Assembly (NCBI GenBank): GCA_964645535.1
Contig: CAZYCQ010000006.1
Span: 27,137 to 91,136 of the forward strand
Length of the DNA stretch: 64,000 nucleotides
Source of the DNA: an uncultured archaeon
GTDB lineage: Archaea > Asgardarchaeota > Heimdallarchaeia > Heimdallarchaeales > Kariarchaeaceae
Reading direction: 5' to 3'
The first letter of the stretch is position 1, and each line of letters opens with the position of its first letter. The translations under genes were made by a program, and so were the position numbers. A model generated the notes under the pieces. It saw only the letters and a list, made by a program, of their open reading frames with translations, had not been told where the DNA came from and did not search any database. Below are positions 1-64,000 of this stretch, piece by piece.

Positions 1-55
1 AAAACCGATTTTCATCAAGTTCAATTACTGAGTAGCTTGAAAAACCCTGAGGAGG

Positions 56-385
56 TCAGAACAAAAAAAAGTTGAAAACAGCTACCCATAAATAAAGAAA
101 TACAAAAAATCCCATCATAATCCCATGTCGCATTGCCCTGATAGGAGTCATATCTTTTAGAGCATACTTTTTTTTGACATAGAGACCAACAAGGTAAGAT
201 TGGGCAAAATAGAAAATTAGGCCTACCCAGCCGAGCCGTTCTTGAGAAGACAAATAAACGATGCCAGAAACGATGCCCATAATTATACCTGAGATTGTGC
301 TTGCCAATAGTTTAATCGAATATGCTTTATCGAAATCGTTGAATTCCTTGAATTTCCAAATGGCACCTGGCGTTTGAATGGACAT
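56..385 (-). CDS. small integral membrane protein (3 predicted TM helices), family not recognised
   Basis: 109-aa ORF with hydrophobic segments GIIMGIVSGIVYL, WVGLIFYFAQSYLVGLYV and GIMMGFFVFLYLWVAVFNFFLF. Last gene of the minus-strand pilus-like gene string. Confidence 0.5.
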   Translation of the reverse strand: MSIQTPGAIWKFKEFNDFDKAYSIKLLASTISGIIMGIVSGIVYLSSQERLGWVGLIFYFAQSYLVGLYVKKKYALKDMTPIRAMRHGIMMGFFVFLYLWVAVFNFFLF

Positions 386-435
386 TAAATAATTGCCAAT
401 TCTGGGTTAAATAAACTCTTTCGTGGATTACTAGT

Positions 436-903
436 TCATATGAACCCGATGATAAGATCTACCTGAGCCCAAAAGTCAGGTTCCACGGTAAATTTTTCGA
501 TCAATCTATCAATCAGTAAGGTGTCCGCTTTGAGCTCCTCATAGAACCCTTTTGGCCAGACAGCAATGAGGTGGATCCGACCATCTGCCAGAGCGCCGAA
601 GAGAATTCCAATTCTTTTTCCTGTTTCGCGTTGAATTCCCATCAGTGCCCAAATGGCTAGACCGGTCATATCTTCTCCTTTATCCGAGGTAATCCTTTTC
701 AGGTTGCGAAAAACCGAATAGTGTTCCAACTTTAGTGCAAGGTTGATGATCTCGTCAATGAAGGATCTGTCAAGAGTTGGTTCACCTAGCAAAGAGGAGA
801 CATCAAAGAAGTTCACCATGAGATCATCTTTATCTGTGGTTAGGTCTACACCCTCCATGACAAGTTTCCAAACTGGAGGATCGTCTAGTGTCATCAATTT
901 CAT
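436..903 (-). CDS. hypothetical soluble protein
   Basis: 155-aa ORF with protein-like composition, co-directional with and tightly spaced after the pilin-like genes. No motif recognised. Confidence 0.45.
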   Translation of the reverse strand: MKLMTLDDPPVWKLVMEGVDLTTDKDDLMVNFFDVSSLLGEPTLDRSFIDEIINLALKLEHYSVFRNLKRITSDKGEDMTGLAIWALMGIQRETGKRIGILFGALADGRIHLIAVWPKGFYEELKADTLLIDRLIEKFTVEPDFWAQVDLIIGFI

Positions 904-936
904 TACGATCAGAGATATAAATCGATTTCTAGAAAA

Positions 937-1566
937 TTAAACCTGCAAAGCAATTCCTTCTTCGGTAATAACATCAAAATTGTCCGCGGGGTTGGACACC
1001 AAATAATTTCCATTTCTTAAGTTAGTGACTGTTGAGGTTCCAGGAGGGATGACAGTAACAGTAGCATCGGATATCGGGATTGTTTCACCATTCAAAATTT
1101 TAAACACAGAGATCTCTGAACCCACAAGAACCGCGGAAACGGTTAGATCAATGGAGAGAGATTGTTGAAGGGTTTGTTTTGCATCACTTATTTCCATTTG
1201 CACAAGTAATGAAATCGAATAGCTTGAAGGAGCTCCAGCGACTACCAAATTGAATGTTGAGATTAAGAACGAGGAGGTGTATCCTCTTGACAAAAGATAA
1301 TTGGAAAGTTCATTGAGTTCTGATTGCATCTCAACATCGATGTTGCTCGTATTGGTGCTTTGAGTATATCTTGCTAGGGCAATATGGGTCAAGTCCTTGA
1401 TATTTTCAACAGAATTATCCCATGTCTGCAAGAAGACATCAACTCCCGAAGAAGGGTCGGTATATCTTGCCTTTTGAATGTCAAGCAGAATGCCGGTGAT
1501 ACTGACGAAAAAGGTGAGCATCAGGAGAGTGAGCAGGAGAAAGATTTGGCTTTTTCTTTTCATCAT
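937..1566 (-). CDS. class III signal peptide (prepilin-like) protein
   Basis: N-terminus MMKRKSQIFLLLTLLMLTFFVSITGILL is a short basic stretch, then S-Q, then a ~22-residue hydrophobic helix. GGAGG lies 7 nt upstream of the ATG. The mature part is Ser/Thr-rich. Confidence 0.6.
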   Translation of the reverse strand: MMKRKSQIFLLLTLLMLTFFVSITGILLDIQKARYTDPSSGVDVFLQTWDNSVENIKDLTHIALARYTQSTNTSNIDVEMQSELNELSNYLLSRGYTSSFLISTFNLVVAGAPSSYSISLLVQMEISDAKQTLQQSLSIDLTVSAVLVGSEISVFKILNGETIPISDATVTVIPPGTSTVTNLRNGNYLVSNPADNFDVITEEGIALQV

Positions 1567-1576
1567 TCCTTTCCTC

Positions 1577-2071
1577 CTAAAGTTTCCAAGCCGTCAATTG
1601 GAACCTATACCTTTCATAGACAGGACCTGCATTCATCGAGTTGTGAGCTGCTGAGTAATACTCGTAAACTAGGATGTCAGAATCTGGCGATTGAGGGGAA
1701 TTCTGATTTGCCAAATCTATAAGTGTATAAGTCCCATTGTTATTGATATCATGGTAAAGATTCACCAAAAATTCAAAATTAGAAGGTAATGAAGCCTTTA
1801 GGGCTTGAACAAGTTTCTGTTCGACCGTACTGCTCGAAGATAATGGGGAACCGGATAGGAAGGCTTGGCGGGCGGCATCGAAATATTCAAACAGGATACC
1901 TGATTCTCTGAGTTCTCTGACAGCATTTTCCAAATACTTCAAGTCGCTAGAAGGGTCATCTTTGATTGGTTCAGAAAAATTCTGGGCAGAGAAAAGTGTA
2001 GTCAATAAAATCAGAATGACCCCAATTGCGACCAATACTTCAATAACAAAAAGCTGGCTTTTATTTTTCAT
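1577..2071 (-). CDS. class III signal peptide (prepilin-like) protein
   Basis: N-terminus MKNKSQLFVIEVLVAIGVILILLTTLF has the same [KR][KR]SQ[IL] motif followed by a hydrophobic helix. Overlaps the upstream gene by 4 nt. Confidence 0.6.
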   Translation of the reverse strand: MKNKSQLFVIEVLVAIGVILILLTTLFSAQNFSEPIKDDPSSDLKYLENAVRELRESGILFEYFDAARQAFLSGSPLSSSSTVEQKLVQALKASLPSNFEFLVNLYHDINNNGTYTLIDLANQNSPQSPDSDILVYEYYSAAHNSMNAGPVYERYRFQLTAWKL

Positions 2072-3213
2072 AGGTTAACCTCCCAAACTGTAAGGCGAAT
2101 ATAAACGACTATTTCCCTGATTAAAACGGAAATGGTCGAGGTGGAAGAAATTCCATTCGGTACTGACGGGGGCGTGAGAGGAGGTTCAACATCACCATCA
2201 AGATAGGTCGGTAAAACATCGATAGTGTAGTACCCTGTTGTAAAGGAAGAATTTTGTAGGCTAAACAGGACAACAGAGCCGGTTGGTGGAAGAACAATGC
2301 TTGGGACAATGTTATAGGTTGCAGGAGTGGAATTGAATGTGGATTGGGAAATTTGCGATTGATTGATATCACCGAATGATCCTCCAGGGTAAAGTGCCCA
2401 TACATGTGATAAGGCATTAGAGGTCATCTTCTCTATATAAAGGTCAAGGGTGTTTGAACTTCCACTAGCAGACGGTTGAATGGTGGAATTGGTTTTCTGA
2501 AAATTGGCACCTACAGATTGATAAACAGCAAAACCTGTGTCTTGCATTGTACCAAATAAATCAGCGAATGAAACAGCAGCAACATAATTTGCAGGAAGTA
2601 AGCCAGTTGCGAGAACGTTATAATAACCAGATGAGTTGGTGGAGGAATAATAGGTTTGAAGAGTTGCATTCCCCGAGGAGCCAAGTTTTATTAAATGAAT
2701 CGTGATATTTGCCCCTTGAATCACTTCGTCCTCAATATTCACTCTTCCAACAATTCTAATGTCATTTCCAACAGGTGTCAATGACAAAATCGAATTGTTT
2801 AGGGGGGAGAACACCTCCAATCGGTACACTTTCCCTTGTGAAGGGAGATGGCGTCCTATCTCGTCATAAGAGAGACCGTATTCCGGAATGTTGGACCTTT
2901 TCAACCGAGCAAGTTTTATGTCATTTAAAGCATCGTTCTGCTGATTTTTCAGACCAATTGTCCAATTTAGGGATCCCAATGTAGTACTGTCCATATTTTG
3001 CCAGTTAGTGGAACCTGAAGTTGAAATTAGATTTCTTAGGGTTCTGTCGATCTGATTTGTTCGAATTTCAGTATCTGCGGTTGAGGCGCTATCTGAAATC
3101 AGATTATTGGTTACGACAAGAACATTCATCATGGTCAGCATGAAGATGATCATGGCAACAGTAAAGTCAACCCCTCTAATTTGGGATCGACGTTGTCTGA
3201 GGATGCGGATCAT
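2068..3213 (-). CDS. large class III signal peptide-like protein with a beta-sandwich region
   Basis: N-terminus MIRILRQRRSQIRGVDFTVAMIIFMLTMMNVLVV. The segment IRIVGRVNIEDEVIQGANITIHL...SSGYYNV...LPANYVAAVSF resembles a CarboxypepD_reg-like beta-sandwich. Ser/Thr/Asn-rich extracellular-type composition. Confidence 0.55.
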   Translation of the reverse strand: MIRILRQRRSQIRGVDFTVAMIIFMLTMMNVLVVTNNLISDSASTADTEIRTNQIDRTLRNLISTSGSTNWQNMDSTTLGSLNWTIGLKNQQNDALNDIKLARLKRSNIPEYGLSYDEIGRHLPSQGKVYRLEVFSPLNNSILSLTPVGNDIRIVGRVNIEDEVIQGANITIHLIKLGSSGNATLQTYYSSTNSSGYYNVLATGLLPANYVAAVSFADLFGTMQDTGFAVYQSVGANFQKTNSTIQPSASGSSNTLDLYIEKMTSNALSHVWALYPGGSFGDINQSQISQSTFNSTPATYNIVPSIVLPPTGSVVLFSLQNSSFTTGYYTIDVLPTYLDGDVEPPLTPPSVPNGISSTSTISVLIREIVVYIRLTVWEVNL

Positions 3214-3222
3214 TGGTATCCC

Positions 3223-3633
3223 CTATTCCTTCAGCACTGTTTCTTCAAGGAGTGACTTCACGTCTGAAAGTGTGGCTTCAAGCTTCACCATTTCAAGTCC
3301 GTTTTGGAACAAAGTAGTTACCCTAGCAATTGTTTCTTGGGCTTCTTTAATCCTCTCAGAAGAGAGCATTTCAATTTTTTCTGCGAGGTTATTGATTTCA
3401 TCCCTTGTAATAAGTTTGGATGCAAGTTCATCCAATCTTTCCTGGATTGGTCCCAGATCAATAGCTGTTGCAGCTCCCACGCTTTCCACGCCCAATTCAG
3501 AAGCAACACCAGGTTGTATCTTACCAATTTCAGAGATCAGTCTAAGGACATTGAAATTGATTTGGCTAAGCTCATTCTTCATGGTTGCAATTTCCTTTCG
3601 TAGGGCACTAATTTCATCTTCGATTTTTGCCAT
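3223..3633 (-). CDS. coiled-coil protein of the pilus-like operon
   Basis: 136-aa ORF with heptad-like charged/hydrophobic pattern at both ends (EDEISALRKEIATMKNELSQI; LEMVKLEATLSDVKSLLEE). Ends 10 nt upstream of the next ATG. Confidence 0.5.
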   Translation of the reverse strand: MAKIEDEISALRKEIATMKNELSQINFNVLRLISEIGKIQPGVASELGVESVGAATAIDLGPIQERLDELASKLITRDEINNLAEKIEMLSSERIKEAQETIARVTTLFQNGLEMVKLEATLSDVKSLLEETVLKE

Positions 3634-3699
3634 TACTCATTATTTTAATTCATCATTAAATAATCCTTTGGGAACAAAATGATGAAATTTTCACATTTG

Positions 3700-4710
3700 T
3701 CATTTAGCAATAAGTAAAATGTGGGCAATGAGTGCAATGACCATCAATATGGTAGAATGAACCAAACCAATCTTGATGGTTCCACTTCCCATTTTTCCAG
3801 CGGTCATCCCAGAAAAGAGCGCTTGTGAAGCCAAGACATAAAGGAATAGATTTCTGAACGCGTGGATCGGGATTGGAACAACCTCAACATTGTTTACGAC
3901 AATGGTCTGTGTCCCGAATTGTTCAAAGAAGGTTGCGAAAAGAACCCAAATCACCACAATGAAGATGAAATAGCTAGCATAGATAATGTACACATAAGGT
4001 TTGATCTGTGCTTCTCGTTCTCTTTTGATTTCAAGGATTTCTTGGACATGCTTCTGTGCGGCATCGAAAATTTCCTCCAGATTTCCTCCGGATCGTTCAG
4101 CCTCTAGGATCAAAATTGTTGCCTGTTTCGCCAATGGGGTTTGCACATTGTTCTTGAAGGAATTCATGGCATCCCTGAAAGGAATACCCCAAGAAACCTT
4201 TGCAGCCAGTTTTTTCAATTCAGGAGTTAATGGACCATAATTTCTTTTGGATGCTTCCAAGATTGCCCTTGGTAAATGCATACCAATTCGTTGACTGTCA
4301 GCAATTTCCCTTAGAAGGAAAGGGAGATTGTCGTCAATTGCCTTTAATCGCCTTGCTTCCCTGAAATAGACACCAATTGCAGGGATACCGATGAAAAGAA
4401 TTATTCCGACAACAACAAAGTGATGAACGGTGAATTTCAACGAATTGGGAATGAAACCTTGATTTCCGGTGGGAACAGAGAGGAATCCAAAAACGGGGTA
4501 CACAGGCTCTTCAACACCTGTCCTTGGATTGACAACCAATTGGGGGAGGTTTGTATTCACTAACCTGTAATCGTTCTGATATTCAAGAAATCCAAAGATT
4601 ATTACGATAATCGAAATCACGGTACTGACAGACCAGTACACGAATGTAGGAGATACCTGTTTTTTCCCTTTCCTCAATTTTTCCATTGCTTTTTCTTCAA
4701 TTGTTGACAT
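3700..4710 (-). CDS. type II/IV secretion system F-domain membrane protein (FlaJ/TadC-like, C-terminal half)
   Basis: T2SSF-type pattern GIPFRDAMNSF...LEAERSGGNLEEIFDAAQKHVQEILEIKREREAQIKPYVYIIYASYF followed by TM helices. Own GGAGGT 7 nt upstream of the ATG. Confidence 0.75.
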   Translation of the reverse strand: MSTIEEKAMEKLRKGKKQVSPTFVYWSVSTVISIIVIIFGFLEYQNDYRLVNTNLPQLVVNPRTGVEEPVYPVFGFLSVPTGNQGFIPNSLKFTVHHFVVVGIILFIGIPAIGVYFREARRLKAIDDNLPFLLREIADSQRIGMHLPRAILEASKRNYGPLTPELKKLAAKVSWGIPFRDAMNSFKNNVQTPLAKQATILILEAERSGGNLEEIFDAAQKHVQEILEIKREREAQIKPYVYIIYASYFIFIVVIWVLFATFFEQFGTQTIVVNNVEVVPIPIHAFRNLFLYVLASQALFSGMTAGKMGSGTIKIGLVHSTILMVIALIAHILLIAK

Positions 4711-4722
4711 AACATAACCTCC

Positions 4723-5622
4723 TTAATCGACTGGTTGAGATCCATCCACCATGATGATAATCACCGATTGGAAGAGCGGAATAATTATTACTCCAATTGT
4801 CAAGACGAATGAAGCAAGTCCATTGTGACCGATGGTTCCCTGCATTGCAACCATGGCCAAAATTACAACCAAGAATGTGGGGGTGACAATACAAAGAACC
4901 AAGAAAAGTTCTGCCAAGAGCCCTAAGGTTTCAATATAGGCTTTTTCCTGCGTGAGTTTCTCCTTCATCAAAGTTTCGGATGCGTTCTGGAGATATAGTT
5001 GTAAGTCACCTCCACTTGTGAAAGTGGAAACAATCCCCTCAAGGAATGCACTGTAGGTTGAAGAAGGAGATCGTTTAGAAGCCGCTTCCAGTGCACGGAT
5101 GATATCGAGGTTGAAAATTTCCACGTCTCTAGCGATTTTTTTCGCATCTTCCTTCAGGTACAGATCAAGATCGTCCTTGGATAATGAAAGAAAAATTTGA
5201 TCAGGAGTCACCCCCGCAGAAGCCATTGCAGTCATATAGCTTGCGGCAATGGGGAGAGATGCATCGATTTTCCGTTTTCTTTCCGAGATCTTGAAGGAGA
5301 GATTTAATATCATCCAGTTGTATGTCGCAAATCCCGCAAAAGCGCCAAAAAAGAAGGGCAAGATTATTGGGAAGGGAATTTCAGGGAAGAATACACTGAG
5401 AAACAGTTTCAAGATAAGAGAAAGAAAGAAAACGATCACGGCAGCCAAAATGGAATCAAAAATTGTAACGGAAAGAAACATCCGAAGGCTCCGATTCACG
5501 CCTGCCTTTTGCAACTGTCTTCTTAGATCTTCGAACTTGTCGAGTCTCCCCTCCAACCTTGTCCCAATCCATTTGTATGCTAACTTGTCGATGAAACTAG
5601 CATTTCGTCCTACAGTCGACAC
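4723..5622 (-). CDS. type II/IV secretion system F-domain membrane protein (FlaJ/TadB-like, N-terminal half)
   Basis: LQKAGVNRSLRMFLSV..., LEGIVSTFTSGGDLQLYLQNASETLMKEKLTQEKAYIETLGLLAELFLVL and TM helices, typical of the T2SSF domain. Confidence 0.75.
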   Translation of the reverse strand: MSTVGRNASFIDKLAYKWIGTRLEGRLDKFEDLRRQLQKAGVNRSLRMFLSVTIFDSILAAVIVFFLSLILKLFLSVFFPEIPFPIILPFFFGAFAGFATYNWMILNLSFKISERKRKIDASLPIAASYMTAMASAGVTPDQIFLSLSKDDLDLYLKEDAKKIARDVEIFNLDIIRALEAASKRSPSSTYSAFLEGIVSTFTSGGDLQLYLQNASETLMKEKLTQEKAYIETLGLLAELFLVLCIVTPTFLVVILAMVAMQGTIGHNGLASFVLTIGVIIIPLFQSVIIIMVDGSQPVD

Positions 5623-5753
5623 AATATCCTCAATGTATTAACGCAGGTTTCTTTTATATTGTTTATTGAAGTCAGATAGAATTAAACTGAAGAAATGTAT
5701 GGGAGAATGGATATTAAAACAATACTTAATACCTATGTTGAAGTAATGATAGC

Positions 5754-6551
5754 GTGGATCTTGCACCGTCAATCTTTATCAGCCATGGTTCTCCTATGGA
5801 AGCAGTTGAATGGGGACAATATCAGGAAAATCTGAGGAAGTTTGCAAAAGAAATAGGGAAACCAGAGGCTATAGTCTCTGTCAGCGCCCATTGGCAATAT
5901 TACCAACCGGTTTTGATCACCTCAAATGCAATCCAGAATACCATACACGACTTTTATGGATTTCCTGAACAACTTTATTTATTGAAATATGAGGCACCAG
6001 GTAACCCCTCACTTGCACATCGAATTTCAGAAATTTTGACAAATTCAGGGATTGAGACTCGTCTGACCGATGAATGGGGATTGGATCATGGAACTTGGGT
6101 TCCTTTAAGGATCATGTTCCCTGAAGCAGATATCCCCGTCCTACAAATTTCAATTCCCATCCCCCGTTCGTCGAAGGATTTAAACATAATTGGCAGGGTT
6201 CTTTATCAGCTCAGAAAAGAAAAAATCATGCTTATGGGTTCAGGCGGGATTACCCACAATCTAAGACTTGCCATGCAAAATGTCATGATGAACAAGCCAA
6301 ATGTGAAACCCGATAATTGGGCTGAAGAATTTGATTCTTGGATAAAGGAAAGACTTGAAGAAGGAAAGTTCGAGGATATACTTCATGCACAGAAGCACCC
6401 ATTATTCAATGTTGCAGCACCTACCACGGAACATTTTGAACCAGTTCATTTTATTTTAGGAAGCTTGGATTCCAAAGAGGGAATACGACAAATCCATGAA
6501 GAAATCAAATTTGGGAATCTGTCCATGAGGTCATTTGCTTCAGAATCCTAG
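5754..6551 (+). CDS. class III extradiol dioxygenase, LigB/YgiD family (4,5-DOPA dioxygenase-like)
   Basis: GTG start. Motifs FISHGSP, VSAHW, HDFYGFP and LDHGTWVPL match the YgiD/LigB pattern. Confidence 0.75.
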   Translation: MDLAPSIFISHGSPMEAVEWGQYQENLRKFAKEIGKPEAIVSVSAHWQYYQPVLITSNAIQNTIHDFYGFPEQLYLLKYEAPGNPSLAHRISEILTNSGIETRLTDEWGLDHGTWVPLRIMFPEADIPVLQISIPIPRSSKDLNIIGRVLYQLRKEKIMLMGSGGITHNLRLAMQNVMMNKPNVKPDNWAEEFDSWIKERLEEGKFEDILHAQKHPLFNVAAPTTEHFEPVHFILGSLDSKEGIRQIHEEIKFGNLSMRSFASES

Positions 6552-7489
6552 ACTAGACATTTCCACATATAATCAATTATTTCTGTGATTGTTTCTTCAT
6601 CGTTTGTCAGATCTATCGTCTTTACCTTGTAAGCATTTGCTTTTTCGATCAAATAGGATTGAATTTTCCTTATTTTTGAGAAATACTGGGAATATGTCGT
6701 CCCTCTGGATTGTGCCCGTTCCCGTTTTTTCAATCTTGAGAGATGGGCTTTTTCATCCTTGAGAACCAGCAAGACCTGAATAATGCGAGGATTCTTGAAA
6801 AGTTTGTTGTTGAGCATGCCCGGAACCAAATGGACACCTTCAATAATCAGGATATTATCCTGTCTCAAAGCCTTGAGTACAGCGGCTTCAGCACCAGTAA
6901 TTACGATTTTTGCCTGCTCTTCGAATCCTAGGATCGTTCGGCTTTCTGAAGAGAGAAGACGTATTTGGGAAGATGTAGTGTAGGAAGATGTGTGAAGGGT
7001 GGGCATCAAATGAGGGCTGAATACAGATCTCAAACTTTCCCTAATTAAATCCGTTCCCATTAATGATTTGATTTCCAATCTTTCCGCCAACATTCTTGCA
7101 ATGGTCGACTTCCCAATTCCAGTAACTCCTCCCAAAAGAATTACGAATGGACGAACATCCTCCATATCATTGGAAAGTATTCTTAACCGTTTTGCATAAG
7201 TTTGGTTGATATCTGCATACCAATCCTCAGTATATTGCAGAAGTTCTTTGACCTTGATTTCGGAAATATTCAGGTCCAACAATTCTTTTGCAATCAAGGT
7301 AGCATCACTGTATGCCTTTTCATATGGAATACCAATTTTCATCAGAAATTGGGTGAGATAACCTATAGAAAACCTTGTCCTGTGCTTTTTTTTGTGAACA
7401 ATGATATCTCCTGCTTTCAGGTTGATTTGAAATAGCTGTTCCCTTGTAAGACCGACAGGTAAACGCGGATCAAGGTTTTGTTTAGCCAC
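6548..7489 (-). CDS. 2-phosphoglycerate kinase family protein (COG2074-like)
   Basis: N-terminal ATP-cone-like segment (IIVHKKKHRTRFSIGYLTQFLMKIGIPYEKAYSDATLIAKEL) plus intact P-loop ILLGGVTGIGKSTIARMLA. Confidence 0.7.
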   Translation of the reverse strand: MAKQNLDPRLPVGLTREQLFQINLKAGDIIVHKKKHRTRFSIGYLTQFLMKIGIPYEKAYSDATLIAKELLDLNISEIKVKELLQYTEDWYADINQTYAKRLRILSNDMEDVRPFVILLGGVTGIGKSTIARMLAERLEIKSLMGTDLIRESLRSVFSPHLMPTLHTSSYTTSSQIRLLSSESRTILGFEEQAKIVITGAEAAVLKALRQDNILIIEGVHLVPGMLNNKLFKNPRIIQVLLVLKDEKAHLSRLKKRERAQSRGTTYSQYFSKIRKIQSYLIEKANAYKVKTIDLTNDEETITEIIDYMWKCLV

Positions 7490-7539
7490 AAAAGAAATTC
7501 AACGAATTAGTTTAAATTCTTGTCCCTTCTAGTCAAAGT

Positions 7540-8496
7540 ATGGAAAAACAAACCCCTTCGCTTCCAAATCGAATCTTGATTCGTGGTGTCGGATATGATT
7601 ATCTTTACAGCAGGGGGTTAATCGCCAATCACATCAAGGTCAGAGGGATTGATTACGATACTGCCTATCAAATTGCAAAAGAAGTTGAGGAAATTCTTTT
7701 GAAAAAAGGGATGAGATCAATAGATGAAAGTGACTTGTTTGAAATGGTAAGAACAAAGGCCAGAGATTATCTTGATCCTCAACAATCCAGAATATTTGAT
7801 ATAATTGAGAGATGGAGTATTTCAGGTGATCCATTGATCATTCTACTCTGTGGTGCACCCGGCAGCTATACCACTGAAATCGGACAAATTCTGGCAGAAC
7901 AGTTTTCAATTTCTCAAATTATCAGTACAAACACGGTTCGGGCAATTCTGCAAAGGGTGATCGCCCCTGAAATTGCTCCAGAACTCCATTCAGAAAGCCA
8001 TACTGCCTATGAGCACTTAAGACCCGTCCAAACCCATCATACAGACATGGTTATTTTGGGGTTTGAGGAGCATACCAAATTTGTCACGGAAACCATAGAA
8101 TCGATGATCAATCGTGCGCTTTCAGAAAATCTTTCAGTTCTTTTCCGAGGAGTCCATCTAGACCCAAGATTTATATCAAGAAACATTTTGGATAAACCAA
8201 ATGTTTTTTTCTTTACAATTCGCGTTCCAAATCCTAAACTTCAGTTAAATCGACTTTTGGAAATTTCTGGTAGAGGAAAGGAAGATGAGGTGACACTGGA
8301 TTTTCCAGACATACGAAAAATCCATGATTATCTTGTACAAGAGACTCAGCGACTAAAACTTCCAATCGCGAATTTCAATGGGGATGTTAGGGATTGTGTC
8401 AACACCATTTTGCAAGAGATTATTGACGGATTGGACATCTTGTACAAATCATATGAAGATAAAAAAAAGCACGGAAAGGATGAGCATCAATCCTAA
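7540..8496 (+). CDS. 2-phosphoglycerate kinase-like paralog with degenerate Walker A
   Basis: Same architecture as 6548..7489 (ILIRGVGYDYLYSRGLIANHIKVRGIDYDTAYQIAKEV...), but the P-loop reads LLCGAPGSYTTEIGQILA, with the Lys of GxxxxGK[ST] replaced. Confidence 0.6.
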   Translation: MEKQTPSLPNRILIRGVGYDYLYSRGLIANHIKVRGIDYDTAYQIAKEVEEILLKKGMRSIDESDLFEMVRTKARDYLDPQQSRIFDIIERWSISGDPLIILLCGAPGSYTTEIGQILAEQFSISQIISTNTVRAILQRVIAPEIAPELHSESHTAYEHLRPVQTHHTDMVILGFEEHTKFVTETIESMINRALSENLSVLFRGVHLDPRFISRNILDKPNVFFFTIRVPNPKLQLNRLLEISGRGKEDEVTLDFPDIRKIHDYLVQETQRLKLPIANFNGDVRDCVNTILQEIIDGLDILYKSYEDKKKHGKDEHQS

Positions 8497-9300
8497 AGAA
8501 TAGAGAAAAGCCTCTTTGCCTTCTCGGTTGATTTTCTCTGCCAAACCATAATTGATGGCAGATTCAATTTTCTCAATATGCTGATACAATTGACTGACTG
8601 GATCCCCAGGATTGGTGGATTTTGTCAATGGAACTTCTTCCAATGTCTCGACGGCTTCTATCCAAGCATTGAGGGCAGCAAGGGTTTCTGAGGAAAAAAT
8701 ATCCTTGGCTTTTCTGATTTTTTCCTTGAGCGATTTGAGTCTGTCATGATCGAATCGTACAACAGGTGTTTTTGGCGGTTCTCTCTGGAAATACAACGAA
8801 AGCGCCAAAGGAACTGCATCAATGACTTCATAGGGGATTTTGTAATAGTCGTTACCTTTGACCCTATAAACCCCAAAGTCAAGGTCAGCAATATTGAGGG
8901 TTGATTGATATTTTAGGGGATCGATAACGATGGCAACGGATTTATCAAAAAGGTTCTGATAATTCCTCTGCGTAGAGATATCTGTTGATGACATAAATGA
9001 TCGTAATCCGGGATGGGTGTGCCACCAGCCGACAATGGTAGCACCGTCTTGACGCTGGCTCATCTTGACAACAATATCGACAAGAGCCTGTTCTGAAATT
9101 TCAACATGAACTGCGGTTCCTTTCTGATCACCAACTTCAATATCCTCAATTATCAGAACATTTTCGTCCTCAATGTACCTTCCAATCAATAAGCCTGCTG
9201 TTTCTTTTTTCGGATGGTCTTTGTCAAACTGGATCATTTTTGCCATTGCTTCGAGCTTGATCAGAACTTTCGGATCATTCATCGTCAGATATTTTTTCAA
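8449..9300 (-). CDS. JAB/MPN+ (JAMM) metalloprotease with C-terminal membrane anchor
   Basis: Catalytic Glu in KKETAGLLIG and the JAMM motif WWHTHPGLRSFMSSTD (HxHx7SxxD). C-terminal hydrophobic helix AFLYSLGLMLILSVLFFIFI. Confidence 0.75.
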   Translation of the reverse strand: MKKYLTMNDPKVLIKLEAMAKMIQFDKDHPKKETAGLLIGRYIEDENVLIIEDIEVGDQKGTAVHVEISEQALVDIVVKMSQRQDGATIVGWWHTHPGLRSFMSSTDISTQRNYQNLFDKSVAIVIDPLKYQSTLNIADLDFGVYRVKGNDYYKIPYEVIDAVPLALSLYFQREPPKTPVVRFDHDRLKSLKEKIRKAKDIFSSETLAALNAWIEAVETLEEVPLTKSTNPGDPVSQLYQHIEKIESAINYGLAEKINREGKEAFLYSLGLMLILSVLFFIFI

Positions 9301-9326
9301 GCCATCCTAATTAAAACTGACGGATT

Positions 9327-9344
9327 CCACAAATGCGTTTGTGG
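9327..9344 (-). promoter_or_regulatory. perfect 7-bp hairpin between the ATPase and JAMM genes
   Basis: CCACAAA-TGCG-TTTGTGG read directly, in the 69-nt spacer between the stop at 9370 and the start at 9300. Confidence 0.4.
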
Positions 9345-9369
9345 GAAAATTATCGTTAAAATGCGATTT

Positions 9370-10917
9370 TTATGAAATAAGACCTCTTTTCGCTTTCTCG
9401 TATACCTTGTCTGGATTGGAATAGTAGTCTGCGATTTGGGCACTGACATCCCTGAAGTGACGGATCTGCTTTTTCACCAAATAGCGAAGGACGGTTTCCC
9501 TTTTTTCGATTTCATCCCAGCATTCCTTGTCCGTCATGCCAGTTATGCCTTTGATTTTCTCGATGAGATAAGATCGACCGAAGAAGGTAAAGTTGTCCTT
9601 TGCAGCATTCCATGCATAGACCTTATTGGTGATAATCTGTTTTGTGATTGGATCAAGATCAATGATTTCCGAAATTTCAACGGCTCGTCTTGCGAATTTT
9701 CCTTGGGTCCGAACTTTTTTCTGAATATGGATCAGATCCAATGCTTTGATCATCGCTCGAGGTACGTTCATTGGTGCAGATTCAAGCCTTCCAATAACAC
9801 CTTGAACGCTATCACCGTGGATGGTTCCCATACCGGCGTGACCAGTCGACATGGCTTGGAACAGGGTATATGCTTCTTCACCACGGATTTCACCTACGAT
9901 GATGAAGTCAGGTCTCTGACGCATTGCAGCTCTCAGGAGATCGTACATGGTAATTTCTCCTCGTTGGGTTCCATCAGAGTTCTTGGTTCCGAACCCGCCT
10001 CTTGAAACAGATGGAATCCAGTTTTCTAGACCGATGTTCAATTCAGCAGTATCCTCAATGGAAATGACCTTGAGATCAGGTTTCAGTAACATTGAAAGAG
10101 CATTAAGGAATGAGGTTTTTCCAGCCGCAGTACCTCCAGCAATTAACAATGACATTTGGTGCTCAATAACAAACCAGTAATATGCGGCAATCTTGGAATC
10201 AATGGTATTGGATAGAATCAGATCTGTGATTGTCCATGGATCTGCCCGGAAACGACGGATGGTAAATGTGCTACCTTTTTGAGTCACCTCTCTTCCAAAG
10301 GACATCTGGATACGGGATCCATCAGGAAGTGAGGCATCAAGAAGTGGGTTTGCTATGGAGATATGGCGTCCAGATCTTTGCGCCAATTTGATAATAAAGG
10401 AATCCAGCTCATTTTCATCAGTGAAAACGATGTTTGTGGCCATGGATTCATATTTTCTGTGCCAAACATAGATCGGGACGTTCAACCCATCGCAAGAGAT
10501 ATCCTCAATCATGTGGTCATGGAATAGGGGATCGATGGGGCCATATCCAATAAGATCTCTTTCAATATAATACATCAATTTGTCTTGTACTGGTGCTGGA
10601 ACCTTTAGCCCATACGTCTTCAGGGTATCAGTGACCATTTTCTTTAGATATTCCTGGGCTTTTCCTTCATTGGAAAGGACATTGAAATCAACGTCAAGCT
10701 CCTCTACAAGCACTTCCTTGATGAATTTGTATAGCCGTTCCTCTTCAGGGGTAAGTGGACTTTCCATTACCTGATAATAGGTTCGCTTGCTGACTGGATC
10801 CGTTTGGATAGACGCAAGCGAAAATGGAGGCTTCAATGGATAGTTTTCGAGAAGAAATGGCATTGTAGATTCCAAATCCGAAGTTTGGTCAAAATCGGGT
10901 ACTTCTATCTTGGACAT
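9370..10917 (-). CDS. FlaI/VirB11/GspE-family secretion ATPase (archaeal type IV pilus assembly ATPase)
   Basis: Walker A LLIAGGTAAGKTSFLNAL, Walker B-like KVISIEDTAELN, and GEIRGEEAYTLFQAMSTGHAGMGTIHG. Confidence 0.85.
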   Translation of the reverse strand: MSKIEVPDFDQTSDLESTMPFLLENYPLKPPFSLASIQTDPVSKRTYYQVMESPLTPEEERLYKFIKEVLVEELDVDFNVLSNEGKAQEYLKKMVTDTLKTYGLKVPAPVQDKLMYYIERDLIGYGPIDPLFHDHMIEDISCDGLNVPIYVWHRKYESMATNIVFTDENELDSFIIKLAQRSGRHISIANPLLDASLPDGSRIQMSFGREVTQKGSTFTIRRFRADPWTITDLILSNTIDSKIAAYYWFVIEHQMSLLIAGGTAAGKTSFLNALSMLLKPDLKVISIEDTAELNIGLENWIPSVSRGGFGTKNSDGTQRGEITMYDLLRAAMRQRPDFIIVGEIRGEEAYTLFQAMSTGHAGMGTIHGDSVQGVIGRLESAPMNVPRAMIKALDLIHIQKKVRTQGKFARRAVEISEIIDLDPITKQIITNKVYAWNAAKDNFTFFGRSYLIEKIKGITGMTDKECWDEIEKRETVLRYLVKKQIRHFRDVSAQIADYYSNPDKVYEKAKRGLIS

Positions 10918-11073
10918 AATTCCTCTTCCTTACTATTAAGTAATCATGATCCTTTAAAATGATTTCCAGAAATTCATTCCATGCATTGCTGTGTTTTTTT
11001 TGCTGAAGATTGCTCACCAAGTTCTCCCGAGTAGTAGAACTGATATAAAGATGAATGTTCGAGAACAATTCGG

Positions 11074-12132
11074 ATGGCCACTACTGACCAATACCTTCTC
11101 TCCATAGGTCATATGCTTAAAGATCACCTTGTTGATGAGTTGGAAAAATTCTACAGGCGAAAGGTGAATCATTTCGATATCCATAGCATTCAGTCTCAAG
11201 AACGGTTTGGTGCGACAGGATCTCTGATCATTGCAAAATACAGTATTTCCACGGACATAGGAGATTTTGACAGGCATCTTGCCATCAAGTTCAACCCCTC
11301 GAAAGAAAGTGCTTTAGAGGAATTGAAAAACGCCATTCTTTTAGAAAACCAATTTTTTTCATTTCCCCAGTTTGGAGTTCCGAAAGTCCTCTTCATGTCT
11401 ACTTCAGATCCAAATGTGTTGATCTATGAAGGAATTGAAGGGATAAACTATGATGAAATTGAGGAAAAGGGAAAATTGCCATATCTTGCGGGACAACTTC
11501 TCGCCCTGATCCATGGAGGAGAGATTCGACCGGTTCAGGAGGAGCTATACCGGGATCTTGCCAGAATATTGGGAAGAAAGCTTGCAACTACCGGCAAGGA
11601 GTTGGAAATTTCTCAAGCGATGGGAGGGGCATTCAATACCATTCAACAGGCCTCTTCAGGATGCAATGCTTTTTCCGATTTTCACCAAAGCAACGTAATG
11701 GTGACATTTTCAGATGGAAAACCAATAAAGATGTGGGTCATTGATCCTGAATTCATGCAGGAAGGTTCTTTTGATCGGATGGAGGATGTGGGGACATTTT
11801 TTGGGTTTCAATTTCTCAAGGAATACCAGATTGCAGGTACTTATGAACAGGCCAAGATTGATCTTCTTCAGTTTTTGCGAGGGTATGATTCCATATTCTA
11901 CCAACTTTCGGGCAGGCGCCTTTTCGAGATATATCCTCATGGTTTCCCCATTCAGTTCTTCATTGCATTTTGGGTTCTCATGGACGGCTTGGATCTAGCA
12001 GAAAACCGATTGAATGATCCAACATTCAGCCATCCTGAAATACAGGATAGAATTGATTTTGCTTTGAAATTCTTGAGAGATCAAAGTTTCATCAATTTCA
12101 TCAATAAAGAAATGACTAAGAAATTAGGTTAA
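11074..12132 (+). CDS. protein kinase-like fold phosphotransferase (APH/ChoK-like family)
   Basis: FSDFHQSNVMV resembles the HxDxxxxN catalytic loop and WVIDPEF resembles the IDxE/DFG-equivalent. Weak assignment by eye. Confidence 0.45.
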   Translation: MATTDQYLLSIGHMLKDHLVDELEKFYRRKVNHFDIHSIQSQERFGATGSLIIAKYSISTDIGDFDRHLAIKFNPSKESALEELKNAILLENQFFSFPQFGVPKVLFMSTSDPNVLIYEGIEGINYDEIEEKGKLPYLAGQLLALIHGGEIRPVQEELYRDLARILGRKLATTGKELEISQAMGGAFNTIQQASSGCNAFSDFHQSNVMVTFSDGKPIKMWVIDPEFMQEGSFDRMEDVGTFFGFQFLKEYQIAGTYEQAKIDLLQFLRGYDSIFYQLSGRRLFEIYPHGFPIQFFIAFWVLMDGLDLAENRLNDPTFSHPEIQDRIDFALKFLRDQSFINFINKEMTKKLG

Positions 12133-13563
12133 ATTGATTCGTGGGAAGCTCTGCAATCTAGGACGAATTTTCGGAATAATTCCAAGCCTTTCCAAAAGAC
12201 CGACACGTCCAGGTTGCAGAAGGTAGAAATCTCTTGCGAGTTCAGGATCAAGGACGTATCTTCCATCAAAAACAATTTTGTTCGAGAGCAACAAGGGATT
12301 GAGTTCCTTAAATTCCTGATGGTCAGTCACAATGATTACGATGCTTGCCCAATCCAAGGCCTTTTCCAATGACTGATCTTCAAATCCGATGCCATTTCCA
12401 AAGAGGCGGTCAATTTCTTCGGCAGAATAGAGGGGATCAAAGATTTTAACTCCCAACGGATTTTTTTCTCTTACCAGAGGTAACAATCTGAGTGTGGGAG
12501 AGAGGCGGTGTTCTTTTACTCCTCCTCGATAGGCCAAACCTAGAACCAGCACATTTCTCTTCCAATCAGGTGTTACAAGATCAATCATATCGAGGGCATA
12601 CTCGACCATGTAGTCATTTGTCAATCTTCCTTCCACAAAGATTGTGGGAAGAAACTCATTTTCCTTCCCTTTTTGGATGACAAAATGTGGATAGACAGGA
12701 ATGCAATGACCTCCAACTCCGATACCGGGGGTGTGAATATGCGAGAAGGGTTCGGTATTTGCAACCTGTATAACTTCAAGAATGTCCACTCCTAGGCTGT
12801 CAGCAAGAATTGCCAATTGGTTGGCAATAGCGATATTGGCATCTCGATAGGCACCCTTGAAGGTTTTTATGGCTTCTGCCGTTGTTGCATCAGAAACCTG
12901 GATGACTCCCTTGACAACAAATTGTTCGTAAAGAATTTTAGCGAGTTCTCCACTTCTCTTATCGACACCACCAACAATTTTCGGATAATTCTCTTCAATA
13001 TCCTTTATCGCCCTTCCCGAAAAAGTCCTTTCTGGAGCAAAAACCAGTCCAAAGTCGGAACCGATTCGATATCCCTGTTCTTCAAGGTATGGAGCAATGA
13101 CCTCAGCAGTGGTTTTTGGAGGCAGAGTGCTTTCCTGAATGAAAACGGCGCCCTTTGGAGCCATTTGCGCAAGATTGCGGTATGTCTCAAGCAATCCATC
13201 CAAAGCAGCATTTCCGTGGTCGTCTGTAAGTACAGGAATGATAATCACAATGAATGAGGTACCATCTACCGCTTCCCCTACATCAGTGGTGGCATGGAAG
13301 AGTCCTTTCTTCACGGCTTGTTGCAATCTTTCAGGAACTTGGGGTTCATCAATGATTGTTTCTCCCCGGTTCAGCATTTCCACAGTTTCAGGGACGATGT
13401 CAAGCCCTTTGACATTGAATCCTGCATTGGTGAAAACAGTAGCCAAAGGAAGACCCATTTTGCCAAGCCCGACCACTGTCACCGTTACATCCCGGGCTTC
13501 AATCTTTCGTCTTGCTTCTTCTAGATTGACCGTAAGAATGGACACAATTGGAGATAGGAACAA
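12124..13563 (-). CDS. nucleotide-sugar dehydrogenase (UDP-glucose / UDP-ManNAc dehydrogenase family)
   Basis: NAD-binding VTVVGLGKMGLPLATVF and the catalytic Cys motif GVGGHCIPVYP. Confidence 0.85.
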   Translation of the reverse strand: MFLSPIVSILTVNLEEARRKIEARDVTVTVVGLGKMGLPLATVFTNAGFNVKGLDIVPETVEMLNRGETIIDEPQVPERLQQAVKKGLFHATTDVGEAVDGTSFIVIIIPVLTDDHGNAALDGLLETYRNLAQMAPKGAVFIQESTLPPKTTAEVIAPYLEEQGYRIGSDFGLVFAPERTFSGRAIKDIEENYPKIVGGVDKRSGELAKILYEQFVVKGVIQVSDATTAEAIKTFKGAYRDANIAIANQLAILADSLGVDILEVIQVANTEPFSHIHTPGIGVGGHCIPVYPHFVIQKGKENEFLPTIFVEGRLTNDYMVEYALDMIDLVTPDWKRNVLVLGLAYRGGVKEHRLSPTLRLLPLVREKNPLGVKIFDPLYSAEEIDRLFGNGIGFEDQSLEKALDWASIVIIVTDHQEFKELNPLLLSNKIVFDGRYVLDPELARDFYLLQPGRVGLLERLGIIPKIRPRLQSFPRINLT

Positions 13564-13592
13564 TTCATATTAAATCTTTAGAATTTGTTCTT

Positions 13593-13871
13593 TCAATAGC
13601 GGATTTCAAAGGAACCAAATTTTTCCCCCTCATTGGGATCAAGATTGGTTACTTCAACCACATCCACCTTTGCCCTCTTGGGACCTACTTTTGCCCATTC
13701 GATGAACCTGTTCACCGCTTCATCATCTCCATATACCTCGGCTTCAACATCCCCATTTGGAAGATTTCGGACATAGCCAAAGACACCAAGCCTATCTGCC
13801 TCGATTTTTGCGGACTTTCTATAGAACACTCCTTGGACAATTCCGGATATTCTGAGTTTTACCCGTTTCAT
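13593..13871 (-). CDS. acyP: acylphosphatase
   Basis: 92 aa with GIVQGVFYR and GYVRNLPNGDVE, the canonical acylphosphatase signatures. Confidence 0.85.
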   Translation of the reverse strand: MKRVKLRISGIVQGVFYRKSAKIEADRLGVFGYVRNLPNGDVEAEVYGDDEAVNRFIEWAKVGPKRAKVDVVEVTNLDPNEGEKFGSFEIRY

Positions 13872-13993
13872 TAATCAAATTAGCAGAGGATACCTATTTA
13901 GGATTTTCCCCTTTTCAAAGATTACCGGTTCACTCAAACTAAAACCTGTTGATTATGGGAAAAATTAAGAGATTTGAATGAAAGGAAGGAATA

Positions 13994-15352
13994 ATGAATG
14001 TTGACCATATATTCCGAGCTTACGACATTAGGGGGATCGTTGGCGAGGATTTGACGGAGGAAGTAATTAATCGCATTGGAAAGGCCTTTGCAGTTTTCAT
14101 CAGGAAGCGGGGTCATGATGTCGTGGCTGTTGGAGGCGACATAAGAGGAACCACATCGGAACTTCAACGGTCTCTTATTAATGGGATCACCGAAATGGGA
14201 GTCAATGTCCATCTTGTGGAGACGGGCCCCTTGGGATTGGCTCTCTTTGAATCCTTCGATCGAAAACTTGGAGCAAGTGCTTTTGTTACAGCTTCCCATC
14301 TCCCACCTGAATGGAACGGAGTTAAGTTCTATTGGGGGGAGGGAATAGGCTTTTCTCCTGAGGAAAACGAAGAAATCCACGACTTGTTCAGACAAAATGA
14401 ATTTGCCCCTGCTGAGAAACAGGGAACTGTCGAAAAGGTCTCCACTTACCAAAGATATGTAGAATATCTGAAAGATAAGTTTGCTTTCGAAAAAGATCAT
14501 GTGATCGGTGTTGATTGCGGCAATGGGGCAACTTCAGTCATAATGCCCCAACTTTTTGAGGATCTAGGATTCAAGGTTTACTCCATATTCGACGAGCCTG
14601 ACCCCACCTTTCCCAACAGAACATCGGAACCAAATGCAGAATCTCTCAAGAAATTTGGAGAATTCCTGAAAACAAAGACAGTTGAATTTGGGGCGGGATT
14701 TGATGGAGATGGAGACAGATGCGTTTTCACAGACGAAAATGGACAGGTCATTCCATCAGACAATGCTGGACTAATCATTGCAGAATATCTTGTCAAAACC
14801 AGTGGCAACCCCAGAGTCATCATCAATGAGGAATGCAGCAAAATTGTTGAAGATGAGCTTAAAAAAATGGGTGCTGAGGTTAAACGAATACGAGTTGGGC
14901 ATTCATTCCTTTCTTTGGAGGCAAAGGCAACTAATTCGATCTGGGGAATTGAGGCTTCAGGCCATGCAGTTGCACCTGAAATCTTTCTTTTCGACGATGC
15001 CCTTATACTCCCCTTGCTTATGGCAAAGGCTTTGGAATATCATGGAAAACCCCTTTCCGAACTGAATTCGAAAATCCCTTCCAGCGTTCGACAGCGATTT
15101 GACTTGAAATGCAATGATTCAGTCAAGTTCGAGTTGGTGGAAAAGCTTACCAAAATTTACAAGGAAAGGTATGCTCAAGTCAGCACTCTTGATGGAGTAT
15201 CTGTTACCTTGCCTGAAGGGAGAGTTCTTGTCAGAGTATCCAATACTAGTCCAAAAATACGCGTGACTGTTGAAGCCCTGAATCAGGAAGATTTTGAAAA
15301 CCTTCAAAAACGGTTCCTGCCAGAAATCCAAGACATGATCAATGGTTCTTGA
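13994..15352 (+). CDS. phosphoglucomutase/phosphomannomutase family protein (paralog 1)
   Basis: IFRAYDIRG, phosphoserine loop VTASHLPPEWNGVKF, metal loop GFDGDGDRCVF, and LVRVSNTSPKIRV. Confidence 0.85.
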   Translation: MNVDHIFRAYDIRGIVGEDLTEEVINRIGKAFAVFIRKRGHDVVAVGGDIRGTTSELQRSLINGITEMGVNVHLVETGPLGLALFESFDRKLGASAFVTASHLPPEWNGVKFYWGEGIGFSPEENEEIHDLFRQNEFAPAEKQGTVEKVSTYQRYVEYLKDKFAFEKDHVIGVDCGNGATSVIMPQLFEDLGFKVYSIFDEPDPTFPNRTSEPNAESLKKFGEFLKTKTVEFGAGFDGDGDRCVFTDENGQVIPSDNAGLIIAEYLVKTSGNPRVIINEECSKIVEDELKKMGAEVKRIRVGHSFLSLEAKATNSIWGIEASGHAVAPEIFLFDDALILPLLMAKALEYHGKPLSELNSKIPSSVRQRFDLKCNDSVKFELVEKLTKIYKERYAQVSTLDGVSVTLPEGRVLVRVSNTSPKIRVTVEALNQEDFENLQKRFLPEIQDMINGS

Positions 15353-15734
15353 TTGGTTGATTGAATTCCAAGAGATTGCCGGACGGGTCTCTCAAATGAA
15401 ATGTCCGGACTGACCAGTCCGGTCGATCCGTAGGATCCGAAAGAAGCACAATTCCATTTTCCTTGAATCGGTTTGCAAGGGAATCAACATCATCAGTCCG
15501 GAAAATAACCGCGATAGGGTCAGAACATTCATGGCATTTGGATTCATCTTTTAAGCCCAATGCCTGCTCCATCTTCTCTCGATCGAAGATTGCAAGAGTT
15601 GCACCTTCAGTGGAAAATTCAGCGTATTTGTTGGCATCATCGACAAATCGCACCTCAAACCCAAGCTTGTCTCGATAGAATGTAACCATTTCATCAAAAC
15701 AATCAGTTAGGAGACGAACATAGTTCAGGTTCAT
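15339..15734 (-). CDS. VOC/glyoxalase-bleomycin resistance family protein
   Basis: 131 aa. The pattern FYRDKLGFEV...ATLAIF...VRTFHLRDPSGNLLEF is typical of paired beta-alpha-beta-beta-beta modules. Confidence 0.6.
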   Translation of the reverse strand: MNLNYVRLLTDCFDEMVTFYRDKLGFEVRFVDDANKYAEFSTEGATLAIFDREKMEQALGLKDESKCHECSDPIAVIFRTDDVDSLANRFKENGIVLLSDPTDRPDWSVRTFHLRDPSGNLLEFNQPIKNH

Positions 15735-15990
15735 GGTCTATATTGGCACGTACCTCTTCAAATGGTTTTTTACAATCATTCAAATTCCCGCTAAAAAAAC
15801 TCCTGCATCTTGGGTGTCTCAGAAACGCAAGATTTTGGAAAAGAAATACTGATTCGCAAAAGTGTTAATATGTGGGGGGAGGGAGGGAAGCCCCGTAAAA
15901 AAATTATCGGAGCTTCCAATTGTATTATGTCATCACACCTTATTATACCTTTTGTTATCAAATGAACTTTCTGTCGAGTTTGCGGCAATA

Positions 15991-16809
15991 TCAAGTCCTT
16001 TGGTAGATCACGGAAATCCATCTTTGCAGAGTCCCTGCCTTCATTCCTTCACGTGCTTCAGGTAGGAAGTCAATTTCCATCACCTCTTCCATAGCCTTAT
16101 CTTCAGGAATCCCTTCATTCCGTAGCTTTTCACCAAGGTCAATGATCTTGCCCATGTATTCATGGTATGTCTTGATAACCTCAAGTGTATCTACAGGAGA
16201 CCCATGACCTGGAATGACCCATTCGGGGCGAATCTCAAGGATTCTCTCCATTGCAGATTTCCAATCATAAGGTGAGGCAGTTGGGTCTCCACCCCATGGA
16301 AATCGTCCTACAAACAGGTTATCCCCTGCAAAAATAACATTATCCGTTTTGAGATGAATAAGTACAGAGCCAGAAGTATGTCCCCCTGTATGGATTATTT
16401 CCACATTGTCGATTTCTTCTGGAACAAAGGGATTAGTTGAAAAGACCCTGCTTGGAGGGGTCGGCTCAAGATCAAGGAACTGTTCATCCTGCTTCCTGAC
16501 TCTGTCAAGGAATTCTTCAGTCATGTAATTTTTTTCAAAATTCTGGAGAGCCAACTGATGACCATACATCGGCACGTCATGAAAAACCTGGCTCCCACCG
16601 GTATGGTCGAAGTGGTAATGGGTGAATACCCCACCCAACAATTGTCCTCCCCTAATGGTTTCAAGCGATTGACGAATCTCGCGTGCCACCTTGGGATACA
16701 TGGATGTATCAATCAGAAATTTCCCGGATTCCAAGGCAATAAGACCGACATTTCCGACGGTACTTCCATCGGTGATGGCATAGACGTTTTCAGTCACTTT
16801 TTCGAACAT
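15991..16809 (-). CDS. MBL-fold metallo-hydrolase
   Basis: HxHxDH motif THYHFDHTGG. Start placed at the internal MFEKVTENVYAI (ATG at 16809) because MBL proteins begin about there; the 51-codon upstream extension in the track looks non-coding. Confidence 0.7.
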   Translation of the reverse strand: MFEKVTENVYAITDGSTVGNVGLIALESGKFLIDTSMYPKVAREIRQSLETIRGGQLLGGVFTHYHFDHTGGSQVFHDVPMYGHQLALQNFEKNYMTEEFLDRVRKQDEQFLDLEPTPPSRVFSTNPFVPEEIDNVEIIHTGGHTSGSVLIHLKTDNVIFAGDNLFVGRFPWGGDPTASPYDWKSAMERILEIRPEWVIPGHGSPVDTLEVIKTYHEYMGKIIDLGEKLRNEGIPEDKAMEEVMEIDFLPEAREGMKAGTLQRWISVIYQRT

Positions 16810-16984
16810 AATGAGCCATGATTGATGCAAATGATAAAAATGATTGGCTTGAGGTAAAAAAGCACCAATATTTAGTGGAAAACAATCAATTGGACGAGAT
16901 CCAAATTCATCACCACTATTCCGAAAATGCATAAGCGAAAATTTGTGGTCTTGATTCAGCATTTAATTTGAAATGTATTAGTGT

Positions 16985-18703
16985 GTGATTGTGACTCAAA
17001 AGGGACTGGGAAAACACTTTGTCGTGTTGATTATTGTGATAGGTGCAGGATACTTCTTGGCGCCACAGGAAATGGAAGAAGGAAAGTATTCCTCCTCATT
17101 TATCCTTGATGGAAAAAAAGTTCAGGACATCTCTTTCATGGTCAGCAGCTTGAAGAGCAGCAAAACAACCACTGCACGGTTCAATATTTCATCAACGACA
17201 TTTGAGATTACCTATCTGGAAACCTATGCTAACGACCTAGGATCAAAAATTTGGTTTTCGGTGAGGGTTTTTAGCTTAAACGCCGATATCAGCAAAGAAT
17301 ATCGTGAAAGACTAAACCTGAGGGTTGAAGGATCCAATGAATTTGCCATCACACTTGCACCAAAATATACAGGCACAATTGATTTTAGTTTCCGAGTTCT
17401 TAGATATTCACAGATCATCCTGCCTCTTCTCATGGCAATTGCTTACCTATGGTTGACTGAACTCATTCCCCTCTCTGCCGCATCCCTCATTGTGCCGGCA
17501 GTCATAATCATTTTCGACATTGATACATCAACATCAGCTCTATCTCCCTTTTTCTCGAAAATTATTGTCCTCTTTTTTTCAGGGTTTCTCCTTGCTAAAG
17601 CAATGCAACGGGTAAAGCTAGATGAATATTTATCATTGCTCATCCTCTCCAAGATACCACCAAACGGAAACATTTTACTGTTAATTCTCATGAGCTTGAC
17701 TGCCTTTTTTTCAATGTTCATGAGCAATACCGCGGCTGCCGCTGTTCTTATCCCACTTTCGCAATCACTATTGGGAAAAATCGATGAAGATCATGAGACC
17801 TTTCAAAAAGTGACAGTGCTAGGCATCGCCTACGCCGCAACCATGGGAGGCATTGGATCACTTATTGGAACACCACCAAACCTGATGGCGGTAGAGTTTG
17901 TCTCTTCATATGAAGGTGTCGAAATCGGTTTTCTTGATTGGTTCTTTTTTGGATTGCCTGTCATGATGGTTATGATACCTATAATCTATCTTTACCTCAG
18001 ATGGAAGTACAAACCGACAATTTCACGAAATGCGTTGAAAGAAACAAAGAGAACCGCACTTCTCACCTTAAAGGAACATCATAAATTTTCAAAAGATCAA
18101 TGGATTGTGTCAATCGTGTTCATCGGAATTGTTGGGTTTTGGCTAACAGAGCAGTTCCATAACATCCATGCAGGAATTATCGCCTTGATCGCGGCAATCG
18201 TCCTGTTTTTTGCAGGACAGATACAGGAAGAGGACGTCAATTCAATCAACTGGAATGTTCTTCTTACTTTTGGTGGAGGAATCTCTCTCGGCTCGATCGT
18301 TCTGAAATCAGGACTTGCAGAATGGTTTGCCTCATTGTTCATTTCACTTAAAGGAAGTCCAATATGGTTGATCCTCCTCAGTCTCGGAATTTTCGCCCTA
18401 ATTCTCACTGCTTTTGCTTCAAACACCGCTTCAGCAGCCATCCTTATTCCAATTGCAATGCCTATTGGTAATCTCTTCGGATTGAACCCTGTAACCTTGG
18501 CAATCTATATTGCAATCGTCTGCTCTGTCGATTTCGCAATTGTCATAGGCACTCCAACAACCCTGCTTGCATATAGTACTGGAATGTTCAAGGTCAAGGA
18601 GATTTTTCAAATCGGCATCATATTGGATCTAATAGGCCTGATCCTAACTTGGACTATGGCCGCATTGCTATTTGAACTGAGTTTCCAAATCCTCTTTCCA
18701 TAG
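16985..18703 (+). CDS. DASS (divalent anion:Na+ symporter, SLC13-like) family transporter with a ~140-aa N-terminal extension
   Basis: Two hairpin-tip SNT motifs (MSNTAAAAVLIPL and ASNTASAAILIPIA), many TM helices, GTG start. Confidence 0.7.
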   Translation: MIVTQKGLGKHFVVLIIVIGAGYFLAPQEMEEGKYSSSFILDGKKVQDISFMVSSLKSSKTTTARFNISSTTFEITYLETYANDLGSKIWFSVRVFSLNADISKEYRERLNLRVEGSNEFAITLAPKYTGTIDFSFRVLRYSQIILPLLMAIAYLWLTELIPLSAASLIVPAVIIIFDIDTSTSALSPFFSKIIVLFFSGFLLAKAMQRVKLDEYLSLLILSKIPPNGNILLLILMSLTAFFSMFMSNTAAAAVLIPLSQSLLGKIDEDHETFQKVTVLGIAYAATMGGIGSLIGTPPNLMAVEFVSSYEGVEIGFLDWFFFGLPVMMVMIPIIYLYLRWKYKPTISRNALKETKRTALLTLKEHHKFSKDQWIVSIVFIGIVGFWLTEQFHNIHAGIIALIAAIVLFFAGQIQEEDVNSINWNVLLTFGGGISLGSIVLKSGLAEWFASLFISLKGSPIWLILLSLGIFALILTAFASNTASAAILIPIAMPIGNLFGLNPVTLAIYIAIVCSVDFAIVIGTPTTLLAYSTGMFKVKEIFQIGIILDLIGLILTWTMAALLFELSFQILFP

Positions 18704-18757
18704 TCATCATTGCAGCAGAAGAGCAAAAGACTATGTTTTATATTCAATGTCAGAACC

Positions 18758-19963
18758 ATGATTGTGAAAACCTTCCCCAAAATGGTCAAATGGGAAGAAG
18801 CTATGCAACTGATTTCCTCCCATATTCGACCAATTGCTGATGAAGAACCAATCTCCATCAATGATGCATATGGACGAATAGCAAGCAGAAACGTCACTGC
18901 AACCCGACAGATCCCAGCATTCCCCATGTCCCTCGTCGACGGATTTGCAGTCGCAGATGACTCTGGAGAATGGACAATTGTAGGAGAAGTCAAGATCGGA
19001 AAACAGCACCAGATCAAACTCGAAGAAGGACAATGTGCACGAATCGCAACAGGTGGGATAGTACCCGAAGGAACATACGCCATTCTCAAAATAGAGGACG
19101 TTCAATTGACACAAACAGAAACACAAGGAACTGTCATCTATTCAAAAGAAATCAAAAAAGGAAATGAATTCGTCCCGGCAGGAAGTGACATTCCCTTGGG
19201 AAAAACCATACTCAAACACGGCCAACGAATTGGCTTCAAAGAAATCACAGTACTATCCGCCCAAGGACATCCCGCAGTCTTCGTCAAACGAAAACCAAGA
19301 ATCTTCCTGATCATCACTGGTCATGAAATCAAACCCCCAGGAGTAGAGCTGCAACATGGTGAAACATACGATTCCACATCGGCAATGCTACGGGCACTTG
19401 TCACACGCCTAGGAGCAGAAATTCTTGAAGTCATCTATGTGGGAGAAGACGTCGATTCAATCAGAGCCGCTCTAGGACAGTCAATGCCCATCGCAGACCT
19501 CATCATAACAACAGGAGGAACATCGGTAGGAAAGGCAGACAACGTCGCAAAAACAATCGAAATGCTCGGTCAAATCATCTTCCATGGAATGAACGTCCGA
19601 CCAGGAAAACCAATGCTCTTCGGAATGATTGAAGGAACACCAATCCTAGGATTCCCGGGATTTGTAACCTCAAGCCTCGTCATGGCTCACCTTCTCCTCC
19701 CAAAAGTCATTGCAGACCTCTATGGAATCCCTCCCATCGAATTGAAACAAACTCAAGTCCAACTGGCAAATGATATCAAAGGATACCTAGGATGGAACCG
19801 TATCATCCCAGGAAAAATCATCCAAGGAAAATTCCACTCAACTTTCAAAACAAGCGCAGCACTAAGCAGCTTCGCAGAATCTCAAGGATATATCCACCTG
19901 AAACCGGACGAGGAGATCGCAAGAAAAGGAGAAACCAGACTGTTCACCCACTTCATCAAATGA
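18758..19963 (+). CDS. moeA: molybdopterin molybdenumtransferase MoeA
   Basis: MoeA-like layout with TTGGTSVGKAD and NVRPGKPMLFG. The first ATG at 18758 is preferred over the TTG at 18710. Confidence 0.8.
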   Translation: MIVKTFPKMVKWEEAMQLISSHIRPIADEEPISINDAYGRIASRNVTATRQIPAFPMSLVDGFAVADDSGEWTIVGEVKIGKQHQIKLEEGQCARIATGGIVPEGTYAILKIEDVQLTQTETQGTVIYSKEIKKGNEFVPAGSDIPLGKTILKHGQRIGFKEITVLSAQGHPAVFVKRKPRIFLIITGHEIKPPGVELQHGETYDSTSAMLRALVTRLGAEILEVIYVGEDVDSIRAALGQSMPIADLIITTGGTSVGKADNVAKTIEMLGQIIFHGMNVRPGKPMLFGMIEGTPILGFPGFVTSSLVMAHLLLPKVIADLYGIPPIELKQTQVQLANDIKGYLGWNRIIPGKIIQGKFHSTFKTSAALSSFAESQGYIHLKPDEEIARKGETRLFTHFIK

Positions 19964-20060
19964 AGCAAAATTCATTGACTAATCAGATTCGATCTGAAAT
20001 GCAGACCATCAGCTTTACACAATGATTGCAACCTATGCCAGATACTCCATTGTAGCATCA

Positions 20061-20300
20061 GTTTCAATCCCTAATGGGTCTTCACCCTCTCATAACAAGT
20101 CAACATAGGATTTTAAAAAATGTAGACCCATGGTTTCAATCCCTTAAGGGTTCTCATCTCTCGCGACCAAGATTGACATGCTGAAAAACCATGGAGAAGG
20201 GTTCAAACCCTCATATGTTTTCAGCAGTTACAACAAGTCAACATATAATTTAAAAAAATGTGGGGTCATGGTTTCAATCCCTTATGGGTTATCATCTCTT
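20061..20300. repeat. CRISPR-repeat-like degenerate cluster: four ~30-nt units at ~70-bp period, no cas genes in the window
   Basis: Units at 20061, 20133, 20201 (degenerate) and 20271 read GTTTCAATCCCT[TA]A[AT]GGGT.... Their reverse complements end in GGGATTGAAAC. Intervening 38-42 nt segments, two of them ~80% identical to each other. Confidence 0.4.
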
Positions 20301-20325
20301 GACAAAGACTAATTTTATAACTTAA

Positions 20326-20937
20326 GTCATTCTACATAAAATTTACGAAAACAAATATGACTTTTGCATCGATTCAAAAGAATCACAGTTTTCAGAAGCT
20401 GTCCTCATAAAATTCAAAATCACATCCAGATCAAGTAACTCACGAATTATTGCTATATTCATACCAAGAAGAAACATAAAAATAGATGGTAAAGCATACG
20501 AAGACATCGTAAAAATTCTTTCCGAGAAGGCAAGAGTTGAAATCAAAAACCCCGCATATAGATTGACCCCATTACTCGAAAATATGGAAGAAGATATACG
20601 GCAGCTGAAATTAAGGATACTTGCAACATTTTTCACCCCACCACAGACTTTCTTCGCACCATCTGGAAGAATAATCTCCCTGCCCGAATTTAGTGTCAGA
20701 AACGGAAGGGACGTCCATATACTCGACCTAGAACAGCCAAGCCAGGAATTGATCCATATATTGGATGAAATCGAATTCCTCCAACCTGTACTCAAAAACT
20801 TGGATCGAACAATAAGGAATTGGGCATATCAAACTACAGATACAACGATTAAAAACCTCATCGAAAAACTTACCAAAAATAACCAACCGTCCAAATTTGT
20901 TGAGATGCTGATTCAATGGCTCCAAAGATTCCGATGA
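20326..20937 (+). pseudogene. 204-codon open frame with no ATG/GTG/TTG in its first 79 codons (5'-truncated gene or unusual start)
   Basis: Hand translation from the TAA at 20323-20325 gives VILHKIYENKYDFCIDSKESQFSEAVLIKFKITSRSSNSRIIAIFIPRRNIKIDGKAYEDIVKILSEKARVEIKNPAYR before the tracked start (TTG 20563, ATG 20584). The antisense ORF 20343..20795 is Ser-rich and low-complexity. Confidence 0.45.
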
Positions 20938-21057
20938 GAACCTTCCGAAAATTATAATTACTTCAAAATACTACTTCAATTGTCTACGGACGGACATGGA
21001 ATTTCAGTGCGAGATTCGAAACATGGTGCTGAAAAACCAATAGTAGATCCTTCTAAA

Positions 21058-21147
21058 GGGCGTGTAGCTCAGCTTGGTAGAGCAGCGGGCTTTTAGGGTG
21101 TATTCAAAGATACCCGAAGGTCGAGGGTTCAAATCCCTCCACGCTCA
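21058..21147 (+). tRNA. tRNA-Lys (anticodon UUU) with a 16-nt intron (21096..21111) at position 37/38
   Basis: Acceptor GGGCGTG/CACGCTC plus A73, D arm GCTC-AGCTTGGTA-GAGC, anticodon loop CTTTTA|A, T arm GAGGG-TTCAAAT-CCCTC. No encoded CCA. Followed by a T-run. Confidence 0.9.
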
Positions 21148-21208
21148 TATTTTTTTTGTGTGTATTTTGTGGAAGGATTTATTATTGTTTTTTTCATTTT
21201 TGTGAACG

Positions 21209-21556
21209 ATGGAAGATCGTATTATTCGGGAGCAATTTGAGGAAGTTTTGGATTATTTTCATGGTAATCGTTTTCGTATTTTATCGGATCGAGATGTTGA
21301 CGGTCATCGTACGGTTACGTTATCTAAGTACGGAGCAATATTGGTTTTGGTTTTGGAGGGTAATGTGATAGCTTTTGACACGTATGCAGATTTGAAGGCA
21401 GGCATTTATGAGTTGGGTGAATTGAATACGTTGGTCAGTGTTATGCTTCAGGCGAAGCGTATGTGTTTGGATCGTGGTTTTCGTGAGATGAATACAACGG
21501 AGCGTCTTTATCCTAGGGATCGTCGTGGTTCAGAGACACGGACGTCAGGCTTGTAG
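21209..21556 (+). CDS. hypothetical protein with atypical codon usage
   Basis: 115-aa ORF. Almost all Arg codons are CGN (mainly CGT), and the coding strand is very C-poor and G+T-rich, unlike neighbouring host genes. Confidence 0.5.
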   Translation: MEDRIIREQFEEVLDYFHGNRFRILSDRDVDGHRTVTLSKYGAILVLVLEGNVIAFDTYADLKAGIYELGELNTLVSVMLQAKRMCLDRGFREMNTTERLYPRDRRGSETRTSGL

Positions 21557-21579
21557 TTTTTTTTTGCTGTTGTTATTTT

Positions 21580-22887
21580 TTAGTATGCTTTGTATGGTAT
21601 GAGGAATAGTTTGCTTTGGAAGATAAACCAGAATAGGAGTAGTTGGAACATTAGAGTGATGAAGAGTGATGATGCGAAAGCTATTGGATATCTTGATTGA
21701 TTTTTCTTGACGAGTTTTGAGTATCCTATACCTACGAGGAATACATAGATGAAGAACATTAGGAATATTGGCAGAGCGACGAGGAATAGGAATGGGAGTG
21801 TATCTTTTTCTTCGATGGACAGTTCTTCACTGGATGGGTGGAATCCTACAAGTTCTTGGTAGAAAATTCCTGCGAATAGTTGTGCGAATGCTAGTACGAA
21901 TATGGCAATTCCTGCGAGGAGTATAGCGCTATTCATGAAATTTTTGGAGAAATTTCCGGTGACGAGTCCGATGACCAAAGGTTGGAGGATGATATATGAT
22001 AGTAGTACACCGAATATCATGAGGTAGAAGCTGATCCAGAATTGTAAAAATCCAGCATTTGCTTCATTTGCTCGTATTGAGTTGATGCTGAATGTATTAA
22101 AGCTAAGGAAATAGAAGAGTCCTTTTCCATTTACGACGATTGATGTGAAGAATGAGGAGCTGATGAATGCGAGAAATAGGAACCACCACGGGAGTATTTC
22201 AGCGTATGCACCTCTTGTAGGTCGTGTAATGAATTCAGGGATGAACTTGAGCATACTTTTGACTTCTTCTGATTTTGACACGAGGAATGAGGTAATAAAT
22301 CCGGGCACCAGAAGGAAGATTGCATAACTTGCGAGGGTGATGGCGAACTGTGTTGGGCTGATGCTCAGAGCCACAAGGAGGTTATTGGTGATTGAAATAG
22401 CTGGGCTGTTGTTGAGGAAGAACATGGGGAACCAGAATGCGGAGAAGACGATTGCAAGAAGTGCCAAGGTTGTCATGATGAGTTTTGGTTTTTGGGGGAC
22501 GTTATTGTACCATAGTTTTTCTTCGACGACCTCATCAACGATTGGTTCGAAGTCGTCGAGGATTCTTCCATCGATTTGGAGATCTTGGTATTTTTCCCTG
22601 AATCTGGAGATGAATTCATTGAGGAGTTCTTGTGCATCTCCTTCGTCCATTCGTTTATCAAGTGTGAGGACGAACAGGAGGTCGGCCTGTCTTTCCTTGA
22701 AGATGGTTCGGACGTTTTGGAGGTCGAGGTTTTCGATTTTTTCTCCTTCGGTTTCGGCGGTCATGCTGTAGACTGCGCTGATAAGTCCAGCGGTCAAAGA
22801 TACATCAGTCTCGATTTCTTTTTGGCTGAATTGTTTGGAGAAGTATATTTGTCCATAGGTTGTCATGACAAGCAGTGTCTTGATCAT
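21580..22887 (-). CDS. polytopic membrane protein with an N-terminal longin-like domain
   Basis: Start placed at MIKTLLVMTTYGQIYF (ATG 22887). The first ~105 aa follow a beta-beta-alpha-beta-beta-beta-alpha pattern (LLVMTTYGQIYFSKQF / LTAGLISAVYSMTAE / IENLDLQ / RTIFKER / LLFVLTLD / AQELLNEFISRFREKY), followed by about 8 hydrophobic helices. Confidence 0.6.
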   Translation of the reverse strand: MIKTLLVMTTYGQIYFSKQFSQKEIETDVSLTAGLISAVYSMTAETEGEKIENLDLQNVRTIFKERQADLLFVLTLDKRMDEGDAQELLNEFISRFREKYQDLQIDGRILDDFEPIVDEVVEEKLWYNNVPQKPKLIMTTLALLAIVFSAFWFPMFFLNNSPAISITNNLLVALSISPTQFAITLASYAIFLLVPGFITSFLVSKSEEVKSMLKFIPEFITRPTRGAYAEILPWWFLFLAFISSSFFTSIVVNGKGLFYFLSFNTFSINSIRANEANAGFLQFWISFYLMIFGVLLSYIILQPLVIGLVTGNFSKNFMNSAILLAGIAIFVLAFAQLFAGIFYQELVGFHPSSEELSIEEKDTLPFLFLVALPIFLMFFIYVFLVGIGYSKLVKKNQSRYPIAFASSLFITLMFQLLLFWFIFQSKLFLIPYKAY

Positions 22888-23141
22888 TGTCTCGTACCTA
22901 AAGAGACGGCTTTCACATATAAATGGAACGGATTCCTGATTGGAATTTGCAAGAGAATGGAGGTGGAGAAATGTGCAAGATACACCGAAGGGGTTTAAAT
23001 ACCGAATCAAGGTTTAATAATTTCCAAGATCGGTGATGCATTTCGGAATTTTTTTCATAAACCATAATTGTTATAAATATATCCTCGATAATTGGTTTAT
23101 TTCTTGGAAAAATTGATGAATTTTTCCGAGAGGTGAGATAT

Positions 23142-24545
23142 ATGAAAGGTAAAGGAATAAATGCAATCCTTCTGAGTCTGGTTTTCCTCATGTCCTTCAT
23201 GTTGGTTGGGCAGATCAATGGAAATACCAACGTTCAAATGATCATTCCTGACGTAACGACTGATGAATATGCAGTTGAATTTTTCACGGAATTTGATGCA
23301 GGGACAGGGAGCGGAACGCTTCCGACATTGGAGCCCTTTTGGACTGACATAGTGAATACCGAAAGAGTGGAAGAAACCGGGGAAGATGTCTATGTTGCGG
23401 TATTGGATACCGGCTTGTTGCCACAGTGGGACTTTTTCTTTTCTGAAGCGAATATTGCAGCGGATTTGGGAGTTGGGTTCACGCATGACATTTTCTTTGA
23501 TTCCAGCGGCAATTTGGTGGTTGGTCCATTGAAACAGGTTGGTTTTGTTACAGAATTGGCGAGTGGTCATGGGACTCATGTGACAAGTACAATTGTTGGG
23601 TTCAACCTGAACAACCAGGTGTGGGTTGATGGGATTGCCCCAGAAGCGACAATCATTCCAGTGAGAGTTCTGGATGCTTGGGATCTCGGTGGCGGGTTGA
23701 GGCTGAGTGGTGGATTCAATGACATGATTGCAGCAGGGATCATGTACGTTGCCGATCTAGCGGATGAATTGGATGGCAAGATCATAATAAACATGTCTCT
23801 TGGTGGACCAAATCCTTCGCAATTGATTGAAGACGCCATCAACTATGCGATAAGCAAAGGAGTGATCGTTGTGGCCTCAGCCGGCAACAGCGGGTTCAAT
23901 GGGATGGGATATCCCGGGGCATTTTCCCAGGTGATTTCGGTGGGTGCTGGAGGCTGGACAGACATGTTCACGAATTGGTGGGACACAGGAGCTCCAGAAC
24001 AGCTGAACGTACCTGATTCTTTGGGCAATGAGATGCAACTGTACCTTGAGGATTTCAGTTCTCGTCCGAATCCTCTGTTGGGGCAAACCACAGATCTTCT
24101 TGATGTGACCGCTCCCGGTGCTTGGGTGGTTGGTCCATTCAAGAGTTCATTCAGGGAGAACACAGGATATTATTTTCTTTCAGGGACAAGCATGGCGGCT
24201 CCCCACATTAGTGGGATTGCGGCCTTGGTAGCGGAGGAGGAAGAAGATGTCACACAGGCACAGATGGAAATTCTGCTCAAAATTGCGGCTAGTGGGGAAG
24301 ATTTCAATGCTTTCAGAGGCTTCCCGTTTATCGGCAATGATGTCAAGGTTGCGTTTCCCTTTATTCCGGGAGGATTCTACACTGTATCTTGGGGATTAGG
24401 GGAATTCGGGACAGGCTTTATAGATGCGGAAGTTGTCATGGAATTGGCGCATGAACTTGATGATGATGATGATGGATTCAATGACCTGATTGCAGATCTA
24501 TTGGAAAAGTTGGAGGATTTTTACGAGGATCTCTTTGAAGATTGA
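23142..24545 (+). CDS. secreted subtilisin-like serine protease (peptidase S8) with acidic C-terminal tail
   Basis: Catalytic triad motifs YVAVLDTGL, GHGTHVTSTI and GTSMAAPHISGIAAL. Signal-like N-terminus. GAGGTGA lies 7 nt upstream of ATG 23142. C-terminal DDDDDG...EDLFED. Confidence 0.85.
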   Translation: MKGKGINAILLSLVFLMSFMLVGQINGNTNVQMIIPDVTTDEYAVEFFTEFDAGTGSGTLPTLEPFWTDIVNTERVEETGEDVYVAVLDTGLLPQWDFFFSEANIAADLGVGFTHDIFFDSSGNLVVGPLKQVGFVTELASGHGTHVTSTIVGFNLNNQVWVDGIAPEATIIPVRVLDAWDLGGGLRLSGGFNDMIAAGIMYVADLADELDGKIIINMSLGGPNPSQLIEDAINYAISKGVIVVASAGNSGFNGMGYPGAFSQVISVGAGGWTDMFTNWWDTGAPEQLNVPDSLGNEMQLYLEDFSSRPNPLLGQTTDLLDVTAPGAWVVGPFKSSFRENTGYYFLSGTSMAAPHISGIAALVAEEEEDVTQAQMEILLKIAASGEDFNAFRGFPFIGNDVKVAFPFIPGGFYTVSWGLGEFGTGFIDAEVVMELAHELDDDDDGFNDLIADLLEKLEDFYEDLFED

Positions 24546-24550
24546 AGTAA

Positions 24551-24652
24551 ACGTAAGATGTAGATGAATCATATTTTTATATTAAACGTAGATGAATTAT
24601 ATTTCAAACGGATTTACGTGTAGATGAATTACGTCTGTTTGTAGATGAACCG
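24551..24652. repeat. four direct copies of ACGT(N0-6)GTAGATGAA[TC], duplicating the EF-2 gene 3' end
   Basis: GTAGATGAA at 24560, 24588, 24620 and 24641. On the minus strand each is TTCATCTAC (F-I-Y) followed within 2-3 codons by a stop. Confidence 0.6.
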
Positions 24653-26872
24653 TGCCCAAGTGTCGATTGTTGGAACTTCTTCTTTGAGACCGTTTCTCTT
24701 TCTGATGAAGGCGATTTTCTCGTCTCGCAGATGGGGTGGAACTTCCTCGAAGTGGCTGAACTGATATCCAAAGAAACCTCGTCCTGCGGTGGCACCACGG
24801 ATTTCATCAGCCAGTCCCACAGTCTCGGATGTTGGGATGAGACCCTTGATCATGTTGGAACCGCCTGCTTCCTTGATTTCTTGGATGATCCCTCTGTGCT
24901 GTGTCAGAAGGCTGGTAATGGCGCCGACATATTCAGGGGGTGCCTTGATATCGATGGTAAGCATGGGTTCGAGCAATTTGGGACCTGCTGTGAGGTAACA
25001 GAGGTTACATGCAGCGGACACCATTGCCATGATTTCGGTCAATCCCGTGTGAGCCGGATCTGTGTGGACGGTTGCATCGGTCATGACGAAGAGAACGCCC
25101 ATCAGGGGTTCTCCAGCAAGGGTTGCTTTTCTTGTGAATTGCTTCCAGGTGTTGATGACGAATTCCTTGATTCTTTCAAGTCTTTGAACACCTTTGGTGG
25201 ATTCAATGAAGAGATTGGTGTCGGAAGATGCCCAGAATCCTCTGAAGAATTTTTCGTCGAATTCGGGATATTTTTCGGTGTCCATATGTTGTGCCAAGAG
25301 TTTGGCTCTTTCCTTGGTATCCATCATGGTAAGATCCTTTCCTTCCTTGAGGAAGTCGATCATGGACTGTGGCAGGGGATAGAGCTTCATCTGGATTCTG
25401 TTGTGTCCATTGGGTGACTTGGTGGTGAATACCTCGGATTCTTTTGAGATGGTTTCCCTGTGGACAATGACTGGATCAGAAACTTCGATCGGAACCTGTT
25501 CATTGATACGGGTGATAAGGATCTCGATTTGGAGGGGATCAATTCCTTGGAGGGTATATTTCTTGGTTTCGGGATCCATTTCATAGGAGGCAGTTGGGTC
25601 TGCCATGATCCAAGTACTGATGACCTTGCCCAATTTAGCGACATCGGTCTGTTTCTTGGGGAAGATAGACCTTGAAACAACAGGTTCGGCGGCATATGAA
25701 ATGGCTTCGAATCCGGGAATGTTTGTTCCCTCTCTTGTGAAGGATTCACCGGCGGGACAAATGAAGCCGTCTGCTGCGAAGAGGTTTCCGGCAGGGATCT
25801 TTGGAACGGGAAGGATGTCATCAAGTTCCATGACACCAAGTCTTGTGATGTTTGCCTTTTGTCGTCCGTTGATGAGATAGATCTTGTCGGTATCCTTGAG
25901 TGTTCCTGAGAATACACGTCCGATGAGCGTTGGTCTCTTGGTTCTTGGATGGATGAAGATCTTGGTGATCATTCCAAGGAGTGGTCCATTGGGATCACAA
26001 TTCAACAGTGCCTGACCGGCTTCGGATTCAAGGTCACCGGGCCAGATTTTGGGGATCTTGATTTTTTGGGATTCGCGGGGGTTGGGTAGGTGTTGGATAA
26101 CCATTCTGAGAAGGGCGTCATCCAACGGAAGGTTTTTCCTCAACCAAGCCTTGTCATCCTCAGCATACTTCTGGAAAACTGACTGTGGAGTAAGCTTCTT
26201 TTCCTTGAGGATCTCAACAGTGAATGCCCATCCGTCTTTTGCGGAGCCTACAGCAACGGAGTTGTCTTGGAAGGAGACCCTCCAGCTCTTCTTGAATTCT
26301 TTTGGAACGATTGCCTTAATCTTGTTGTTGACTTGTGAGACGATGATGTCCAATCTAGAGAATACATCCTTGGGATCAAGCTTCAGTTCAGAGATCAATC
26401 GGTCTACCTTGTTGATGAAAAGGACTGGTTTACAGAATTCTTCACCGACAGCCAGTTGGATGTTTGTTTCAGTCTGTGTCATCATTCCTTCAAGGGCGTC
26501 TACAAGGATAATTGCACCATCCGAACCACGGAGGGCTCTTGAGACTTCACCCGTGAAGGAAAGGTGACCGGGAGTGTCGTTGATTTGGAAGATGTAGTCA
26601 TTGACCGTTCCGTCTTCTTCTGTGTATTGGTAAGAAAGGATGACAACAGTTGTGAAAATAGTAATTCCTCTTTCCTGTTCTTCCTCGTCTAGGTCAGTCA
26701 TCCTTTTGTCTCCAGCAGTTTCAGCAGACATGAGACCAGCCTTTGCCAGAAGGTAGTCTGCGGTGGTGGACTTCCCATGATCGATATGAGCTGCAATAGA
26801 GAAGATTCTGCGCAGCTCGATGGGATGATTCATGATCATGTTCCTGATTTCTTCGGTGTTCTTTACTTTCAT
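24629..26872 (-). CDS. fusA: translation elongation factor 2 family GTPase (aEF-2) with a non-canonical diphthamide loop
   Basis: G1 AHIDHGKST, G3 DTPGH, G4 NKVD, 747 aa. Strong C-ending codon bias typical of highly expressed genes. The domain IV loop reads DATVHTDPAHTGLTE. Confidence 0.9.
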   Translation of the reverse strand: MKVKNTEEIRNMIMNHPIELRRIFSIAAHIDHGKSTTADYLLAKAGLMSAETAGDKRMTDLDEEEQERGITIFTTVVILSYQYTEEDGTVNDYIFQINDTPGHLSFTGEVSRALRGSDGAIILVDALEGMMTQTETNIQLAVGEEFCKPVLFINKVDRLISELKLDPKDVFSRLDIIVSQVNNKIKAIVPKEFKKSWRVSFQDNSVAVGSAKDGWAFTVEILKEKKLTPQSVFQKYAEDDKAWLRKNLPLDDALLRMVIQHLPNPRESQKIKIPKIWPGDLESEAGQALLNCDPNGPLLGMITKIFIHPRTKRPTLIGRVFSGTLKDTDKIYLINGRQKANITRLGVMELDDILPVPKIPAGNLFAADGFICPAGESFTREGTNIPGFEAISYAAEPVVSRSIFPKKQTDVAKLGKVISTWIMADPTASYEMDPETKKYTLQGIDPLQIEILITRINEQVPIEVSDPVIVHRETISKESEVFTTKSPNGHNRIQMKLYPLPQSMIDFLKEGKDLTMMDTKERAKLLAQHMDTEKYPEFDEKFFRGFWASSDTNLFIESTKGVQRLERIKEFVINTWKQFTRKATLAGEPLMGVLFVMTDATVHTDPAHTGLTEIMAMVSAACNLCYLTAGPKLLEPMLTIDIKAPPEYVGAITSLLTQHRGIIQEIKEAGGSNMIKGLIPTSETVGLADEIRGATAGRGFFGYQFSHFEEVPPHLRDEKIAFIRKRNGLKEEVPTIDTWARFIYKQT

Positions 26873-26972
26873 AGTGAAATCCCAACTTTGATGTTTTTGG
26901 CTTTAGCCTAACTTAACTCCAATACCCATTCAGTCTTTAAAATATCATAGATATTGACACCCAGTATATTAT

Positions 26973-27665
26973 TTAGATCAATGATTTAAGGAATGCTATG
27001 ATCTGTTTCTTTCCAATTTTTGAGGTGCCGTATTCTCTATTTCGGAAGACATAACCGAACTCACAGATTTTTCCATCCTTAGGGAAGACCTTCAGCACAT
27101 CAAAAAGGAATTTGTATCCCGTAAATTCGAGGATTTTGTCATTTTCGGCATATTTTGTGAGAACACTGGTTTTACCTCCGAAGAATCCTGACATGATATC
27201 CTTTGGGATTTGCTTTCTTCTGAGTAATAGGGAGATTTTGCCAAGTGTCTGAGCCCCTACAGAAATCAATTTTCTTGTAAAGGGCCATTCCTCGATATGA
27301 TCTCGTCTGCCGATAATAAGATCCGGATCTTGATCCATGCATGCAATGGCATCCTGAATGGATTCAGGGGGGTGTTGAAAATCTCCATCCATTATGATGA
27401 ACCACTCGGTTTCGGTATGAAGTATGCCATCCCTTATTGAAATTGTCAATCCCTTTACGGGTTCTGATTGTCTATCAAGTAATCTGACATTTGGATATTT
27501 TTTTGATTTTTCTCGAACGATATCCGTTGTCTTGTCCGTTGAGCCATCATCCACCACGACAATGTGTATCCCGGGATAGAGTTCTTGGATTTTGTCTATT
27601 AAGCGACCGATATTTTGTTCCTCATTTAGGGTCGGGACGATTACCGTAATGTTGGAAAATTCCAC
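26973..27665 (-). CDS. family 2 glycosyltransferase (dolichyl-phosphate mannose/glucose synthase-like)
   Basis: ITVIVPTLNEEQNI, VVVDDGSTDKT and MDGDFQHPP. Confidence 0.8.
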   Translation of the reverse strand: MEFSNITVIVPTLNEEQNIGRLIDKIQELYPGIHIVVVDDGSTDKTTDIVREKSKKYPNVRLLDRQSEPVKGLTISIRDGILHTETEWFIIMDGDFQHPPESIQDAIACMDQDPDLIIGRRDHIEEWPFTRKLISVGAQTLGKISLLLRRKQIPKDIMSGFFGGKTSVLTKYAENDKILEFTGYKFLFDVLKVFPKDGKICEFGYVFRNREYGTSKIGKKQIIAFLKSLI

Positions 27666-27848
27666 AAGGCATCATTTTTTCGAGTTTTCTAAGACTTTTG
27701 GTCAAGTTCGCACCATCAAAGCATTAAATCATAGACGAGTTCACAATTTTGTCATGATTTGTGATGATTTGTCAATCAAAGATGCAGGGGCGGATGAATG
27801 GACTCTAAATTGAATAGGTTTATATCTTGATCTGTTCAAAAGGTTACC

Positions 27849-28979
27849 ATGAGTATACTTTTTTGGGCATTCATCATTTCGCATGGGTTGAATGTCATTG
27901 GTTCGATCCTGATTATGATTCCGTTAATCCGTCTTTATTACCGAACAGGAATTTCTCTTGTAAATATCATGATCATGTTGTTTGGGGTATGGGGCATAAC
28001 CAACTTGCTTCTTATCATCCCAAATGTTCTTGAAATTCAGATTTTACCAATAGCACTGGCAAATATTATCGGTTCGGCATTTGCACCTGCGTTATTCCTT
28101 TTGTTTGCGGATAGGTTCGAAGGGAGAGTTTCCCCTCTCAAAACATCGGTAGCCGTCTCAATGATTCTTTTATCCATTTTCGTGGTTATTGTGAGCTTAT
28201 GGACAGGAATACTTGACATTGCAACAGTTGTGCTCATTATTGAATCGGAATCCTTGATCACCATGAGATGGGCAGAGATACCATCTCTTTTTCTTTTTCC
28301 GGGAATTCTTCTTACTGGATATTGGGTCAGGCAGGAGTTGAAGAGCACAGGTGAGCATGCGATTGATGAAAGGCAGATTGAACAGATTAAGTGGATGCAA
28401 CGGGGGAATTCGTTGACATTCTTCATTGGACCGATTTTTGGTGCTATTGGAGTGATACTGGTTTCTTTGGACAATCCGATGGCAGGAACTTGGGCATCGG
28501 AAATAATCGGATACCTGATTGTTTCGGCCGGTGTATTCATCTTTGGGATTAACTATCTGCTATCACCGGAAGTGGCATTCCTTCAACCTCAACGGGTGGA
28601 TACCTTATTGGTTCTTCATGAGACAGGTGTTCCGGTGCTCCGGTATGATTTTCGACCACCAGAGATTGAAGCAGATACAGCATTGGTCAGTGGAGCCATT
28701 ACCGCCATTACTGCAATTATGAATGAGGCGTTCGGAGTGAAATCCATGGTCAGGTCAATTCATTTTGAAGACAAAGAGTTGATGCTCCAATTTGCAGATG
28801 GTCTTGCTTTTGTGCTTATTGCAGACAGAACTTCGATTTTCCTTGAAAGCTCTCTGAAAAGGTTGAAAGAAGAGTTTGAATTAAATTTCATTGAGAAATA
28901 TGATTTTGGAGGTGGGGAAATTCTGGATCAGGCAATATTTTTGCCTGCGATCCTCAAAAGTTTCGGACTGAAAAGTTGA
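27849..28979 (+). CDS. polytopic membrane protein with a C-terminal longin-like domain (paralogous to the domain of 21580..22887)
   Basis: About 7 N-terminal TM helices, then VDTLLVLHETGVPVLRYDF...ALVSGAITAITAIMNEAFG...VRSIHFEDKELMLQFADGLAFVLIADRTS...LKRLKEEFELNFIEKY (about 28596..28976). Confidence 0.6.
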   Translation: MSILFWAFIISHGLNVIGSILIMIPLIRLYYRTGISLVNIMIMLFGVWGITNLLLIIPNVLEIQILPIALANIIGSAFAPALFLLFADRFEGRVSPLKTSVAVSMILLSIFVVIVSLWTGILDIATVVLIIESESLITMRWAEIPSLFLFPGILLTGYWVRQELKSTGEHAIDERQIEQIKWMQRGNSLTFFIGPIFGAIGVILVSLDNPMAGTWASEIIGYLIVSAGVFIFGINYLLSPEVAFLQPQRVDTLLVLHETGVPVLRYDFRPPEIEADTALVSGAITAITAIMNEAFGVKSMVRSIHFEDKELMLQFADGLAFVLIADRTSIFLESSLKRLKEEFELNFIEKYDFGGGEILDQAIFLPAILKSFGLKS

Positions 28980-29008
28980 TTCCCGAAAAATTATTCAGAA
29001 ATCCATTC

Positions 29009-30178
29009 ATGACAGATAGGAGTAAAAACCAAGGGATTTTGATTGGGGACATGGAAGTTTTGAGCGAGAATGAGCTTCGGTTATATTGTCCATTGAAGTG
29101 GCATGAAGGGATTCCTGAAGGCGGAATAGGATTAGGTATTGCAGACATTGATTTCAAGGGACCAGAAGGGATAGTTGAATGGATTTCCTCAAGATTGACG
29201 GAAGAATATCATTTCTATCAGAAACGGGAGGGGTTGGATTTTGCCATTGAGGCAGTGAAAGAATTTTTGAAGAGGAAGGAAATGGCGAATGCAACGATCC
29301 AATTGATACCGGGTACAATGGCAGGAATTTATGCAAGCATGAAATTTGCGTCTTCAATGGAAGGAGAGGTAGCAATTGTCAATCCAATCTATCCACCAGT
29401 GCATTTCCACGCCTCATCGGAAAAAAACAGGATCGCGTGGGTAGGTCTTGATGACCAATATCGATTGGATCATGACAGCCTTCAGGAAACAGTGTCAACT
29501 GATACAAAACTGCTTGGGATTGTTCATCCAAACAATCCAACAGGAACAGTTTTCACAGACGAAGATTTTCGATTGATCCGGGATTTGGCAGTTGATTATG
29601 ACTTTATCTGTTTCTCTGATGAGCTGTATGACCCATTGGCATTTAATGGGGCAAAAAAAAGCCTTGGCTCATTTGAAGGGATGGAAAACAGAACAATCAC
29701 ACTCTTCGGTTTTTCCAAGGCCTATGGACTTGCAGGATTGAGAGCAGGATTTATGGCAATTCAGCTTCAGGATTCAACAAAGATCCAGGAAATTGTGGAG
29801 CACCTATTGGTTTCTCCATCTCCTGTAACATCGATAGTGACAGAGTATGCATTGAAAGAAGAGAAAGTTTTGAAATGGGTGAAAGATTTCAGGGAGACCA
29901 TGAGAGTGAATATGGAATTTGCAAGCAAGGTGTTTGATGATGAAGGTTATAGCTGTCCAAAACCAGATGGCGGGTTGTTTGTCTTTCCAGATATAGGAAA
30001 GAAAGATGATGTCAGGTTCTGTGATCAGCTTCTTCGGGAAAAAGGGGTTGAAGTGGTGCCTGGTTCAAAATTCGGTCCAGATGGAATTGGTCACATCAGG
30101 GTGAATTGTGCTACATCGATGGAAAGATTGGAAGATGGAATCGGAAGAATTATCGAATTTTTGTCTTATGATAAGTAG
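29009..30178 (+). CDS. class I/II PLP-dependent aminotransferase
   Basis: PLP-lysine motif FGFSKAYGLAGLRAG, and HPNNPTG. Start uncertain: TTG 28976, ATG 29009 or ATG 29051. Confidence 0.8.
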   Translation: MTDRSKNQGILIGDMEVLSENELRLYCPLKWHEGIPEGGIGLGIADIDFKGPEGIVEWISSRLTEEYHFYQKREGLDFAIEAVKEFLKRKEMANATIQLIPGTMAGIYASMKFASSMEGEVAIVNPIYPPVHFHASSEKNRIAWVGLDDQYRLDHDSLQETVSTDTKLLGIVHPNNPTGTVFTDEDFRLIRDLAVDYDFICFSDELYDPLAFNGAKKSLGSFEGMENRTITLFGFSKAYGLAGLRAGFMAIQLQDSTKIQEIVEHLLVSPSPVTSIVTEYALKEEKVLKWVKDFRETMRVNMEFASKVFDDEGYSCPKPDGGLFVFPDIGKKDDVRFCDQLLREKGVEVVPGSKFGPDGIGHIRVNCATSMERLEDGIGRIIEFLSYDK

Positions 30179-30834
30179 GTAGGAGGATCCTGATCAGACA
30201 ATTTCAATGTTTTCAGGAAGAGATGAAGGTCTTCACTGAATTTTTCCGCTTTATCAATTGATTGTTCAAGAATTGAATTGAGATCTTTTGCCAACATGAA
30301 TTGTTTGAAATCGATTTCCTTGTGGTAGATCTGTTTCATGAAAGCACGTTGAGAATCATCCGCCTTGTTTTCCAATTCTTGAACCATTTTCAAGTTTGGA
30401 GTTTTTGAATCTTCAATCCATGTAAAAACTTCGGACAGGATGGAATGAAGAAAATTCAGCATTTCGTCAAGATGACTTCTTATCCACTCTTCAATGGGGT
30501 ATAGATCGATTCGATGACCAAATGCTTCAATGGAATCTATCAATGATGAAAGACCCCTAGCCATATTGTACAATGATGTTTCCTTGAAAGGAAGGAAGAT
30601 GCTTTCATTGATGATATTGTTGATCAATTCAATATAACTGTCGTTTCGTTCAGTCAGCCTAGACAGAAGGTCTTCCAATCCCTCCATGGATTGGTTTTCG
30701 ATCATTTTCTTGAAATTTTCAACTTCGATAATCAGATTTGAGAGGACAAGACCGAAAACATCTATTGTTCTGGCTTCCACAGTTTGATGCAGCAAATCCC
30801 TGTTTTCATTGGAGGAATTTTCAACCATACCCAT
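30166..30834 (-). CDS. DUF47 / PhoU-like helical protein
   Basis: FLPFKETSLYNMARGLSSLIDSIEAFGHRIDLYPI and ELENKADDSQRAFMKQIY...ILEQSIDKAEKFSEDL match the two-repeat DUF47 pattern. Confidence 0.55.
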   Translation of the reverse strand: MGMVENSSNENRDLLHQTVEARTIDVFGLVLSNLIIEVENFKKMIENQSMEGLEDLLSRLTERNDSYIELINNIINESIFLPFKETSLYNMARGLSSLIDSIEAFGHRIDLYPIEEWIRSHLDEMLNFLHSILSEVFTWIEDSKTPNLKMVQELENKADDSQRAFMKQIYHKEIDFKQFMLAKDLNSILEQSIDKAEKFSEDLHLFLKTLKLSDQDPPTYLS

Positions 30835-30964
30835 TCTAGACCACCTGAGATTTAAGGAAAGTGGAAATTGACTGGATTTCCGAGATCTAGAGGCAATTTA
30901 TTTTGCTTTTTTTTTGAGGATTTCAGGCATTTCCGAAGAACTTACCCTTATAATCTTGCGATGC

Positions 30965-32776
30965 ATGGTTCGTGAGATGACTTCGCCCCATCTTTCATGG
31001 TTTCGGATACAGAAGGAATTGTTCAAGATTTCAAAACCACACATTCATCTTTTCATTATCGGCATCATTGCAATGATAGGAGGGGTTCAACTCGGTCTTT
31101 TTACAAGTGTTGTATTTGCCTACTTCATCGATGACATAATTGTAGGTGGCAACAAGGAAAGATTTTGGATTTATCCTGTGGCCTTTATTGGATTGACGTT
31201 GCTTCAGAGTGTCTTCAATTACGGCAATAGATATTTCAATGACAAAGGAGGTTTTGTGACCACATTCGACCTAAGAAACATCATGTTCGAGAAACTTCAG
31301 CGACAGTCATTGGCAAAAATGGCAAAGGAGACCCCAGGAGAAATTCTTGCAAAGATGACCTCCGATATTGAGATAATTAGATCATATCTGTCAAGAAATT
31401 TTCGTGTGGGACTGAATGCAATTTATTATTGGGTGAGCATCGGGCTCACCATTTATCTAATCAATCCAGTCATCCTATTGATTTACCTATTGATATTGCC
31501 TTTTCTTCTTACGATTTCAGTATTTTATGGAAGGACAGTTCGCCCAATCATCAAGTCAAGGCAGAAGGAATTTGGGAAAATCTCCAATGACATTCAGGAA
31601 AAAATTGCAGGAATTGAAATAATCAAAGCATTCGGAACTGAAGAGATGGAAACAGAGAAATTCGAACAGAAAGCGCGAAGGTATCTCAGTCTTTTCCTCA
31701 AGGCAGTCATTGTTAGGCAGTTGTCCATCCCTTTGGCAGTGTTGTTCATTTCCATTGCTTCAGTTGCAGTTGTCATGCAAGGAGGGATACTGTTGATCAA
31801 TAATCCCTCCATCCCATTAACATTGGGAGAATTGATTTTGATCAACCTATTCATGCTTCAATTGAGAACACCAACAAGGCTTTTCGGGAATTTTTTGACA
31901 GGTATAAATTCAGTGACTGTGGCGGGTCAGAGAATATTTTCATTTATTTATGCTGAAGAGGACGTAAAAGATGCTGAGAACGCCACTGAGTTGAAGGTCA
32001 AATCCGGAGAAATTGAGTTCGAGAAAGTTTCTTTTGTCTATCCCAATGGAAGAAAGGTTCTGGTGGATCTTTCATTCAAGATCGAGGGGGCTTCCACAAT
32101 TGCCATTCTTGGTCCGTCGGGAAGTGGCAAATCTACACTTGTTCAACTCATCCCTCGGTTCTATGATCCAACACAGGGAAGCATCAGCATTGATGGAGTG
32201 AATATCAAGGAAGTCACGCTTGAATCCTTAAGGAGAAATATTGGGTTTGTCGCTCAAGAAACCTATCTTTTTTCTCGAACCATCAGAGAAAACATTGCAT
32301 TTGGAAAGCCTGACGCGACTATGGAGGAGGTTATTGAGGCTGCCAAGTTGGCAAAAGCCCATGATTTCATTGAAAAACTGCCAAACGGATATGAAACGAT
32401 AATTGGTGAGAGGGGGATTACTCTCTCAGGAGGTCAGCAACAGCGGATTGCGATTGCTCGAGCCCTGCTGACCAAGCCAAAAATTCTGATTTTTGATGAT
32501 AGTACAAGCTCAGTCGATGCTCAAACGGAACATGAGCTCCAGCAAGAAATTTCAACCCTTTTTGAAGGGCGAACCATAATCATAGTCACTCAAAAGTTAT
32601 CCTCCATTCGTTATGCAGACAAAATTTTGGTTTTAGATGATGGGTATCTAGTGGAATATGGGACACATGATGAACTCATGAAAAACAGGAAAATTTACCA
32701 TGAAATATTCCAAGTTCAGAGTTCAATTGAATTGGAGGAAGAAAGATTGCATCTTCTAAAGGAGGGAATGAAATAA
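30965..32776 (+). CDS. ABC exporter, fused permease-ATPase, subunit with degenerate Walker B
   Basis: Six-TM exporter domain, Walker A GPSGSGKST, signature LSGGQQQR, Walker B ILIFDDSTS (catalytic Glu replaced by Asp). Confidence 0.85.
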   Translation: MVREMTSPHLSWFRIQKELFKISKPHIHLFIIGIIAMIGGVQLGLFTSVVFAYFIDDIIVGGNKERFWIYPVAFIGLTLLQSVFNYGNRYFNDKGGFVTTFDLRNIMFEKLQRQSLAKMAKETPGEILAKMTSDIEIIRSYLSRNFRVGLNAIYYWVSIGLTIYLINPVILLIYLLILPFLLTISVFYGRTVRPIIKSRQKEFGKISNDIQEKIAGIEIIKAFGTEEMETEKFEQKARRYLSLFLKAVIVRQLSIPLAVLFISIASVAVVMQGGILLINNPSIPLTLGELILINLFMLQLRTPTRLFGNFLTGINSVTVAGQRIFSFIYAEEDVKDAENATELKVKSGEIEFEKVSFVYPNGRKVLVDLSFKIEGASTIAILGPSGSGKSTLVQLIPRFYDPTQGSISIDGVNIKEVTLESLRRNIGFVAQETYLFSRTIRENIAFGKPDATMEEVIEAAKLAKAHDFIEKLPNGYETIIGERGITLSGGQQQRIAIARALLTKPKILIFDDSTSSVDAQTEHELQQEISTLFEGRTIIIVTQKLSSIRYADKILVLDDGYLVEYGTHDELMKNRKIYHEIFQVQSSIELEEERLHLLKEGMK

Positions 32777-34572
32777 TGCATTTTGGAAACTCCTCGGATA
32801 GAAGGGAACATGGAACGGATGCTTCAGACTGGGAATTGCTGAAATTCAGTATGGGATATGTCAAGGATCACAAATACAAGGCCATTACAGCCTTGGTCGT
32901 GGTGATACTCAGTGTTTTAATAAATTTGCTCCCGGAGCTGTTCCTGAAAAAAATATTTGATGAGGACATTCCCAATGGAAATGTGGGAGCAATTCTTTCA
33001 GATGGAGGGATCATGATAGGATTGTATGTATTTTCGTGGATTTTGGGTTTTCTTAATGCGTACCTGATCACCTATATCGGTCAGGGGTCGACTTTCCGAA
33101 TGCGTACAGACATGTTTCAGAAACTGATGAAACAATCAATGAAATATTTTGAGACACATAAATCAGGTCAGATCAACTCTAGGATAACCAATGATGTCAA
33201 CACCCTGTCAAATTTCCTTGGAAGTTCGTTCATTGACATCGTTTCTGCTGTTCTCCAGTTGATAGGCATTGTGTCCATCATGATTTTTTTGGACGTTGAA
33301 TTGGGCATGATCAGTCTTTCAATCATCCCTCTTATGATTGTTCTGGCCATTTTCATAAGGGGGCCGATAAGAAGGATTTCCCAAAAGAGGCGCCAATCCG
33401 TTGCAGAGGTAACATCAAATCTTGCTGAAAATATTTCCGGACAAAAGGTATCAAAAGCTTTTGCCCGTGAAAAAGAAAACACAAAGGAGTTTGAAAAGGT
33501 CAACCGGAGGAATCTTGAGGTTCACATGAAAGCGACATCACTTTTTGCCTTAATTCAACCGCTTTTTGTGGTGATTGGATCGTTAAGCACTGTGATTCTT
33601 ATGACCTATACAGGATTAAATCCATCAAAATATTCTGTTGGCACAGTTGTCACCTTCAATGCCTATCTGAGCAGGTTTTTCTTTCCAGTGATCATTTTGA
33701 CGATGTTTTACAGCAATTATCAATCAGCTCTTGCATCACTTGAAAGGATCTATATCTTCCTTTCAGAACCGGTTGAGATTGAGGACAAGGTCAACTCCTC
33801 CCCCCTTAAGGTTGGAAAAGGAGAGATTGTGTTTGAGGATGTGGATTTTGGATATTCGCCAGACTTACTGATATTCCAAGGACTTTCTCTAAAGATTGAA
33901 GGAGGGAAAAGAACTGCGATTGTTGGGTCTACGGGAGCGGGCAAATCAACATTAATCAAACTTATTGTCCGGTTCTATGATCCATTAGTCGGAAGAGTAA
34001 TGATCGATGGTCAGGATCTGACAGAAGTGGCATTGAAATCGATCAGGGAACAGATAGGATTGATTCCTCAAAGACCATTTCTTTTCAAGGGGACAATTTA
34101 TGAAAATCTTACATATGGTACGACAATGGTTTCCCAAGAGACTGTTGAAGAGGTGGCTGAACTCATTGGATTGAAGCCGTTGATTTCGAATCTTCCGAAT
34201 GGATATGAAACGATGATCGAAGAGGGAGGGGAATCATTATCTTTAGGGCAACGACAATTGATTGCATTTGGAAGGGTATTGATACATAATCCGAAAATCT
34301 TAATATTGGATGAGGCTACAAGCTCAATGGATTCAATTTCCGAATTGAAGATCCAGAAGGCGCTTGATCTGGTGAGCAGGGATCGTACAACGGTCATTAT
34401 CGCTCACCGATTATCGACAATCAAATCCGCAGATAGGATTTTGGTGATTGAAGAGGGAAGGATCATCGAGGATGGAACCCATTTATCCCTGTTGGAAAAG
34501 AGAGGACGTTATTTGGAGCTTTACAAAAAACAATTGCAACAGACGGAAGTTCATCAAATAACAGACGAATAA
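32776..34572 (+). CDS. ABC exporter, fused permease-ATPase, consensus-site subunit
   Basis: TAATG-coupled start. Walker A GSTGAGKST, non-canonical signature LSLGQRQ, Walker B ILILDEATS. Confidence 0.85.
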   Translation: MHFGNSSDRREHGTDASDWELLKFSMGYVKDHKYKAITALVVVILSVLINLLPELFLKKIFDEDIPNGNVGAILSDGGIMIGLYVFSWILGFLNAYLITYIGQGSTFRMRTDMFQKLMKQSMKYFETHKSGQINSRITNDVNTLSNFLGSSFIDIVSAVLQLIGIVSIMIFLDVELGMISLSIIPLMIVLAIFIRGPIRRISQKRRQSVAEVTSNLAENISGQKVSKAFAREKENTKEFEKVNRRNLEVHMKATSLFALIQPLFVVIGSLSTVILMTYTGLNPSKYSVGTVVTFNAYLSRFFFPVIILTMFYSNYQSALASLERIYIFLSEPVEIEDKVNSSPLKVGKGEIVFEDVDFGYSPDLLIFQGLSLKIEGGKRTAIVGSTGAGKSTLIKLIVRFYDPLVGRVMIDGQDLTEVALKSIREQIGLIPQRPFLFKGTIYENLTYGTTMVSQETVEEVAELIGLKPLISNLPNGYETMIEEGGESLSLGQRQLIAFGRVLIHNPKILILDEATSSMDSISELKIQKALDLVSRDRTTVIIAHRLSTIKSADRILVIEEGRIIEDGTHLSLLEKRGRYLELYKKQLQQTEVHQITDE

Positions 34573-34642
34573 GCTACGCGAGGCAGTGAACCTTTAGTAG
34601 TGCTTTTTAATAATGGTGAAAATGGGAAGTTAGGAGAATAAA

Positions 34643-34804
34643 ATGCCAGTTGCAAATCCCGTACATAGAGAAATAGCAAGAAGCGTTTTGGTTGACAAAT
34701 GGGTATGCCGCAAATGCTATGCTTCTAATCCTATTGGAGCACGCAGATGCAGGAAGAAGAGGTGCAGATCACCCAATCTGAGACCCAAGAAATACAAGAC
34801 ATAA
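34643..34804 (+). CDS. rpl40e: 50S ribosomal protein L40e (53 aa, absent from the supplied ORF track)
   Basis: Hand translation gives MPVANPVHREIARSVLVDKWVCRKCYASNPIGARRCRKKRCRSPNLRPKKYKT. It has CxxC...CxxxxC zinc-ribbon spacing and a basic tail typical of L40e. GGAG lies upstream. Confidence 0.85.
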   Translation: MPVANPVHREIARSVLVDKWVCRKCYASNPIGARRCRKKRCRSPNLRPKKYKT

Positions 34805-34817
34805 TCAGGTTTCATAC

Positions 34818-35810
34818 ATGTTGAAGTTTGTCGACCTATTTTCTGGTGGTGGCGGCTCTTCAGCAGGTTACCACATGGCAGGACTAAAAACAGCTTTTGC
34901 AATAGATAGTGAATACCACTGTGTTCAAACATATCGTGCAAATTTCGGAGATGTCATAGTTCATGGAGATGTCAGCAAACTCCATTCCTATGCCATTTTA
35001 GATCGTATAGGAAATGAGAGACCATTCTTAGTCAATGCATCTCCCCCTTGTGAACCCTACACGACGGCAAATAGCAAACGTGTCAAGGATCCATATATGA
35101 GAATGTTTGACGATCCCACAGGCAGATTGATGATTCATGCCATCAGATTAATTGGAGATTTGGAACCGGAATATTATGTCATAGAAAATGTGATGGGGAT
35201 TCTCGAAGGGGAAAATGCGGATTTGATTGCGGATGAGTTTGAACGGTTGGGTTACAATCGTCCTTATTTCAATGTAATTGAGGCTCATGAATGGGGGGTG
35301 CCGTCCCGACGAACGCGTGTCTTCATTTCGAATGTCAAGCTCAAATCACCTAGATTACCACTTCAGACGGTTCGTGATGCCATCGGGGATTTGCCTCCAC
35401 CTCAATACCCAAATGATTATTCATGGCATGAATTCATCCCCCTTCCATCCAAACATACCCACAAGGTTGTTGGATTAACTGAAGGGCAGGGACTGGTATT
35501 TTTCAGGGGAGCCAAGCGAGACCACAAGAATTTCATACGGCTAAGTTTTGATAAGGTTGGGGAGGTTGTCATGGGAAAATCAAGATTTGTACATCCCACC
35601 GAAGATCGACTATTGACACCTCGGGAACATGCACGGCTTATGACTTTTCCAGACAGCCATAAATTGGTCGGAAGTCTTGAAGAGGTATATGACATAGTGG
35701 GTGAAGCAGTTCCAAGCCAAGTAGCATTTCAGATTGCCCGACAACTATTGGAACATTATGGGATTAAACAAGAGGAAATCGAAGCCAACATGTCATTCTC
35801 TGGAAAATAG
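34818..35810 (+). CDS. C5 cytosine methyltransferase (Dcm-type), solitary
   Basis: Motif I DLFSGGGGSSAG, IV ASPPCEPYT, VI VIENVMG, VIII VPSRRTRVF, then TPREHARLMTFPDSH and motif X GEAVPSQVA. Confidence 0.85.
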   Translation: MLKFVDLFSGGGGSSAGYHMAGLKTAFAIDSEYHCVQTYRANFGDVIVHGDVSKLHSYAILDRIGNERPFLVNASPPCEPYTTANSKRVKDPYMRMFDDPTGRLMIHAIRLIGDLEPEYYVIENVMGILEGENADLIADEFERLGYNRPYFNVIEAHEWGVPSRRTRVFISNVKLKSPRLPLQTVRDAIGDLPPPQYPNDYSWHEFIPLPSKHTHKVVGLTEGQGLVFFRGAKRDHKNFIRLSFDKVGEVVMGKSRFVHPTEDRLLTPREHARLMTFPDSHKLVGSLEEVYDIVGEAVPSQVAFQIARQLLEHYGIKQEEIEANMSFSGK

Positions 35811-35850
35811 ATTTAAAATCTCCACAGAAAAATAAACATGGGTAAAGTAA

Positions 35851-38085
35851 ATGGGAAGAAGCTATTCCAATGCAGATATTGACCAACTCCTTCTAGGGGA
35901 AGGGGAATCGATGACCGGTGACATGGGGATGTTTTTCCTGAAGGGGTGCCTTGAATCTGGAATTAGTTATGCCGCAGGATATCCAGGGGCACCAACTTCG
36001 AATGTCATGGATCTTTTGGGAGATGCCCAGAATAGAGTTCTTGAGAAATATGGAATTTATTTTGAACCTTCGATTAATGAAGCTGCCGCTGCCACAAAGC
36101 TATATCTTTCAATCAATGAACCAATACGGGGTTTTGTCAATTGGAAAGTTGTTGGAACCAATGTAGCTTCTGATGTGCTTGCACATATTAGTTCAAGCGG
36201 TGTCAAAGGTGGAGCGATTGTCCTTATTGGAGAGGACGAAGAATGCATTTCAACCACGGTTCAGATGAAAAGCCATGTTTATGCCAAAGGGTTTTTCCTT
36301 CCAATAATTGATCCGATAGCCTCTCCGGAACATATTCTTCAAATCACGAAAAAAGCCTTTCAATTGTCGGAAGCATGCAATCAACCAGTAATGATGCTGT
36401 TCAGATCCTTGAGCAGCAACATGATCGGAACTTCCTTGGTTGGAGATAATGTAGGTCCTTCAATTTCCATCAATAAGAGAAAGAAGGATTTTCAACCGGA
36501 TCTCTCTAGAGTACCCATTCCACCGGATACCTTGATTCATGCCAAAGAGAAATACAAAGCTAGGAAACCCAAGGCGATACAGTTTATTCGGGAAAACAAA
36601 CTTAATAGGTTAGACAAGGGCAAACAGACCTCAAGAATAGGGATTATCACCCATGGAGGGGTTTTCAATTCTCTATTGACTACATTGACTGAATTAGGGT
36701 TGGCAAATATTCTCGGAGAAGTTGCAATTGACTTGCTTACATTGAATGTAATCTTCCCATTGGATCCTGAGGAAATCAAGTCATTCCTGGAAGGGAAAGA
36801 AACTGTTTTGGTTGTGGAACAAGGTGAACCCAATTTTATTGAACAGGAAGTCAAGAATATTGCTTATGATCTTGGTTTGCCTGTGAAGATATTCGGAAAG
36901 GAAGGAAACAATTTTCAGAAAGGCTATATCCCACAGACGGATGCCCTGAATTTTGATAATTTGCTGATACCCATTGCGACTTTCCTACTTGAAAATGTCC
37001 CAATGAATGGATATGGGAAGGTCGTTTCAAAAATAGTTGAGGCCAAACGCAAGATCGATGAGGAAATTGCTGAAGAAATTCTTACCAAATGGTTGCCACG
37101 TTCCCCTTCATTTTGTACGGGATGTCCAGAACGTCCAGTTTTTGCTTCTTTGAAAAGGGCAGAGGAAGAGTTGGACACAAGATTCATAAGACTGATTGAC
37201 ATCGGTTGTTACACCATGGCCAAACTTCCTCCTTTCAATATGAGTGATTCGTGTACGGGTATGGGATCTGCATTGGATGTAGGAATGGGCATGGCCAATC
37301 TATATGATCGGCCGATTGTTGTGGTATTTGGAGACGGAACCCTTTTCCATGGAGGGTTCAGAAACATCGACAATGCCATCCACAACAATTTGAATCAGAT
37401 CTACAGAGAACACGGTCTGAAACGTGGAGAAGCCAACATCCTTCTTTTCATCCTTCTGAATTATCATACAGCAATGACAGGAGATCAGGAAAATCCCATG
37501 ACTGTATATGATATGGCGGAAGTATTGGGAGGTTCGAAGAAAAACGTTGGAATCAATATGAGAGGAGAAGCCGTTCCCCGGGTTGATTTATCAAATGTTT
37601 TCAAAGCACATGGAGCAAAATGGGTTAAGACTATTCCTTCCTATAATATGCATGAAATGAAAGAGACGATCAAGAAAGCATTGAACGAACCTGGGTTGAA
37701 AATTATTGTTTCTGATGGCGAATGCATGCTTGAAAAACAAAGAACGTTAAGAAGAGTAAATGCAAAGAAGTTGAAGGATGGAAAGAAGGTAATTCAACCA
37801 AAAGTTCAAGTCGATCCACGGCTCTGCCAAGGATGTTGGCCTTGTTCAGAATATATTGGCTGTCCCAGTGAAACCAAGGTCAAATCTGAAAATCCGCTTA
37901 GAAAAGGAACGATAAGAAGGATGGATGAGACCTGTGTGGGATGTGGGGTATGTTCTGAGGTTACCCAAACCTTTGGACTCTGCCCCAGTACGTATAATGA
38001 ATATTACATATCGAATCCTTCAATCATCGATCGCTTAAGGGCAAAATTGAGTTATGGATTAATTTCTGTTTTCAGGAAAATATAA
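35851..38085 (+). CDS. iorA: indolepyruvate:ferredoxin oxidoreductase alpha subunit-like (IorA family)
   Basis: YAAGYPGAPTS, TPP-binding region VFGDGTLFHGG, and C-terminal 2x[4Fe-4S]-type motifs CQGCWPCSEYIGCP and CVGCGVCSEV...CP. Confidence 0.75.
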   Translation: MGRSYSNADIDQLLLGEGESMTGDMGMFFLKGCLESGISYAAGYPGAPTSNVMDLLGDAQNRVLEKYGIYFEPSINEAAAATKLYLSINEPIRGFVNWKVVGTNVASDVLAHISSSGVKGGAIVLIGEDEECISTTVQMKSHVYAKGFFLPIIDPIASPEHILQITKKAFQLSEACNQPVMMLFRSLSSNMIGTSLVGDNVGPSISINKRKKDFQPDLSRVPIPPDTLIHAKEKYKARKPKAIQFIRENKLNRLDKGKQTSRIGIITHGGVFNSLLTTLTELGLANILGEVAIDLLTLNVIFPLDPEEIKSFLEGKETVLVVEQGEPNFIEQEVKNIAYDLGLPVKIFGKEGNNFQKGYIPQTDALNFDNLLIPIATFLLENVPMNGYGKVVSKIVEAKRKIDEEIAEEILTKWLPRSPSFCTGCPERPVFASLKRAEEELDTRFIRLIDIGCYTMAKLPPFNMSDSCTGMGSALDVGMGMANLYDRPIVVVFGDGTLFHGGFRNIDNAIHNNLNQIYREHGLKRGEANILLFILLNYHTAMTGDQENPMTVYDMAEVLGGSKKNVGINMRGEAVPRVDLSNVFKAHGAKWVKTIPSYNMHEMKETIKKALNEPGLKIIVSDGECMLEKQRTLRRVNAKKLKDGKKVIQPKVQVDPRLCQGCWPCSEYIGCPSETKVKSENPLRKGTIRRMDETCVGCGVCSEVTQTFGLCPSTYNEYYISNPSIIDRLRAKLSYGLISVFRKI

Positions 38086-38138
38086 AGAAGACAAAAGCCA
38101 CCAATACCATTAAATCCCGAATCTCTGAAACAACAAAT

Positions 38139-38528
38139 ATGATAGAAAGGATTCCTCCAGTCATTCTTGTCGGGATTGGTGGTCTTTTTGGTGCAATCTC
38201 ACGATATCTGGTGTCTGGATTTTTCAAAAACTATGTGGATTTTCCTTTGGGAACACTTGTCGTGAATGTTCTGGGATCATTCCTTTTGAGCTACATGGTC
38301 ACATTGAATCGAATGAATCTTTTTGATCCAACTTGGTTGATATTTCTAGGGACAGGATTTATGGGAAGTTTCACCACTATGTCCACCTTTGTTGTTGAGA
38401 CTATGAGTTTTTCAGGGTCATCTCTGAAAACCGGTGCATTCAATTTGTTGATTACATTGATTATGGTTTTTCTAGGAGGATTCCTAGGACAGGCAGTTGC
38501 AGTTCAGCAGATCAGGAGGATTCTTTGA
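38139..38528 (+). CDS. crcB: fluoride channel CrcB/FluC
   Basis: GIGGLFGAISRY and GFMGSFTTMSTF. 129 aa with 4 TM helices. Confidence 0.85.
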   Translation: MIERIPPVILVGIGGLFGAISRYLVSGFFKNYVDFPLGTLVVNVLGSFLLSYMVTLNRMNLFDPTWLIFLGTGFMGSFTTMSTFVVETMSFSGSSLKTGAFNLLITLIMVFLGGFLGQAVAVQQIRRIL

Positions 38529-38842
38529 TGGAACTCAGGAAAATGCTCAGAGTGATTATCAGGCTACCAGGGGGAAAAAAATCCAAGGGGAGCCACAGTC
38601 TGGTCAAGGAAGTCCTCAAATTATGCAAAGAAGAGGGAATCATTGGAGCCACAGTCATTCAATCAATTTATGGATATGGGGACAAGGATTATGAGATCAG
38701 TATCTTGAGAGGCATCGGAGACCTTCCTCAAGTAATCGAGATAGTGGATGAACCAATTGTGATTAGAACCTTGCTACCTAAGTTGAAAGAATTGATAGAA
38801 AGTACAGGTTTGATCACCATAGATGAGGTATATTCGATTTAA
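38528..38842 (+). CDS. DUF190 (PII-like) protein commonly linked to crcB
   Basis: TGATG-coupled to crcB. About 104 aa; LRVIIRLPGG...LVKEVLKLCKEEGIIGATVIQSIYGYG fits the DUF190 pattern. Confidence 0.6.
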   Translation: MELRKMLRVIIRLPGGKKSKGSHSLVKEVLKLCKEEGIIGATVIQSIYGYGDKDYEISILRGIGDLPQVIEIVDEPIVIRTLLPKLKELIESTGLITIDEVYSI

Positions 38843-40221
38843 TCCCTATGTCGTTCAATAATCTGTTCCACGCTTCTTTTAAGGGAATTTAACCTCTCTT
38901 TGGTTTGGGCTTCAATCCTGTAGGATAACTTAGATTCGGTATTGCTACTACGAACCAAGAACCATCCATCTTTGAACTCCGCACGGATGCCATCTATTTC
39001 CAAAAGGTCAGCCCCATTTGCTATGGCAAATTCACGGAGCTCATCGAAGATACCTTCATGCCTGGCTCGTTCGATCTTCAGTCTGATTTCTGGTGATGAA
39101 TGATAGGTGGGATACTGATTCCTTATGGCATCAAAATCCAAGCCAGAAGATTTCATCTCTGAGAAGATTTTAAGGAAACGAATAGCGCTGTAAAGACCAT
39201 CGTCGAATCCAAAATAATCATCGTTGAAATAATAATGACATGACAGTTCTCCAGCAAGGTCAAAATTTTCTTCAAGAACTAGTTCTTGGATATATGAATG
39301 TCCAACTTTAGAAAGCCTGCATATCCCACCCTTTTTTTCGATGTATTCTGAAGTTGCCTTGCTGATTTTTACATCGAGAACAACTGAAGGGGATTTGACT
39401 TTGAGAATATCATCAAAAAACATCATCATCACTAAATCAGGAGAGATAATGTTCCCATCCGGTCCCATAAAACCAACTCTGTCGCCATCACCATCAAAAA
39501 CTATTGCAAGCTCTGCATCATTGGATTCAATGAATTTTTTCACGAATTCATAGGATTTTTCCTTTGTAGGATCTGGATTCAGAATTGGAAAATTCCCTTT
39601 TGGCTCTTCATGGAGGTGTTTCGCTTCAAAAGGCAATACTTCTCGAAATCTTCCAGTGCACCCATTTCCGTATTCAACAACCAGATTTAGGGGAGAGATT
39701 GACTTTGCGGTTTCTTTCAGGAAGGAGAAGTAGGCGTCCTGCAATTCTATATCGATTTTATGGGTTCCTTTGGATTGGTTGCCTGCTTCCATTTTTTTTC
39801 TTTTGAAATCTTTTTTAGTCAATTGGATTTTGGTTTCAATTGCATTGAAGAAATTTTCATAGCTGAGGGAAACACCGTCTTCATTGCAAACTTTGAACCC
39901 ATTAAACTCAGGAGGGTTATGTGAAGCTGTAATCGCGATACCTAGGTCAAAGGATTTTGAGTTGGCCAACGTGAAATACAACATTGGAGTGGGCCCCATC
40001 CCAATATCAACAGTGTTTACACCCATTTCATTCAAACCCTTACAAAGAGCTTCTTTTAGCTTAGGGGTAGACTCTCGAGCATCTCCAGAAACAACAACAG
40101 AACCTTGGAAACCAAGATAATCTGCCAATGTCCATCCGAGCTTTTCTGCAAATCCCTCATTGATTTCATCAGGGAAAATCCCTCTGATATCGTTTGCAAG
40201 GAAAATTTTAGAATTTTTCAA
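38839..40221 (-). CDS. phosphoglucomutase/phosphomannomutase family protein (paralog 2, canonical motifs)
   Basis: ITASHNPPEFNGFK, VFDGDGDRVGF, GELSCH, LVRSSNTESK. Confidence 0.85.
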   Translation of the reverse strand: MKNSKIFLANDIRGIFPDEINEGFAEKLGWTLADYLGFQGSVVVSGDARESTPKLKEALCKGLNEMGVNTVDIGMGPTPMLYFTLANSKSFDLGIAITASHNPPEFNGFKVCNEDGVSLSYENFFNAIETKIQLTKKDFKRKKMEAGNQSKGTHKIDIELQDAYFSFLKETAKSISPLNLVVEYGNGCTGRFREVLPFEAKHLHEEPKGNFPILNPDPTKEKSYEFVKKFIESNDAELAIVFDGDGDRVGFMGPDGNIISPDLVMMMFFDDILKVKSPSVVLDVKISKATSEYIEKKGGICRLSKVGHSYIQELVLEENFDLAGELSCHYYFNDDYFGFDDGLYSAIRFLKIFSEMKSSGLDFDAIRNQYPTYHSSPEIRLKIERARHEGIFDELREFAIANGADLLEIDGIRAEFKDGWFLVRSSNTESKLSYRIEAQTKERLNSLKRSVEQIIERHRD

Positions 40222-40312
40222 CGTGTTAACTGATTACTTCCGGTTTTATTATTTTTCGAAACCTTCTGGACTGCACCGCCATAATTATTTAACGTTTAGC
40301 ACCTATTGGGGT

Positions 40313-41731
40313 ATGAACAATTCAGGATCCTTGAGATTTCATTTCTCCACAACAGGGATCAGAGGAAATGTTTCAAAGGACTTAACCCCACAATTTTGCT
40401 TTGAAGCAGGACGTGCAATTGCCAATTGGGCAAAAACACATATGATCGAGAATCCAAAGGTCCTTATCGGGAGGGACTATCGGTTTTCATCGGATTTAAT
40501 ATTATCATCCTTATTGTCTGGACTGCTTGCAGAAGGACTTAATGTGAACATCATAGAAGATCAGGCCCCTACCCCGGCGATAATACAGTATTTATTGGAG
40601 AAATCCTATGATATCGCAATAATCGTGACTGGAAGTCATCTTCCCCCTGAAGACAATGGGATTATTTTGGTTGACGGAAAAGGCAATTATTTCAGAGGAA
40701 TTTTGGAATCAATGCCAGAATCAGGAAATGTTTCATGGTCTGAATTCGGTTCTTTTGGTCTGGTGCACGATTATTTATCCACATATCTCAGTCATCTAAG
40801 AGAATTTGCATCACAATTGCAATTAACAAAACAGGATCTAAGAATCTTTTTAGATCCAGTTGGCGGGCCGATGGCAAAACCTCTTTCCAAGATCTTACAG
40901 GAGTATGTTGAGGACGTTGTTGGGATTAATCTGGATCCAAATCCCAAAATTGATTTCAGACCATCGGAACCGAAGCCGGAAACTCTTGTGAAAACGTTGG
41001 ATTATTTCAAAGGTGGAATCTTTGATCTAGGGATCACAACTGATTTTGATGGAGACAGGGTCATTTTCATTACCCCTTCAGGAAGAATCCTTACTGGAGA
41101 TTATATTGGGGCGGTTATTGCAAAATACTTTTGGGAACTTGATTCTTCAAGCAAGGTTGTAATTCCAATCAATACATCTGCAATAATTTCAGACCTTTCC
41201 AAAAAAATGAATACAAAATTTGTTTATTGTCAGGTGGGAGCACCCAAAATCATCGAGAAAATGAAGGAAACGGACGCGATTTTTGGGTTTGAGGAGACAG
41301 GGAAGTACTTTTTCAGAGATTTCTGCCTTTATCCAGACAGTGCTGTTACATCATTGTTTTTGCTTCATATTCTGCAACAAACAGGTCAAACCTTAGACGA
41401 TTTGATACAAGAATTACCTACCTATTTCCAATTGAAAACCAAGACACCCTCAGCTCGCGAAACCTCAGACGTACTAATGAAAAGATTGGAATTGGATCTA
41501 GACGATCTCGTTTCATCTCTTGGTGATGGGGTTGAGATCATTCAAATCCACAAATTGGATGGTCTTAGGATAGATTTCTCAGATGGGTCATGGCTCCTTC
41601 TCAGGCAATCAGGAACTGAAGACAATTTAAGAGTCTTTTCCGAAAGCAAATCAGAAGAAATAGCTAAAATGCTGAATGACAAAGGTTTGGCATATGTCAA
41701 ACAAAAACAAAAGGAACTTAAATTGCTCTAG
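40313..41731 (+). CDS. phosphoglucomutase/phosphomannomutase family protein (paralog 3, divergent motifs)
   Basis: Start placed at ATG 40313 (MNNSGSLRFHFSTTGIRG). VTGSHLPPEDNGI, TTDFDGDRVIF, FGFEETGKY, LLRQSGTEDNLRV. Confidence 0.8.
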   Translation: MNNSGSLRFHFSTTGIRGNVSKDLTPQFCFEAGRAIANWAKTHMIENPKVLIGRDYRFSSDLILSSLLSGLLAEGLNVNIIEDQAPTPAIIQYLLEKSYDIAIIVTGSHLPPEDNGIILVDGKGNYFRGILESMPESGNVSWSEFGSFGLVHDYLSTYLSHLREFASQLQLTKQDLRIFLDPVGGPMAKPLSKILQEYVEDVVGINLDPNPKIDFRPSEPKPETLVKTLDYFKGGIFDLGITTDFDGDRVIFITPSGRILTGDYIGAVIAKYFWELDSSSKVVIPINTSAIISDLSKKMNTKFVYCQVGAPKIIEKMKETDAIFGFEETGKYFFRDFCLYPDSAVTSLFLLHILQQTGQTLDDLIQELPTYFQLKTKTPSARETSDVLMKRLELDLDDLVSSLGDGVEIIQIHKLDGLRIDFSDGSWLLLRQSGTEDNLRVFSESKSEEIAKMLNDKGLAYVKQKQKELKLL

Positions 41732-42302
41732 TGTTTGAATATTTCATTGATTTTTTGAGAGTATCATCTATTTCGTCAAACAAGTCCTCAATTTTTGGGA
41801 TGTATTCCTGAACATAGTCCTGCAGTCTTGAGAAATCGAGGAGATAATCCTCAAGTGATTTAAGGACATCTTCCTTGGCCGTTTCCTCATCATCCTCTTC
41901 AAATAGGTCGGTCAATTCTTGTTCGATTGCAATTAAATCATCTCTTAGCTTGTTTTGCATTGTTTCCTGATCTCTTAGGATTTCCAGTATTTTCTCATGA
42001 GTTTTATCCGCGAAATCCCAGCCATCCATATTCTGGATTATTTCATCCATTTTCACCTGAAGTTCCTGAAGATTAAATAATAAATTATCGATTTCCTCAA
42101 ACACAGGTTGAGTTCCTTTCCGGATCTCATCCACTGACGTTCCATTGGTCAATCCCTTGACTTTGGGAACTAGGTCAGCCTTGGTTAGGAGGGCAAGCTC
42201 ACTTACCGTTTGTCCATATTTGTCTTGGACCTCCTTAAGTTCTCGCCTCACCGTTACAACTTCATTGAGCAGAAGATCGGATTTCCTCATGTTGTTCTGC
42301 AT
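41718..42302 (-). CDS. acidic coiled-coil protein, family not recognised
   Basis: 194 aa, highly acidic, with long heptad-like stretches (LQELQVKMDEIIQNM; LIAIEQELTDLFEEDDEE). Confidence 0.45.
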   Translation of the reverse strand: MQNNMRKSDLLLNEVVTVRRELKEVQDKYGQTVSELALLTKADLVPKVKGLTNGTSVDEIRKGTQPVFEEIDNLLFNLQELQVKMDEIIQNMDGWDFADKTHEKILEILRDQETMQNKLRDDLIAIEQELTDLFEEDDEETAKEDVLKSLEDYLLDFSRLQDYVQEYIPKIEDLFDEIDDTLKKSMKYSNTRAI

Positions 42303-42600
42303 AATAATCTCCTCTCCATCATTTAGATGGGATTCAAAAAATTACAGAAATATCCAAATCAAGGCCTTTGATTAAGAAGCTAAAAGTTGCATTCATTAAT
42401 TCCACATCCATTGAATCCTGATTGGATATTTCTACAGATATTATATTGACATAATCCTATAAAAATAAGTTGGAACGCGAAACCAGAGAAGAGAGGAAAC
42501 ACGGTGAATTTTCATTCGGATATTCGAAAATAATTGACTGGTTTCAGGATAACCAAACGAATAGAATAAATGTCTCTAAATAGAAACACTTCATATTGCC

Positions 42601-44250
42601 ATGAAGATGCAAGACTTCGACTTTGAAATAGCTCCCGTCATATCGGTTTCACGGGAGGAAATGCAGGGAATTGAATTCAACGAATATTTGAAAGGAATTT
42701 CCCCCTATGAATTGATGAAACGGGCTGCCAAAGCTTTTGCAGACCAAATTCTTGAGACTGTGGAAGGCAAAAAGGTGGTTTTCCTTGTTTCAGGAGGAAA
42801 CAATGGCGGGGATGGAATTGAAGCGTTCCATCTCTTGTATGAACGGATCGATGGATGTTTAATCCAAACAGATCCTCGAGGAATGAAATCCACAGAAGCA
42901 CGGCAGGTCATCAGTGAAATGGTTGAGGGGATTGGGAATCCCCGCCTAGATGAGCGCCAACAGAATTGGTTTACAGGAAACTCAAGGCTCAAGGTTCTCG
43001 GCAAGGCAGAAAACCTTCCAAAACCCGAAATGTGGGAAGAGCTTGAACTTTCCAATCTTGAGGAACTGCTTGCAAATGCTGAAGTGATAATAGATGCCTT
43101 GTTCGGTTTGAACCTTAGGACTCAAGTAAGAGAACCGTTTGATGAAATAATTGGATTGATCGGCTCCATAAAGACCACACATCCTGAGAAGGTCGTGATA
43201 TCCTTGGATTTGCCGTCAGGACTTGATGCAAATACAGGGGAATGGCATGCACCCAAGTTCAAACCTGATTTGACAGTAACCTTCCAATATCCAAAACATG
43301 GTCATCTATTGGCAGGACTGAATCCGATAGTAGTCAGTATTGGAATTCCGGAAGAAAGCATGGTATGGGTTAATACAGGCTTGTTCCTTTCACATTGGCC
43401 TCGACGGAATCCCAATAGTCATAAGGGAATGAATGGTAGACTTCTGGTTATTGGAGGGTCTGATGAGTTTACAGGGGCTCCGCTATTAAGCAGTATGGCT
43501 GCTTTGAGAGCGGGTATTGATACCGTTCGAGTGGCAATACCTGAGAAAATCCGGGACATACTTGCTTCACAAACCAAAGATCTTCTTTTGTTCAAATTGA
43601 GGTCAGATACGCATTCTCCCAAGCACATCAAGGTTCTGAAGGACTTAGCCCTTAAACGCCATGATTCTGTAGTCATTGGAATGGGGTTGTCAAACAAGCC
43701 GCCAGTTTACAAATTTGTCCGTGAATATTTCAAACAAATCCGAGATCAAAATGTCCAGATCATTCTAGATGCAGACGCAATCAGGGCATTCAGAGAGGGT
43801 ACTGATGATTTGAAAAACTCAAATGCCATCATTACCCCCCATCGGGCAGAGTTTAGGTATATGCTTAAGGAAGAGATTCCAGTGGATTTCCAAGAGTTGA
43901 TTACATTCACGGAAAATGTTGCTTCAAGGCTTGGGATCACCATTGTTCTAAAGGGGTCAATTGATATCATTACCAATGGAACTAGAACGTTCCTAAATAA
44001 AACAGGGCATCCAGGAATGACGGTAGGAGGAACTGGAGATGTCCTTGCTGGCCTAATCGGTGCCTTTACAACCCTGATAAAAGATACCGTCCAAGCAGCT
44101 GCTCTTGCCTGTTATGTTATGGGTCTTAGTGGTGAGAAAGTGGCGGAGGTGTATGGGAATGGCCTCGTTGCTTCGGACATAATCCCACAAATTGCAAAAA
44201 CCATTCTTGGTCTAGAAAAGAGGAGAGAAGAACTCATTTACCGCCCTTAG
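42601..44250 (+). CDS. nnr: bifunctional NAD(P)H-hydrate repair enzyme Nnr (epimerase + ADP-dependent dehydratase)
   Basis: YjeF_N motif VSGGNNGGDG and YjeF_C motifs HKGMNGRLLVIGGS and GTGDVLAGLIG. Confidence 0.85.
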   Translation: MKMQDFDFEIAPVISVSREEMQGIEFNEYLKGISPYELMKRAAKAFADQILETVEGKKVVFLVSGGNNGGDGIEAFHLLYERIDGCLIQTDPRGMKSTEARQVISEMVEGIGNPRLDERQQNWFTGNSRLKVLGKAENLPKPEMWEELELSNLEELLANAEVIIDALFGLNLRTQVREPFDEIIGLIGSIKTTHPEKVVISLDLPSGLDANTGEWHAPKFKPDLTVTFQYPKHGHLLAGLNPIVVSIGIPEESMVWVNTGLFLSHWPRRNPNSHKGMNGRLLVIGGSDEFTGAPLLSSMAALRAGIDTVRVAIPEKIRDILASQTKDLLLFKLRSDTHSPKHIKVLKDLALKRHDSVVIGMGLSNKPPVYKFVREYFKQIRDQNVQIILDADAIRAFREGTDDLKNSNAIITPHRAEFRYMLKEEIPVDFQELITFTENVASRLGITIVLKGSIDIITNGTRTFLNKTGHPGMTVGGTGDVLAGLIGAFTTLIKDTVQAAALACYVMGLSGEKVAEVYGNGLVASDIIPQIAKTILGLEKRREELIYRP

Positions 44251-45061
44251 TTTTCTTCTTTGATCTTTTCTTGGCAGATTTCGTTTTTGAGGAAAATTGT
44301 TTCACTCTTTTTGAGGATGTCAATTTTTTGACTGCCTCATTGTTTTCAATATGAAGACGAGCTACAAGAAAGAAGAAATCAAGAAATTTGGGTATCATAT
44401 TAATCTTGTCGGTAGGAAGAGTAAAAGTCATTTGAAGATGAGGATCTGTTGATTCCTTTGCGGGTTGGATCGAAAGAAGATCAAGGTAGGGTTCCAATGA
44501 TTTTGCCTTTCCTAGGAATTCTTCATTTGTGGCAAAATGGCGAATTTCCATGGGCAAATTAGCCTTAATCATGTAAAGTTTATCGACAGCGGGATTGTCA
44601 GTTGGAACATCCTCCATTTGCACGTAAACTTCAAAGTTTCTTCGAATAAGTCCCTTGTTCCGATATGGCACAAAATAAAATCTGTATGCAGGATCAATAT
44701 CAATTCCGGCTTCTCTGAACTTGACACCGATGAACAATTTCTCCTTTCCTTTAATGAGCTTGTTCAGAAGCACGTTAGTTGCAAAGGTTTGGTTGATCAT
44801 GGTATAATTCAAGGTTTGGACTCCAATCTGCTTTCGATTGGGAACACATCGAAATTCAATCACTTCAGGTTTCAAATCTACAGTCGTTATCTCTTTTGCA
44901 TAGGGATTTAGTGCCTTTTCAACATGTTCAACAACGAGAGCCCTTCGTTTGGAAGTATATTTCTTTCCCAGATACATATTTCCAATGAGGAAAACCACGA
45001 AAAACAAAAACGGAAGCATTGCAACTATTATTGCCAGCACAGTGTCAGCGGTACTCGCCAT
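44234..45061 (-). CDS. N-terminally membrane-anchored hypothetical protein with Lys-rich C-terminal tail
   Basis: TM helix VLAIIVAMLPFLFFVVFLIG. Tail SSKTKSAKKRSKKKTKGGK. Confidence 0.45.
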   Translation of the reverse strand: MASTADTVLAIIVAMLPFLFFVVFLIGNMYLGKKYTSKRRALVVEHVEKALNPYAKEITTVDLKPEVIEFRCVPNRKQIGVQTLNYTMINQTFATNVLLNKLIKGKEKLFIGVKFREAGIDIDPAYRFYFVPYRNKGLIRRNFEVYVQMEDVPTDNPAVDKLYMIKANLPMEIRHFATNEEFLGKAKSLEPYLDLLSIQPAKESTDPHLQMTFTLPTDKINMIPKFLDFFFLVARLHIENNEAVKKLTSSKRVKQFSSKTKSAKKRSKKKTKGGK

Positions 45062-45192
45062 AGGAGTATGTTGAAAGTTGTAGTTTTCAATCCTTTCTTA
45101 ATGTCTCAGTCAAAAATTCCAAGAAAGGTCTTTTGATCGATTCTCCCGTGAATTTGGAAACGACTTAAATTGTTCTGATATTCTAAGACATT

Positions 45193-45873
45193 GTGGCAGA
45201 TCAGTTCTCTTTGGATTCGATCATTCCAGAAATGATGGGAAAAACCTTTGGACTTTACGCTGATATTACCTATACAAGGGATTTCCTTATTCGTGACTTT
45301 ATACTGAATGGGCTTGAGGATAACGGAGTCATTTGCATTGTAACATTAACTCAAGGGGCAAACAAGGTAATTGACGAATTGAGCTCCATCTCTGATGATG
45401 CAGCGATGATCGTGAATGAAGCCATTCTTAATGAAAGGTTGCAAATTGTCGACATGTATTCTTTCAGAAGTGGAATCCCTGAGGAGATAGCTCCAGGCAC
45501 CTACTATCTTGAGACTGCATCAGACCTAACCTCCCTTTCCATCCAGTTGAATAAGATTTCCTCAATCTTTGATAAACTTCGGATTGTGATAAATCCTCTC
45601 AGTCTCCTTGCGGTATATGCCCCTTCAGGATCATTGTTGAATTTTCTTCAAACCCTTTCTGCACGAGTCACCAAAAGAAACCAGACTTGCCTCCTCATAT
45701 TGGATAGTGGAGTGATTGAGCCAGTGGAGCTTTCGAAAATTGAATCTGTTCTGGATGGAATGATCGAATTACAAAGAGACGAAAGTCTGGGCAAATTTGG
45801 TGAAAAATTCAGGATAAAGTTCATGAGAGGATTAAGGGACACCCCTTATTTTGATTGGACTTTAGTTGCCTGA
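45193..45873 (+). CDS. KaiC/RecA-superfamily-like protein lacking a Walker A motif
   Basis: Layout resembles COG0467 proteins (LDSIIPEMMG..., CLLILDSG, DGMIELQRD...FRIKFMRGLRDTPYF), but GxxGxGKT is replaced by FGLYADITYTRDF. GTG start. Confidence 0.45.
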   Translation: MADQFSLDSIIPEMMGKTFGLYADITYTRDFLIRDFILNGLEDNGVICIVTLTQGANKVIDELSSISDDAAMIVNEAILNERLQIVDMYSFRSGIPEEIAPGTYYLETASDLTSLSIQLNKISSIFDKLRIVINPLSLLAVYAPSGSLLNFLQTLSARVTKRNQTCLLILDSGVIEPVELSKIESVLDGMIELQRDESLGKFGEKFRIKFMRGLRDTPYFDWTLVA

Positions 45874-47415
45874 AGATTTCCAAGGTTTTCTTTTGAGGAC
45901 AACATATGTTGCGAAAAGCAGATAACCGCCAAGATTGTTGAAAATCAATGTTTGGAAGAAATTTTCGGTTATCACTAAATTGACATTTGCGAAAATACGG
46001 AGATTTTGATTTGCAAAACCAACAATGCCATGATACTGAGAAATCTTTACATTGCTGGAAACCTCAACCTTTAAAGAATAGGAGGTTGTCTCTCCCTGCT
46101 TCAATATCAATTTTTCATTTTGTTGGGATCCATGTATGAGTTGCGAACCCACTGCATCTGCAAAAGGAGTCAATTCAAGCAATGGAACAGGTCCTGAAAG
46201 ATATGTTATTTCCAATTCCACAGTGGCGCTTCTTCCTTTTTGGAAATTGATCGTATTTGATTTCAAAGTGATTTCAATGTCAACCTGCTTGTTTTCAGGT
46301 ACTACTGAAATAATTCCGTACTTAAATTGGGCAAACCAAAAATCATTACCAGATAATTTCCCGAATTGAGCAGTTGGTTCATCACCCTCAGTCCTATATT
46401 CAATGATGGTGTCATGGTCGAGAACAGCAACAGAATCTTTGAAGTGTTCTACTGCCCACACTCGTTGCAACCTATCAATGTGTAAATCATTGATACCGGC
46501 AAGAATTATATTGTTTTCTGGTTTTGGAACATAATATTTCCTGTTTACAGAAGCTGTATCTGGATCAAATTGGACAATCAAGTCGCCACCATGGGATCCA
46601 GACCAGAGTTTACCATTTCCATCAATTACGACACCAACAGGTGCGATAAAGTCTGGATCGACAGGATATTTAATGATGGCACCGGTTTCAGGGGCATACC
46701 TAACAAGTAGATTGGTATAAGATTCAACGAACCAAATCTTTCCTTCATGATCTTTCACTAATCCCAAAGGACCACATGTTTCTGCACAAACAATATCAAT
46801 AATTGTAATCTCTTTTTTTTCAGGTTTCAGATATCCAATACTATTCCCTAACCAAAGACTGAACCAAATTCGATCCTCATCAACCAGAAGATCAAAAGGA
46901 GCAACAGAGCCACCATTGATTCTATAGGAATGATAAGTTAGGTTATTGGGGAAAAAATGAACAATGTGGGTATCTGTATCATTGAATTTGTATGTGTAAT
47001 CGGTTAACCAGATGGAACCATCATTTGCCATCTTTAATTTAAAAGGTGTTATTCCGGTGGGAAATTGATATTCAATTGCATTGCCTGTTTCCTTGTCTAA
47101 AAGATATAGAGAATTATCTTTGAGGATATTGAAAAAAAGATGAGTTGAGTTTATGGGAAGGACATCAAAAACTTGGTGTTCCTCTGAAAGGGAGTAATCC
47201 ACCAGAAATTCTCGTTCGGTGATTGAAAGTTGTGGTTGATCTGAGACAATTACCGAGCCAAATGTAAAATTTGTAACGTAGGTTTGTTTATTAAATGGAA
47301 AAATGTTTTCTTCTTTAGAGATTTTTTCAGGAGTTGCATGAGTTCTAATGGAATATTGTCCATGTGAAATAAAAAACAGAAGTAAAATAAAGCAAAACAT
47401 GACTTGCCGGGACAT
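45862..47415 (-). CDS. secreted, C-terminally anchored beta-propeller protein (Vgb/NHL-like repeats)
   Basis: Signal-like N-terminus. Repeated G-x-(I/L)-W-(F/L) blades (DGSIWLTDY, EDRIWFSLW, EGKIWFVESY, NGKLWSGSHG, LQRVWAVEH). C-terminal TM plus basic tail. Confidence 0.6.
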   Translation of the reverse strand: MSRQVMFCFILLLFFISHGQYSIRTHATPEKISKEENIFPFNKQTYVTNFTFGSVIVSDQPQLSITEREFLVDYSLSEEHQVFDVLPINSTHLFFNILKDNSLYLLDKETGNAIEYQFPTGITPFKLKMANDGSIWLTDYTYKFNDTDTHIVHFFPNNLTYHSYRINGGSVAPFDLLVDEDRIWFSLWLGNSIGYLKPEKKEITIIDIVCAETCGPLGLVKDHEGKIWFVESYTNLLVRYAPETGAIIKYPVDPDFIAPVGVVIDGNGKLWSGSHGGDLIVQFDPDTASVNRKYYVPKPENNIILAGINDLHIDRLQRVWAVEHFKDSVAVLDHDTIIEYRTEGDEPTAQFGKLSGNDFWFAQFKYGIISVVPENKQVDIEITLKSNTINFQKGRSATVELEITYLSGPVPLLELTPFADAVGSQLIHGSQQNEKLILKQGETTSYSLKVEVSSNVKISQYHGIVGFANQNLRIFANVNLVITENFFQTLIFNNLGGYLLFATYVVLKRKPWKSSGN

Positions 47416-47499
47416 AGGATTTCAATTTGTTTTAATAAAACAGATATTTCTGTCTTTCCAAAGGCTAAATCATAAAAATCCTTTTGAAATGCTGTTATT

Positions 47500-48360
47500 A
47501 TGAAAGTTCTCCGGTATTTTCTGTTTCAAAGCAGTTTAATCACAATTGCATTGATAAAAGTAGCTTCTGCGCATGGAGACATCCCGCATGGTGCAGAAAC
47601 AGCAGAACCATCATTTCCGATCTTTGTTGCACTTGGAGCCGCCATCATTTCAGGGGTGTTTCCTATCGTTTTTGGTTTTTTGGTTCCCCATTGGTTGCGT
47701 CAAGCAGATACCCTCCCCTTTTCATTAAAAGAGAATCTTGAGCCGTTGATGAGAGGAATGTCTTTTGGATTTCTCCTTTTCCTGTTCTATGATTTCGGTG
47801 TTCTTTCTAGTTTTGCAGGTCTAAATTCTTCAGATCTCGTGCTGAGAATCATTTTACCCTTAATTCTTTTTTCAGGCCTAGTCTTGATAGATTTACGTGC
47901 TTTGGGAAGGGAAGGAGAAAATATTTGGCTCTTCATCTGGTTATTTGGAATTGCATTCCATTCCACTGCAGAAGGAATAATAATGGGAGCAAACTTTCTG
48001 TTGCCTGAACCAGATGTCCTTAGATTTTTCCCAGCAATAAGTTTCATCTTTCATAAGTTTGCAGAAGGCTTCATTGCAGGTGTCCTTTTAACTGATAAGA
48101 AGACAACAGAGAAGGGAATTATCATTAAGGGAACAATTGCATCTTCCTTTATTTTGATTGGGGTTTTAGGAGGATATTATAATATTCAAACTTTTGGGAG
48201 ATATATTTCATATCTGTATACCATTACACTTGTGACTATCACATCAACACTTTTCTACCTTGGGCAAAGAAGGAACAGTTCGGAAGACAAAACCTTTTTC
48301 AGGGGGTCAATCTTAGGAATCCTGTTGCTTTACCTGTTTACAATACTGCATGAGGTGTAA
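47500..48360 (+). CDS. ZIP-like metal transporter
   Basis: Signal peptide, His-rich AHGDIPHGAE, and paired motifs FHSTAEGIIMG and FHKFAEGFIAG resembling ZIP HNxxEGxAxG. Confidence 0.5.
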   Translation: MKVLRYFLFQSSLITIALIKVASAHGDIPHGAETAEPSFPIFVALGAAIISGVFPIVFGFLVPHWLRQADTLPFSLKENLEPLMRGMSFGFLLFLFYDFGVLSSFAGLNSSDLVLRIILPLILFSGLVLIDLRALGREGENIWLFIWLFGIAFHSTAEGIIMGANFLLPEPDVLRFFPAISFIFHKFAEGFIAGVLLTDKKTTEKGIIIKGTIASSFILIGVLGGYYNIQTFGRYISYLYTITLVTITSTLFYLGQRRNSSEDKTFFRGSILGILLLYLFTILHEV

Positions 48361-48363
48361 AAC

Positions 48364-48747
48364 TTGGTTCAGAAAAATTATCTCATATCATTTATCTTTG
48401 TCCTCCTATTCACAGGTTCAGTGTTTTTCCTAGGGTATTATGCAAATCAGTCTTCTCAGGAACCATCTGAAGAGGTTACGATCCGGATTATCGCGAAGCA
48501 ATTCGAATATGAACCTGAAAACATAACAGTATCATTCGGTGTGAAGGTGAAATTGATCCTCACCTCCGCAGATGTGGTTCATGGTTTCCAAATTGAAGAG
48601 TACAATATCAAGGACGTTCAAATCCGAAATGGTGAAGAAACCGTTGTTACATTTGTTGCGAACATCAGAGGAGAATTCATCTTTTTTTGTGACGTATTTT
48701 GTGGAGTCGGTCATGCAGACCATTGGGGAAGATTAAGAGTCGTATAA
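48364..48747 (+). CDS. small membrane-anchored cupredoxin, CoxII-like with variant CuA ligand set
   Basis: TTG start, one TM. VVHGFQI and FFCDVFCGVGHADHWG (CxxxCxxxHxxH rather than CxExCxxxHxxM). Confidence 0.6.
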   Translation: MVQKNYLISFIFVLLFTGSVFFLGYYANQSSQEPSEEVTIRIIAKQFEYEPENITVSFGVKVKLILTSADVVHGFQIEEYNIKDVQIRNGEETVVTFVANIRGEFIFFCDVFCGVGHADHWGRLRVV

Positions 48748-48850
48748 CTGAAAAGGATTTCCTTTAATGGTTTGCCGTATTTTGAAATGAAAGCAGTTAA
48801 TTTATAAACACCTACACTTTTGATAGCTAAGACCCAATAGAGGTGATTAC

Positions 48851-49594
48851 ATGGAGTTTCTAAAGCAAGTTAAATATTTCCTTTTGGGATTTGGAGGGGC
48901 AGGAGTAATCCTCCTGCTCTTTTTCCTTACGAATGACAAAGGAAAGACAGCAATTTCATTAGGAGGCTCGACGATTTCTGCAAGGTTGAATGAGTCTACA
49001 CTGACTCCAGTTCGGATCTTTCTAATTTCAATTGAATTTATTTGGCTTTTCAGCTGGGCAATCTTCTATATCAGGTTATCAAGGAATGCAAGTCAACCTG
49101 CTCCAGAGGAAACTGCCAAGAAGATAGAAGCATTTGAACCCAAATACTTCCAAGGCGTGGCTGCGTTTCTTTTCCTTTTGTTAATCCTGTCCTTTGGTAT
49201 TCCTTATCTTTTTGGACCAGGAATTGCCCAGTTCCACAATCATTCAACGGATGATCCCTTTGATCAAAGAATCAATGTCAAAGCACATACCTTTGTTTTT
49301 GAGTTTGATTTGAACAATAATGGAACATATATATCTTCGCTCTCGAAGGATTCCCCTGCGGTTCAGTTAAAGACAAATGTCCGATATCTGTTCGTTCTTG
49401 TTTCTACGGACACTACGCATGGCTTTGGTCTTTATTCTCCAGACGGGGTGTTGCTTGGTCAAAACCAGATCATTCCAGGCTATGAGAACTATTATTATTT
49501 TACCTTTGAAGAAGCAGGCACATACAAAATTCTATGCATGGAATACTGTGGTGCAGGACATCAAGTCATGATGTCATATATTTCGGTGGTGTAG
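48851..49594 (+). CDS. heme-copper oxidase subunit II (CuA cupredoxin)
   Basis: Two TM helices plus a cupredoxin domain with TTHGFGLYS and the canonical CuA motif CMEYCGAGHQVM. GAGGTGA lies upstream. Confidence 0.8.
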   Translation: MEFLKQVKYFLLGFGGAGVILLLFFLTNDKGKTAISLGGSTISARLNESTLTPVRIFLISIEFIWLFSWAIFYIRLSRNASQPAPEETAKKIEAFEPKYFQGVAAFLFLLLILSFGIPYLFGPGIAQFHNHSTDDPFDQRINVKAHTFVFEFDLNNNGTYISSLSKDSPAVQLKTNVRYLFVLVSTDTTHGFGLYSPDGVLLGQNQIIPGYENYYYFTFEEAGTYKILCMEYCGAGHQVMMSYISVV

Positions 49595-49602
49595 GTGGTA
49601 AT

Positions 49603-51090
49603 ATGAGTGAGAAAAGTTATGTAGAAGAAGCAAAAGAATTGTCTTTAGGTTATTTTGTAACTGGAGGACTTGTTCTTGCGATTGCAGTGCTCCTTGGACT
49701 GATGACCAGGATTTCACAGACTGGTTGGTTTGGAGAAGTTCCAAGAGTCTATTATTCCTTGATGACATTGCATGGTATGGCTGCATTTGTAGGATGGGGA
49801 TGTTTCACATCCATGGGATTGACATGGTATGTTCTAGTTAAGACATTGGATTCTCCACTTCACAGTCCTAAACTTGTCAAAGCGATTTATTGGTTGTTTG
49901 CAGTTGCTTTTGTACTGCTAGCTGTCAGTGTCCTTTATGGTCGATTCGGTGGATCATGGGTGTTCCTTTATCCAATTGCGTTTTATGGATATTGGGATTC
50001 AACTGCTGCAGGCATTTGGACATTTGGTGTCATTCTTGCTGGAGTTGGGATAATCCTTTACGGACTGGAAATCCTTTTGACCATTCGGAAAGCAGGATAT
50101 AGCCTTTTGGCAGCTTTGGGATTTGAATCCTTCAGGAAAGATTTCGAAGACATTAAGGATCGGATTCCTTTGGCGGCAGTTCCCTTTGCAGTTATCGGAT
50201 TGGGTATGATTGTTGCCACAATTCCATTTGCATACTTGTTGATCTATCAACTTTTGGAGTTGATGGGAATAATCAACACCAGAATGGATCCTCTTCTTGC
50301 CAAAAATTTCCTATGGTGGTTTGGTCATCCTGTGGTTTATCTCATACTATTTCCAGTGGTTGGTTTCTTTTACTATGTAACTGAAATTTACGCAGGACAG
50401 AAATTAGTTGGGGAACGATATGCAAAGCTTGCTTGGGCTTTGGCAACTATAATCCAGAACTTCATTGGTGCCCACCATCTTTATGCAGACATTGCCCAAC
50501 AACCATGGATCCACGTCTGGTCCCAAATGGGGACTTATGTTATCATCATTCCATCCCTGATCTCCATTTTTTCCATTACTGCAACCATCTATATTTCTGA
50601 ATTCAAATGGGGTATTGCTTCGCAATACATGTTCGTATCCTTGACATTTTGGCTATTGGCCGGTCTTTCAGGATGGGTGAATGCAACAATCTCCTTGAAC
50701 ATTAATATTCACAACACATTGTGGGTTGTTGCTCACTTCCATGTCATGGCACTAATGGCATTGACCACCATGATTTTCGGAATGGGCTATCACCTGATTG
50801 GAGATTACACAGAAGGTAATTTCAATGAGAAATTGGGGGTTAGGGCACTTTGGACATATGTCATCGGTGCCCTTGGCTTCACCCATTTCTGGTTCATCCA
50901 AGGTCTTTGGGGAGGAATAAGGAGGTCTTTCTATTCCACACCAGAGTCCTTGACAGCCTTGACCTATTTCAGTATTCCATTTATGATCCTCGCAGTGATA
51001 GGGGTGTGGCTTAATATCTATGTTGCAATGAAAGCGGTCTTTGGATCTTCCACGAAGGAACCAAATGCATCTGCCGTTGCAGGGCAGTGA
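49603..51090 (+). CDS. heme-copper oxidase subunit I
   Basis: Start at ATG 49603. TLHGMAAF (heme ligand), WWFGHPVVY (CuB His plus Tyr), GAHHLY (CuB His pair), VVAHFHVM (heme ligands). About 12 TM helices. Confidence 0.9.
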   Translation: MSEKSYVEEAKELSLGYFVTGGLVLAIAVLLGLMTRISQTGWFGEVPRVYYSLMTLHGMAAFVGWGCFTSMGLTWYVLVKTLDSPLHSPKLVKAIYWLFAVAFVLLAVSVLYGRFGGSWVFLYPIAFYGYWDSTAAGIWTFGVILAGVGIILYGLEILLTIRKAGYSLLAALGFESFRKDFEDIKDRIPLAAVPFAVIGLGMIVATIPFAYLLIYQLLELMGIINTRMDPLLAKNFLWWFGHPVVYLILFPVVGFFYYVTEIYAGQKLVGERYAKLAWALATIIQNFIGAHHLYADIAQQPWIHVWSQMGTYVIIIPSLISIFSITATIYISEFKWGIASQYMFVSLTFWLLAGLSGWVNATISLNINIHNTLWVVAHFHVMALMALTTMIFGMGYHLIGDYTEGNFNEKLGVRALWTYVIGALGFTHFWFIQGLWGGIRRSFYSTPESLTALTYFSIPFMILAVIGVWLNIYVAMKAVFGSSTKEPNASAVAGQ

Positions 51091-51138
51091 AATGAGCAAT
51101 ATGACAAATTTGTTAAAAATAATAATGTAGTAAAGGTA

Positions 51139-51612
51139 ATGAAAACAATCTGTAAAAAATATTTCCCATATTTTTTTTCTATTCTTGGAATATTCATTTT
51201 GGTCAGTTTTATTCCTACTGAATGGTTTAAGCTAGATTTAGTCAAGGATCCAAACGTGGTGTGGCTTGAATGGGAATTGACCTATCGTTTCAAAATGGTG
51301 ATTGCAATTATTATTGGCGGGGTTATTGGTGCATTTTCGGGAATTGATATTTCTCGGTATAAATCCCTCCTTATGAATGAGGAGGAAATTTCCAAGACAC
51401 ATGCCGGTTGGAAATGGATGCTGTTCAATGACCTGTTTGTTTTGGAACTTTTCCTGTTTTTTTTTATTTCTGGTACTCTGTATATAAGAATTTTACAGGA
51501 AGATCAAGAGAATATACAAGTGGAGTTGCTTAGGCTAATCGACATAACCTATCCTCTGTGGTATGTTTTCGGATTAATTGTAGGAAGGTCATTGCTTGGA
51601 AAATTTCGGTGA
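51139..51612 (+). CDS. membrane protein downstream of the oxidase genes
   Basis: 157 aa, about 4 hydrophobic helices, no motif recognised. Confidence 0.4.
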   Translation: MKTICKKYFPYFFSILGIFILVSFIPTEWFKLDLVKDPNVVWLEWELTYRFKMVIAIIIGGVIGAFSGIDISRYKSLLMNEEEISKTHAGWKWMLFNDLFVLELFLFFFISGTLYIRILQEDQENIQVELLRLIDITYPLWYVFGLIVGRSLLGKFR

Positions 51613-52472
51613 AAAAGCCCAGAATTGTATCTTAATCTTTGTCTGTATCTGTATAAGAAGGAGAGTGGGGATGCATTGGACACTATGTTTCGTAACCATT
51701 TGATTCGTCTGTTTTCAAGATCTATAATGCAGGCAGAATCCTCAACCGTCGCGCCAGGATTTAGTCCCCACCATCCGTTGGGGGAATAATATAATCCTCT
51801 GGATTCATGGATATGACCGCAGATTACTCCTTCAATTCCTGCATTTTCCATAAAATAGGAAATTGGTTTACTTCCTGCATGAATTTTTTTCGATGGAATA
51901 TAATCAAGAGATGTACCATAGGGGGGACTGTGTGAAATTAATATTCTGGTGTTAGCATCATCACGGATCTGTTTTCCCAATCCGCTCAATTTCCTGTAGG
52001 CGGTCAATGGGTGAATTTCTCCAAATGATTTTGCACGCTTTTCTCCTGAGGAATCGGTAACCCATCCAAAACCCAATAACTGCAAATCATCAATCATAAT
52101 GCTCTTTTCCTGTAACCAGATAAGGTTGGGTTTAATTTCTGAGTAGGTCTTGATCCATTCCCTGAATTCCGGTGTTTCCACATTTCCAGGAATTGCGACA
52201 ACAGGGACATCAAAATTAAGAAGAAAATCAAAGAACTTTCTGGCGAAAATTATCTGCAATCTGGTAGTTCTTTGGAGGAAACGGCTTTGGACATTCTTGA
52301 CATATTCAGAACGACCACCCCGTTCGATCAGATAAGAATAAACGATAACAGGGAGATCAACTGTTGTAGGAATATCACCCGGTAAGACAATCATATCTGG
52401 TTGTTCCTGTGCAATTATCGGAGTGACATTGGGGGAAATGCCATGAATGTCGGAAAGAACCAGAATTTTCAA
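51549..52472 (-). CDS. calcineurin-like metallophosphoesterase
   Basis: ILVLSDIHG, VLPGDI, IPGNVE, LISHSPP, ICGHIHE. Confidence 0.8.
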   Translation of the reverse strand: MKILVLSDIHGISPNVTPIIAQEQPDMIVLPGDIPTTVDLPVIVYSYLIERGGRSEYVKNVQSRFLQRTTRLQIIFARKFFDFLLNFDVPVVAIPGNVETPEFREWIKTYSEIKPNLIWLQEKSIMIDDLQLLGFGWVTDSSGEKRAKSFGEIHPLTAYRKLSGLGKQIRDDANTRILISHSPPYGTSLDYIPSKKIHAGSKPISYFMENAGIEGVICGHIHESRGLYYSPNGWWGLNPGATVEDSACIIDLENRRIKWLRNIVSNASPLSFLYRYRQRLRYNSGLFHRNFPSNDLPTINPKTYHRG

Positions 52473-52515
52473 CTAACAATTCATGGAAGTTCAATTTATA
52501 ATTCTTTGTGGATAT

Positions 52516-52917
52516 TTAGATTGCAAATGGCCATTCAATATCAACAGTGAAAAGAATCATGAGAACCAATCCAAGAATGGTCATGTTTTTCATAAAATGG
52601 GTCATTTCAGCCATTTTCATTTGTTCGTCCTCAACCTTCCAGAAATTGTGCATCATTGGAGTCACACCAATGAAGAAAAGAGCCAAAGCAATTGTACCAA
52701 TCAAAGGCTGAAAACCTATCAGGAAAGAAATTCCACCAATAAGCAGAAGCAAGCCGCTGCCAATGACAGCCAATTTAGGAGCAGGAACACCCTTTGATCC
52801 TGCATATCCGCTCAGCATTTCGAGTTTCATGAAATGGTTCAGTCCAAACATAATGAACATGAAACCAGCAATAATTCTTCCAACTAGAAATATTTCGTTG
52901 TAAGCCATAATAATCAC
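52516..52917 (-). CDS. DoxX family membrane protein
   Basis: 133 aa, 4 TM helices, RIIAGFMFIMFGLNHF and PAPKLAVIGSGLLLLIGGISFLIGF typical of DoxX. Confidence 0.65.
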   Translation of the reverse strand: MIIMAYNEIFLVGRIIAGFMFIMFGLNHFMKLEMLSGYAGSKGVPAPKLAVIGSGLLLLIGGISFLIGFQPLIGTIALALFFIGVTPMMHNFWKVEDEQMKMAEMTHFMKNMTILGLVLMILFTVDIEWPFAI

Positions 52918-53321
52918 CTCTATCAGGCAAATATTATTTCAATATTGGATATATAAACAATATTTTATAGGAAAACAAGGAAGGAACTACCCCTGCAATT
53001 TTCAGGAGAGACACCAGATTGGAAGAGAAGGGTGATTCTGTGAAGAATATTATTGAGAAAATTTTGGATGGCTGAAATTACAGGTTTTGGATTTGTTCTG
53101 GGTCTGAGAATTGATCAACATGTAGGGTTCTTTTTTTCCTTTTTCAATATGGTAACATAGGAGGACATGACATTAACAGATTTTCCAAGGCTGAAATTGA
53201 GCTAAAAATATTTCACATTTGGTTATAGCACATGGATTTTGTGCAATTCCTAGAAACTTGTGAGTTCAGAGTTATTTGCCAAATAGCTCTGTTTTTTATA
53301 TCGACTAACCGAACAAGGACA

Positions 53322-54263
53322 ATGATTGTTAAAATTGAAAATCTTTCCAAGGTTTTCAAAGATGGAGAAAAGCAGGTTGTTGCCCTCCAAGATGCAAGTT
53401 TGGAGATCAAATCTGGCGCCACAGCCCTTCTTGGTCCCAATGGAAGTGGGAAATCAACATTGATCAAAATAATACTGGGATTGGTGGAACCTACAGCAGG
53501 TAAGTTCATTCTGTTTCCCGAACACGACATGAGCCATCGGGAAAGCCTATTGAAAATTGGATACATGCCTGAAACTCCATCTTTAATTTCTGGAGTCAAT
53601 GCAGTCAAATTCATCAGGCATATAGGAATGCTCAGTGGATTGAATTATAATACAGCAATGCAAAGAACGCATGAAGTATTGGATTATGTAGGAATCTTTG
53701 AAGAAAGGTATCGTGAGATCCGCGGATATTCGACCGGGATGAAACAAAGGATTCTGTTTGCACAAGCATTAGTCCACGATCCGGAATTTCTAATCTTAGA
53801 CGAACCGACAACTGGGTTATCTCCTGAGGGGAGAAGTGAGATGCTTGATTTGATTACAGAGATAACAAAGGACTATGGTAAATCCATAATGTTTTCTACA
53901 CACATTCTTCCAGATGTGGAAGACATCTGCAACAATGTCATCATCCTCTACAACGGAAAAGTTCTGTTTCAAGGAGGAACTGCGGAGATGTTGAACAAAA
54001 TGCGGAAGGGAAAAAGGATCGTTGTTTCTTCGAATGTAGAGCAGATAAAGAGCCAATTGATGGCCAATGGTTATGAGATAGAAAATGATTGGAGACAGGA
54101 AAACTCTTTTTTTCTAAGGTCTCCTGACGAAAATCCAATTGAATTTTCTGAAATACGGGAAGTAGTCCAAGCAAACCAATCCTATCTCATAGCATTTGAA
54201 GAGGAACAGGTCAGTCTAGAAAATCTTTTTGTGGAGCGCATACGGAGGGAAAGAGAAGAATGA
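53322..54263 (+). CDS. ABC transporter ATP-binding protein (ABC-2 type system, ATPase 1)
   Basis: Start at ATG 53322 (MIVKIENLSKVF). LLGPNGSGKSTL, YSTGMKQRILFAQAL, FLILDEPTTGL. Confidence 0.85.
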   Translation: MIVKIENLSKVFKDGEKQVVALQDASLEIKSGATALLGPNGSGKSTLIKIILGLVEPTAGKFILFPEHDMSHRESLLKIGYMPETPSLISGVNAVKFIRHIGMLSGLNYNTAMQRTHEVLDYVGIFEERYREIRGYSTGMKQRILFAQALVHDPEFLILDEPTTGLSPEGRSEMLDLITEITKDYGKSIMFSTHILPDVEDICNNVIILYNGKVLFQGGTAEMLNKMRKGKRIVVSSNVEQIKSQLMANGYEIENDWRQENSFFLRSPDENPIEFSEIREVVQANQSYLIAFEEEQVSLENLFVERIRREREE

Positions 54264-55177
54264 GCGTATATGAAAGCAAATACAGACCACTGAAAAAAGC
54301 CAGATCAAAAGAGTCTTTGAAGAATGATATTTGGGTCATGACAGTTTTTGAAATCCGCAGAAGTTTAAGCGGAAGATGGAGTAAAGTTCCATTGATTTTT
54401 GCTGGCTTTTTCCTATTCATCGCTTTGACATCGCTTGGGCAATTACTTCTTCTTCCAGAGAAGGAATTTCTCCAGAGTCTGGAATTTTTTTCTGCATTCT
54501 TTCTTACTCCTGCTGAAGGTCCCGGTTCACTGATTTGGTTGCATGTGGCCATCATCAATTCAGGGCTAATTGCAACAGATCTTGGAGACAATACCTTCAC
54601 CCTCTACATGACAAAGATGAGATTGAAGACCTACTTCCTGTCCAAAGTGATTGCTTCGATGATATTGACCATTATAGGTCTACCTTTGGTTTCAATCGCT
54701 TACTTCATTGTAGCAATTTACAAACGAGGTTTTCCTATTTTTCCATTCAATTGGGACTTGATGATTGATTACCTTGTCATCTTGGGTAAATTGGTCGTCT
54801 TTGCCATTTTTGTGGTGTTTCTCTACAGTTCTCTGATCTTATTGTTTTCTGCCTATACAAAACGATCAATCAACGCAGGTGTTATTTTCATCGTTTTTCT
54901 CATCGCTTCTGTAGTCATTGCGGATGGTATCCTGTATGAGACGACACAGGTGGAAATGTTTAGGTTGTTTAGTCCATTGACTGCAATGTACATTGTATTC
55001 ACCAATTATTTTTCTCTGCAATTTTCATTTGGTGGAGCAGGAAACGATGGAGGACCTCAAGCTATTGAACCAGAAAGTCCAGATTTAGTGGTATGGGCGA
55101 TTTTTAGTACCATTGCCATGGCTGTTTTCTCATTGACAATGACATACAGGAAACTGGTTACACTAAGGAGTGAGTAA
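54260..55177 (+). CDS. ABC-2 type transporter permease 1
   Basis: ATGA-coupled to the upstream ATPase. About 6 TM helices. Confidence 0.6.
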   Translation: MSVYESKYRPLKKARSKESLKNDIWVMTVFEIRRSLSGRWSKVPLIFAGFFLFIALTSLGQLLLLPEKEFLQSLEFFSAFFLTPAEGPGSLIWLHVAIINSGLIATDLGDNTFTLYMTKMRLKTYFLSKVIASMILTIIGLPLVSIAYFIVAIYKRGFPIFPFNWDLMIDYLVILGKLVVFAIFVVFLYSSLILLFSAYTKRSINAGVIFIVFLIASVVIADGILYETTQVEMFRLFSPLTAMYIVFTNYFSLQFSFGGAGNDGGPQAIEPESPDLVVWAIFSTIAMAVFSLTMTYRKLVTLRSE

Positions 55178-56122
55178 ATGACAGGGATAGAGTTCAAAAA
55201 TGTAAGTAAGTTTTATGGGGAAGTCCTAGGATTGAATGACGTATCCTTTTTCATTCCAAAAGGGATAACTGGATTGGTCGGTTCCAATGGCGCTGGAAAG
55301 AGTACAACCATGAAACTCTGTGTATCGATTATCAAGCCTGATTTAGGAGAAGTGACTTACCAAGGAGAGTCCATTTGGAACAATCTTGCGTATCTCAAAA
55401 AAGTGGGCTACGCAACGGAAAAAGACAAGCTTTTCGAATGGATGACAGGGTATGAGTTCCTTAAATGGAATGCCAGATTATTGGATCTCCATGGAACTGT
55501 TGCTGAAACGCGGATTAAGGAAATTTTGGAATTAATGGATCTTTCACATGCAAAGGATCGGAAAATCCAAGGTTATTCTAGAGGGATGAGGCAACGTGTC
55601 AAGATCGGTCAGACACTCCTTCACGAACCTGAATTGATCTTCGTGGATGAACCTATGTCTGGAACAGATCCACTTGGGAGGTATACAATAGCGGAAACAT
55701 TCAGGAGAGTATACAAAGATGAGGGAAGATCAGTAATTCTCTCGTCACATGTACTTCATGAGCTGGAACGATTGAGTACATGGTTGCTTATCCTTGAAAA
55801 TGGCAAGTTAGTGGCAGAGGGAACAATGCACGGAATACGTGAGGCAATGAACAATGTTCCTCAACATTTCATCATTACATCTCCAAATGTTGATTCAATA
55901 TTGGAGAGCCTAGTGGATCAGATCATAGAATTCAAGCGCCTTTCTCCGTATAAAATCCAAGTTGCCGCCAAAAACCGTGAGGCTTTGGAAAACTCATTGG
56001 TAGAAATCCAACAAGACCAACATATTGAGATCAATGAATTCCTAACTGCCGACGCAGATTTATCGGCGGTTTATCGACTTTTGAAAAATGGCAACAGAGA
56101 TTCATGGAGGTATTTAGCATGA
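55178..56122 (+). CDS. ABC transporter ATP-binding protein (ATPase 2)
   Basis: LVGSNGAGKSTT, YSRGMRQRVKIGQTL, LIFVDEPMSGTD. Confidence 0.85.
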   Translation: MTGIEFKNVSKFYGEVLGLNDVSFFIPKGITGLVGSNGAGKSTTMKLCVSIIKPDLGEVTYQGESIWNNLAYLKKVGYATEKDKLFEWMTGYEFLKWNARLLDLHGTVAETRIKEILELMDLSHAKDRKIQGYSRGMRQRVKIGQTLLHEPELIFVDEPMSGTDPLGRYTIAETFRRVYKDEGRSVILSSHVLHELERLSTWLLILENGKLVAEGTMHGIREAMNNVPQHFIITSPNVDSILESLVDQIIEFKRLSPYKIQVAAKNREALENSLVEIQQDQHIEINEFLTADADLSAVYRLLKNGNRDSWRYLA

Positions 56123-57015
56123 TGCAATTAGAAGCCGTAAAGGAAAAAATTAGAATCACCAAGCCAGTTTATTCACTTGCAATTTCGATGAATCGGGCGA
56201 ACAGAACAACCAAAGCCCTAACAATTGGAATGTTCATTCCAGTACTTGTCCAAATGGTGATTTATTTCTATGGAATTTATGACAACCGGTGGGATTTTAT
56301 TCAGATTAACCCTCGAGACTTAACAGGAGGAGATTTTTACCGGAGAATGCTCCGCGTTCAGTTGAATGCCGCATTCCCTTATTTTTATACAATGACAGCT
56401 TTAATTATTGGGACTAACATGTATAGGGAAGAAATAAATGAAGATACAATCACCTATACCATAACGAAACCGCTTCCTCGAAATTACATCTTTCTTCAAA
56501 AATATTTGGCCTATTTACGGATTTCCTTTTTTATCACTTTCCCGGCGCTTTCTGTATCATTTTGGAGCTCCGTACTTGTGTCCATGGTTTTTGATTCCAA
56601 TTTCAATTATGGGGGAAGAGGAACAACTCTTATCTCATATCTGGCAATATCCACTGAAAACTGGATCATTCTTATTATTGGTCTTCTTATTCTTCTAGCA
56701 ACATTGGGAGTGGTTTTTGTTACTACAGGACTTCTCCTGAACCGCCCCCTGTTAGTAAACCTCTTTATCGGTTTTGGAATATTAATTGAACGAATCTTGA
56801 TAGATTTGATCGACAATAGGATTGAACCATTGTATCTAGCCCAAAATTTCATTGTCAGAACCTTAGTTGGCTTCGATGAAGCATTTGCAGGATTCCTACG
56901 GTCACGGGAAATTTTCGGATTTGGATTGGACGGAACAATCATCAATTCAATACTTATTGTATTTATTGGATTATGGTATGGTATGAGAAAGTCATTGGAG
57001 AAAGAATTTTGGTAA
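56119..57015 (+). CDS. ABC-2 type transporter permease 2
   Basis: ATGA overlap with the upstream stop, and GGAGG 8 nt upstream of ATG 56119. Multiple TM helices. Confidence 0.6.
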   Translation: MMQLEAVKEKIRITKPVYSLAISMNRANRTTKALTIGMFIPVLVQMVIYFYGIYDNRWDFIQINPRDLTGGDFYRRMLRVQLNAAFPYFYTMTALIIGTNMYREEINEDTITYTITKPLPRNYIFLQKYLAYLRISFFITFPALSVSFWSSVLVSMVFDSNFNYGGRGTTLISYLAISTENWIILIIGLLILLATLGVVFVTTGLLLNRPLLVNLFIGFGILIERILIDLIDNRIEPLYLAQNFIVRTLVGFDEAFAGFLRSREIFGFGLDGTIINSILIVFIGLWYGMRKSLEKEFW

Positions 57016-57082
57016 TATGATTGTTCTTCTATCAAAGTATTTATATCAATTTTTTTCGTTTAATTCATAAGGTTGTTAAATA

Positions 57083-57445
57083 ATGGAAACGTCAGAAGGC
57101 GAACATGCATATTGTCCATTGGCAATGGCGTCTCTCCTATTGAGTTCGAAATGGGATCTAATCATCATCTCAAATCTAATGTCGGGACCGAAACATTTCC
57201 AAGAACTGAAGACCATGATATCCATGGGGATTGAGGGAACCATTACTCCTGCCTCACTTTCTAGAGTACTAAAACGATTGCAGGAAGAAGGTCTAATTGA
57301 ACGACAGGTCAAGGTGAAGGATCTTTCGCCAATTGAGATACAATATAGGCTCACTAAGATGGGAGAGGACTTGCGACCCGTTCTTGATGAACTCAGGAAA
57401 TGGGGAGAAAAATACCAGTACAAGATTATTCAAAAATCAAATTAA
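57083..57445 (+). CDS. HxlR-family winged-helix transcriptional regulator
   Basis: CPLAMASLLLSSKWDLIIISNLMSGPKHFQELK...LSRVLKRLQEEGLIERQV. Confidence 0.8.
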   Translation: METSEGEHAYCPLAMASLLLSSKWDLIIISNLMSGPKHFQELKTMISMGIEGTITPASLSRVLKRLQEEGLIERQVKVKDLSPIEIQYRLTKMGEDLRPVLDELRKWGEKYQYKIIQKSN

Positions 57446-58444
57446 AAGATTGACAGGTTGATGTGATTGGAGAGATCTTATTGATGCATCTACAAATTCC
57501 ATGACCCTTAATCCATTGTCAATATTCACCAATGGTTCAGCCCTTCCATTGATGACGTCTAGAAAATTCAGATGTTCTTCAAGGAGAGGCTCACCGTACA
57601 CCTTTATTGAAGACCCTGGTCCGTGGGGGATTGAGATGACTCCTTCTTGACTGGTAATGTTGCCTAATGCGCGTATTTCAATTGTTTGGGCGATGAGATC
57701 GACATTGAAAGTGGATTTTTCACATTCAATGGTTATCTTTCTCTCTTTGCCTGCAAATTCTCTTGAAAGATGAACCATCCCATGGAAATTGTCTCCGCTA
57801 ATGGATATCAGGGCAGAGTTGAGTGAATCTTCCTTATAGATACCTGTTGAATAGATTCTGAGTGACCCATTGACAAATCTGGAAAGAATATCGAAATCGT
57901 GCACACCCAGATCCTCCAAAACACCGGATAAAGACCCCAGGCGTTCAATAGGGACTGCACCTTTTCGGCTCACGGTGAAGGTTCGCACTTTTCCATAATG
58001 ACCGGATTTAATCAATTCAATGAATTTCGATACAACAGGATTGAATACCTCAATGTGTCCAATTAAAGTCTTTACCTGCATGGACTGGAGGATTTCCGCC
58101 ACCTTTCTTGATTCATGCAGATCAGAGGCCACAGGTTTTTCCAAAAGAACTGCCTTTATCCTTTCAAACTTTTTTTGGATCTGTTCAACTACAGACAGAT
58201 GAAATTTGGTAGGTACAGCAATAATAATCCCATCAGGAGTAAATTCCACCTCGTCCAATGATTGATAGGTAGGAACATCATATTCACGGTCTGCAAGGCT
58301 TCTTGCCTTTTCCGAAGGTTCAACAATTCCTCCTAGGACCCCTAATTTATTGGTGACTCTGGCATGTAGCCTCCCCATATTTCCAAATCCGATCAGTAGC
58401 TCTTTAACCACAACATTGGTCAGAATTGACCTGTAAAAAATCAT
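57437..58444 (-). CDS. Gfo/Idh/MocA family NAD(P)-dependent oxidoreductase
   Basis: N-terminal Rossmann LLIGFGNMGRLHA and the EKP motif VLLEKPVA. Start placed at ATG 58444. Confidence 0.7.
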   Translation of the reverse strand: MIFYRSILTNVVVKELLIGFGNMGRLHARVTNKLGVLGGIVEPSEKARSLADREYDVPTYQSLDEVEFTPDGIIIAVPTKFHLSVVEQIQKKFERIKAVLLEKPVASDLHESRKVAEILQSMQVKTLIGHIEVFNPVVSKFIELIKSGHYGKVRTFTVSRKGAVPIERLGSLSGVLEDLGVHDFDILSRFVNGSLRIYSTGIYKEDSLNSALISISGDNFHGMVHLSREFAGKERKITIECEKSTFNVDLIAQTIEIRALGNITSQEGVISIPHGPGSSIKVYGEPLLEEHLNFLDVINGRAEPLVNIDNGLRVMEFVDASIRSLQSHQPVNLLI

Positions 58445-58548
58445 ACGACAGGTACGAGTTCTTCCCACACTAATTGGATTAATTCTTGCACCAAACCAAT
58501 CGGATTCAGCTAGTTTTAAGTTCTTTGGAATTTCGGTAATATTCAGTC

Positions 58549-60087
58549 ATGACTATTTTCACCAAGAGAGGCGGAATTGTTGTTTTCAACGGAATTTTGT
58601 TTTTGGCGGTCGGTATCGCAATGGCAGGTTATAAAGCCATTGGAATCTTTGCAAACACCTTTCTAGCGCAAGCATTAGGTGACTATGCAACAGACGACGC
58701 GATTCGAGCCTTGTATCCAACCAATGAGGCAATAGCGGAAAACGGGATGGCAGCTTTAGGTCAGATCTTGGGAATAACAATTTTGGAAGCACTATTTCGG
58801 GCGATTTTGGACAGATTAGTCACAATAGACAATTCGCTGATCTTCTACTTCCTAATGATTGGATCCATGCTGATCTTCTCAGTTGTAGTGAGCTTTCCGT
58901 TGTTTGCTGCCGGAGCAGATTATAAATCCGTGAAGATAGTCCGAAAAGTTGAAAGAGAAAAGGTGTTTGCGGGGGATTACTTGCTTGTCGAAGTAAAGGT
59001 GAAAAATAAGTCATTAAATCAGATCCCTGTTTTGGAGGTTTATGATGCCTATCCAGAAGTATTTGATTTGGCGCTAGGTGAGAATTTCATTTCTACACAA
59101 TTGGCAAGTAAACAATCGATAGTGTTTGCATATATTCTGAGAATTCCAATACGCGGAAGATTCCTGATAGGTCCAACCAAGGTCATAATTCATGACCGTC
59201 AAGGTTTCTTTTCAACTGAGGCGATTCTTGCGGAAATGACAGAAGTTCTAGTCTATCCATCCTATGAAGATATCAAGAAATTGCAGATGCTGGGTTCCAA
59301 ACGACAGCTCGGAGTTCTATTCGGAGCTCATAAAACCAAAATCAAAGGTTCCGGTACAGATTTCTTCGGAATCAGAACCTATCAACCCGGAGACCCCTTA
59401 AAGTATGTTCACTGGCCTTCAGTTGCCAAATCCGGCGGAGAAAAAATGATGGTTCGGGAATTTGAATCCGAACAGAACATCAGGGTCATAATCATGATAG
59501 ATGCATCCGCCTCCATGGGGGCAGGACTCCCAAGAAATACAAAGTTGGAATATTCAATCAGAGGGGCAGTCCTAATGGCATATTTGGCCTTAGAAAAGAA
59601 GGATTCAGTTGGATTGGTGGTATTTGACAAAGAATTGCGAACGTATCTTGAACCTTCTGGAAATCAAAATTTCATGTATCAATTCCTAGAAAGTTTGGCA
59701 AATATCACACCACAAGGACGTCCGGACATCGTAAGTGTAGTTGAAAGCTTGATTCCACGAATGACAAAGGCCTCTTATTTTGTTCTATTTTCCGATTTGG
59801 AAATGAACCATGAGGAAATTATCGATGCAATGAGAAAGCTTAGGGCACATAAGCATAGGGTGATGATAATTTCCCCATTTGGACCATGGTTCGAAGCAAG
59901 GGTTTCAGAACTATCTCCAACAGATCGGATGATTGGTGAAGCCATCCAAGAAGGGTTCATTTCACAACGAACAGAATTATTCAAGCTATTAAGAGGGCTA
60001 GATGTCATTGCCATGAGTGTGGGGCCCGATGATATGCTAGCCAATGTAATGGCGGAATTTTCCAAGATGAAAGCAATTGGTTCATAG
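58549..60087 (+). CDS. DUF58 (vWA-like) protein with N-terminal TM helices
   Basis: GTDFFGIRTYQPGDPLKYVHWPSVAKSG...MVREFESEQ is the DUF58 signature. Confidence 0.8.
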   Translation: MTIFTKRGGIVVFNGILFLAVGIAMAGYKAIGIFANTFLAQALGDYATDDAIRALYPTNEAIAENGMAALGQILGITILEALFRAILDRLVTIDNSLIFYFLMIGSMLIFSVVVSFPLFAAGADYKSVKIVRKVEREKVFAGDYLLVEVKVKNKSLNQIPVLEVYDAYPEVFDLALGENFISTQLASKQSIVFAYILRIPIRGRFLIGPTKVIIHDRQGFFSTEAILAEMTEVLVYPSYEDIKKLQMLGSKRQLGVLFGAHKTKIKGSGTDFFGIRTYQPGDPLKYVHWPSVAKSGGEKMMVREFESEQNIRVIIMIDASASMGAGLPRNTKLEYSIRGAVLMAYLALEKKDSVGLVVFDKELRTYLEPSGNQNFMYQFLESLANITPQGRPDIVSVVESLIPRMTKASYFVLFSDLEMNHEEIIDAMRKLRAHKHRVMIISPFGPWFEARVSELSPTDRMIGEAIQEGFISQRTELFKLLRGLDVIAMSVGPDDMLANVMAEFSKMKAIGS

Positions 60088-60198
60088 AGACAAAAGGAAA
60101 TAGGCAACTCGATACAGCAAAACACTTTTGATGGGTAAGCTTTTTTTTGTAAAATGTCCTACTACCGATAAGCTATACCTTGGTATTGTGATGGAACC

Positions 60199-61194
60199 AT
60201 GTCAGAAACAGAAAAGAAAGCTACCAAAAGCAAGAAGGCCAAAGATGCAAGGATGACCCCAGAAGACATTAAGAATATCTGGGAAGAATGCTATGCCGAA
60301 GTCAAGAAAGTTGTTATCGGAAAGGCAGATGTTTTGGAGGATATAATGATTGTATTGCTTGGAGAAGGGCATATCCTTCTAGAAGGGGTGCCGGGCATTG
60401 CAAAAACACACATAACCAATTCGTTCGCTTCGGCCATTGGATTGGAATTCAACAGAGCTCAATTCACACCAGACCTACTTCCATCGGATGTGTTGGGGAC
60501 AAATATCTATGATCCAAAAACAGGTACCTTCAAACTTCGGAGAGGGCCAATTTTCACCAACCTGCTCCTTGCCGACGAAATCAACAGAAGTCCCCCCAAG
60601 ACTCAAGCAGCCTTATTGGAAGCTATGGCGGAAAAACAGGTTTCCATTGAGGGAACAACCTATAAGCTTGATCGTCCATTCATCGTAATTGCCACTCAAA
60701 ACCCGGTTGAGCAGGAAGGAACCTATCCCCTACCGGAAGCGCAGGTCGACAGGTTTGGAATGAAACTACTACTTACCCTCCCCGAACCTGATGAAGAGTT
60801 GGATATTATCAAACTAAAGCACGAAGGAACAAAATTGAAGGTCAGAAGGGTCACTACTGCCCAAACAGTGAATAAAATGATCGAGGTGGTCAAGGAACAC
60901 ATCTACATTTCCAATGACGTAATGGCCTACATGAGAGACATCATTGTCAAAACCAGAACCGATCCAAGATTGGTGCTGGGATGTTCACCAAGAGCTTCTA
61001 TTGCCTTACTTGGCCATTCCAAAGCTCATGCAGCATTGAAAGGCAGATCATATGTTATCCCTGATGACTGCAAGAGAGTAATGGTCAATACTATCCACCA
61101 TCGTTTGCAAATCAAATCAGAGTTTGAATTGGAAGGAGTTACTGGAAAGGTGGTTATTGAGGACATCATGAACTCAACCACGGTTCCTGTATAA
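60199..61194 (+). CDS. MoxR-family AAA+ ATPase
   Basis: Walker A LLEGVPGIAKT, Walker B LLADEINRSPPKTQAALLEAM, and VIATQNPVEQEGTYPLPEAQVDRF. Confidence 0.9.
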   Translation: MSETEKKATKSKKAKDARMTPEDIKNIWEECYAEVKKVVIGKADVLEDIMIVLLGEGHILLEGVPGIAKTHITNSFASAIGLEFNRAQFTPDLLPSDVLGTNIYDPKTGTFKLRRGPIFTNLLLADEINRSPPKTQAALLEAMAEKQVSIEGTTYKLDRPFIVIATQNPVEQEGTYPLPEAQVDRFGMKLLLTLPEPDEELDIIKLKHEGTKLKVRRVTTAQTVNKMIEVVKEHIYISNDVMAYMRDIIVKTRTDPRLVLGCSPRASIALLGHSKAHAALKGRSYVIPDDCKRVMVNTIHHRLQIKSEFELEGVTGKVVIEDIMNSTTVPV

Positions 61195-61204
61195 TGGTGA
61201 GCAT

Positions 61205-62755
61205 ATGAGTGTCACAGAACGGGTTGGACAAGTCAGAGATCTATTCAGAAGTTCGAGAAGAAGAATCCAGATCTCCATGTGGGTCATCAGGGCAATTGGA
61301 TTCCTCATTCTGGGATTGATGATATCCACGATCATGAATGCAACCCTTCCAGGAGTCTTCACTACAACTAACCTTCAGGTTTTCTTTTTGATACTTTTCC
61401 TAGTGGTTTTCAGTTTGATCCTTGCCACCTTCACACTCGTCGGTACGCTCATGGCAATGCTTATTTCATTGATTCCATTAGTCTCAATTCCAGCAGATCA
61501 ATTGAGTGCCGAATTGGTTTTTGTGACTAGGGCGTTTGTTGAAAAGGTTTTATTCAGTTCATTGGATATTAGCTCGACAGGTCTTGACAAAGATCAATTT
61601 CTGGGTACAGGCACAGATCCGTTAGGCCCCCTTGCATATTTGATCAATAAACCACAAAGGGAATTGTACAACACTGCATTTGTCAACGGCACACTCTTCT
61701 TTGCCTTAATTCTAATGGTAATTGCTGGAATAAACTTTCTTTTCAGAGGTAATACTACCCAAGCAATCTCAGCATTTCTTCTCTCTCAATTTATCATTGG
61801 TTATGGATATATGAAAGACCGATTGCAACCCTTGGTTTTGCAGACAGGTTCTGTCAACGATCTTTTGGTATCTTCGATGTTTCAGATCGGTTTCATAACC
61901 TATCTTTTCCTTGAATATTCTCTTCAGACGTCATATCTTTCTTCTCTTGCACGACCCAGTTTGGAGCGCCAAACAAGAGTTCAGAAACAGATTGAACGGT
62001 TGGAAAAGTTCAAGTTAGGAATGGAGGAGGAAGAAACCAAGCAGAAACCAACCATTAAGGAGGAGGAAAAAGAAGAAAAAGAAGAAAAGATGAGCTCAGA
62101 ATTGTCAGCAGGGAGTGCAGGTTCCACCACCGCTAAAAAGTTTGGTGCTGAGGCACTGATGTTCCTTTTGGAAAGTGCTCATGATGCGGTATTGGCAAGA
62201 CCCGAAGGAGAACAGCAAAGATTGAATGTTAGGCTTCAAAGATATTATGAGGGCTTAACAGTTCACGATCGGAAACTTCCGTACAAGCTTGGAGGAACGG
62301 CTGGAAAGACCTTCAATCCATTTGTCACCTTATTCTACATAATTCTCTCTTCTGGATTGAGAATGACCGGAATTATTTTTCTGACTTGGTTAATCATCAA
62401 TCCGAAAATATTCTTTTCCAGTATCAATTTTCCACCCACATTGGTTAATTCCATAGAATTCGACCAACCGGAAGGTCTTTTGCTTGTTTTGATACCAGTT
62501 ATTTTCTTGATAATGGGAATCTCCATAATCCTCATTCGGATATTGAATTATTCCAGATCATCTGAAGAGCTGATAATCCAAGAACATGAGATCCAGGAAA
62601 TCATTAAAAGAGGGAAAGCGATTACCTCAAGAGAACAATACGAACAAATGATGAAGGAAGAGACGACGGCGAGTCCTACAAAAGAAAAGTCTCAATCCAA
62701 ACCTCAAACCAAACCTTCCCAAACAAAAAGACGAAGAAGAAAGAAGAAACGATAA
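61205..62755 (+). CDS. polytopic membrane protein with a central Glu/Lys-rich coiled-coil loop and Arg/Lys C-terminal tail
   Basis: Several TM helices. EEEETKQKPTIKEEEKEEKEEK. Tail SQTKRRRRKKKR. Third gene of the DUF58-MoxR string. Confidence 0.5.
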   Translation: MSVTERVGQVRDLFRSSRRRIQISMWVIRAIGFLILGLMISTIMNATLPGVFTTTNLQVFFLILFLVVFSLILATFTLVGTLMAMLISLIPLVSIPADQLSAELVFVTRAFVEKVLFSSLDISSTGLDKDQFLGTGTDPLGPLAYLINKPQRELYNTAFVNGTLFFALILMVIAGINFLFRGNTTQAISAFLLSQFIIGYGYMKDRLQPLVLQTGSVNDLLVSSMFQIGFITYLFLEYSLQTSYLSSLARPSLERQTRVQKQIERLEKFKLGMEEEETKQKPTIKEEEKEEKEEKMSSELSAGSAGSTTAKKFGAEALMFLLESAHDAVLARPEGEQQRLNVRLQRYYEGLTVHDRKLPYKLGGTAGKTFNPFVTLFYIILSSGLRMTGIIFLTWLIINPKIFFSSINFPPTLVNSIEFDQPEGLLLVLIPVIFLIMGISIILIRILNYSRSSEELIIQEHEIQEIIKRGKAITSREQYEQMMKEETTASPTKEKSQSKPQTKPSQTKRRRRKKKR

Positions 62756-62830
62756 AAATCCACAATGGTATGAGTTCGAGTTTGATTAAGTTTCGATACT
62801 GAAATAAATCATCCAAGTTCAACAAGATCG

Positions 62831-63631
62831 ATGGAAAATTTTGAAGATATTGTCGGGATATTGTTCAGTGGAGGTAAGGGTTCCCGGCTTTTTCCAATCA
62901 ATGAATTCTATCAGAAGGTAATGATGCCGATCGGGATTTATGGGACACCGCTTCTTGAATACGTAATCCGTCATCTCAAATACCATGGTATAAAAAATTT
63001 TATCGCGTTGATAGGATACAAAGGGGAGATGGTTCAACGTTATTTTGGAGATGGATCTCGATTTGGGGTCAACATTTCATATTGTTTTGACAATCCAAAT
63101 TTGAAAGGAACTGCATCTGCCCTTTGGAATGCAAAAGACATGATTGGGGATAGGGATATGCTGGTGTACTATACAGACATCCTGACATCATTGGATGTGG
63201 GAAAGTTCATTAAGGACTTTCGCAGTAAAAGCTGGGCTTGGGGAAACCTTTGGCTTGACCAGAATTGGGATGAAAGTGAAAAGATTGTCGAATATGATTC
63301 AGAGTTCGTGGTACAAGGTCTCTCATCGTCATTGAACAGTGAAGAAATTCCAGTTTCAGAAAGGTTATTTGTCAATACAGGAATTTCTTTGCTTTCCAAC
63401 AAGGTATTTGGTCTAATTGAAGAACTCATGCCCAAAAACATTGGTACAGACATAATTGAGTTGGACATTTCAAGGGACATCCTTCCTAGGTTGGCAGAGG
63501 AAGGAAGACTGGGCGGCTACTTTTCAGATAACTGGTGGGTTGATGTCGGAAGCATCACGCGACTGACATCTCTTTCACCACAGATTCTTGTCAGACAGAT
63601 GGCCCATCTTTCTGAGGAGGTAAAGTTTTAA
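62831..63631 (+). CDS. sugar-phosphate nucleotidyltransferase
   Basis: N-terminal GILFSGGKGSRLFPI (GxGxRL) pyrophosphorylase motif. Confidence 0.8.
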   Translation: MENFEDIVGILFSGGKGSRLFPINEFYQKVMMPIGIYGTPLLEYVIRHLKYHGIKNFIALIGYKGEMVQRYFGDGSRFGVNISYCFDNPNLKGTASALWNAKDMIGDRDMLVYYTDILTSLDVGKFIKDFRSKSWAWGNLWLDQNWDESEKIVEYDSEFVVQGLSSSLNSEEIPVSERLFVNTGISLLSNKVFGLIEELMPKNIGTDIIELDISRDILPRLAEEGRLGGYFSDNWWVDVGSITRLTSLSPQILVRQMAHLSEEVKF

Positions 63632-64000
63632 TGGTACTAGATGTAGTTATTCAATTTCCAAGAGTGGAAGGATTGAATCCCATCAATACATACCTCCATC
63701 CAGGATTGTGGTTAATTGGAAATGAGAAACAGAACGGATCCATTGAATCGAACAACCTGAGTGTTTTGGAATTGATCACCGGACATCTTAAACACCATAA
63801 CCTGACAAGTTTCAAATGGGTTGGAAAACGGGAAATCCTTCAAACCTACAAATTGGCAGAAACCCTCAGTGAACAGAAAAACATCAGAGTTCAAGTTGTT
63901 GAAGCCCATCAGGATTATTCGGTTGAACAACTAGTAAATTTACCTGACAAGCCAGTACTTCTTTATCCGGGACATATTCTAACCAACGCGAATTTTTCAA
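63631..64000 (+). CDS. partial CDS running off the window end (not in the ORF track)
   Basis: ATG at 63631 overlaps the upstream TAA (TAATG). Hand translation MVLDVVIQFPRVEGLNPINTYLHPGLWLIGNEKQNGSIESNNLSVLELITGHLKHHNLTSFKWVGKREILQTYKLAETLSEQKNIRVQVVEAHQDYSVEQLVNLPDKPVLLYPGHILTNANFS stays open for 123 codons. Confidence 0.5.
   Translation, partial: MVLDVVIQFPRVEGLNPINTYLHPGLWLIGNEKQNGSIESNNLSVLELITGHLKHHNLTSFKWVGKREILQTYKLAETLSEQKNIRVQVVEAHQDYSVEQLVNLPDKPVLLYPGHILTNANFS

Follow-up and report, generated by a model that had tools for sequence, protein, structure and literature searches.

Organization of the locus and choice of the start codon

The 64-kb stretch of DNA analysed here (hereafter the window) carries on its minus strand a gene for an integral membrane protein. 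This protein belongs to a family specific to Asgard archaea, consists of an N-terminal longin domain followed by seven transmembrane (TM) helices and is referred to below as the longin-7TM protein. The features of the locus are the following:

21580..22887, minus strand: longin-7TM coding sequence, 435 aa, from the open reading frame and its translation (stop codon at 21580-21582)
22888..23010, minus strand: spurious N-terminal extension of 41 codons with a TTG start, judged from homolog starts and the TATA-like element inside it
22916..22923, minus strand: TATA-box-like TTTATATG, 29-36 nt upstream of the ATG at 22887, within the putative extension
22513..22887, minus strand: predicted cytoplasmic longin domain, residues 1-125, from AF2 secondary structure, Foldseek and Pfam
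21616..22482, minus strand: polytopic membrane domain, residues 136-424, from hydropathy, AF2 and charge pattern
22213..22224, minus strand: R-P-T-R motif (R222, P223, T224, R225) in the cytoplasmic loop between TM2 and TM3, from the joint alignment

As tracked, the minus-strand open reading frame spans 21580-23010 and encodes 476 aa from a TTG start, which is also used in the NCBI record (P0001 is the 476-aa deposited form), and an in-frame ATG at 22887 gives the 435-aa protein. In an end-to-end alignment with 11 homologs of 426 to 450 aa, no homolog started upstream of the position of this ATG, all of them beginning there or downstream; 10 of these 11 family members start at residues matching MIKT..., and P0003 and P0008 are N-terminally shorter than the others. 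Either TTTATAT or TTTTAAATA was found at equal distance from the start in five homologous loci (L001, L005, L007, L008 and L009), and TTTATATG is likely to be an archaeal promoter element, as judged from its sequence and position. Because the homolog starts agree and the TATA-like element falls inside the extension, the ATG at 22887 was taken as the start codon, and the suspicion of the first-pass annotation that the 41 extra N-terminal codons are spurious was well founded.

The N-terminal domain has a longin fold

Secondary structure assignment (DSSP) of the AF2 model placed strands at residues 2-9 and 14-19, a helix at 29-47, strands at 53-55, 59-66 and 70-77 and helices at 82-100 and 111-124 of the N-terminal ~125 residues. 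This corresponds to the longin order of two strands, a helix, three strands and two helices, with no helix ahead of the first strand, and reproduces the β-β-α-β-β-β-α succession read earlier from the letters alone, to which a third longin helix is added. The longin part was modelled with moderate pLDDT in the full-length protein, with 10-residue block means of 48 to 82. In a Foldseek search against the PDB, the best 14 matches were all longin-containing chains (Trs23, AP sigma, Bet5, Mon1-Ccz1 and BLOC-3), the top ones with E-values from 3.5e-4, probability 1.00 and target-normalised TM-scores up to 0.71, and dozens of independent longin structures, including VAMP7 (4afi), were likewise returned at probability 1.00. 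The likeness to TRAPP, sigma-adaptin and SNARE longins put forward in the first-pass annotation was thus recovered at the structural level.

Sequence profiles pointed in the same direction. The window protein matched the Pfam family Fuz_longin_1 at 7.8e-5, and the isolated residues 1-134 scored 22.6 bits with Clat_adaptor_s (gathering threshold, 22.5) and 22.8 bits with Fuz_longin_1 (gathering threshold, 26.1), the full-length protein reaching 18.7 bits against the 22.5 cut-off. Among 12 homologs, Fuz_longin_1 was matched by eight and Intu_longin_1 by seven, and four longin families in all (with Clat_adaptor_s and Longin) recurred among the homologs, at or just below threshold in most of them. 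The Fuz_longin_1 cut-off was exceeded by three relatives retrieved with the profile, P0031, P0065 and P0069. The resemblance to longins, with Foldseek probabilities of 1.00 and recurring Pfam longin families, is beyond chance, and we hold the assignment of the domain and the overall architecture of the protein with high confidence.

The N-terminal domain could alternatively be a roadblock/LC7 module or another α/β sandwich with only a superficial likeness to longins, given that the roadblock proteins MglB and LAMTOR were also listed by Foldseek at probability 1.00, that the Pfam longin matches lie at or below gathering thresholds and that the pLDDT of the region is moderate in the full-length model. 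Both roadblock proteins ranked below the longins, however, GAF and profilin folds were absent from the top 50 Foldseek matches of the longin domain, and Robl_LC7 was matched by neither the window protein nor its homologs, in contrast to the four longin families and the three relatives above the Fuz_longin_1 cut-off. The arrangement of the fold also argues against a roadblock, with two C-terminal helices after strand 5 and no N-terminal helix; since the start codon is confirmed and the first strand begins at residue 2, no room is left for a preceding roadblock helix. No other fold was therefore preferred over longin, and a roadblock or similar identity is highly improbable.

Mean conservation in the family alignment was 0.75 for the longin domain versus 0.44-0.61 for the membrane part. 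The block D28-L56, comprising the central helix and the next strand, is invariant, and so is G12, just ahead of strand 2, in the 7TM proteins as well as in a shorter 5TM subfamily described below. A 'GP motif' has been reported at the start of strand 2 in GAP longins (PMC12290439), and the invariance of G12 would fit a GAP-type longin similar to FLCN, NPRL2 or SMCR8, in which an arginine finger would stimulate GTP hydrolysis on a membrane-associated Arf- or Rag-like GTPase. A true G-P is found at this site in the Hermodarchaeia/Promethearchaeota 5TM clade only, and the loop that follows strand 5 has a basic residue in most members (R79, in DKRMD), a candidate for the arginine finger. All 7TM members, the window protein included, nevertheless carry G-Q/T/S instead of G-P, P0007 has S and P0012 has L in place of R79, none of the longin-domain arginines is invariant, and the NPRL2 and folliculin longin families were not reported by Pfam. 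With G-P lacking from the 7TM proteins and the candidate arginine not invariant, a GAP function of this type was set aside as very unlikely.

A seven-helix membrane domain without detectable relatives

Seven TM helices were recognized in the AF2 model (residues 136-158, 178-205, 234-254, 280-310, 315-348, 364-392 and 397-424), in agreement with seven Kyte-Doolittle peaks, rather than the approximately eight initially proposed. The domain also includes short helices, some amphipathic and some extracellular, and a single extracellular β-hairpin (256-265), and is separated from the longin domain by a linker of ~10 residues (125-135). The net charge of the cytoplasmic loops is positive (+1.7, +0.6 and +3.0), with an acidic loop at 349-363; a predicted N-in/C-out topology, in which the longin domain would be cytoplasmic, fits this positive-inside distribution.

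Modelled alone, the membrane domain reached a pLDDT of 91.9 and a pTM of 0.88. Foldseek searches with this model returned no significant match, with best E-values of 0.83 in the PDB and 0.64 in BFVD and TM-scores below 0.3. No Pfam or NCBIfam family matched the membrane part, a PDB sequence search with the protein returned nothing, a profile search against PDB sequences gave only noise (Dad4, TCR and TatB, with E > 0.2), and HMMER, run exhaustively over 1.84 billion representatives, detected no relatives consisting of the membrane domain only, fragments excepted. Membership of the whole protein in a known family was rejected, as the matches in Pfam, NCBIfam and the PDB sequence search were only of longin type or due to chance; the first-pass annotation had not recognized a described family, and the homologs are all annotated as hypothetical proteins. 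PAQR/CREST-type hydrolases and 7TMR-DISM receptors, suggested by the N-in topology with seven helices, were also discarded for lack of Pfam support and of a conserved His/Asp set.

The membrane part contains conserved motifs inside (RPTRGxYAEILPWW) and outside (the YGRG hairpin and YQELxGFHP), as well as a conserved Q415 within TM7. When 20 sequences of the 7TM and 5TM subfamilies were aligned together, P223 and R225 did not vary and R222 was found in at least 90%; outside the longin domain, R-P-S/T-R is the sole motif invariant in both subfamilies. Because conserved motifs occur on both faces, the membrane domain probably does more than anchor the protein.

One reading of these data is that the protein is a transporter, a channel or a membrane enzyme, in which the seven helices would form the functional unit and the longin domain would serve as a cytoplasmic autoregulatory, dimerisation or ligand-sensing module, comparable to PAS or GAF domains, with no GTPase involved. 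The conserved polar and proline residues inside the helices and the conserved loops on both faces would fit such a function, and the compact, very confident AF2 model suggests a specific fold and not a generic anchor. Against this, no likeness to transporter, channel or enzyme families emerged from Pfam, NCBIfam, the PDB or BFVD, and the most constrained part of the protein is the longin domain and not the membrane domain. We regard this reading, to which the gene neighbourhood and the other longin fusions also speak, as somewhat unlikely.

Distribution of the family among Asgard archaea

The longin-7TM family is small, and all of its named carriers are Heimdallarchaeota metagenome-assembled genomes (MAGs), in which small GTPases abound. 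A sister family of shorter proteins, with five TM helices, was found in Ranarchaeia, Hermodarchaeia and other Asgard MAGs. In an hhalign comparison, the RPSR of P0027 fell on the R-P-T-R motif of the window protein and the 5TM proteins lacked exactly TM1-TM2, so the topology is preserved. The core of the superfamily consists of a longin domain, a cytoplasmic amphipathic segment with R-P-S/T-R and five TM helices; to this the heimdallarchaeial version adds a hairpin of two helices, placed after the longin domain and before the amphipathic segment. A second, domain-swapped membrane-longin family was observed 5 kb away in the same window.

The 5TM core is shared by several Asgard classes at about 20-27% identity, which bears on whether the helices, with no activity or signalling of their own, merely tether a longin scaffold that pairs with soluble longin or roadblock proteins, in the manner of lipidated LAMTOR1 in Ragulator. 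Longin and roadblock domains usually work as homo- or heterodimers (PMC10933270), the region that may form the dimer interface is invariant, and many soluble longins are encoded in the carrier genomes, all of which would suit a scaffold of this kind. The maintenance of the core at such low identity, however, together with seven helices, conserved loops, an extracellular β-hairpin and the RPxR motif, exceeds what an anchor needs, and a purely passive tether is distinctly unlikely.

Genomic neighbourhood

The first-pass annotation had proposed a search for adjacent small GTPases. No small GTPase gene was found next to the longin-7TM gene or anywhere in the window, and those lying 2-6 kb from the gene in five other loci encode proteins only 29-42% identical to one another, so they are not orthologous and do not represent a conserved partner. 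Small GTPase genes are otherwise abundant in the carrier genomes. All-against-all clustering of the open reading frames of 14 loci detected no operon partner conserved across the family, and synteny was local only, with a MoeA gene, an EF-2 paralog, a GT2 glycosyltransferase and a 115-aa open reading frame within the close clade and PTH2, geranylgeranyl-reductase-like and Mo-cofactor genes in other loci. A tRNA was found in the window by Rfam and none by ARAGORN.

The absence of a conserved GTPase neighbour counts towards the transporter, channel or enzyme reading and against a GTPase-linked protein. A CDP-alcohol phosphatidyltransferase gene, which in L011 and L012 follows immediately on the same strand and in L010 has a more distant copy, would agree with the former, but the adjacency is limited to two nearly identical genomes whose longin-7TM proteins are 91% identical, and the phosphatidyltransferase was rejected as a partner.

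Other proteins with the same longin subtype

The longin profile retrieved about 55 other proteins with varied C-terminal parts. A link between this longin subtype and GTPases is suggested by the domain fusion in P0060, which matches the longin profile and carries a small GTPase (Roc/Arf/Ras, residues 128-279) as its C-terminal half. The same subtype is also fused to TrmB-like HTH, TRASH, LRR and CARF-Csm6 HEPN domains, and may for this reason be a general interaction or sensor module and not one specific to GTPases; these fusions also count towards the transporter or enzyme reading. If the longin domain were unrelated to GTPases in the longin-7TM protein, the fold would be a general regulatory module on membrane proteins, an outcome that would caution against reading Asgard longin counts mainly in terms of trafficking.

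Longin fusions to many domains have been documented in Asgard archaea (PMC4917890, PMC10933270, bioRxiv 10.1101/2020.10.19.343400), including fusions to Arf- or Rag-like GTPases (PMC4917890, PMC10933270). Lokiarchaeum has 41 longin-like domains, asCOG families 'Longin' and 'NPRL2-like longin' have been defined, and longin-GTPase, longin-TRAPPC3 and longin-Vps28C proteins have been described (PMC4917890, PMC10933270, PMC11188069, bioRxiv 10.1101/2020.10.19.343400). These proteins share with the longin-7TM protein the fold, the phylum and the lineage-specific shuffling of domains, but in the literature searched we found no description of a longin joined to an archaeal polytopic membrane domain, the partner here being a 7TM or 5TM domain. 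Longin plus 7TM is a new combination among the documented Asgard longin fusions and, since these are many, the architecture is new as a variant and not as a kind.

Comparison with eukaryotic and bacterial systems

The TRAPP subunits Trs23/TRAPPC4 and Bet5/TRAPPC1 and the AP/COPI sigma/zeta chains gave the best structural matches to the longin domain (2j3t_D, 2j3t_C, 7b6d_C, 6owt_S and 9ddt_B; E-values of 3.5e-4 to 2.4e-3, target-normalised TM-scores of 0.48-0.71 and 11-20% identity). TRAPP longin subunits and AP/COPI small chains are GTPase-facing platforms at membranes, but, unlike the longin-7TM protein, they are small soluble subunits of multi-protein complexes and have no membrane domain. 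The tri-longin RabGEFs (Mon1-Ccz1, Fuz-Intu and HPS1-HPS4/BLOC-3) include the proteins behind the most frequent Pfam matches in this family, Fuz_longin_1 and Intu_longin_1; they are heterodimers with three consecutive longins, whereas here a single longin (1-125) is followed by TM helices.

An N-terminal cytoplasmic longin with a membrane-spanning C-terminal part is also found in VAMP7, Sec22b, the phytolongins and SEC22A/SEC22C; SEC22A and SEC22C have several predicted TM helices. Phytolongins and SEC22A/C further illustrate that membrane-bound non-SNARE longins exist (PMC2779197). The longin SNAREs have a coiled-coil SNARE motif of ~53 residues and a single C-terminal anchor, in contrast to the ~10-residue gap and seven helices found here. 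Only residues 125-135 lie between helix 3 and TM1, leaving no room for a SNARE motif; Pfam returned no synaptobrevin/SNARE match in the window protein, no sequence relationship was detected between its membrane part and those of membrane-anchored eukaryotic longins, and a longin SNARE was discarded as an explanation.

A comparable logic, in which an α/β-sandwich platform docks a small GTPase at a membrane, may be discerned in Ragulator-Rag-SLC38A9 and in MglA-MglB, and in the case of SLC38A9 the platform is coupled to a polytopic transporter, as a functional analogy only. The Ragulator and MglB platforms are roadblock proteins, made as separate polypeptides and relying on lipidation or basic patches for their anchoring, whereas here the longin is covalently part of a membrane protein.

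A possible membrane-fixed longin platform

Small GTPases and longin/roadblock regulators are numerous in Asgard archaea, and Heimdallarchaeia are often placed closest to eukaryotes. The P0060 fusion is indirect evidence for a GTPase regulator of some kind (GEF, GAP or docking platform), and the most likely role of the longin-7TM protein, proposed here tentatively, is that of a longin platform fixed in the membrane and serving a small GTPase or the regulators of such a GTPase. The membrane domain would keep the longin domain on the inner side of the cell membrane, where a small GTPase of the Ras superfamily, or else other longin/roadblock regulators, would dock on it or be regulated by it. In longin/roadblock complexes, GTPases bind at the central-helix surface. 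The longin domain probably dimerises through the central helix and the following edge strand, which are its most invariant parts, and in roadblock proteins, whose fold is related, the central-helix region mediates dimerisation (PMC10933270). The membrane domain might, for example, sense or transport something that modulates the platform.

A more far-reaching version, in which the family would be an Asgard-specific receptor-like class whose polytopic domain senses or transports and is coupled directly to a GTPase-regulatory longin platform, is speculative and on present evidence unlikely. If true, small GTPases would receive an input signal and a fixed place at the membrane in organisms where they are reported to lack the machinery for prenyl or fatty-acyl anchors (Lokiarchaeum; PMC4917890, Table 1), and the arrangement would represent a prokaryotic forerunner of the GPCR-G protein and SLC38A9-Ragulator-Rag logic; with the 5TM core and the second membrane-longin family, longins built into membrane proteins would then be an invention made repeatedly in Asgard archaea.

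CAAX motifs, prenyltransferases and fatty-acid transferases are listed as not found in Lokiarchaeum (PMC4917890, Table 1), and Asgard GTPase, roadblock and TRAPPC3 fusions to GFP were not seen at membranes in HeLa cells (PMC10933270). The longin-7TM protein offers a specific candidate, open to experiment, for a GTPase platform residing in the membrane of Heimdallarchaeia, its membrane fold is without a solved analogue, and its invariant residues G12, D28-A38, R222-P223-R225 and Q415 offer candidates for mutagenesis.

Start codon of the target gene

The target open reading frame (21580-23010, minus strand) encodes 476 residues if counted from a TTG codon, and the deposited NCBI form of the protein, P0001, corresponds to this long version. 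An in-frame ATG at 22887 yields a 435-residue product beginning MIKTLLVMTTYGQ. A search of 5.8 billion proteins recovered 12 sequences, the window's own among them, and of the 11 others in the alignment ten start at residues aligned to MIKT; P0003 and P0008 are shorter at the N-terminus. A promoter-like element was located upstream:

22916-22923, minus strand: TATA-like TTTATATG, 29-36 nt upstream of the ATG, within the supposed N-terminal extension

Similar elements occur at equal distance in five loci with homologs of the target gene (L001, L005, L007, L008 and L009). The aligned homolog starts and the TATA-like element inside the supposed extension establish the shorter start as correct, in agreement with the first-pass annotation, which had considered the 41 additional codons spurious. 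The source MAG of P0001 (locus tag D6732_28185) is labelled 'Methanobacteriota archaeon' by NCBI, a label that looks outdated or wrong since all named genomes with the target family are Heimdallarchaeota MAGs.

The N-terminal longin domain

Residues 1-117 scored slightly below the Pfam threshold with Fuz_longin_1 (7.8e-5), Clat_adaptor_s (1.4e-4) and Intu_longin_1, and a 134-residue construct reached 22.6 bits against Clat_adaptor_s (cut-off 22.5). Among the 12 homologs, Pfam matches were obtained to Fuz_longin_1 (8/12), Intu_longin_1 (7/12), Clat_adaptor_s (5/12) and Longin (1/12), and to Robl_LC7 in none. The AlphaFold2 model built from the 12-sequence alignment (pLDDT 82, pTM 0.79), of moderate confidence in the longin part of the full-length protein (pLDDT 48-82 as 10-residue block means), contains the following elements:

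Predicted secondary structure of the N-terminal region (AlphaFold2)
2-9 and 14-19: strands
29-47: helix
53-55, 59-66 and 70-77: strands
82-100 and 111-124: helices

This is the longin order; the helix that precedes the first strand in roadblock proteins, their defining feature, is absent. Foldseek against the PDB first retrieved TRAPP Trs23 and Bet5, AP-1/2/3 sigma, Mon1-Ccz1, BLOC-3, VAMP7 and COPI zeta, with MglB and LAMTOR roadblocks ranking after the longins (probability 1.00 for all) and GAF and profilin folds absent from the top 50. By structural modelling, with Pfam scores close to the thresholds, the N-terminal domain is thus a longin, as originally proposed, rather than a roadblock, GAF or profilin fold.

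The target longin profile also retrieved about 55 other proteins, including a longin-small GTPase fusion (P0060) and fusions to HTH, TRASH, LRR, CARF-Csm6 and coiled-coil partners. P0064, a protein of 565 aa recovered among the representatives, carries the same longin-like domain N-terminal to a Card1-type CARF and a Csm6 HEPN nuclease, and would be a longin on a CRISPR-ancillary effector. In P0039, P0067 and P0089 (~700 aa) an N-terminal longin-like domain precedes ~550 charged, coiled-coil-like residues; P0039 weakly matches Pfam Longin (0.0067) and V-SNARE (0.9), and the three may be SNARE-like or tether-like candidates.

Membrane domain and conserved core

The polytopic membrane domain of the first-pass annotation was retained and its estimate of about eight helices revised, seven being indicated by both hydropathy peaks and models:

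Modelled elements of the membrane domain
136-158, 178-205, 234-254, 280-310, 315-348, 364-392 and 397-424: seven long helices
207-231: two cytoplasmic amphipathic helices
256-265: beta-hairpin

Short extracellular helices were also modelled. Family-wide loop charges of +1.7, +0.6 and +3.0 in cytoplasm-assigned loops, with an acidic loop at 349-363 (-2.2), are consistent with an N-in/C-out topology. A ~365-aa sister family, from MAGs that carry the labels Ranarchaeia, Hermodarchaeia and 'Promethearchaeota', aligned with the window family at an hhalign probability of 99.6; it lacks TM1-TM2, its longin domain being directly joined to the amphipathic segment. Insertion of a two-helix hairpin leaves the topology unchanged, and this lends independent support to a cytoplasmic N-terminus.

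When 1.84 billion representatives were searched exhaustively with an HMMER profile, 14 matches had E < 1e-30 and, fragments excepted, no relatives consisting of the membrane domain only were found. With each GTDB species represented by one genome, a scan found ten loci, nine labelled Candidatus Heimdallarchaeota and one 'archaeon'; one family member is labelled Kariarchaeaceae. In the joint alignment of 20 sequences G12, F16, D28, L31, G34, L35, A38, I51, F63, D84, F113, W126, P223 and R225 are invariant, and R222, W298, F349, P373 and Q415 are conserved in at least 90%. Together with the sister comparison, this defines a core made up of the longin domain, an R-P-S/T-R motif on the cytoplasmic side and five transmembrane helices. 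The longin domain, with a mean conservation of 0.75 against 0.44-0.61 for the membrane part, is under the strongest constraint, and its invariant block D28-L56 comprises the central helix and the next strand.

Proposed function

Modelled alone, the membrane domain reached pLDDT 91.9 and pTM 0.88; Foldseek found nothing similar (best PDB E 0.83, best BFVD E 0.64, TM-scores < 0.3), and Pfam, NCBIfam and PDB sequence searches returned zero matches. The main rival explanation, that the longin domain regulates a transporter or enzyme of some kind, appears only slightly less probable than the reading that we favour. This favoured reading, held tentatively, is a longin platform fixed in the membrane that would serve a small GTPase or regulators of one, based on the longin conservation, the D28-L56 block and longin-GTPase fusions (P0060 and published cases). 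The membrane domain would fix the longin domain in place and possibly give input to it. In longin and roadblock complexes, GTPases dock on the central-helix surface. Roadblocks, of longin-related fold, dimerise via the central-helix region (PMC10933270), and Asgard longins fused to Arf-like and Rag-like GTPases are on record (PMC4917890, PMC10933270). A GAP-type mechanism is unlikely for the window protein: its family has G-Q/T/S where GAP longins carry a G-P motif (PMC12290439), and R79, the candidate arginine, varies.

The longin fold and its shuffling in Asgard archaea are already well known, with 41 longin-like domains in Lokiarchaeum and 130 Roadblock/longin-superfamily asCOGs, mostly with architectures lacking eukaryotic counterparts (PMC4917890; bioRxiv 10.1101/2020.10.19.343400). 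Eukaryotic membrane-bound longins, namely SNAREs, phytolongins and SEC22A/C (PMC2779197), differ in architecture, and their membrane parts show no sequence relationship to that of the window protein. Literature searches returned no description of an archaeal longin-polytopic fusion, in line with the first-pass annotation, which recognised no described family of this kind; the fusion may already be listed as an uncharacterised asCOG.

Genomic context

The window neighbours are genes for MoeA, a tRNA, a 115-aa ORF, an S8 subtilase, an EF-2 paralog and a GT2 glycosyltransferase, among them:

21058-21147, plus strand: tRNA, 90 nt (Rfam 59.7 bits, missed by ARAGORN), between the MoeA and target genes
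21209-21556, plus strand: 115-aa ORF without Pfam match, convergent to the target gene and 24 bp from its stop
24629-26872, minus strand: EF-2/EF-G family protein, 747 aa, all five domains

The tRNA is probably an intron-containing archaeal tRNA. The 115-aa ORF has orthologs adjacent to the target gene, or close to it, in L005, L007 and L001/L006, which identify it as a real conserved gene; the 747-aa protein, syntenic with the target in the same loci, may be one of the Heimdallarchaeia EF-2 paralogs. ORF clustering over 14 loci revealed clade-level synteny only and no family-wide partner gene. Genes for small GTPases are present at a distance of 2-6 kb in L001/L006, L004/L014, L010, L011 and L012; with mutual identities of only 29-42% they are not orthologous, and the 64-kb window contains none. 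The genomic context therefore carries no weight for or against a GTPase link. In L011 (8040-8684, plus strand) and L012 (3118-3765, plus strand), the longin-7TM homolog is followed after ~150 bp by a co-oriented CDP-alcohol phosphatidyltransferase gene and then by genes for an HTH protein and for a GTPase of Ras-like type. Only these two near-identical genomes show the arrangement; in L010 a copy lies at greater distance.

A second membrane protein with a longin-like domain was detected in the window:

27849-28979, plus strand: 376-aa ORF, ~6-7 N-terminal transmembrane helices and a C-terminal longin-like domain

This ORF had no Pfam match. Its C-terminal ~110-residue domain shared 34% identity with the target longin over 119 aa (blastp) and matched the longin profile with an hhalign probability of 72% (E 3.4e-5, 100 columns), and 11 homologs beyond the window copy have the same length and architecture. 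Longin-like domains thus seem to occur on membrane proteins twice in 6 kb, with reversed domain order.

Follow-up and report, generated by a model that had tools for sequence, protein, structure and literature searches.

Based on pairwise, profile and structure-model comparisons we found that two membrane proteins of a Heimdall-group (Asgard) archaeon, encoded in the window, by which we mean the whole 64-kb stretch of DNA analysed, very probably have in common only one cytoplasmic domain, which is of the longin/roadblock fold, has its elements in the longin-type order and is carried on unrelated bundles of seven transmembrane (TM) helices. The domain follows the membrane part in protein A and precedes it in protein B (Table 1). 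We conclude that the shared module has a longin fold and belongs to a subfamily that current profile libraries lack. The proteins in which it follows a seven-helix (7TM) bundle form a large, unnamed and receptor-like family that is apparently restricted to Asgard archaea. As to function, we tentatively propose that A and B are membrane sensors or anchors presenting a longin docking platform, probably for a small GTPase or else for a longin/roadblock partner.

Table 1. Features of proteins A and B and of the genes between them (positions in the window; residues numbered within each protein).
Feature	Position	Strand	Residues or length	Basis and description
Protein A	27849..28979	+	376 aa	ORF; 7TM domain, then C-terminal cytoplasmic longin-fold domain
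7TM bundle of A	27849..28568	+	1-240	AF2 secondary structure
TM helices of A			3-33, 36-60, 65-90, 96-119, 143-169, 174-206, 210-238	AF2 model
Predicted extracellular beta-hairpin of A, TM4-TM5	28224..28271	+	126-141	AF2; strands 126-131, 136-141
Linker FLQPQR and longin-fold domain of A	28581..28976	+	245-376	AF2
Elements of the A domain			strand 250-257, strand 262-267, helix 275-293, strands 303-305, 310-316, 319-325, helices 330-346, 365-371	
Protein B	21580..22887	-	435 aa	ORF from ATG; N-terminal longin-fold domain, then different 7TM domain
Longin-fold domain of B	22501..22887	-	1-129	AF2
Elements of the B domain			strands 2-9, 14-19, helix 29-47, strands 53-55, 59-66, 70-77, helices 82-100, 111-124	
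Membrane domain of B	21616..22482	-	136-424	AF2; seven hydrophobic helices
Predicted outside hairpin in the B membrane domain			256-265	AF2
S8 subtilase	23133..24545	+		between B and A
EF-2-like GTPase (EF-2 paralogue)	24629..26872	-	747 aa	between B and A
GT2 glycosyltransferase (Dpm1-like)	26973..27665	-		between B and A

The open reading frames and coordinates that the initial annotation gave for A and B were confirmed. The reading frame of B extends upstream to a TTG at 23010, and this TTG is the start of the deposited annotation (D6732_28185, 476 aa, labelled Methanobacteriota archaeon). It lies 41 codons too early; as all homologues start at MIKTL, the shorter form of 435 aa is the correct one. 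In a single BLASTP comparison residues 247-376 of A aligned with residues 1-133 of B at 34% identity over 119 columns, with 14% gaps and an E-value of 3e-8. The resemblance first noticed from five segments aligned by eye was thus borne out as homology of A residues ~245-376 to B residues 1-130, and all five segments fall within this one alignment. The formal pairwise and profile alignments that had been suggested as a check were run, and the similarity was significant with both BLASTP and hhalign. Profiles of the two close families matched each other with a probability of 88% (E 3e-6), and broad profiles of 108 A-type and 21 B-type domains with a probability of 98.4% (E 1e-14, 117 columns). 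In addition, an HMM built from A-type domains alone gave the B protein of the window a score of 53 bits. The pairwise identity of just 34% with 14% gaps could be taken to mean that the two segments resemble each other by chance or through their composition. However, the profile-profile match and the score of the A-only HMM put the similarity far beyond chance and refute this explanation, and the two AF2 fold models have the same topology, so that a chance resemblance is hardly conceivable. No further copy of the domain is encoded in the window besides those of A and B. Their membrane domains, compared in the same way, gave an hhalign probability of 0.1%, and a common origin of the two was rejected on this basis. 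The view that one soluble module sits on two different membrane scaffolds was upheld by that value, and the seven TM helices ahead of the domain in A were found in the AF2 model.

The AF2 models were based on alignments of 12 sequences, 12 close homologues having been found for each protein in an index of 5.8 billion proteins, and reached a mean pLDDT of 83.8 with a pTM of 0.77 for A and 82.2 with 0.79 for B. Inside the longin parts of both models the pLDDT was moderate, about 48-85, and the alignments were shallow (12 sequences). In both models the elements of the domain follow the order beta-beta-alpha-beta-beta-beta-alpha-alpha without an N-terminal helix, which is the longin order. A roadblock order would begin with a helix. 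The roadblock/LC7 order alpha-beta-beta-alpha-beta-beta-beta with an N-terminal helix was seen in neither AF2 model: strand 1 of B starts at residue 2 and two helices lie at the C-terminal end of the domain, and strand 1 of A comes after the TM7 linker. In the wide family G260, F268, L279, G282, E293 and F372 of the A domain are each conserved above 90%, and A286 at 90%.

When the models were compared with the PDB using Foldseek, the best 50 matches of B were all longin or roadblock proteins. They included Trs23 (E 3.5e-4), sigma2, sigma3 (TMt 0.71), Bet5, Mon1-Ccz1 and BLOC-3, and further LAMTOR, MglB and the longin domain of VAMP7, with the roadblock proteins mostly ranked beneath the top longins. 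For the A domain sigma-adaptins, zeta-COP, Bet5/Trs23/sedlin, Mon1-Ccz1, Fuzzy and LAMTOR were matched at E-values of 9e-4 to 2e-2 and TMt up to 0.69. Overall, the Foldseek E-values for the longin domain of A and B were modest, at 3.5e-4 to 2e-2. With Pfam, Clat_adaptor_s matched B at E 0.0018 and 18.7 bits, under the cut-off of 22.5, while protein A itself had no Pfam longin match and five of the 64 A-type members gave sub-threshold matches to Fuz_longin_1, Robl_LC7 and Sybindin. Every one of the sub-threshold matches for the domain is within the longin/roadblock clan, and no Pfam longin model reached its gathering score for A, B or the 64 A-type members. When the PDB was searched by sequence, neither the domain profiles nor the profile of the full-length family found a significant match. 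It is this combination of a longin topology with Foldseek matches and with Pfam matches below threshold that points to a longin subfamily which the profile libraries do not cover. The shared module had been called longin-like from the letters of the sequence, and the AF2 order, the Foldseek matches and the clan of the weak Pfam matches agree with that name. A match to a well-known sensor domain unrelated to longin would have spoken for a different identity; Foldseek found only longin and roadblock proteins for the domain.

The orientation of both proteins was predicted from the distribution of lysine and arginine. Among 97 full-length members of the A family, loops 1, 3 and 5 have on average 9.6 of these residues, and the N-terminus with loops 2, 4 and 6 has 1.9. 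By the positive-inside rule this places the N-terminus of A outside and its C-terminal longin domain in the cytoplasm. For B the averages are 13.0 for the inferred inside and 5.8 for the outside, which by the same rule points to a cytoplasmic longin domain and an N-terminus inside. The TM part of the A family is highly variable, and conservation across the 97 members concentrates in the longin domain and in the linker between TM7 and this domain. In the TM part the positions kept best are F86 and F90, where TM3 ends on the cytoplasmic side, together with Q176 (TM5-TM6 region) and G228 (TM7); Q179 is conserved at 68%. Within the close family, the alignment of A homologues shows an invariant motif T138-M-R-W141 in the predicted hairpin. 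Conservation is high in the TM domain of B, whose helices contain prolines and polar residues, and a cytoplasmic motif, RPTRGxYAEILPWWF, follows TM2. Searches of Pfam and NCBIfam gave no match for the 7TM domain of A, nor for the membrane domain of B.

The HMM collection of the family and its architectures that had been proposed was carried out and yielded a large family with several layouts. A HMMER scan of 1.84 billion cluster representatives (clusters at 50% identity) with the merged domain profile found 2013 proteins at E <= 1e-3, of which 236 reached E <= 1e-10. We classified 173 sequences, i.e. the 150 best of the 2013 matches and the close homologues, by crude hydropathy: in most the hydrophobic segments lie only before the domain (A-type), in 21 only after it (B-type), and 22 have no hydrophobic segments and are soluble proteins or fragments. 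By iterated HMM searches, the N-terminal regions of 104 out of 110 A-type proteins were found to be homologous and to form a single 7TM family. All ten members that carry organism names are from Asgard archaea (Heimdallarchaeota, Hodarchaeota, Promethearchaeota/Lokiarchaeota or Ranarchaeia), and the GTDB records with close relatives of A are all Candidatus Heimdallarchaeota. One of the named members is annotated as "membrane protein of unknown function", and the contig studied here comes from a hot-spring metagenome. The family has no Pfam or NCBIfam model, one member matches Robl_LC7 at E 2.8e-4, and a word-indexed protein search with a profile of 64 sequences recovered close relatives only and added nothing. 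Other layouts of the same longin type were also seen. One protein carries it as REC-longin-REC-longin (P0161) and another has it fused to TPR repeats (in locus L005). A third (in L001) combines a signal peptide and a NosD-type beta-helix ectodomain with a single TM helix and, at the C-terminus, a longin-like domain, which the A-type profile matched at E 1.6e-7 and hhalign with a probability of 72%.

In the window A and B flank an S8 protease, an EF-2 paralogue and a GT2 glycosyltransferase, as first described, and it had been suggested that these genes might form a membrane-organising system. This suggestion did not hold, as the bracket is lost in relatives with 53% identity in B and 44% identity in A. 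That the two proteins together with the protease, the EF-2 paralogue and the Dpm1-like GT2 make up one membrane-organising or secretion-linked system seems very improbable to us. The arrangement around EF-2 is found in the window and in one relative with 70% identity in A, the only one to keep it, where two beta-helix genes are inserted. In a relative whose B is 53% and EF-2 83% identical, a 115-aa ORF, MoeA, GT2 and the EF-2 paralogue are still within about 10 kb of B. However, A is absent within 10 kb of B in that relative, the 44% identical A homologue has entirely different neighbours, and three distant A-type and two distant B-type genes have neighbours unrelated to those in the window. 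Moreover, the genes do not share one strand, and insertions interrupt them. With EF-2 83% identical where B is just 53% identical and A is gone, the position of A and B around EF-2 is short-range synteny of an ordinary kind and no functional unit.

Small GTPases were also looked for near the two types of gene. None was found in the window among 59 of its 60 ORFs of at least 90 aa (all except a 109-aa ORF at 56..385), and none adjoined an A-type gene in the five loci inspected. Near B-type genes, small GTPases were seen at a distance of 2-6 kb in two of the four loci. As many small GTPases are reported in Asgard genomes (PMC4917890), we judged this closeness, without a computed expectation, to be compatible with chance. 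A Ras/Arf-like GTPase of 321 aa near a B homologue (L004) was considered as a carrier of the same longin type and rejected, its extra domain having failed the profile match.

In the mechanism that we tentatively favour, the membrane part of A and B would act as sensor or anchor and the longin domain directly beneath the bundle as output. The latter may serve as docking platform for a small Arf/Rag/Rab-like GTPase, or for another longin/roadblock subunit as a dimer, and the partner would thereby be localised or switched at the membrane. The genes of A and B are independent members of a longin toolkit and do not make up, with EF-2, a single operon-like system. Solved longin/roadblock domains (TRAPP, Mon1-Ccz1, Ragulator, MglB, FLCN/GATOR1) are dimeric platforms for small GTPases (PMC10933270, PMC12290439). 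Asgard genomes hold many small GTPases (PMC4917890), and fusions of longin domains with GTPases exist (PMC10933270, PMC4917890). From these platforms, from the richness of Asgard archaea in GTPases and from the position of the domain as the conserved end of many sensor-like modules, we infer the docking role. Longin domains fused to two-component signalling domains have been described by Liu et al. (bioRxiv 10.1101/2020.10.19.343400), and such fusions fit a role in signalling output. Longins of the GAP type (FLCN, NPRL2, SMCR8/C9orf72) have a GP motif immediately ahead of strand 2 or at its beginning and a neighbouring arginine finger (PMC12290439). This signature is absent as such from A and B: G260-[V/I/L]-P262 stands in place of GP in A, and only the G (G12) is present in B. 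Arginine is conserved at no position of the wide family; R327 is kept only in the close A family. Judged by the entry descriptions, no FLCN, NPRL2 or SMCR8 chain was apparent among the best 50 Foldseek matches.

Two other roles for the domain were weighed against docking. The 7TM parts may be transporters or channels on which the longin domain is merely a cytoplasmic regulatory or dimerisation module with no GTPase involved, much as CBS or TrkA-type domains are cytoplasmic regulatory modules on other carriers; we consider this unlikely. A-type genes do have metabolic and transporter genes as neighbours and lack a signalling partner close by, the conserved TM domain of B with its prolines and polar residues would suit a carrier, and longin and roadblock domains dimerise (PMC10933270). 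However, neither TM domain matches a transporter family of Pfam or NCBIfam. The TM part of A diverges fast while its longin part is conserved, which appears to fit better a sensor with a constant output, and the same longin type is joined to modules that have no part in transport, i.e. REC, TPR and the beta-helix ectodomain. It is less likely still that the domain is itself a cytoplasmic sensor of small molecules, which would detect a metabolite and adjust the membrane part accordingly. Longins belong to a PAS/GAF-like superfamily found in all domains of life (PMC4917890), and through its fusion with receiver domains (P0161) the domain is found in signalling proteins of a classical prokaryotic kind. 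Against this, the best 50 Foldseek matches of A and of B contained no GAF, PAS or other ligand-binding domain, and Pfam gave no GAF or PAS match. The conserved residues G260, F268, L279, G282, A286 and E293 are located in strand 2, helix 1 and the turn of the strand 1-2 hairpin, and were judged to be positions of the fold core or surface, with no obvious pocket.

A further extension of the docking-platform reading would make the 7TM-longin proteins widespread Asgard receptors of a GPCR-like kind, whose longin domain would bind small Arf/Rag/Rab-like GTPases directly and switch them as GEF, GAP or scaffold. We regard this as a rather doubtful reading. It would amount to a prokaryotic route of signalling from receptor to small GTPase and to a membrane-anchored forerunner or analogue of platforms of the Ragulator/TRAPP type, with interchangeable sensors (two kinds of 7TM domain, beta-helix ectodomain, REC, TPR) feeding one longin output. 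The expansion and domain shuffling of longins in Asgard archaea is already known (bioRxiv 10.1101/2020.10.19.343400; PMC10933270). In the papers that were searched we found no fusion of a longin to a multi-pass membrane domain described; an earlier cataloguing in the asCOG tables of Liu et al. is possible. Action of longin/roadblock proteins and small GTPases at Asgard membranes bears on the origin of eukaryotic trafficking and signalling, and the 7TM-longin family supplies specific candidate proteins, open to expression, that may stand at the membrane end of these pathways. In this family the longin domain is covalently joined to a variable seven-helix domain. A simple test of which GTPase or longin partner, if any, binds the conserved cytoplasmic face is available, and the absence of any binding partner would still narrow the roles of Asgard longins.

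Comparison with known systems was made both for the membrane part and for the longin domain. Like GPCRs, A has seven helices with the N-terminus outside and the C-terminus inside, a beta-hairpin in the TM4-TM5 loop and a cytoplasmic output surface, and GPCRs of several classes were the sole membrane proteins among the best 50 Foldseek matches of A. The matches of the 7TM domain to class A and class C GPCRs were weak (E from 5e-3, TMq 0.30-0.42, 258-304 columns, rmsd 6-9 Å), and the ranking may be biased since GPCRs dominate the PDB. A PDB profile match to the PGF2-alpha receptor, at E 0.043, is within noise. The 7TM domain of A showed no sequence similarity to Pfam families, including 7tm, or to 7TM families in the PDB, and no GPCR signature motifs were seen in A. 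The output also differs, as it is a heterotrimeric G protein for GPCRs and the fused longin domain for A. We have therefore taken the resemblance to lie in general architecture and have not counted A as a GPCR. An N-terminal longin domain on a membrane anchor, as in B, is also carried by longin SNAREs and plant phytolongins. However, their anchor is a single C-terminal TM segment and that of B consists of seven TM helices. Where longin SNAREs have a coiled-coil SNARE motif, between the longin domain and TM1, the AF2 model of B has no SNARE-like long helical segment, only a gap of ~10 residues.

The eukaryotic trafficking longins (sigma-adaptins, zeta-COP, TRAPP Bet5/Trs23/sedlin, Mon1-Ccz1, Fuzzy/HPS1) have the same order of strands and helices as A and B, gave the best Foldseek matches of both and account for the weak Pfam matches to Clat_adaptor_s, Fuz_longin_1 and Sybindin. 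They are soluble subunits of multi-protein complexes, whereas in A and B the longin domain is covalently attached to a seven-helix membrane domain. Roadblock/LC7 proteins (MglB, LAMTOR) have the core fold in common with A and B, with a Foldseek TMt of 0.55-0.71 for B. However, the roadblock fold starts with an alpha helix and has no extra C-terminal helix, whereas B begins with strand 1 and ends in two C-terminal helices. Ragulator is also a GTPase platform attached to a membrane, in its case through the lipidated LAMTOR1 and not, as for A and B, through fusion to TM helices. The comparison extends to the expansion of longin and roadblock proteins in Asgard archaea (Klinger 2016, as cited in PMC4917890), together with the shuffling of longin domains with GTPases, TRAPPC3 and two-component domains in the same archaea (bioRxiv 10.1101/2020.10.19.343400; Tran et al., PMC10933270). 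Lineage and fold class are the same as for A and B, and the REC-longin-REC-longin protein fits the two-component fusions described there.

The longin-like domain of A (7TM, then longin) and B (longin, then an unrelated 7TM) was also encountered on other architectures in the loci of relatives. In L001, the locus of a relative with 70% identity to A, a 674-aa protein begins with a signal peptide and a NosD/beta-helix ectodomain, continues with one TM helix at about residues 524-545 and ends in a longin-like domain, and thus has a single-pass receptor architecture. This C-terminal domain is of the same type as those of A and B (E 1.6e-7 with the A-type profile; hhalign probability 72%). No counterpart of this beta-helix/TM/longin protein was present in the window. 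In L005, the locus of a 44% homologue of A, the A/B-type longin profile matched the C-terminal part of a TPR protein (E 6e-8), and a second 7TM-longin paralogue lies 6 kb away from that homologue. Outside the window, the soluble Heimdallarchaeota protein P0161 (631 aa, from a cluster of 3 members) carries two longin-type domain copies, the first of which is preceded by a response-regulator receiver domain (Pfam E 9e-9).

Features in the window and in the loci of relatives
Feature	Locus	Coordinates	Strand
Longin-like protein, 674 aa	L001	6537..8561	-
TPR protein, 585 aa	L005	911..2668	-
7TM-longin paralogue, 377 aa	L005	3012..4145	+
Ras/Arf/Roc-type GTPase, 321 aa	L004	3711..4676	-
Ras/Arf/Roc-type GTPase	L016	1931..2518	-
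Ras/Arf/Roc-type GTPase	L016	11727..12263	+
T2SSF- and T2SSE/PilB-type genes	window	3700..5622 and 9370..10917	-
JAB/MPN protease	window	8449..9300	
UDP-glucose dehydrogenase	window	12124..13563	
Phosphoglucomutase/phosphomannomutase	window	13994..15352	+
Phosphoglucomutase/phosphomannomutase	window	38839..40221	-
Phosphoglucomutase/phosphomannomutase	window	40160..41731	+
ORF, 115 aa, convergent with B	window	21209..21556	+
Annotated TTG extension of B	window	22888..23010	-
EF-2-like protein	window	24629..26872	-
Aminotransferase, 400 aa as listed	window	28976..30178	+
Cupredoxin/COX2-like to COX1	window	48364..51090	+
Nucleotidyl transferase	window	62831..63631	

In two relatives, L016 and L004 (the latter with 53% identity to B), B-type genes have small GTPases of the Ras/Arf/Roc type at a distance of 2-6 kb. 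The GTPase of L004 is placed between EF-2 and GT2, and the corresponding place in the window holds no small GTPase. No Pfam or NCBIfam family was found for the 115-aa ORF beside B. Near B, L004 encodes an equally long ORF with 49% identity to it, and in L001 B is likewise adjoined by an ORF of 115 aa. A set similar to the T2SSF/T2SSE/PilB genes and JAB/MPN protease of the window was likewise seen near B in L004.

In the deposited annotation B begins at a TTG, 41 codons 5' of an ATG. Nearly all B homologues begin at the ATG position and not at the TTG; two exceptions begin slightly further in and are probably truncated. The aminotransferase ORF is also listed with a TTG start, which overlaps the end of A. 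Its L001 orthologue is 375 aa long and starts 64 bp past A; in the window, translation probably begins at an ATG inside the listed ORF.

Elsewhere in the window, genes for a cupredoxin/COX2-like protein and the COX1 subunit of a haem-copper oxidase lie together with an unassigned ORF of 247 aa, and this group suggests a Heimdall-group organism that respires oxygen. Two T2SSF-type membrane proteins are encoded with a T2SSE/PilB-type ATPase, a combination that points to a type IV pilus or an archaellum-like apparatus. Three phosphoglucomutase/phosphomannomutase paralogues occur within the 64 kb, together with UDP-glucose dehydrogenase, GT2 and a nucleotidyl transferase.

The EF-2-like protein is 83% identical in one relative, where B reaches only 53%. 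It scored 617 bits with the archaeal EF-2 equivalog model, below the cut-off of 738, and its domain IV has the sequence HTDPAHTG (residues 603-610) at the position of the diphthamide-site motif of canonical EF-2. On these two grounds the protein looks, from its sequence, like a divergent EF-2 paralogue.
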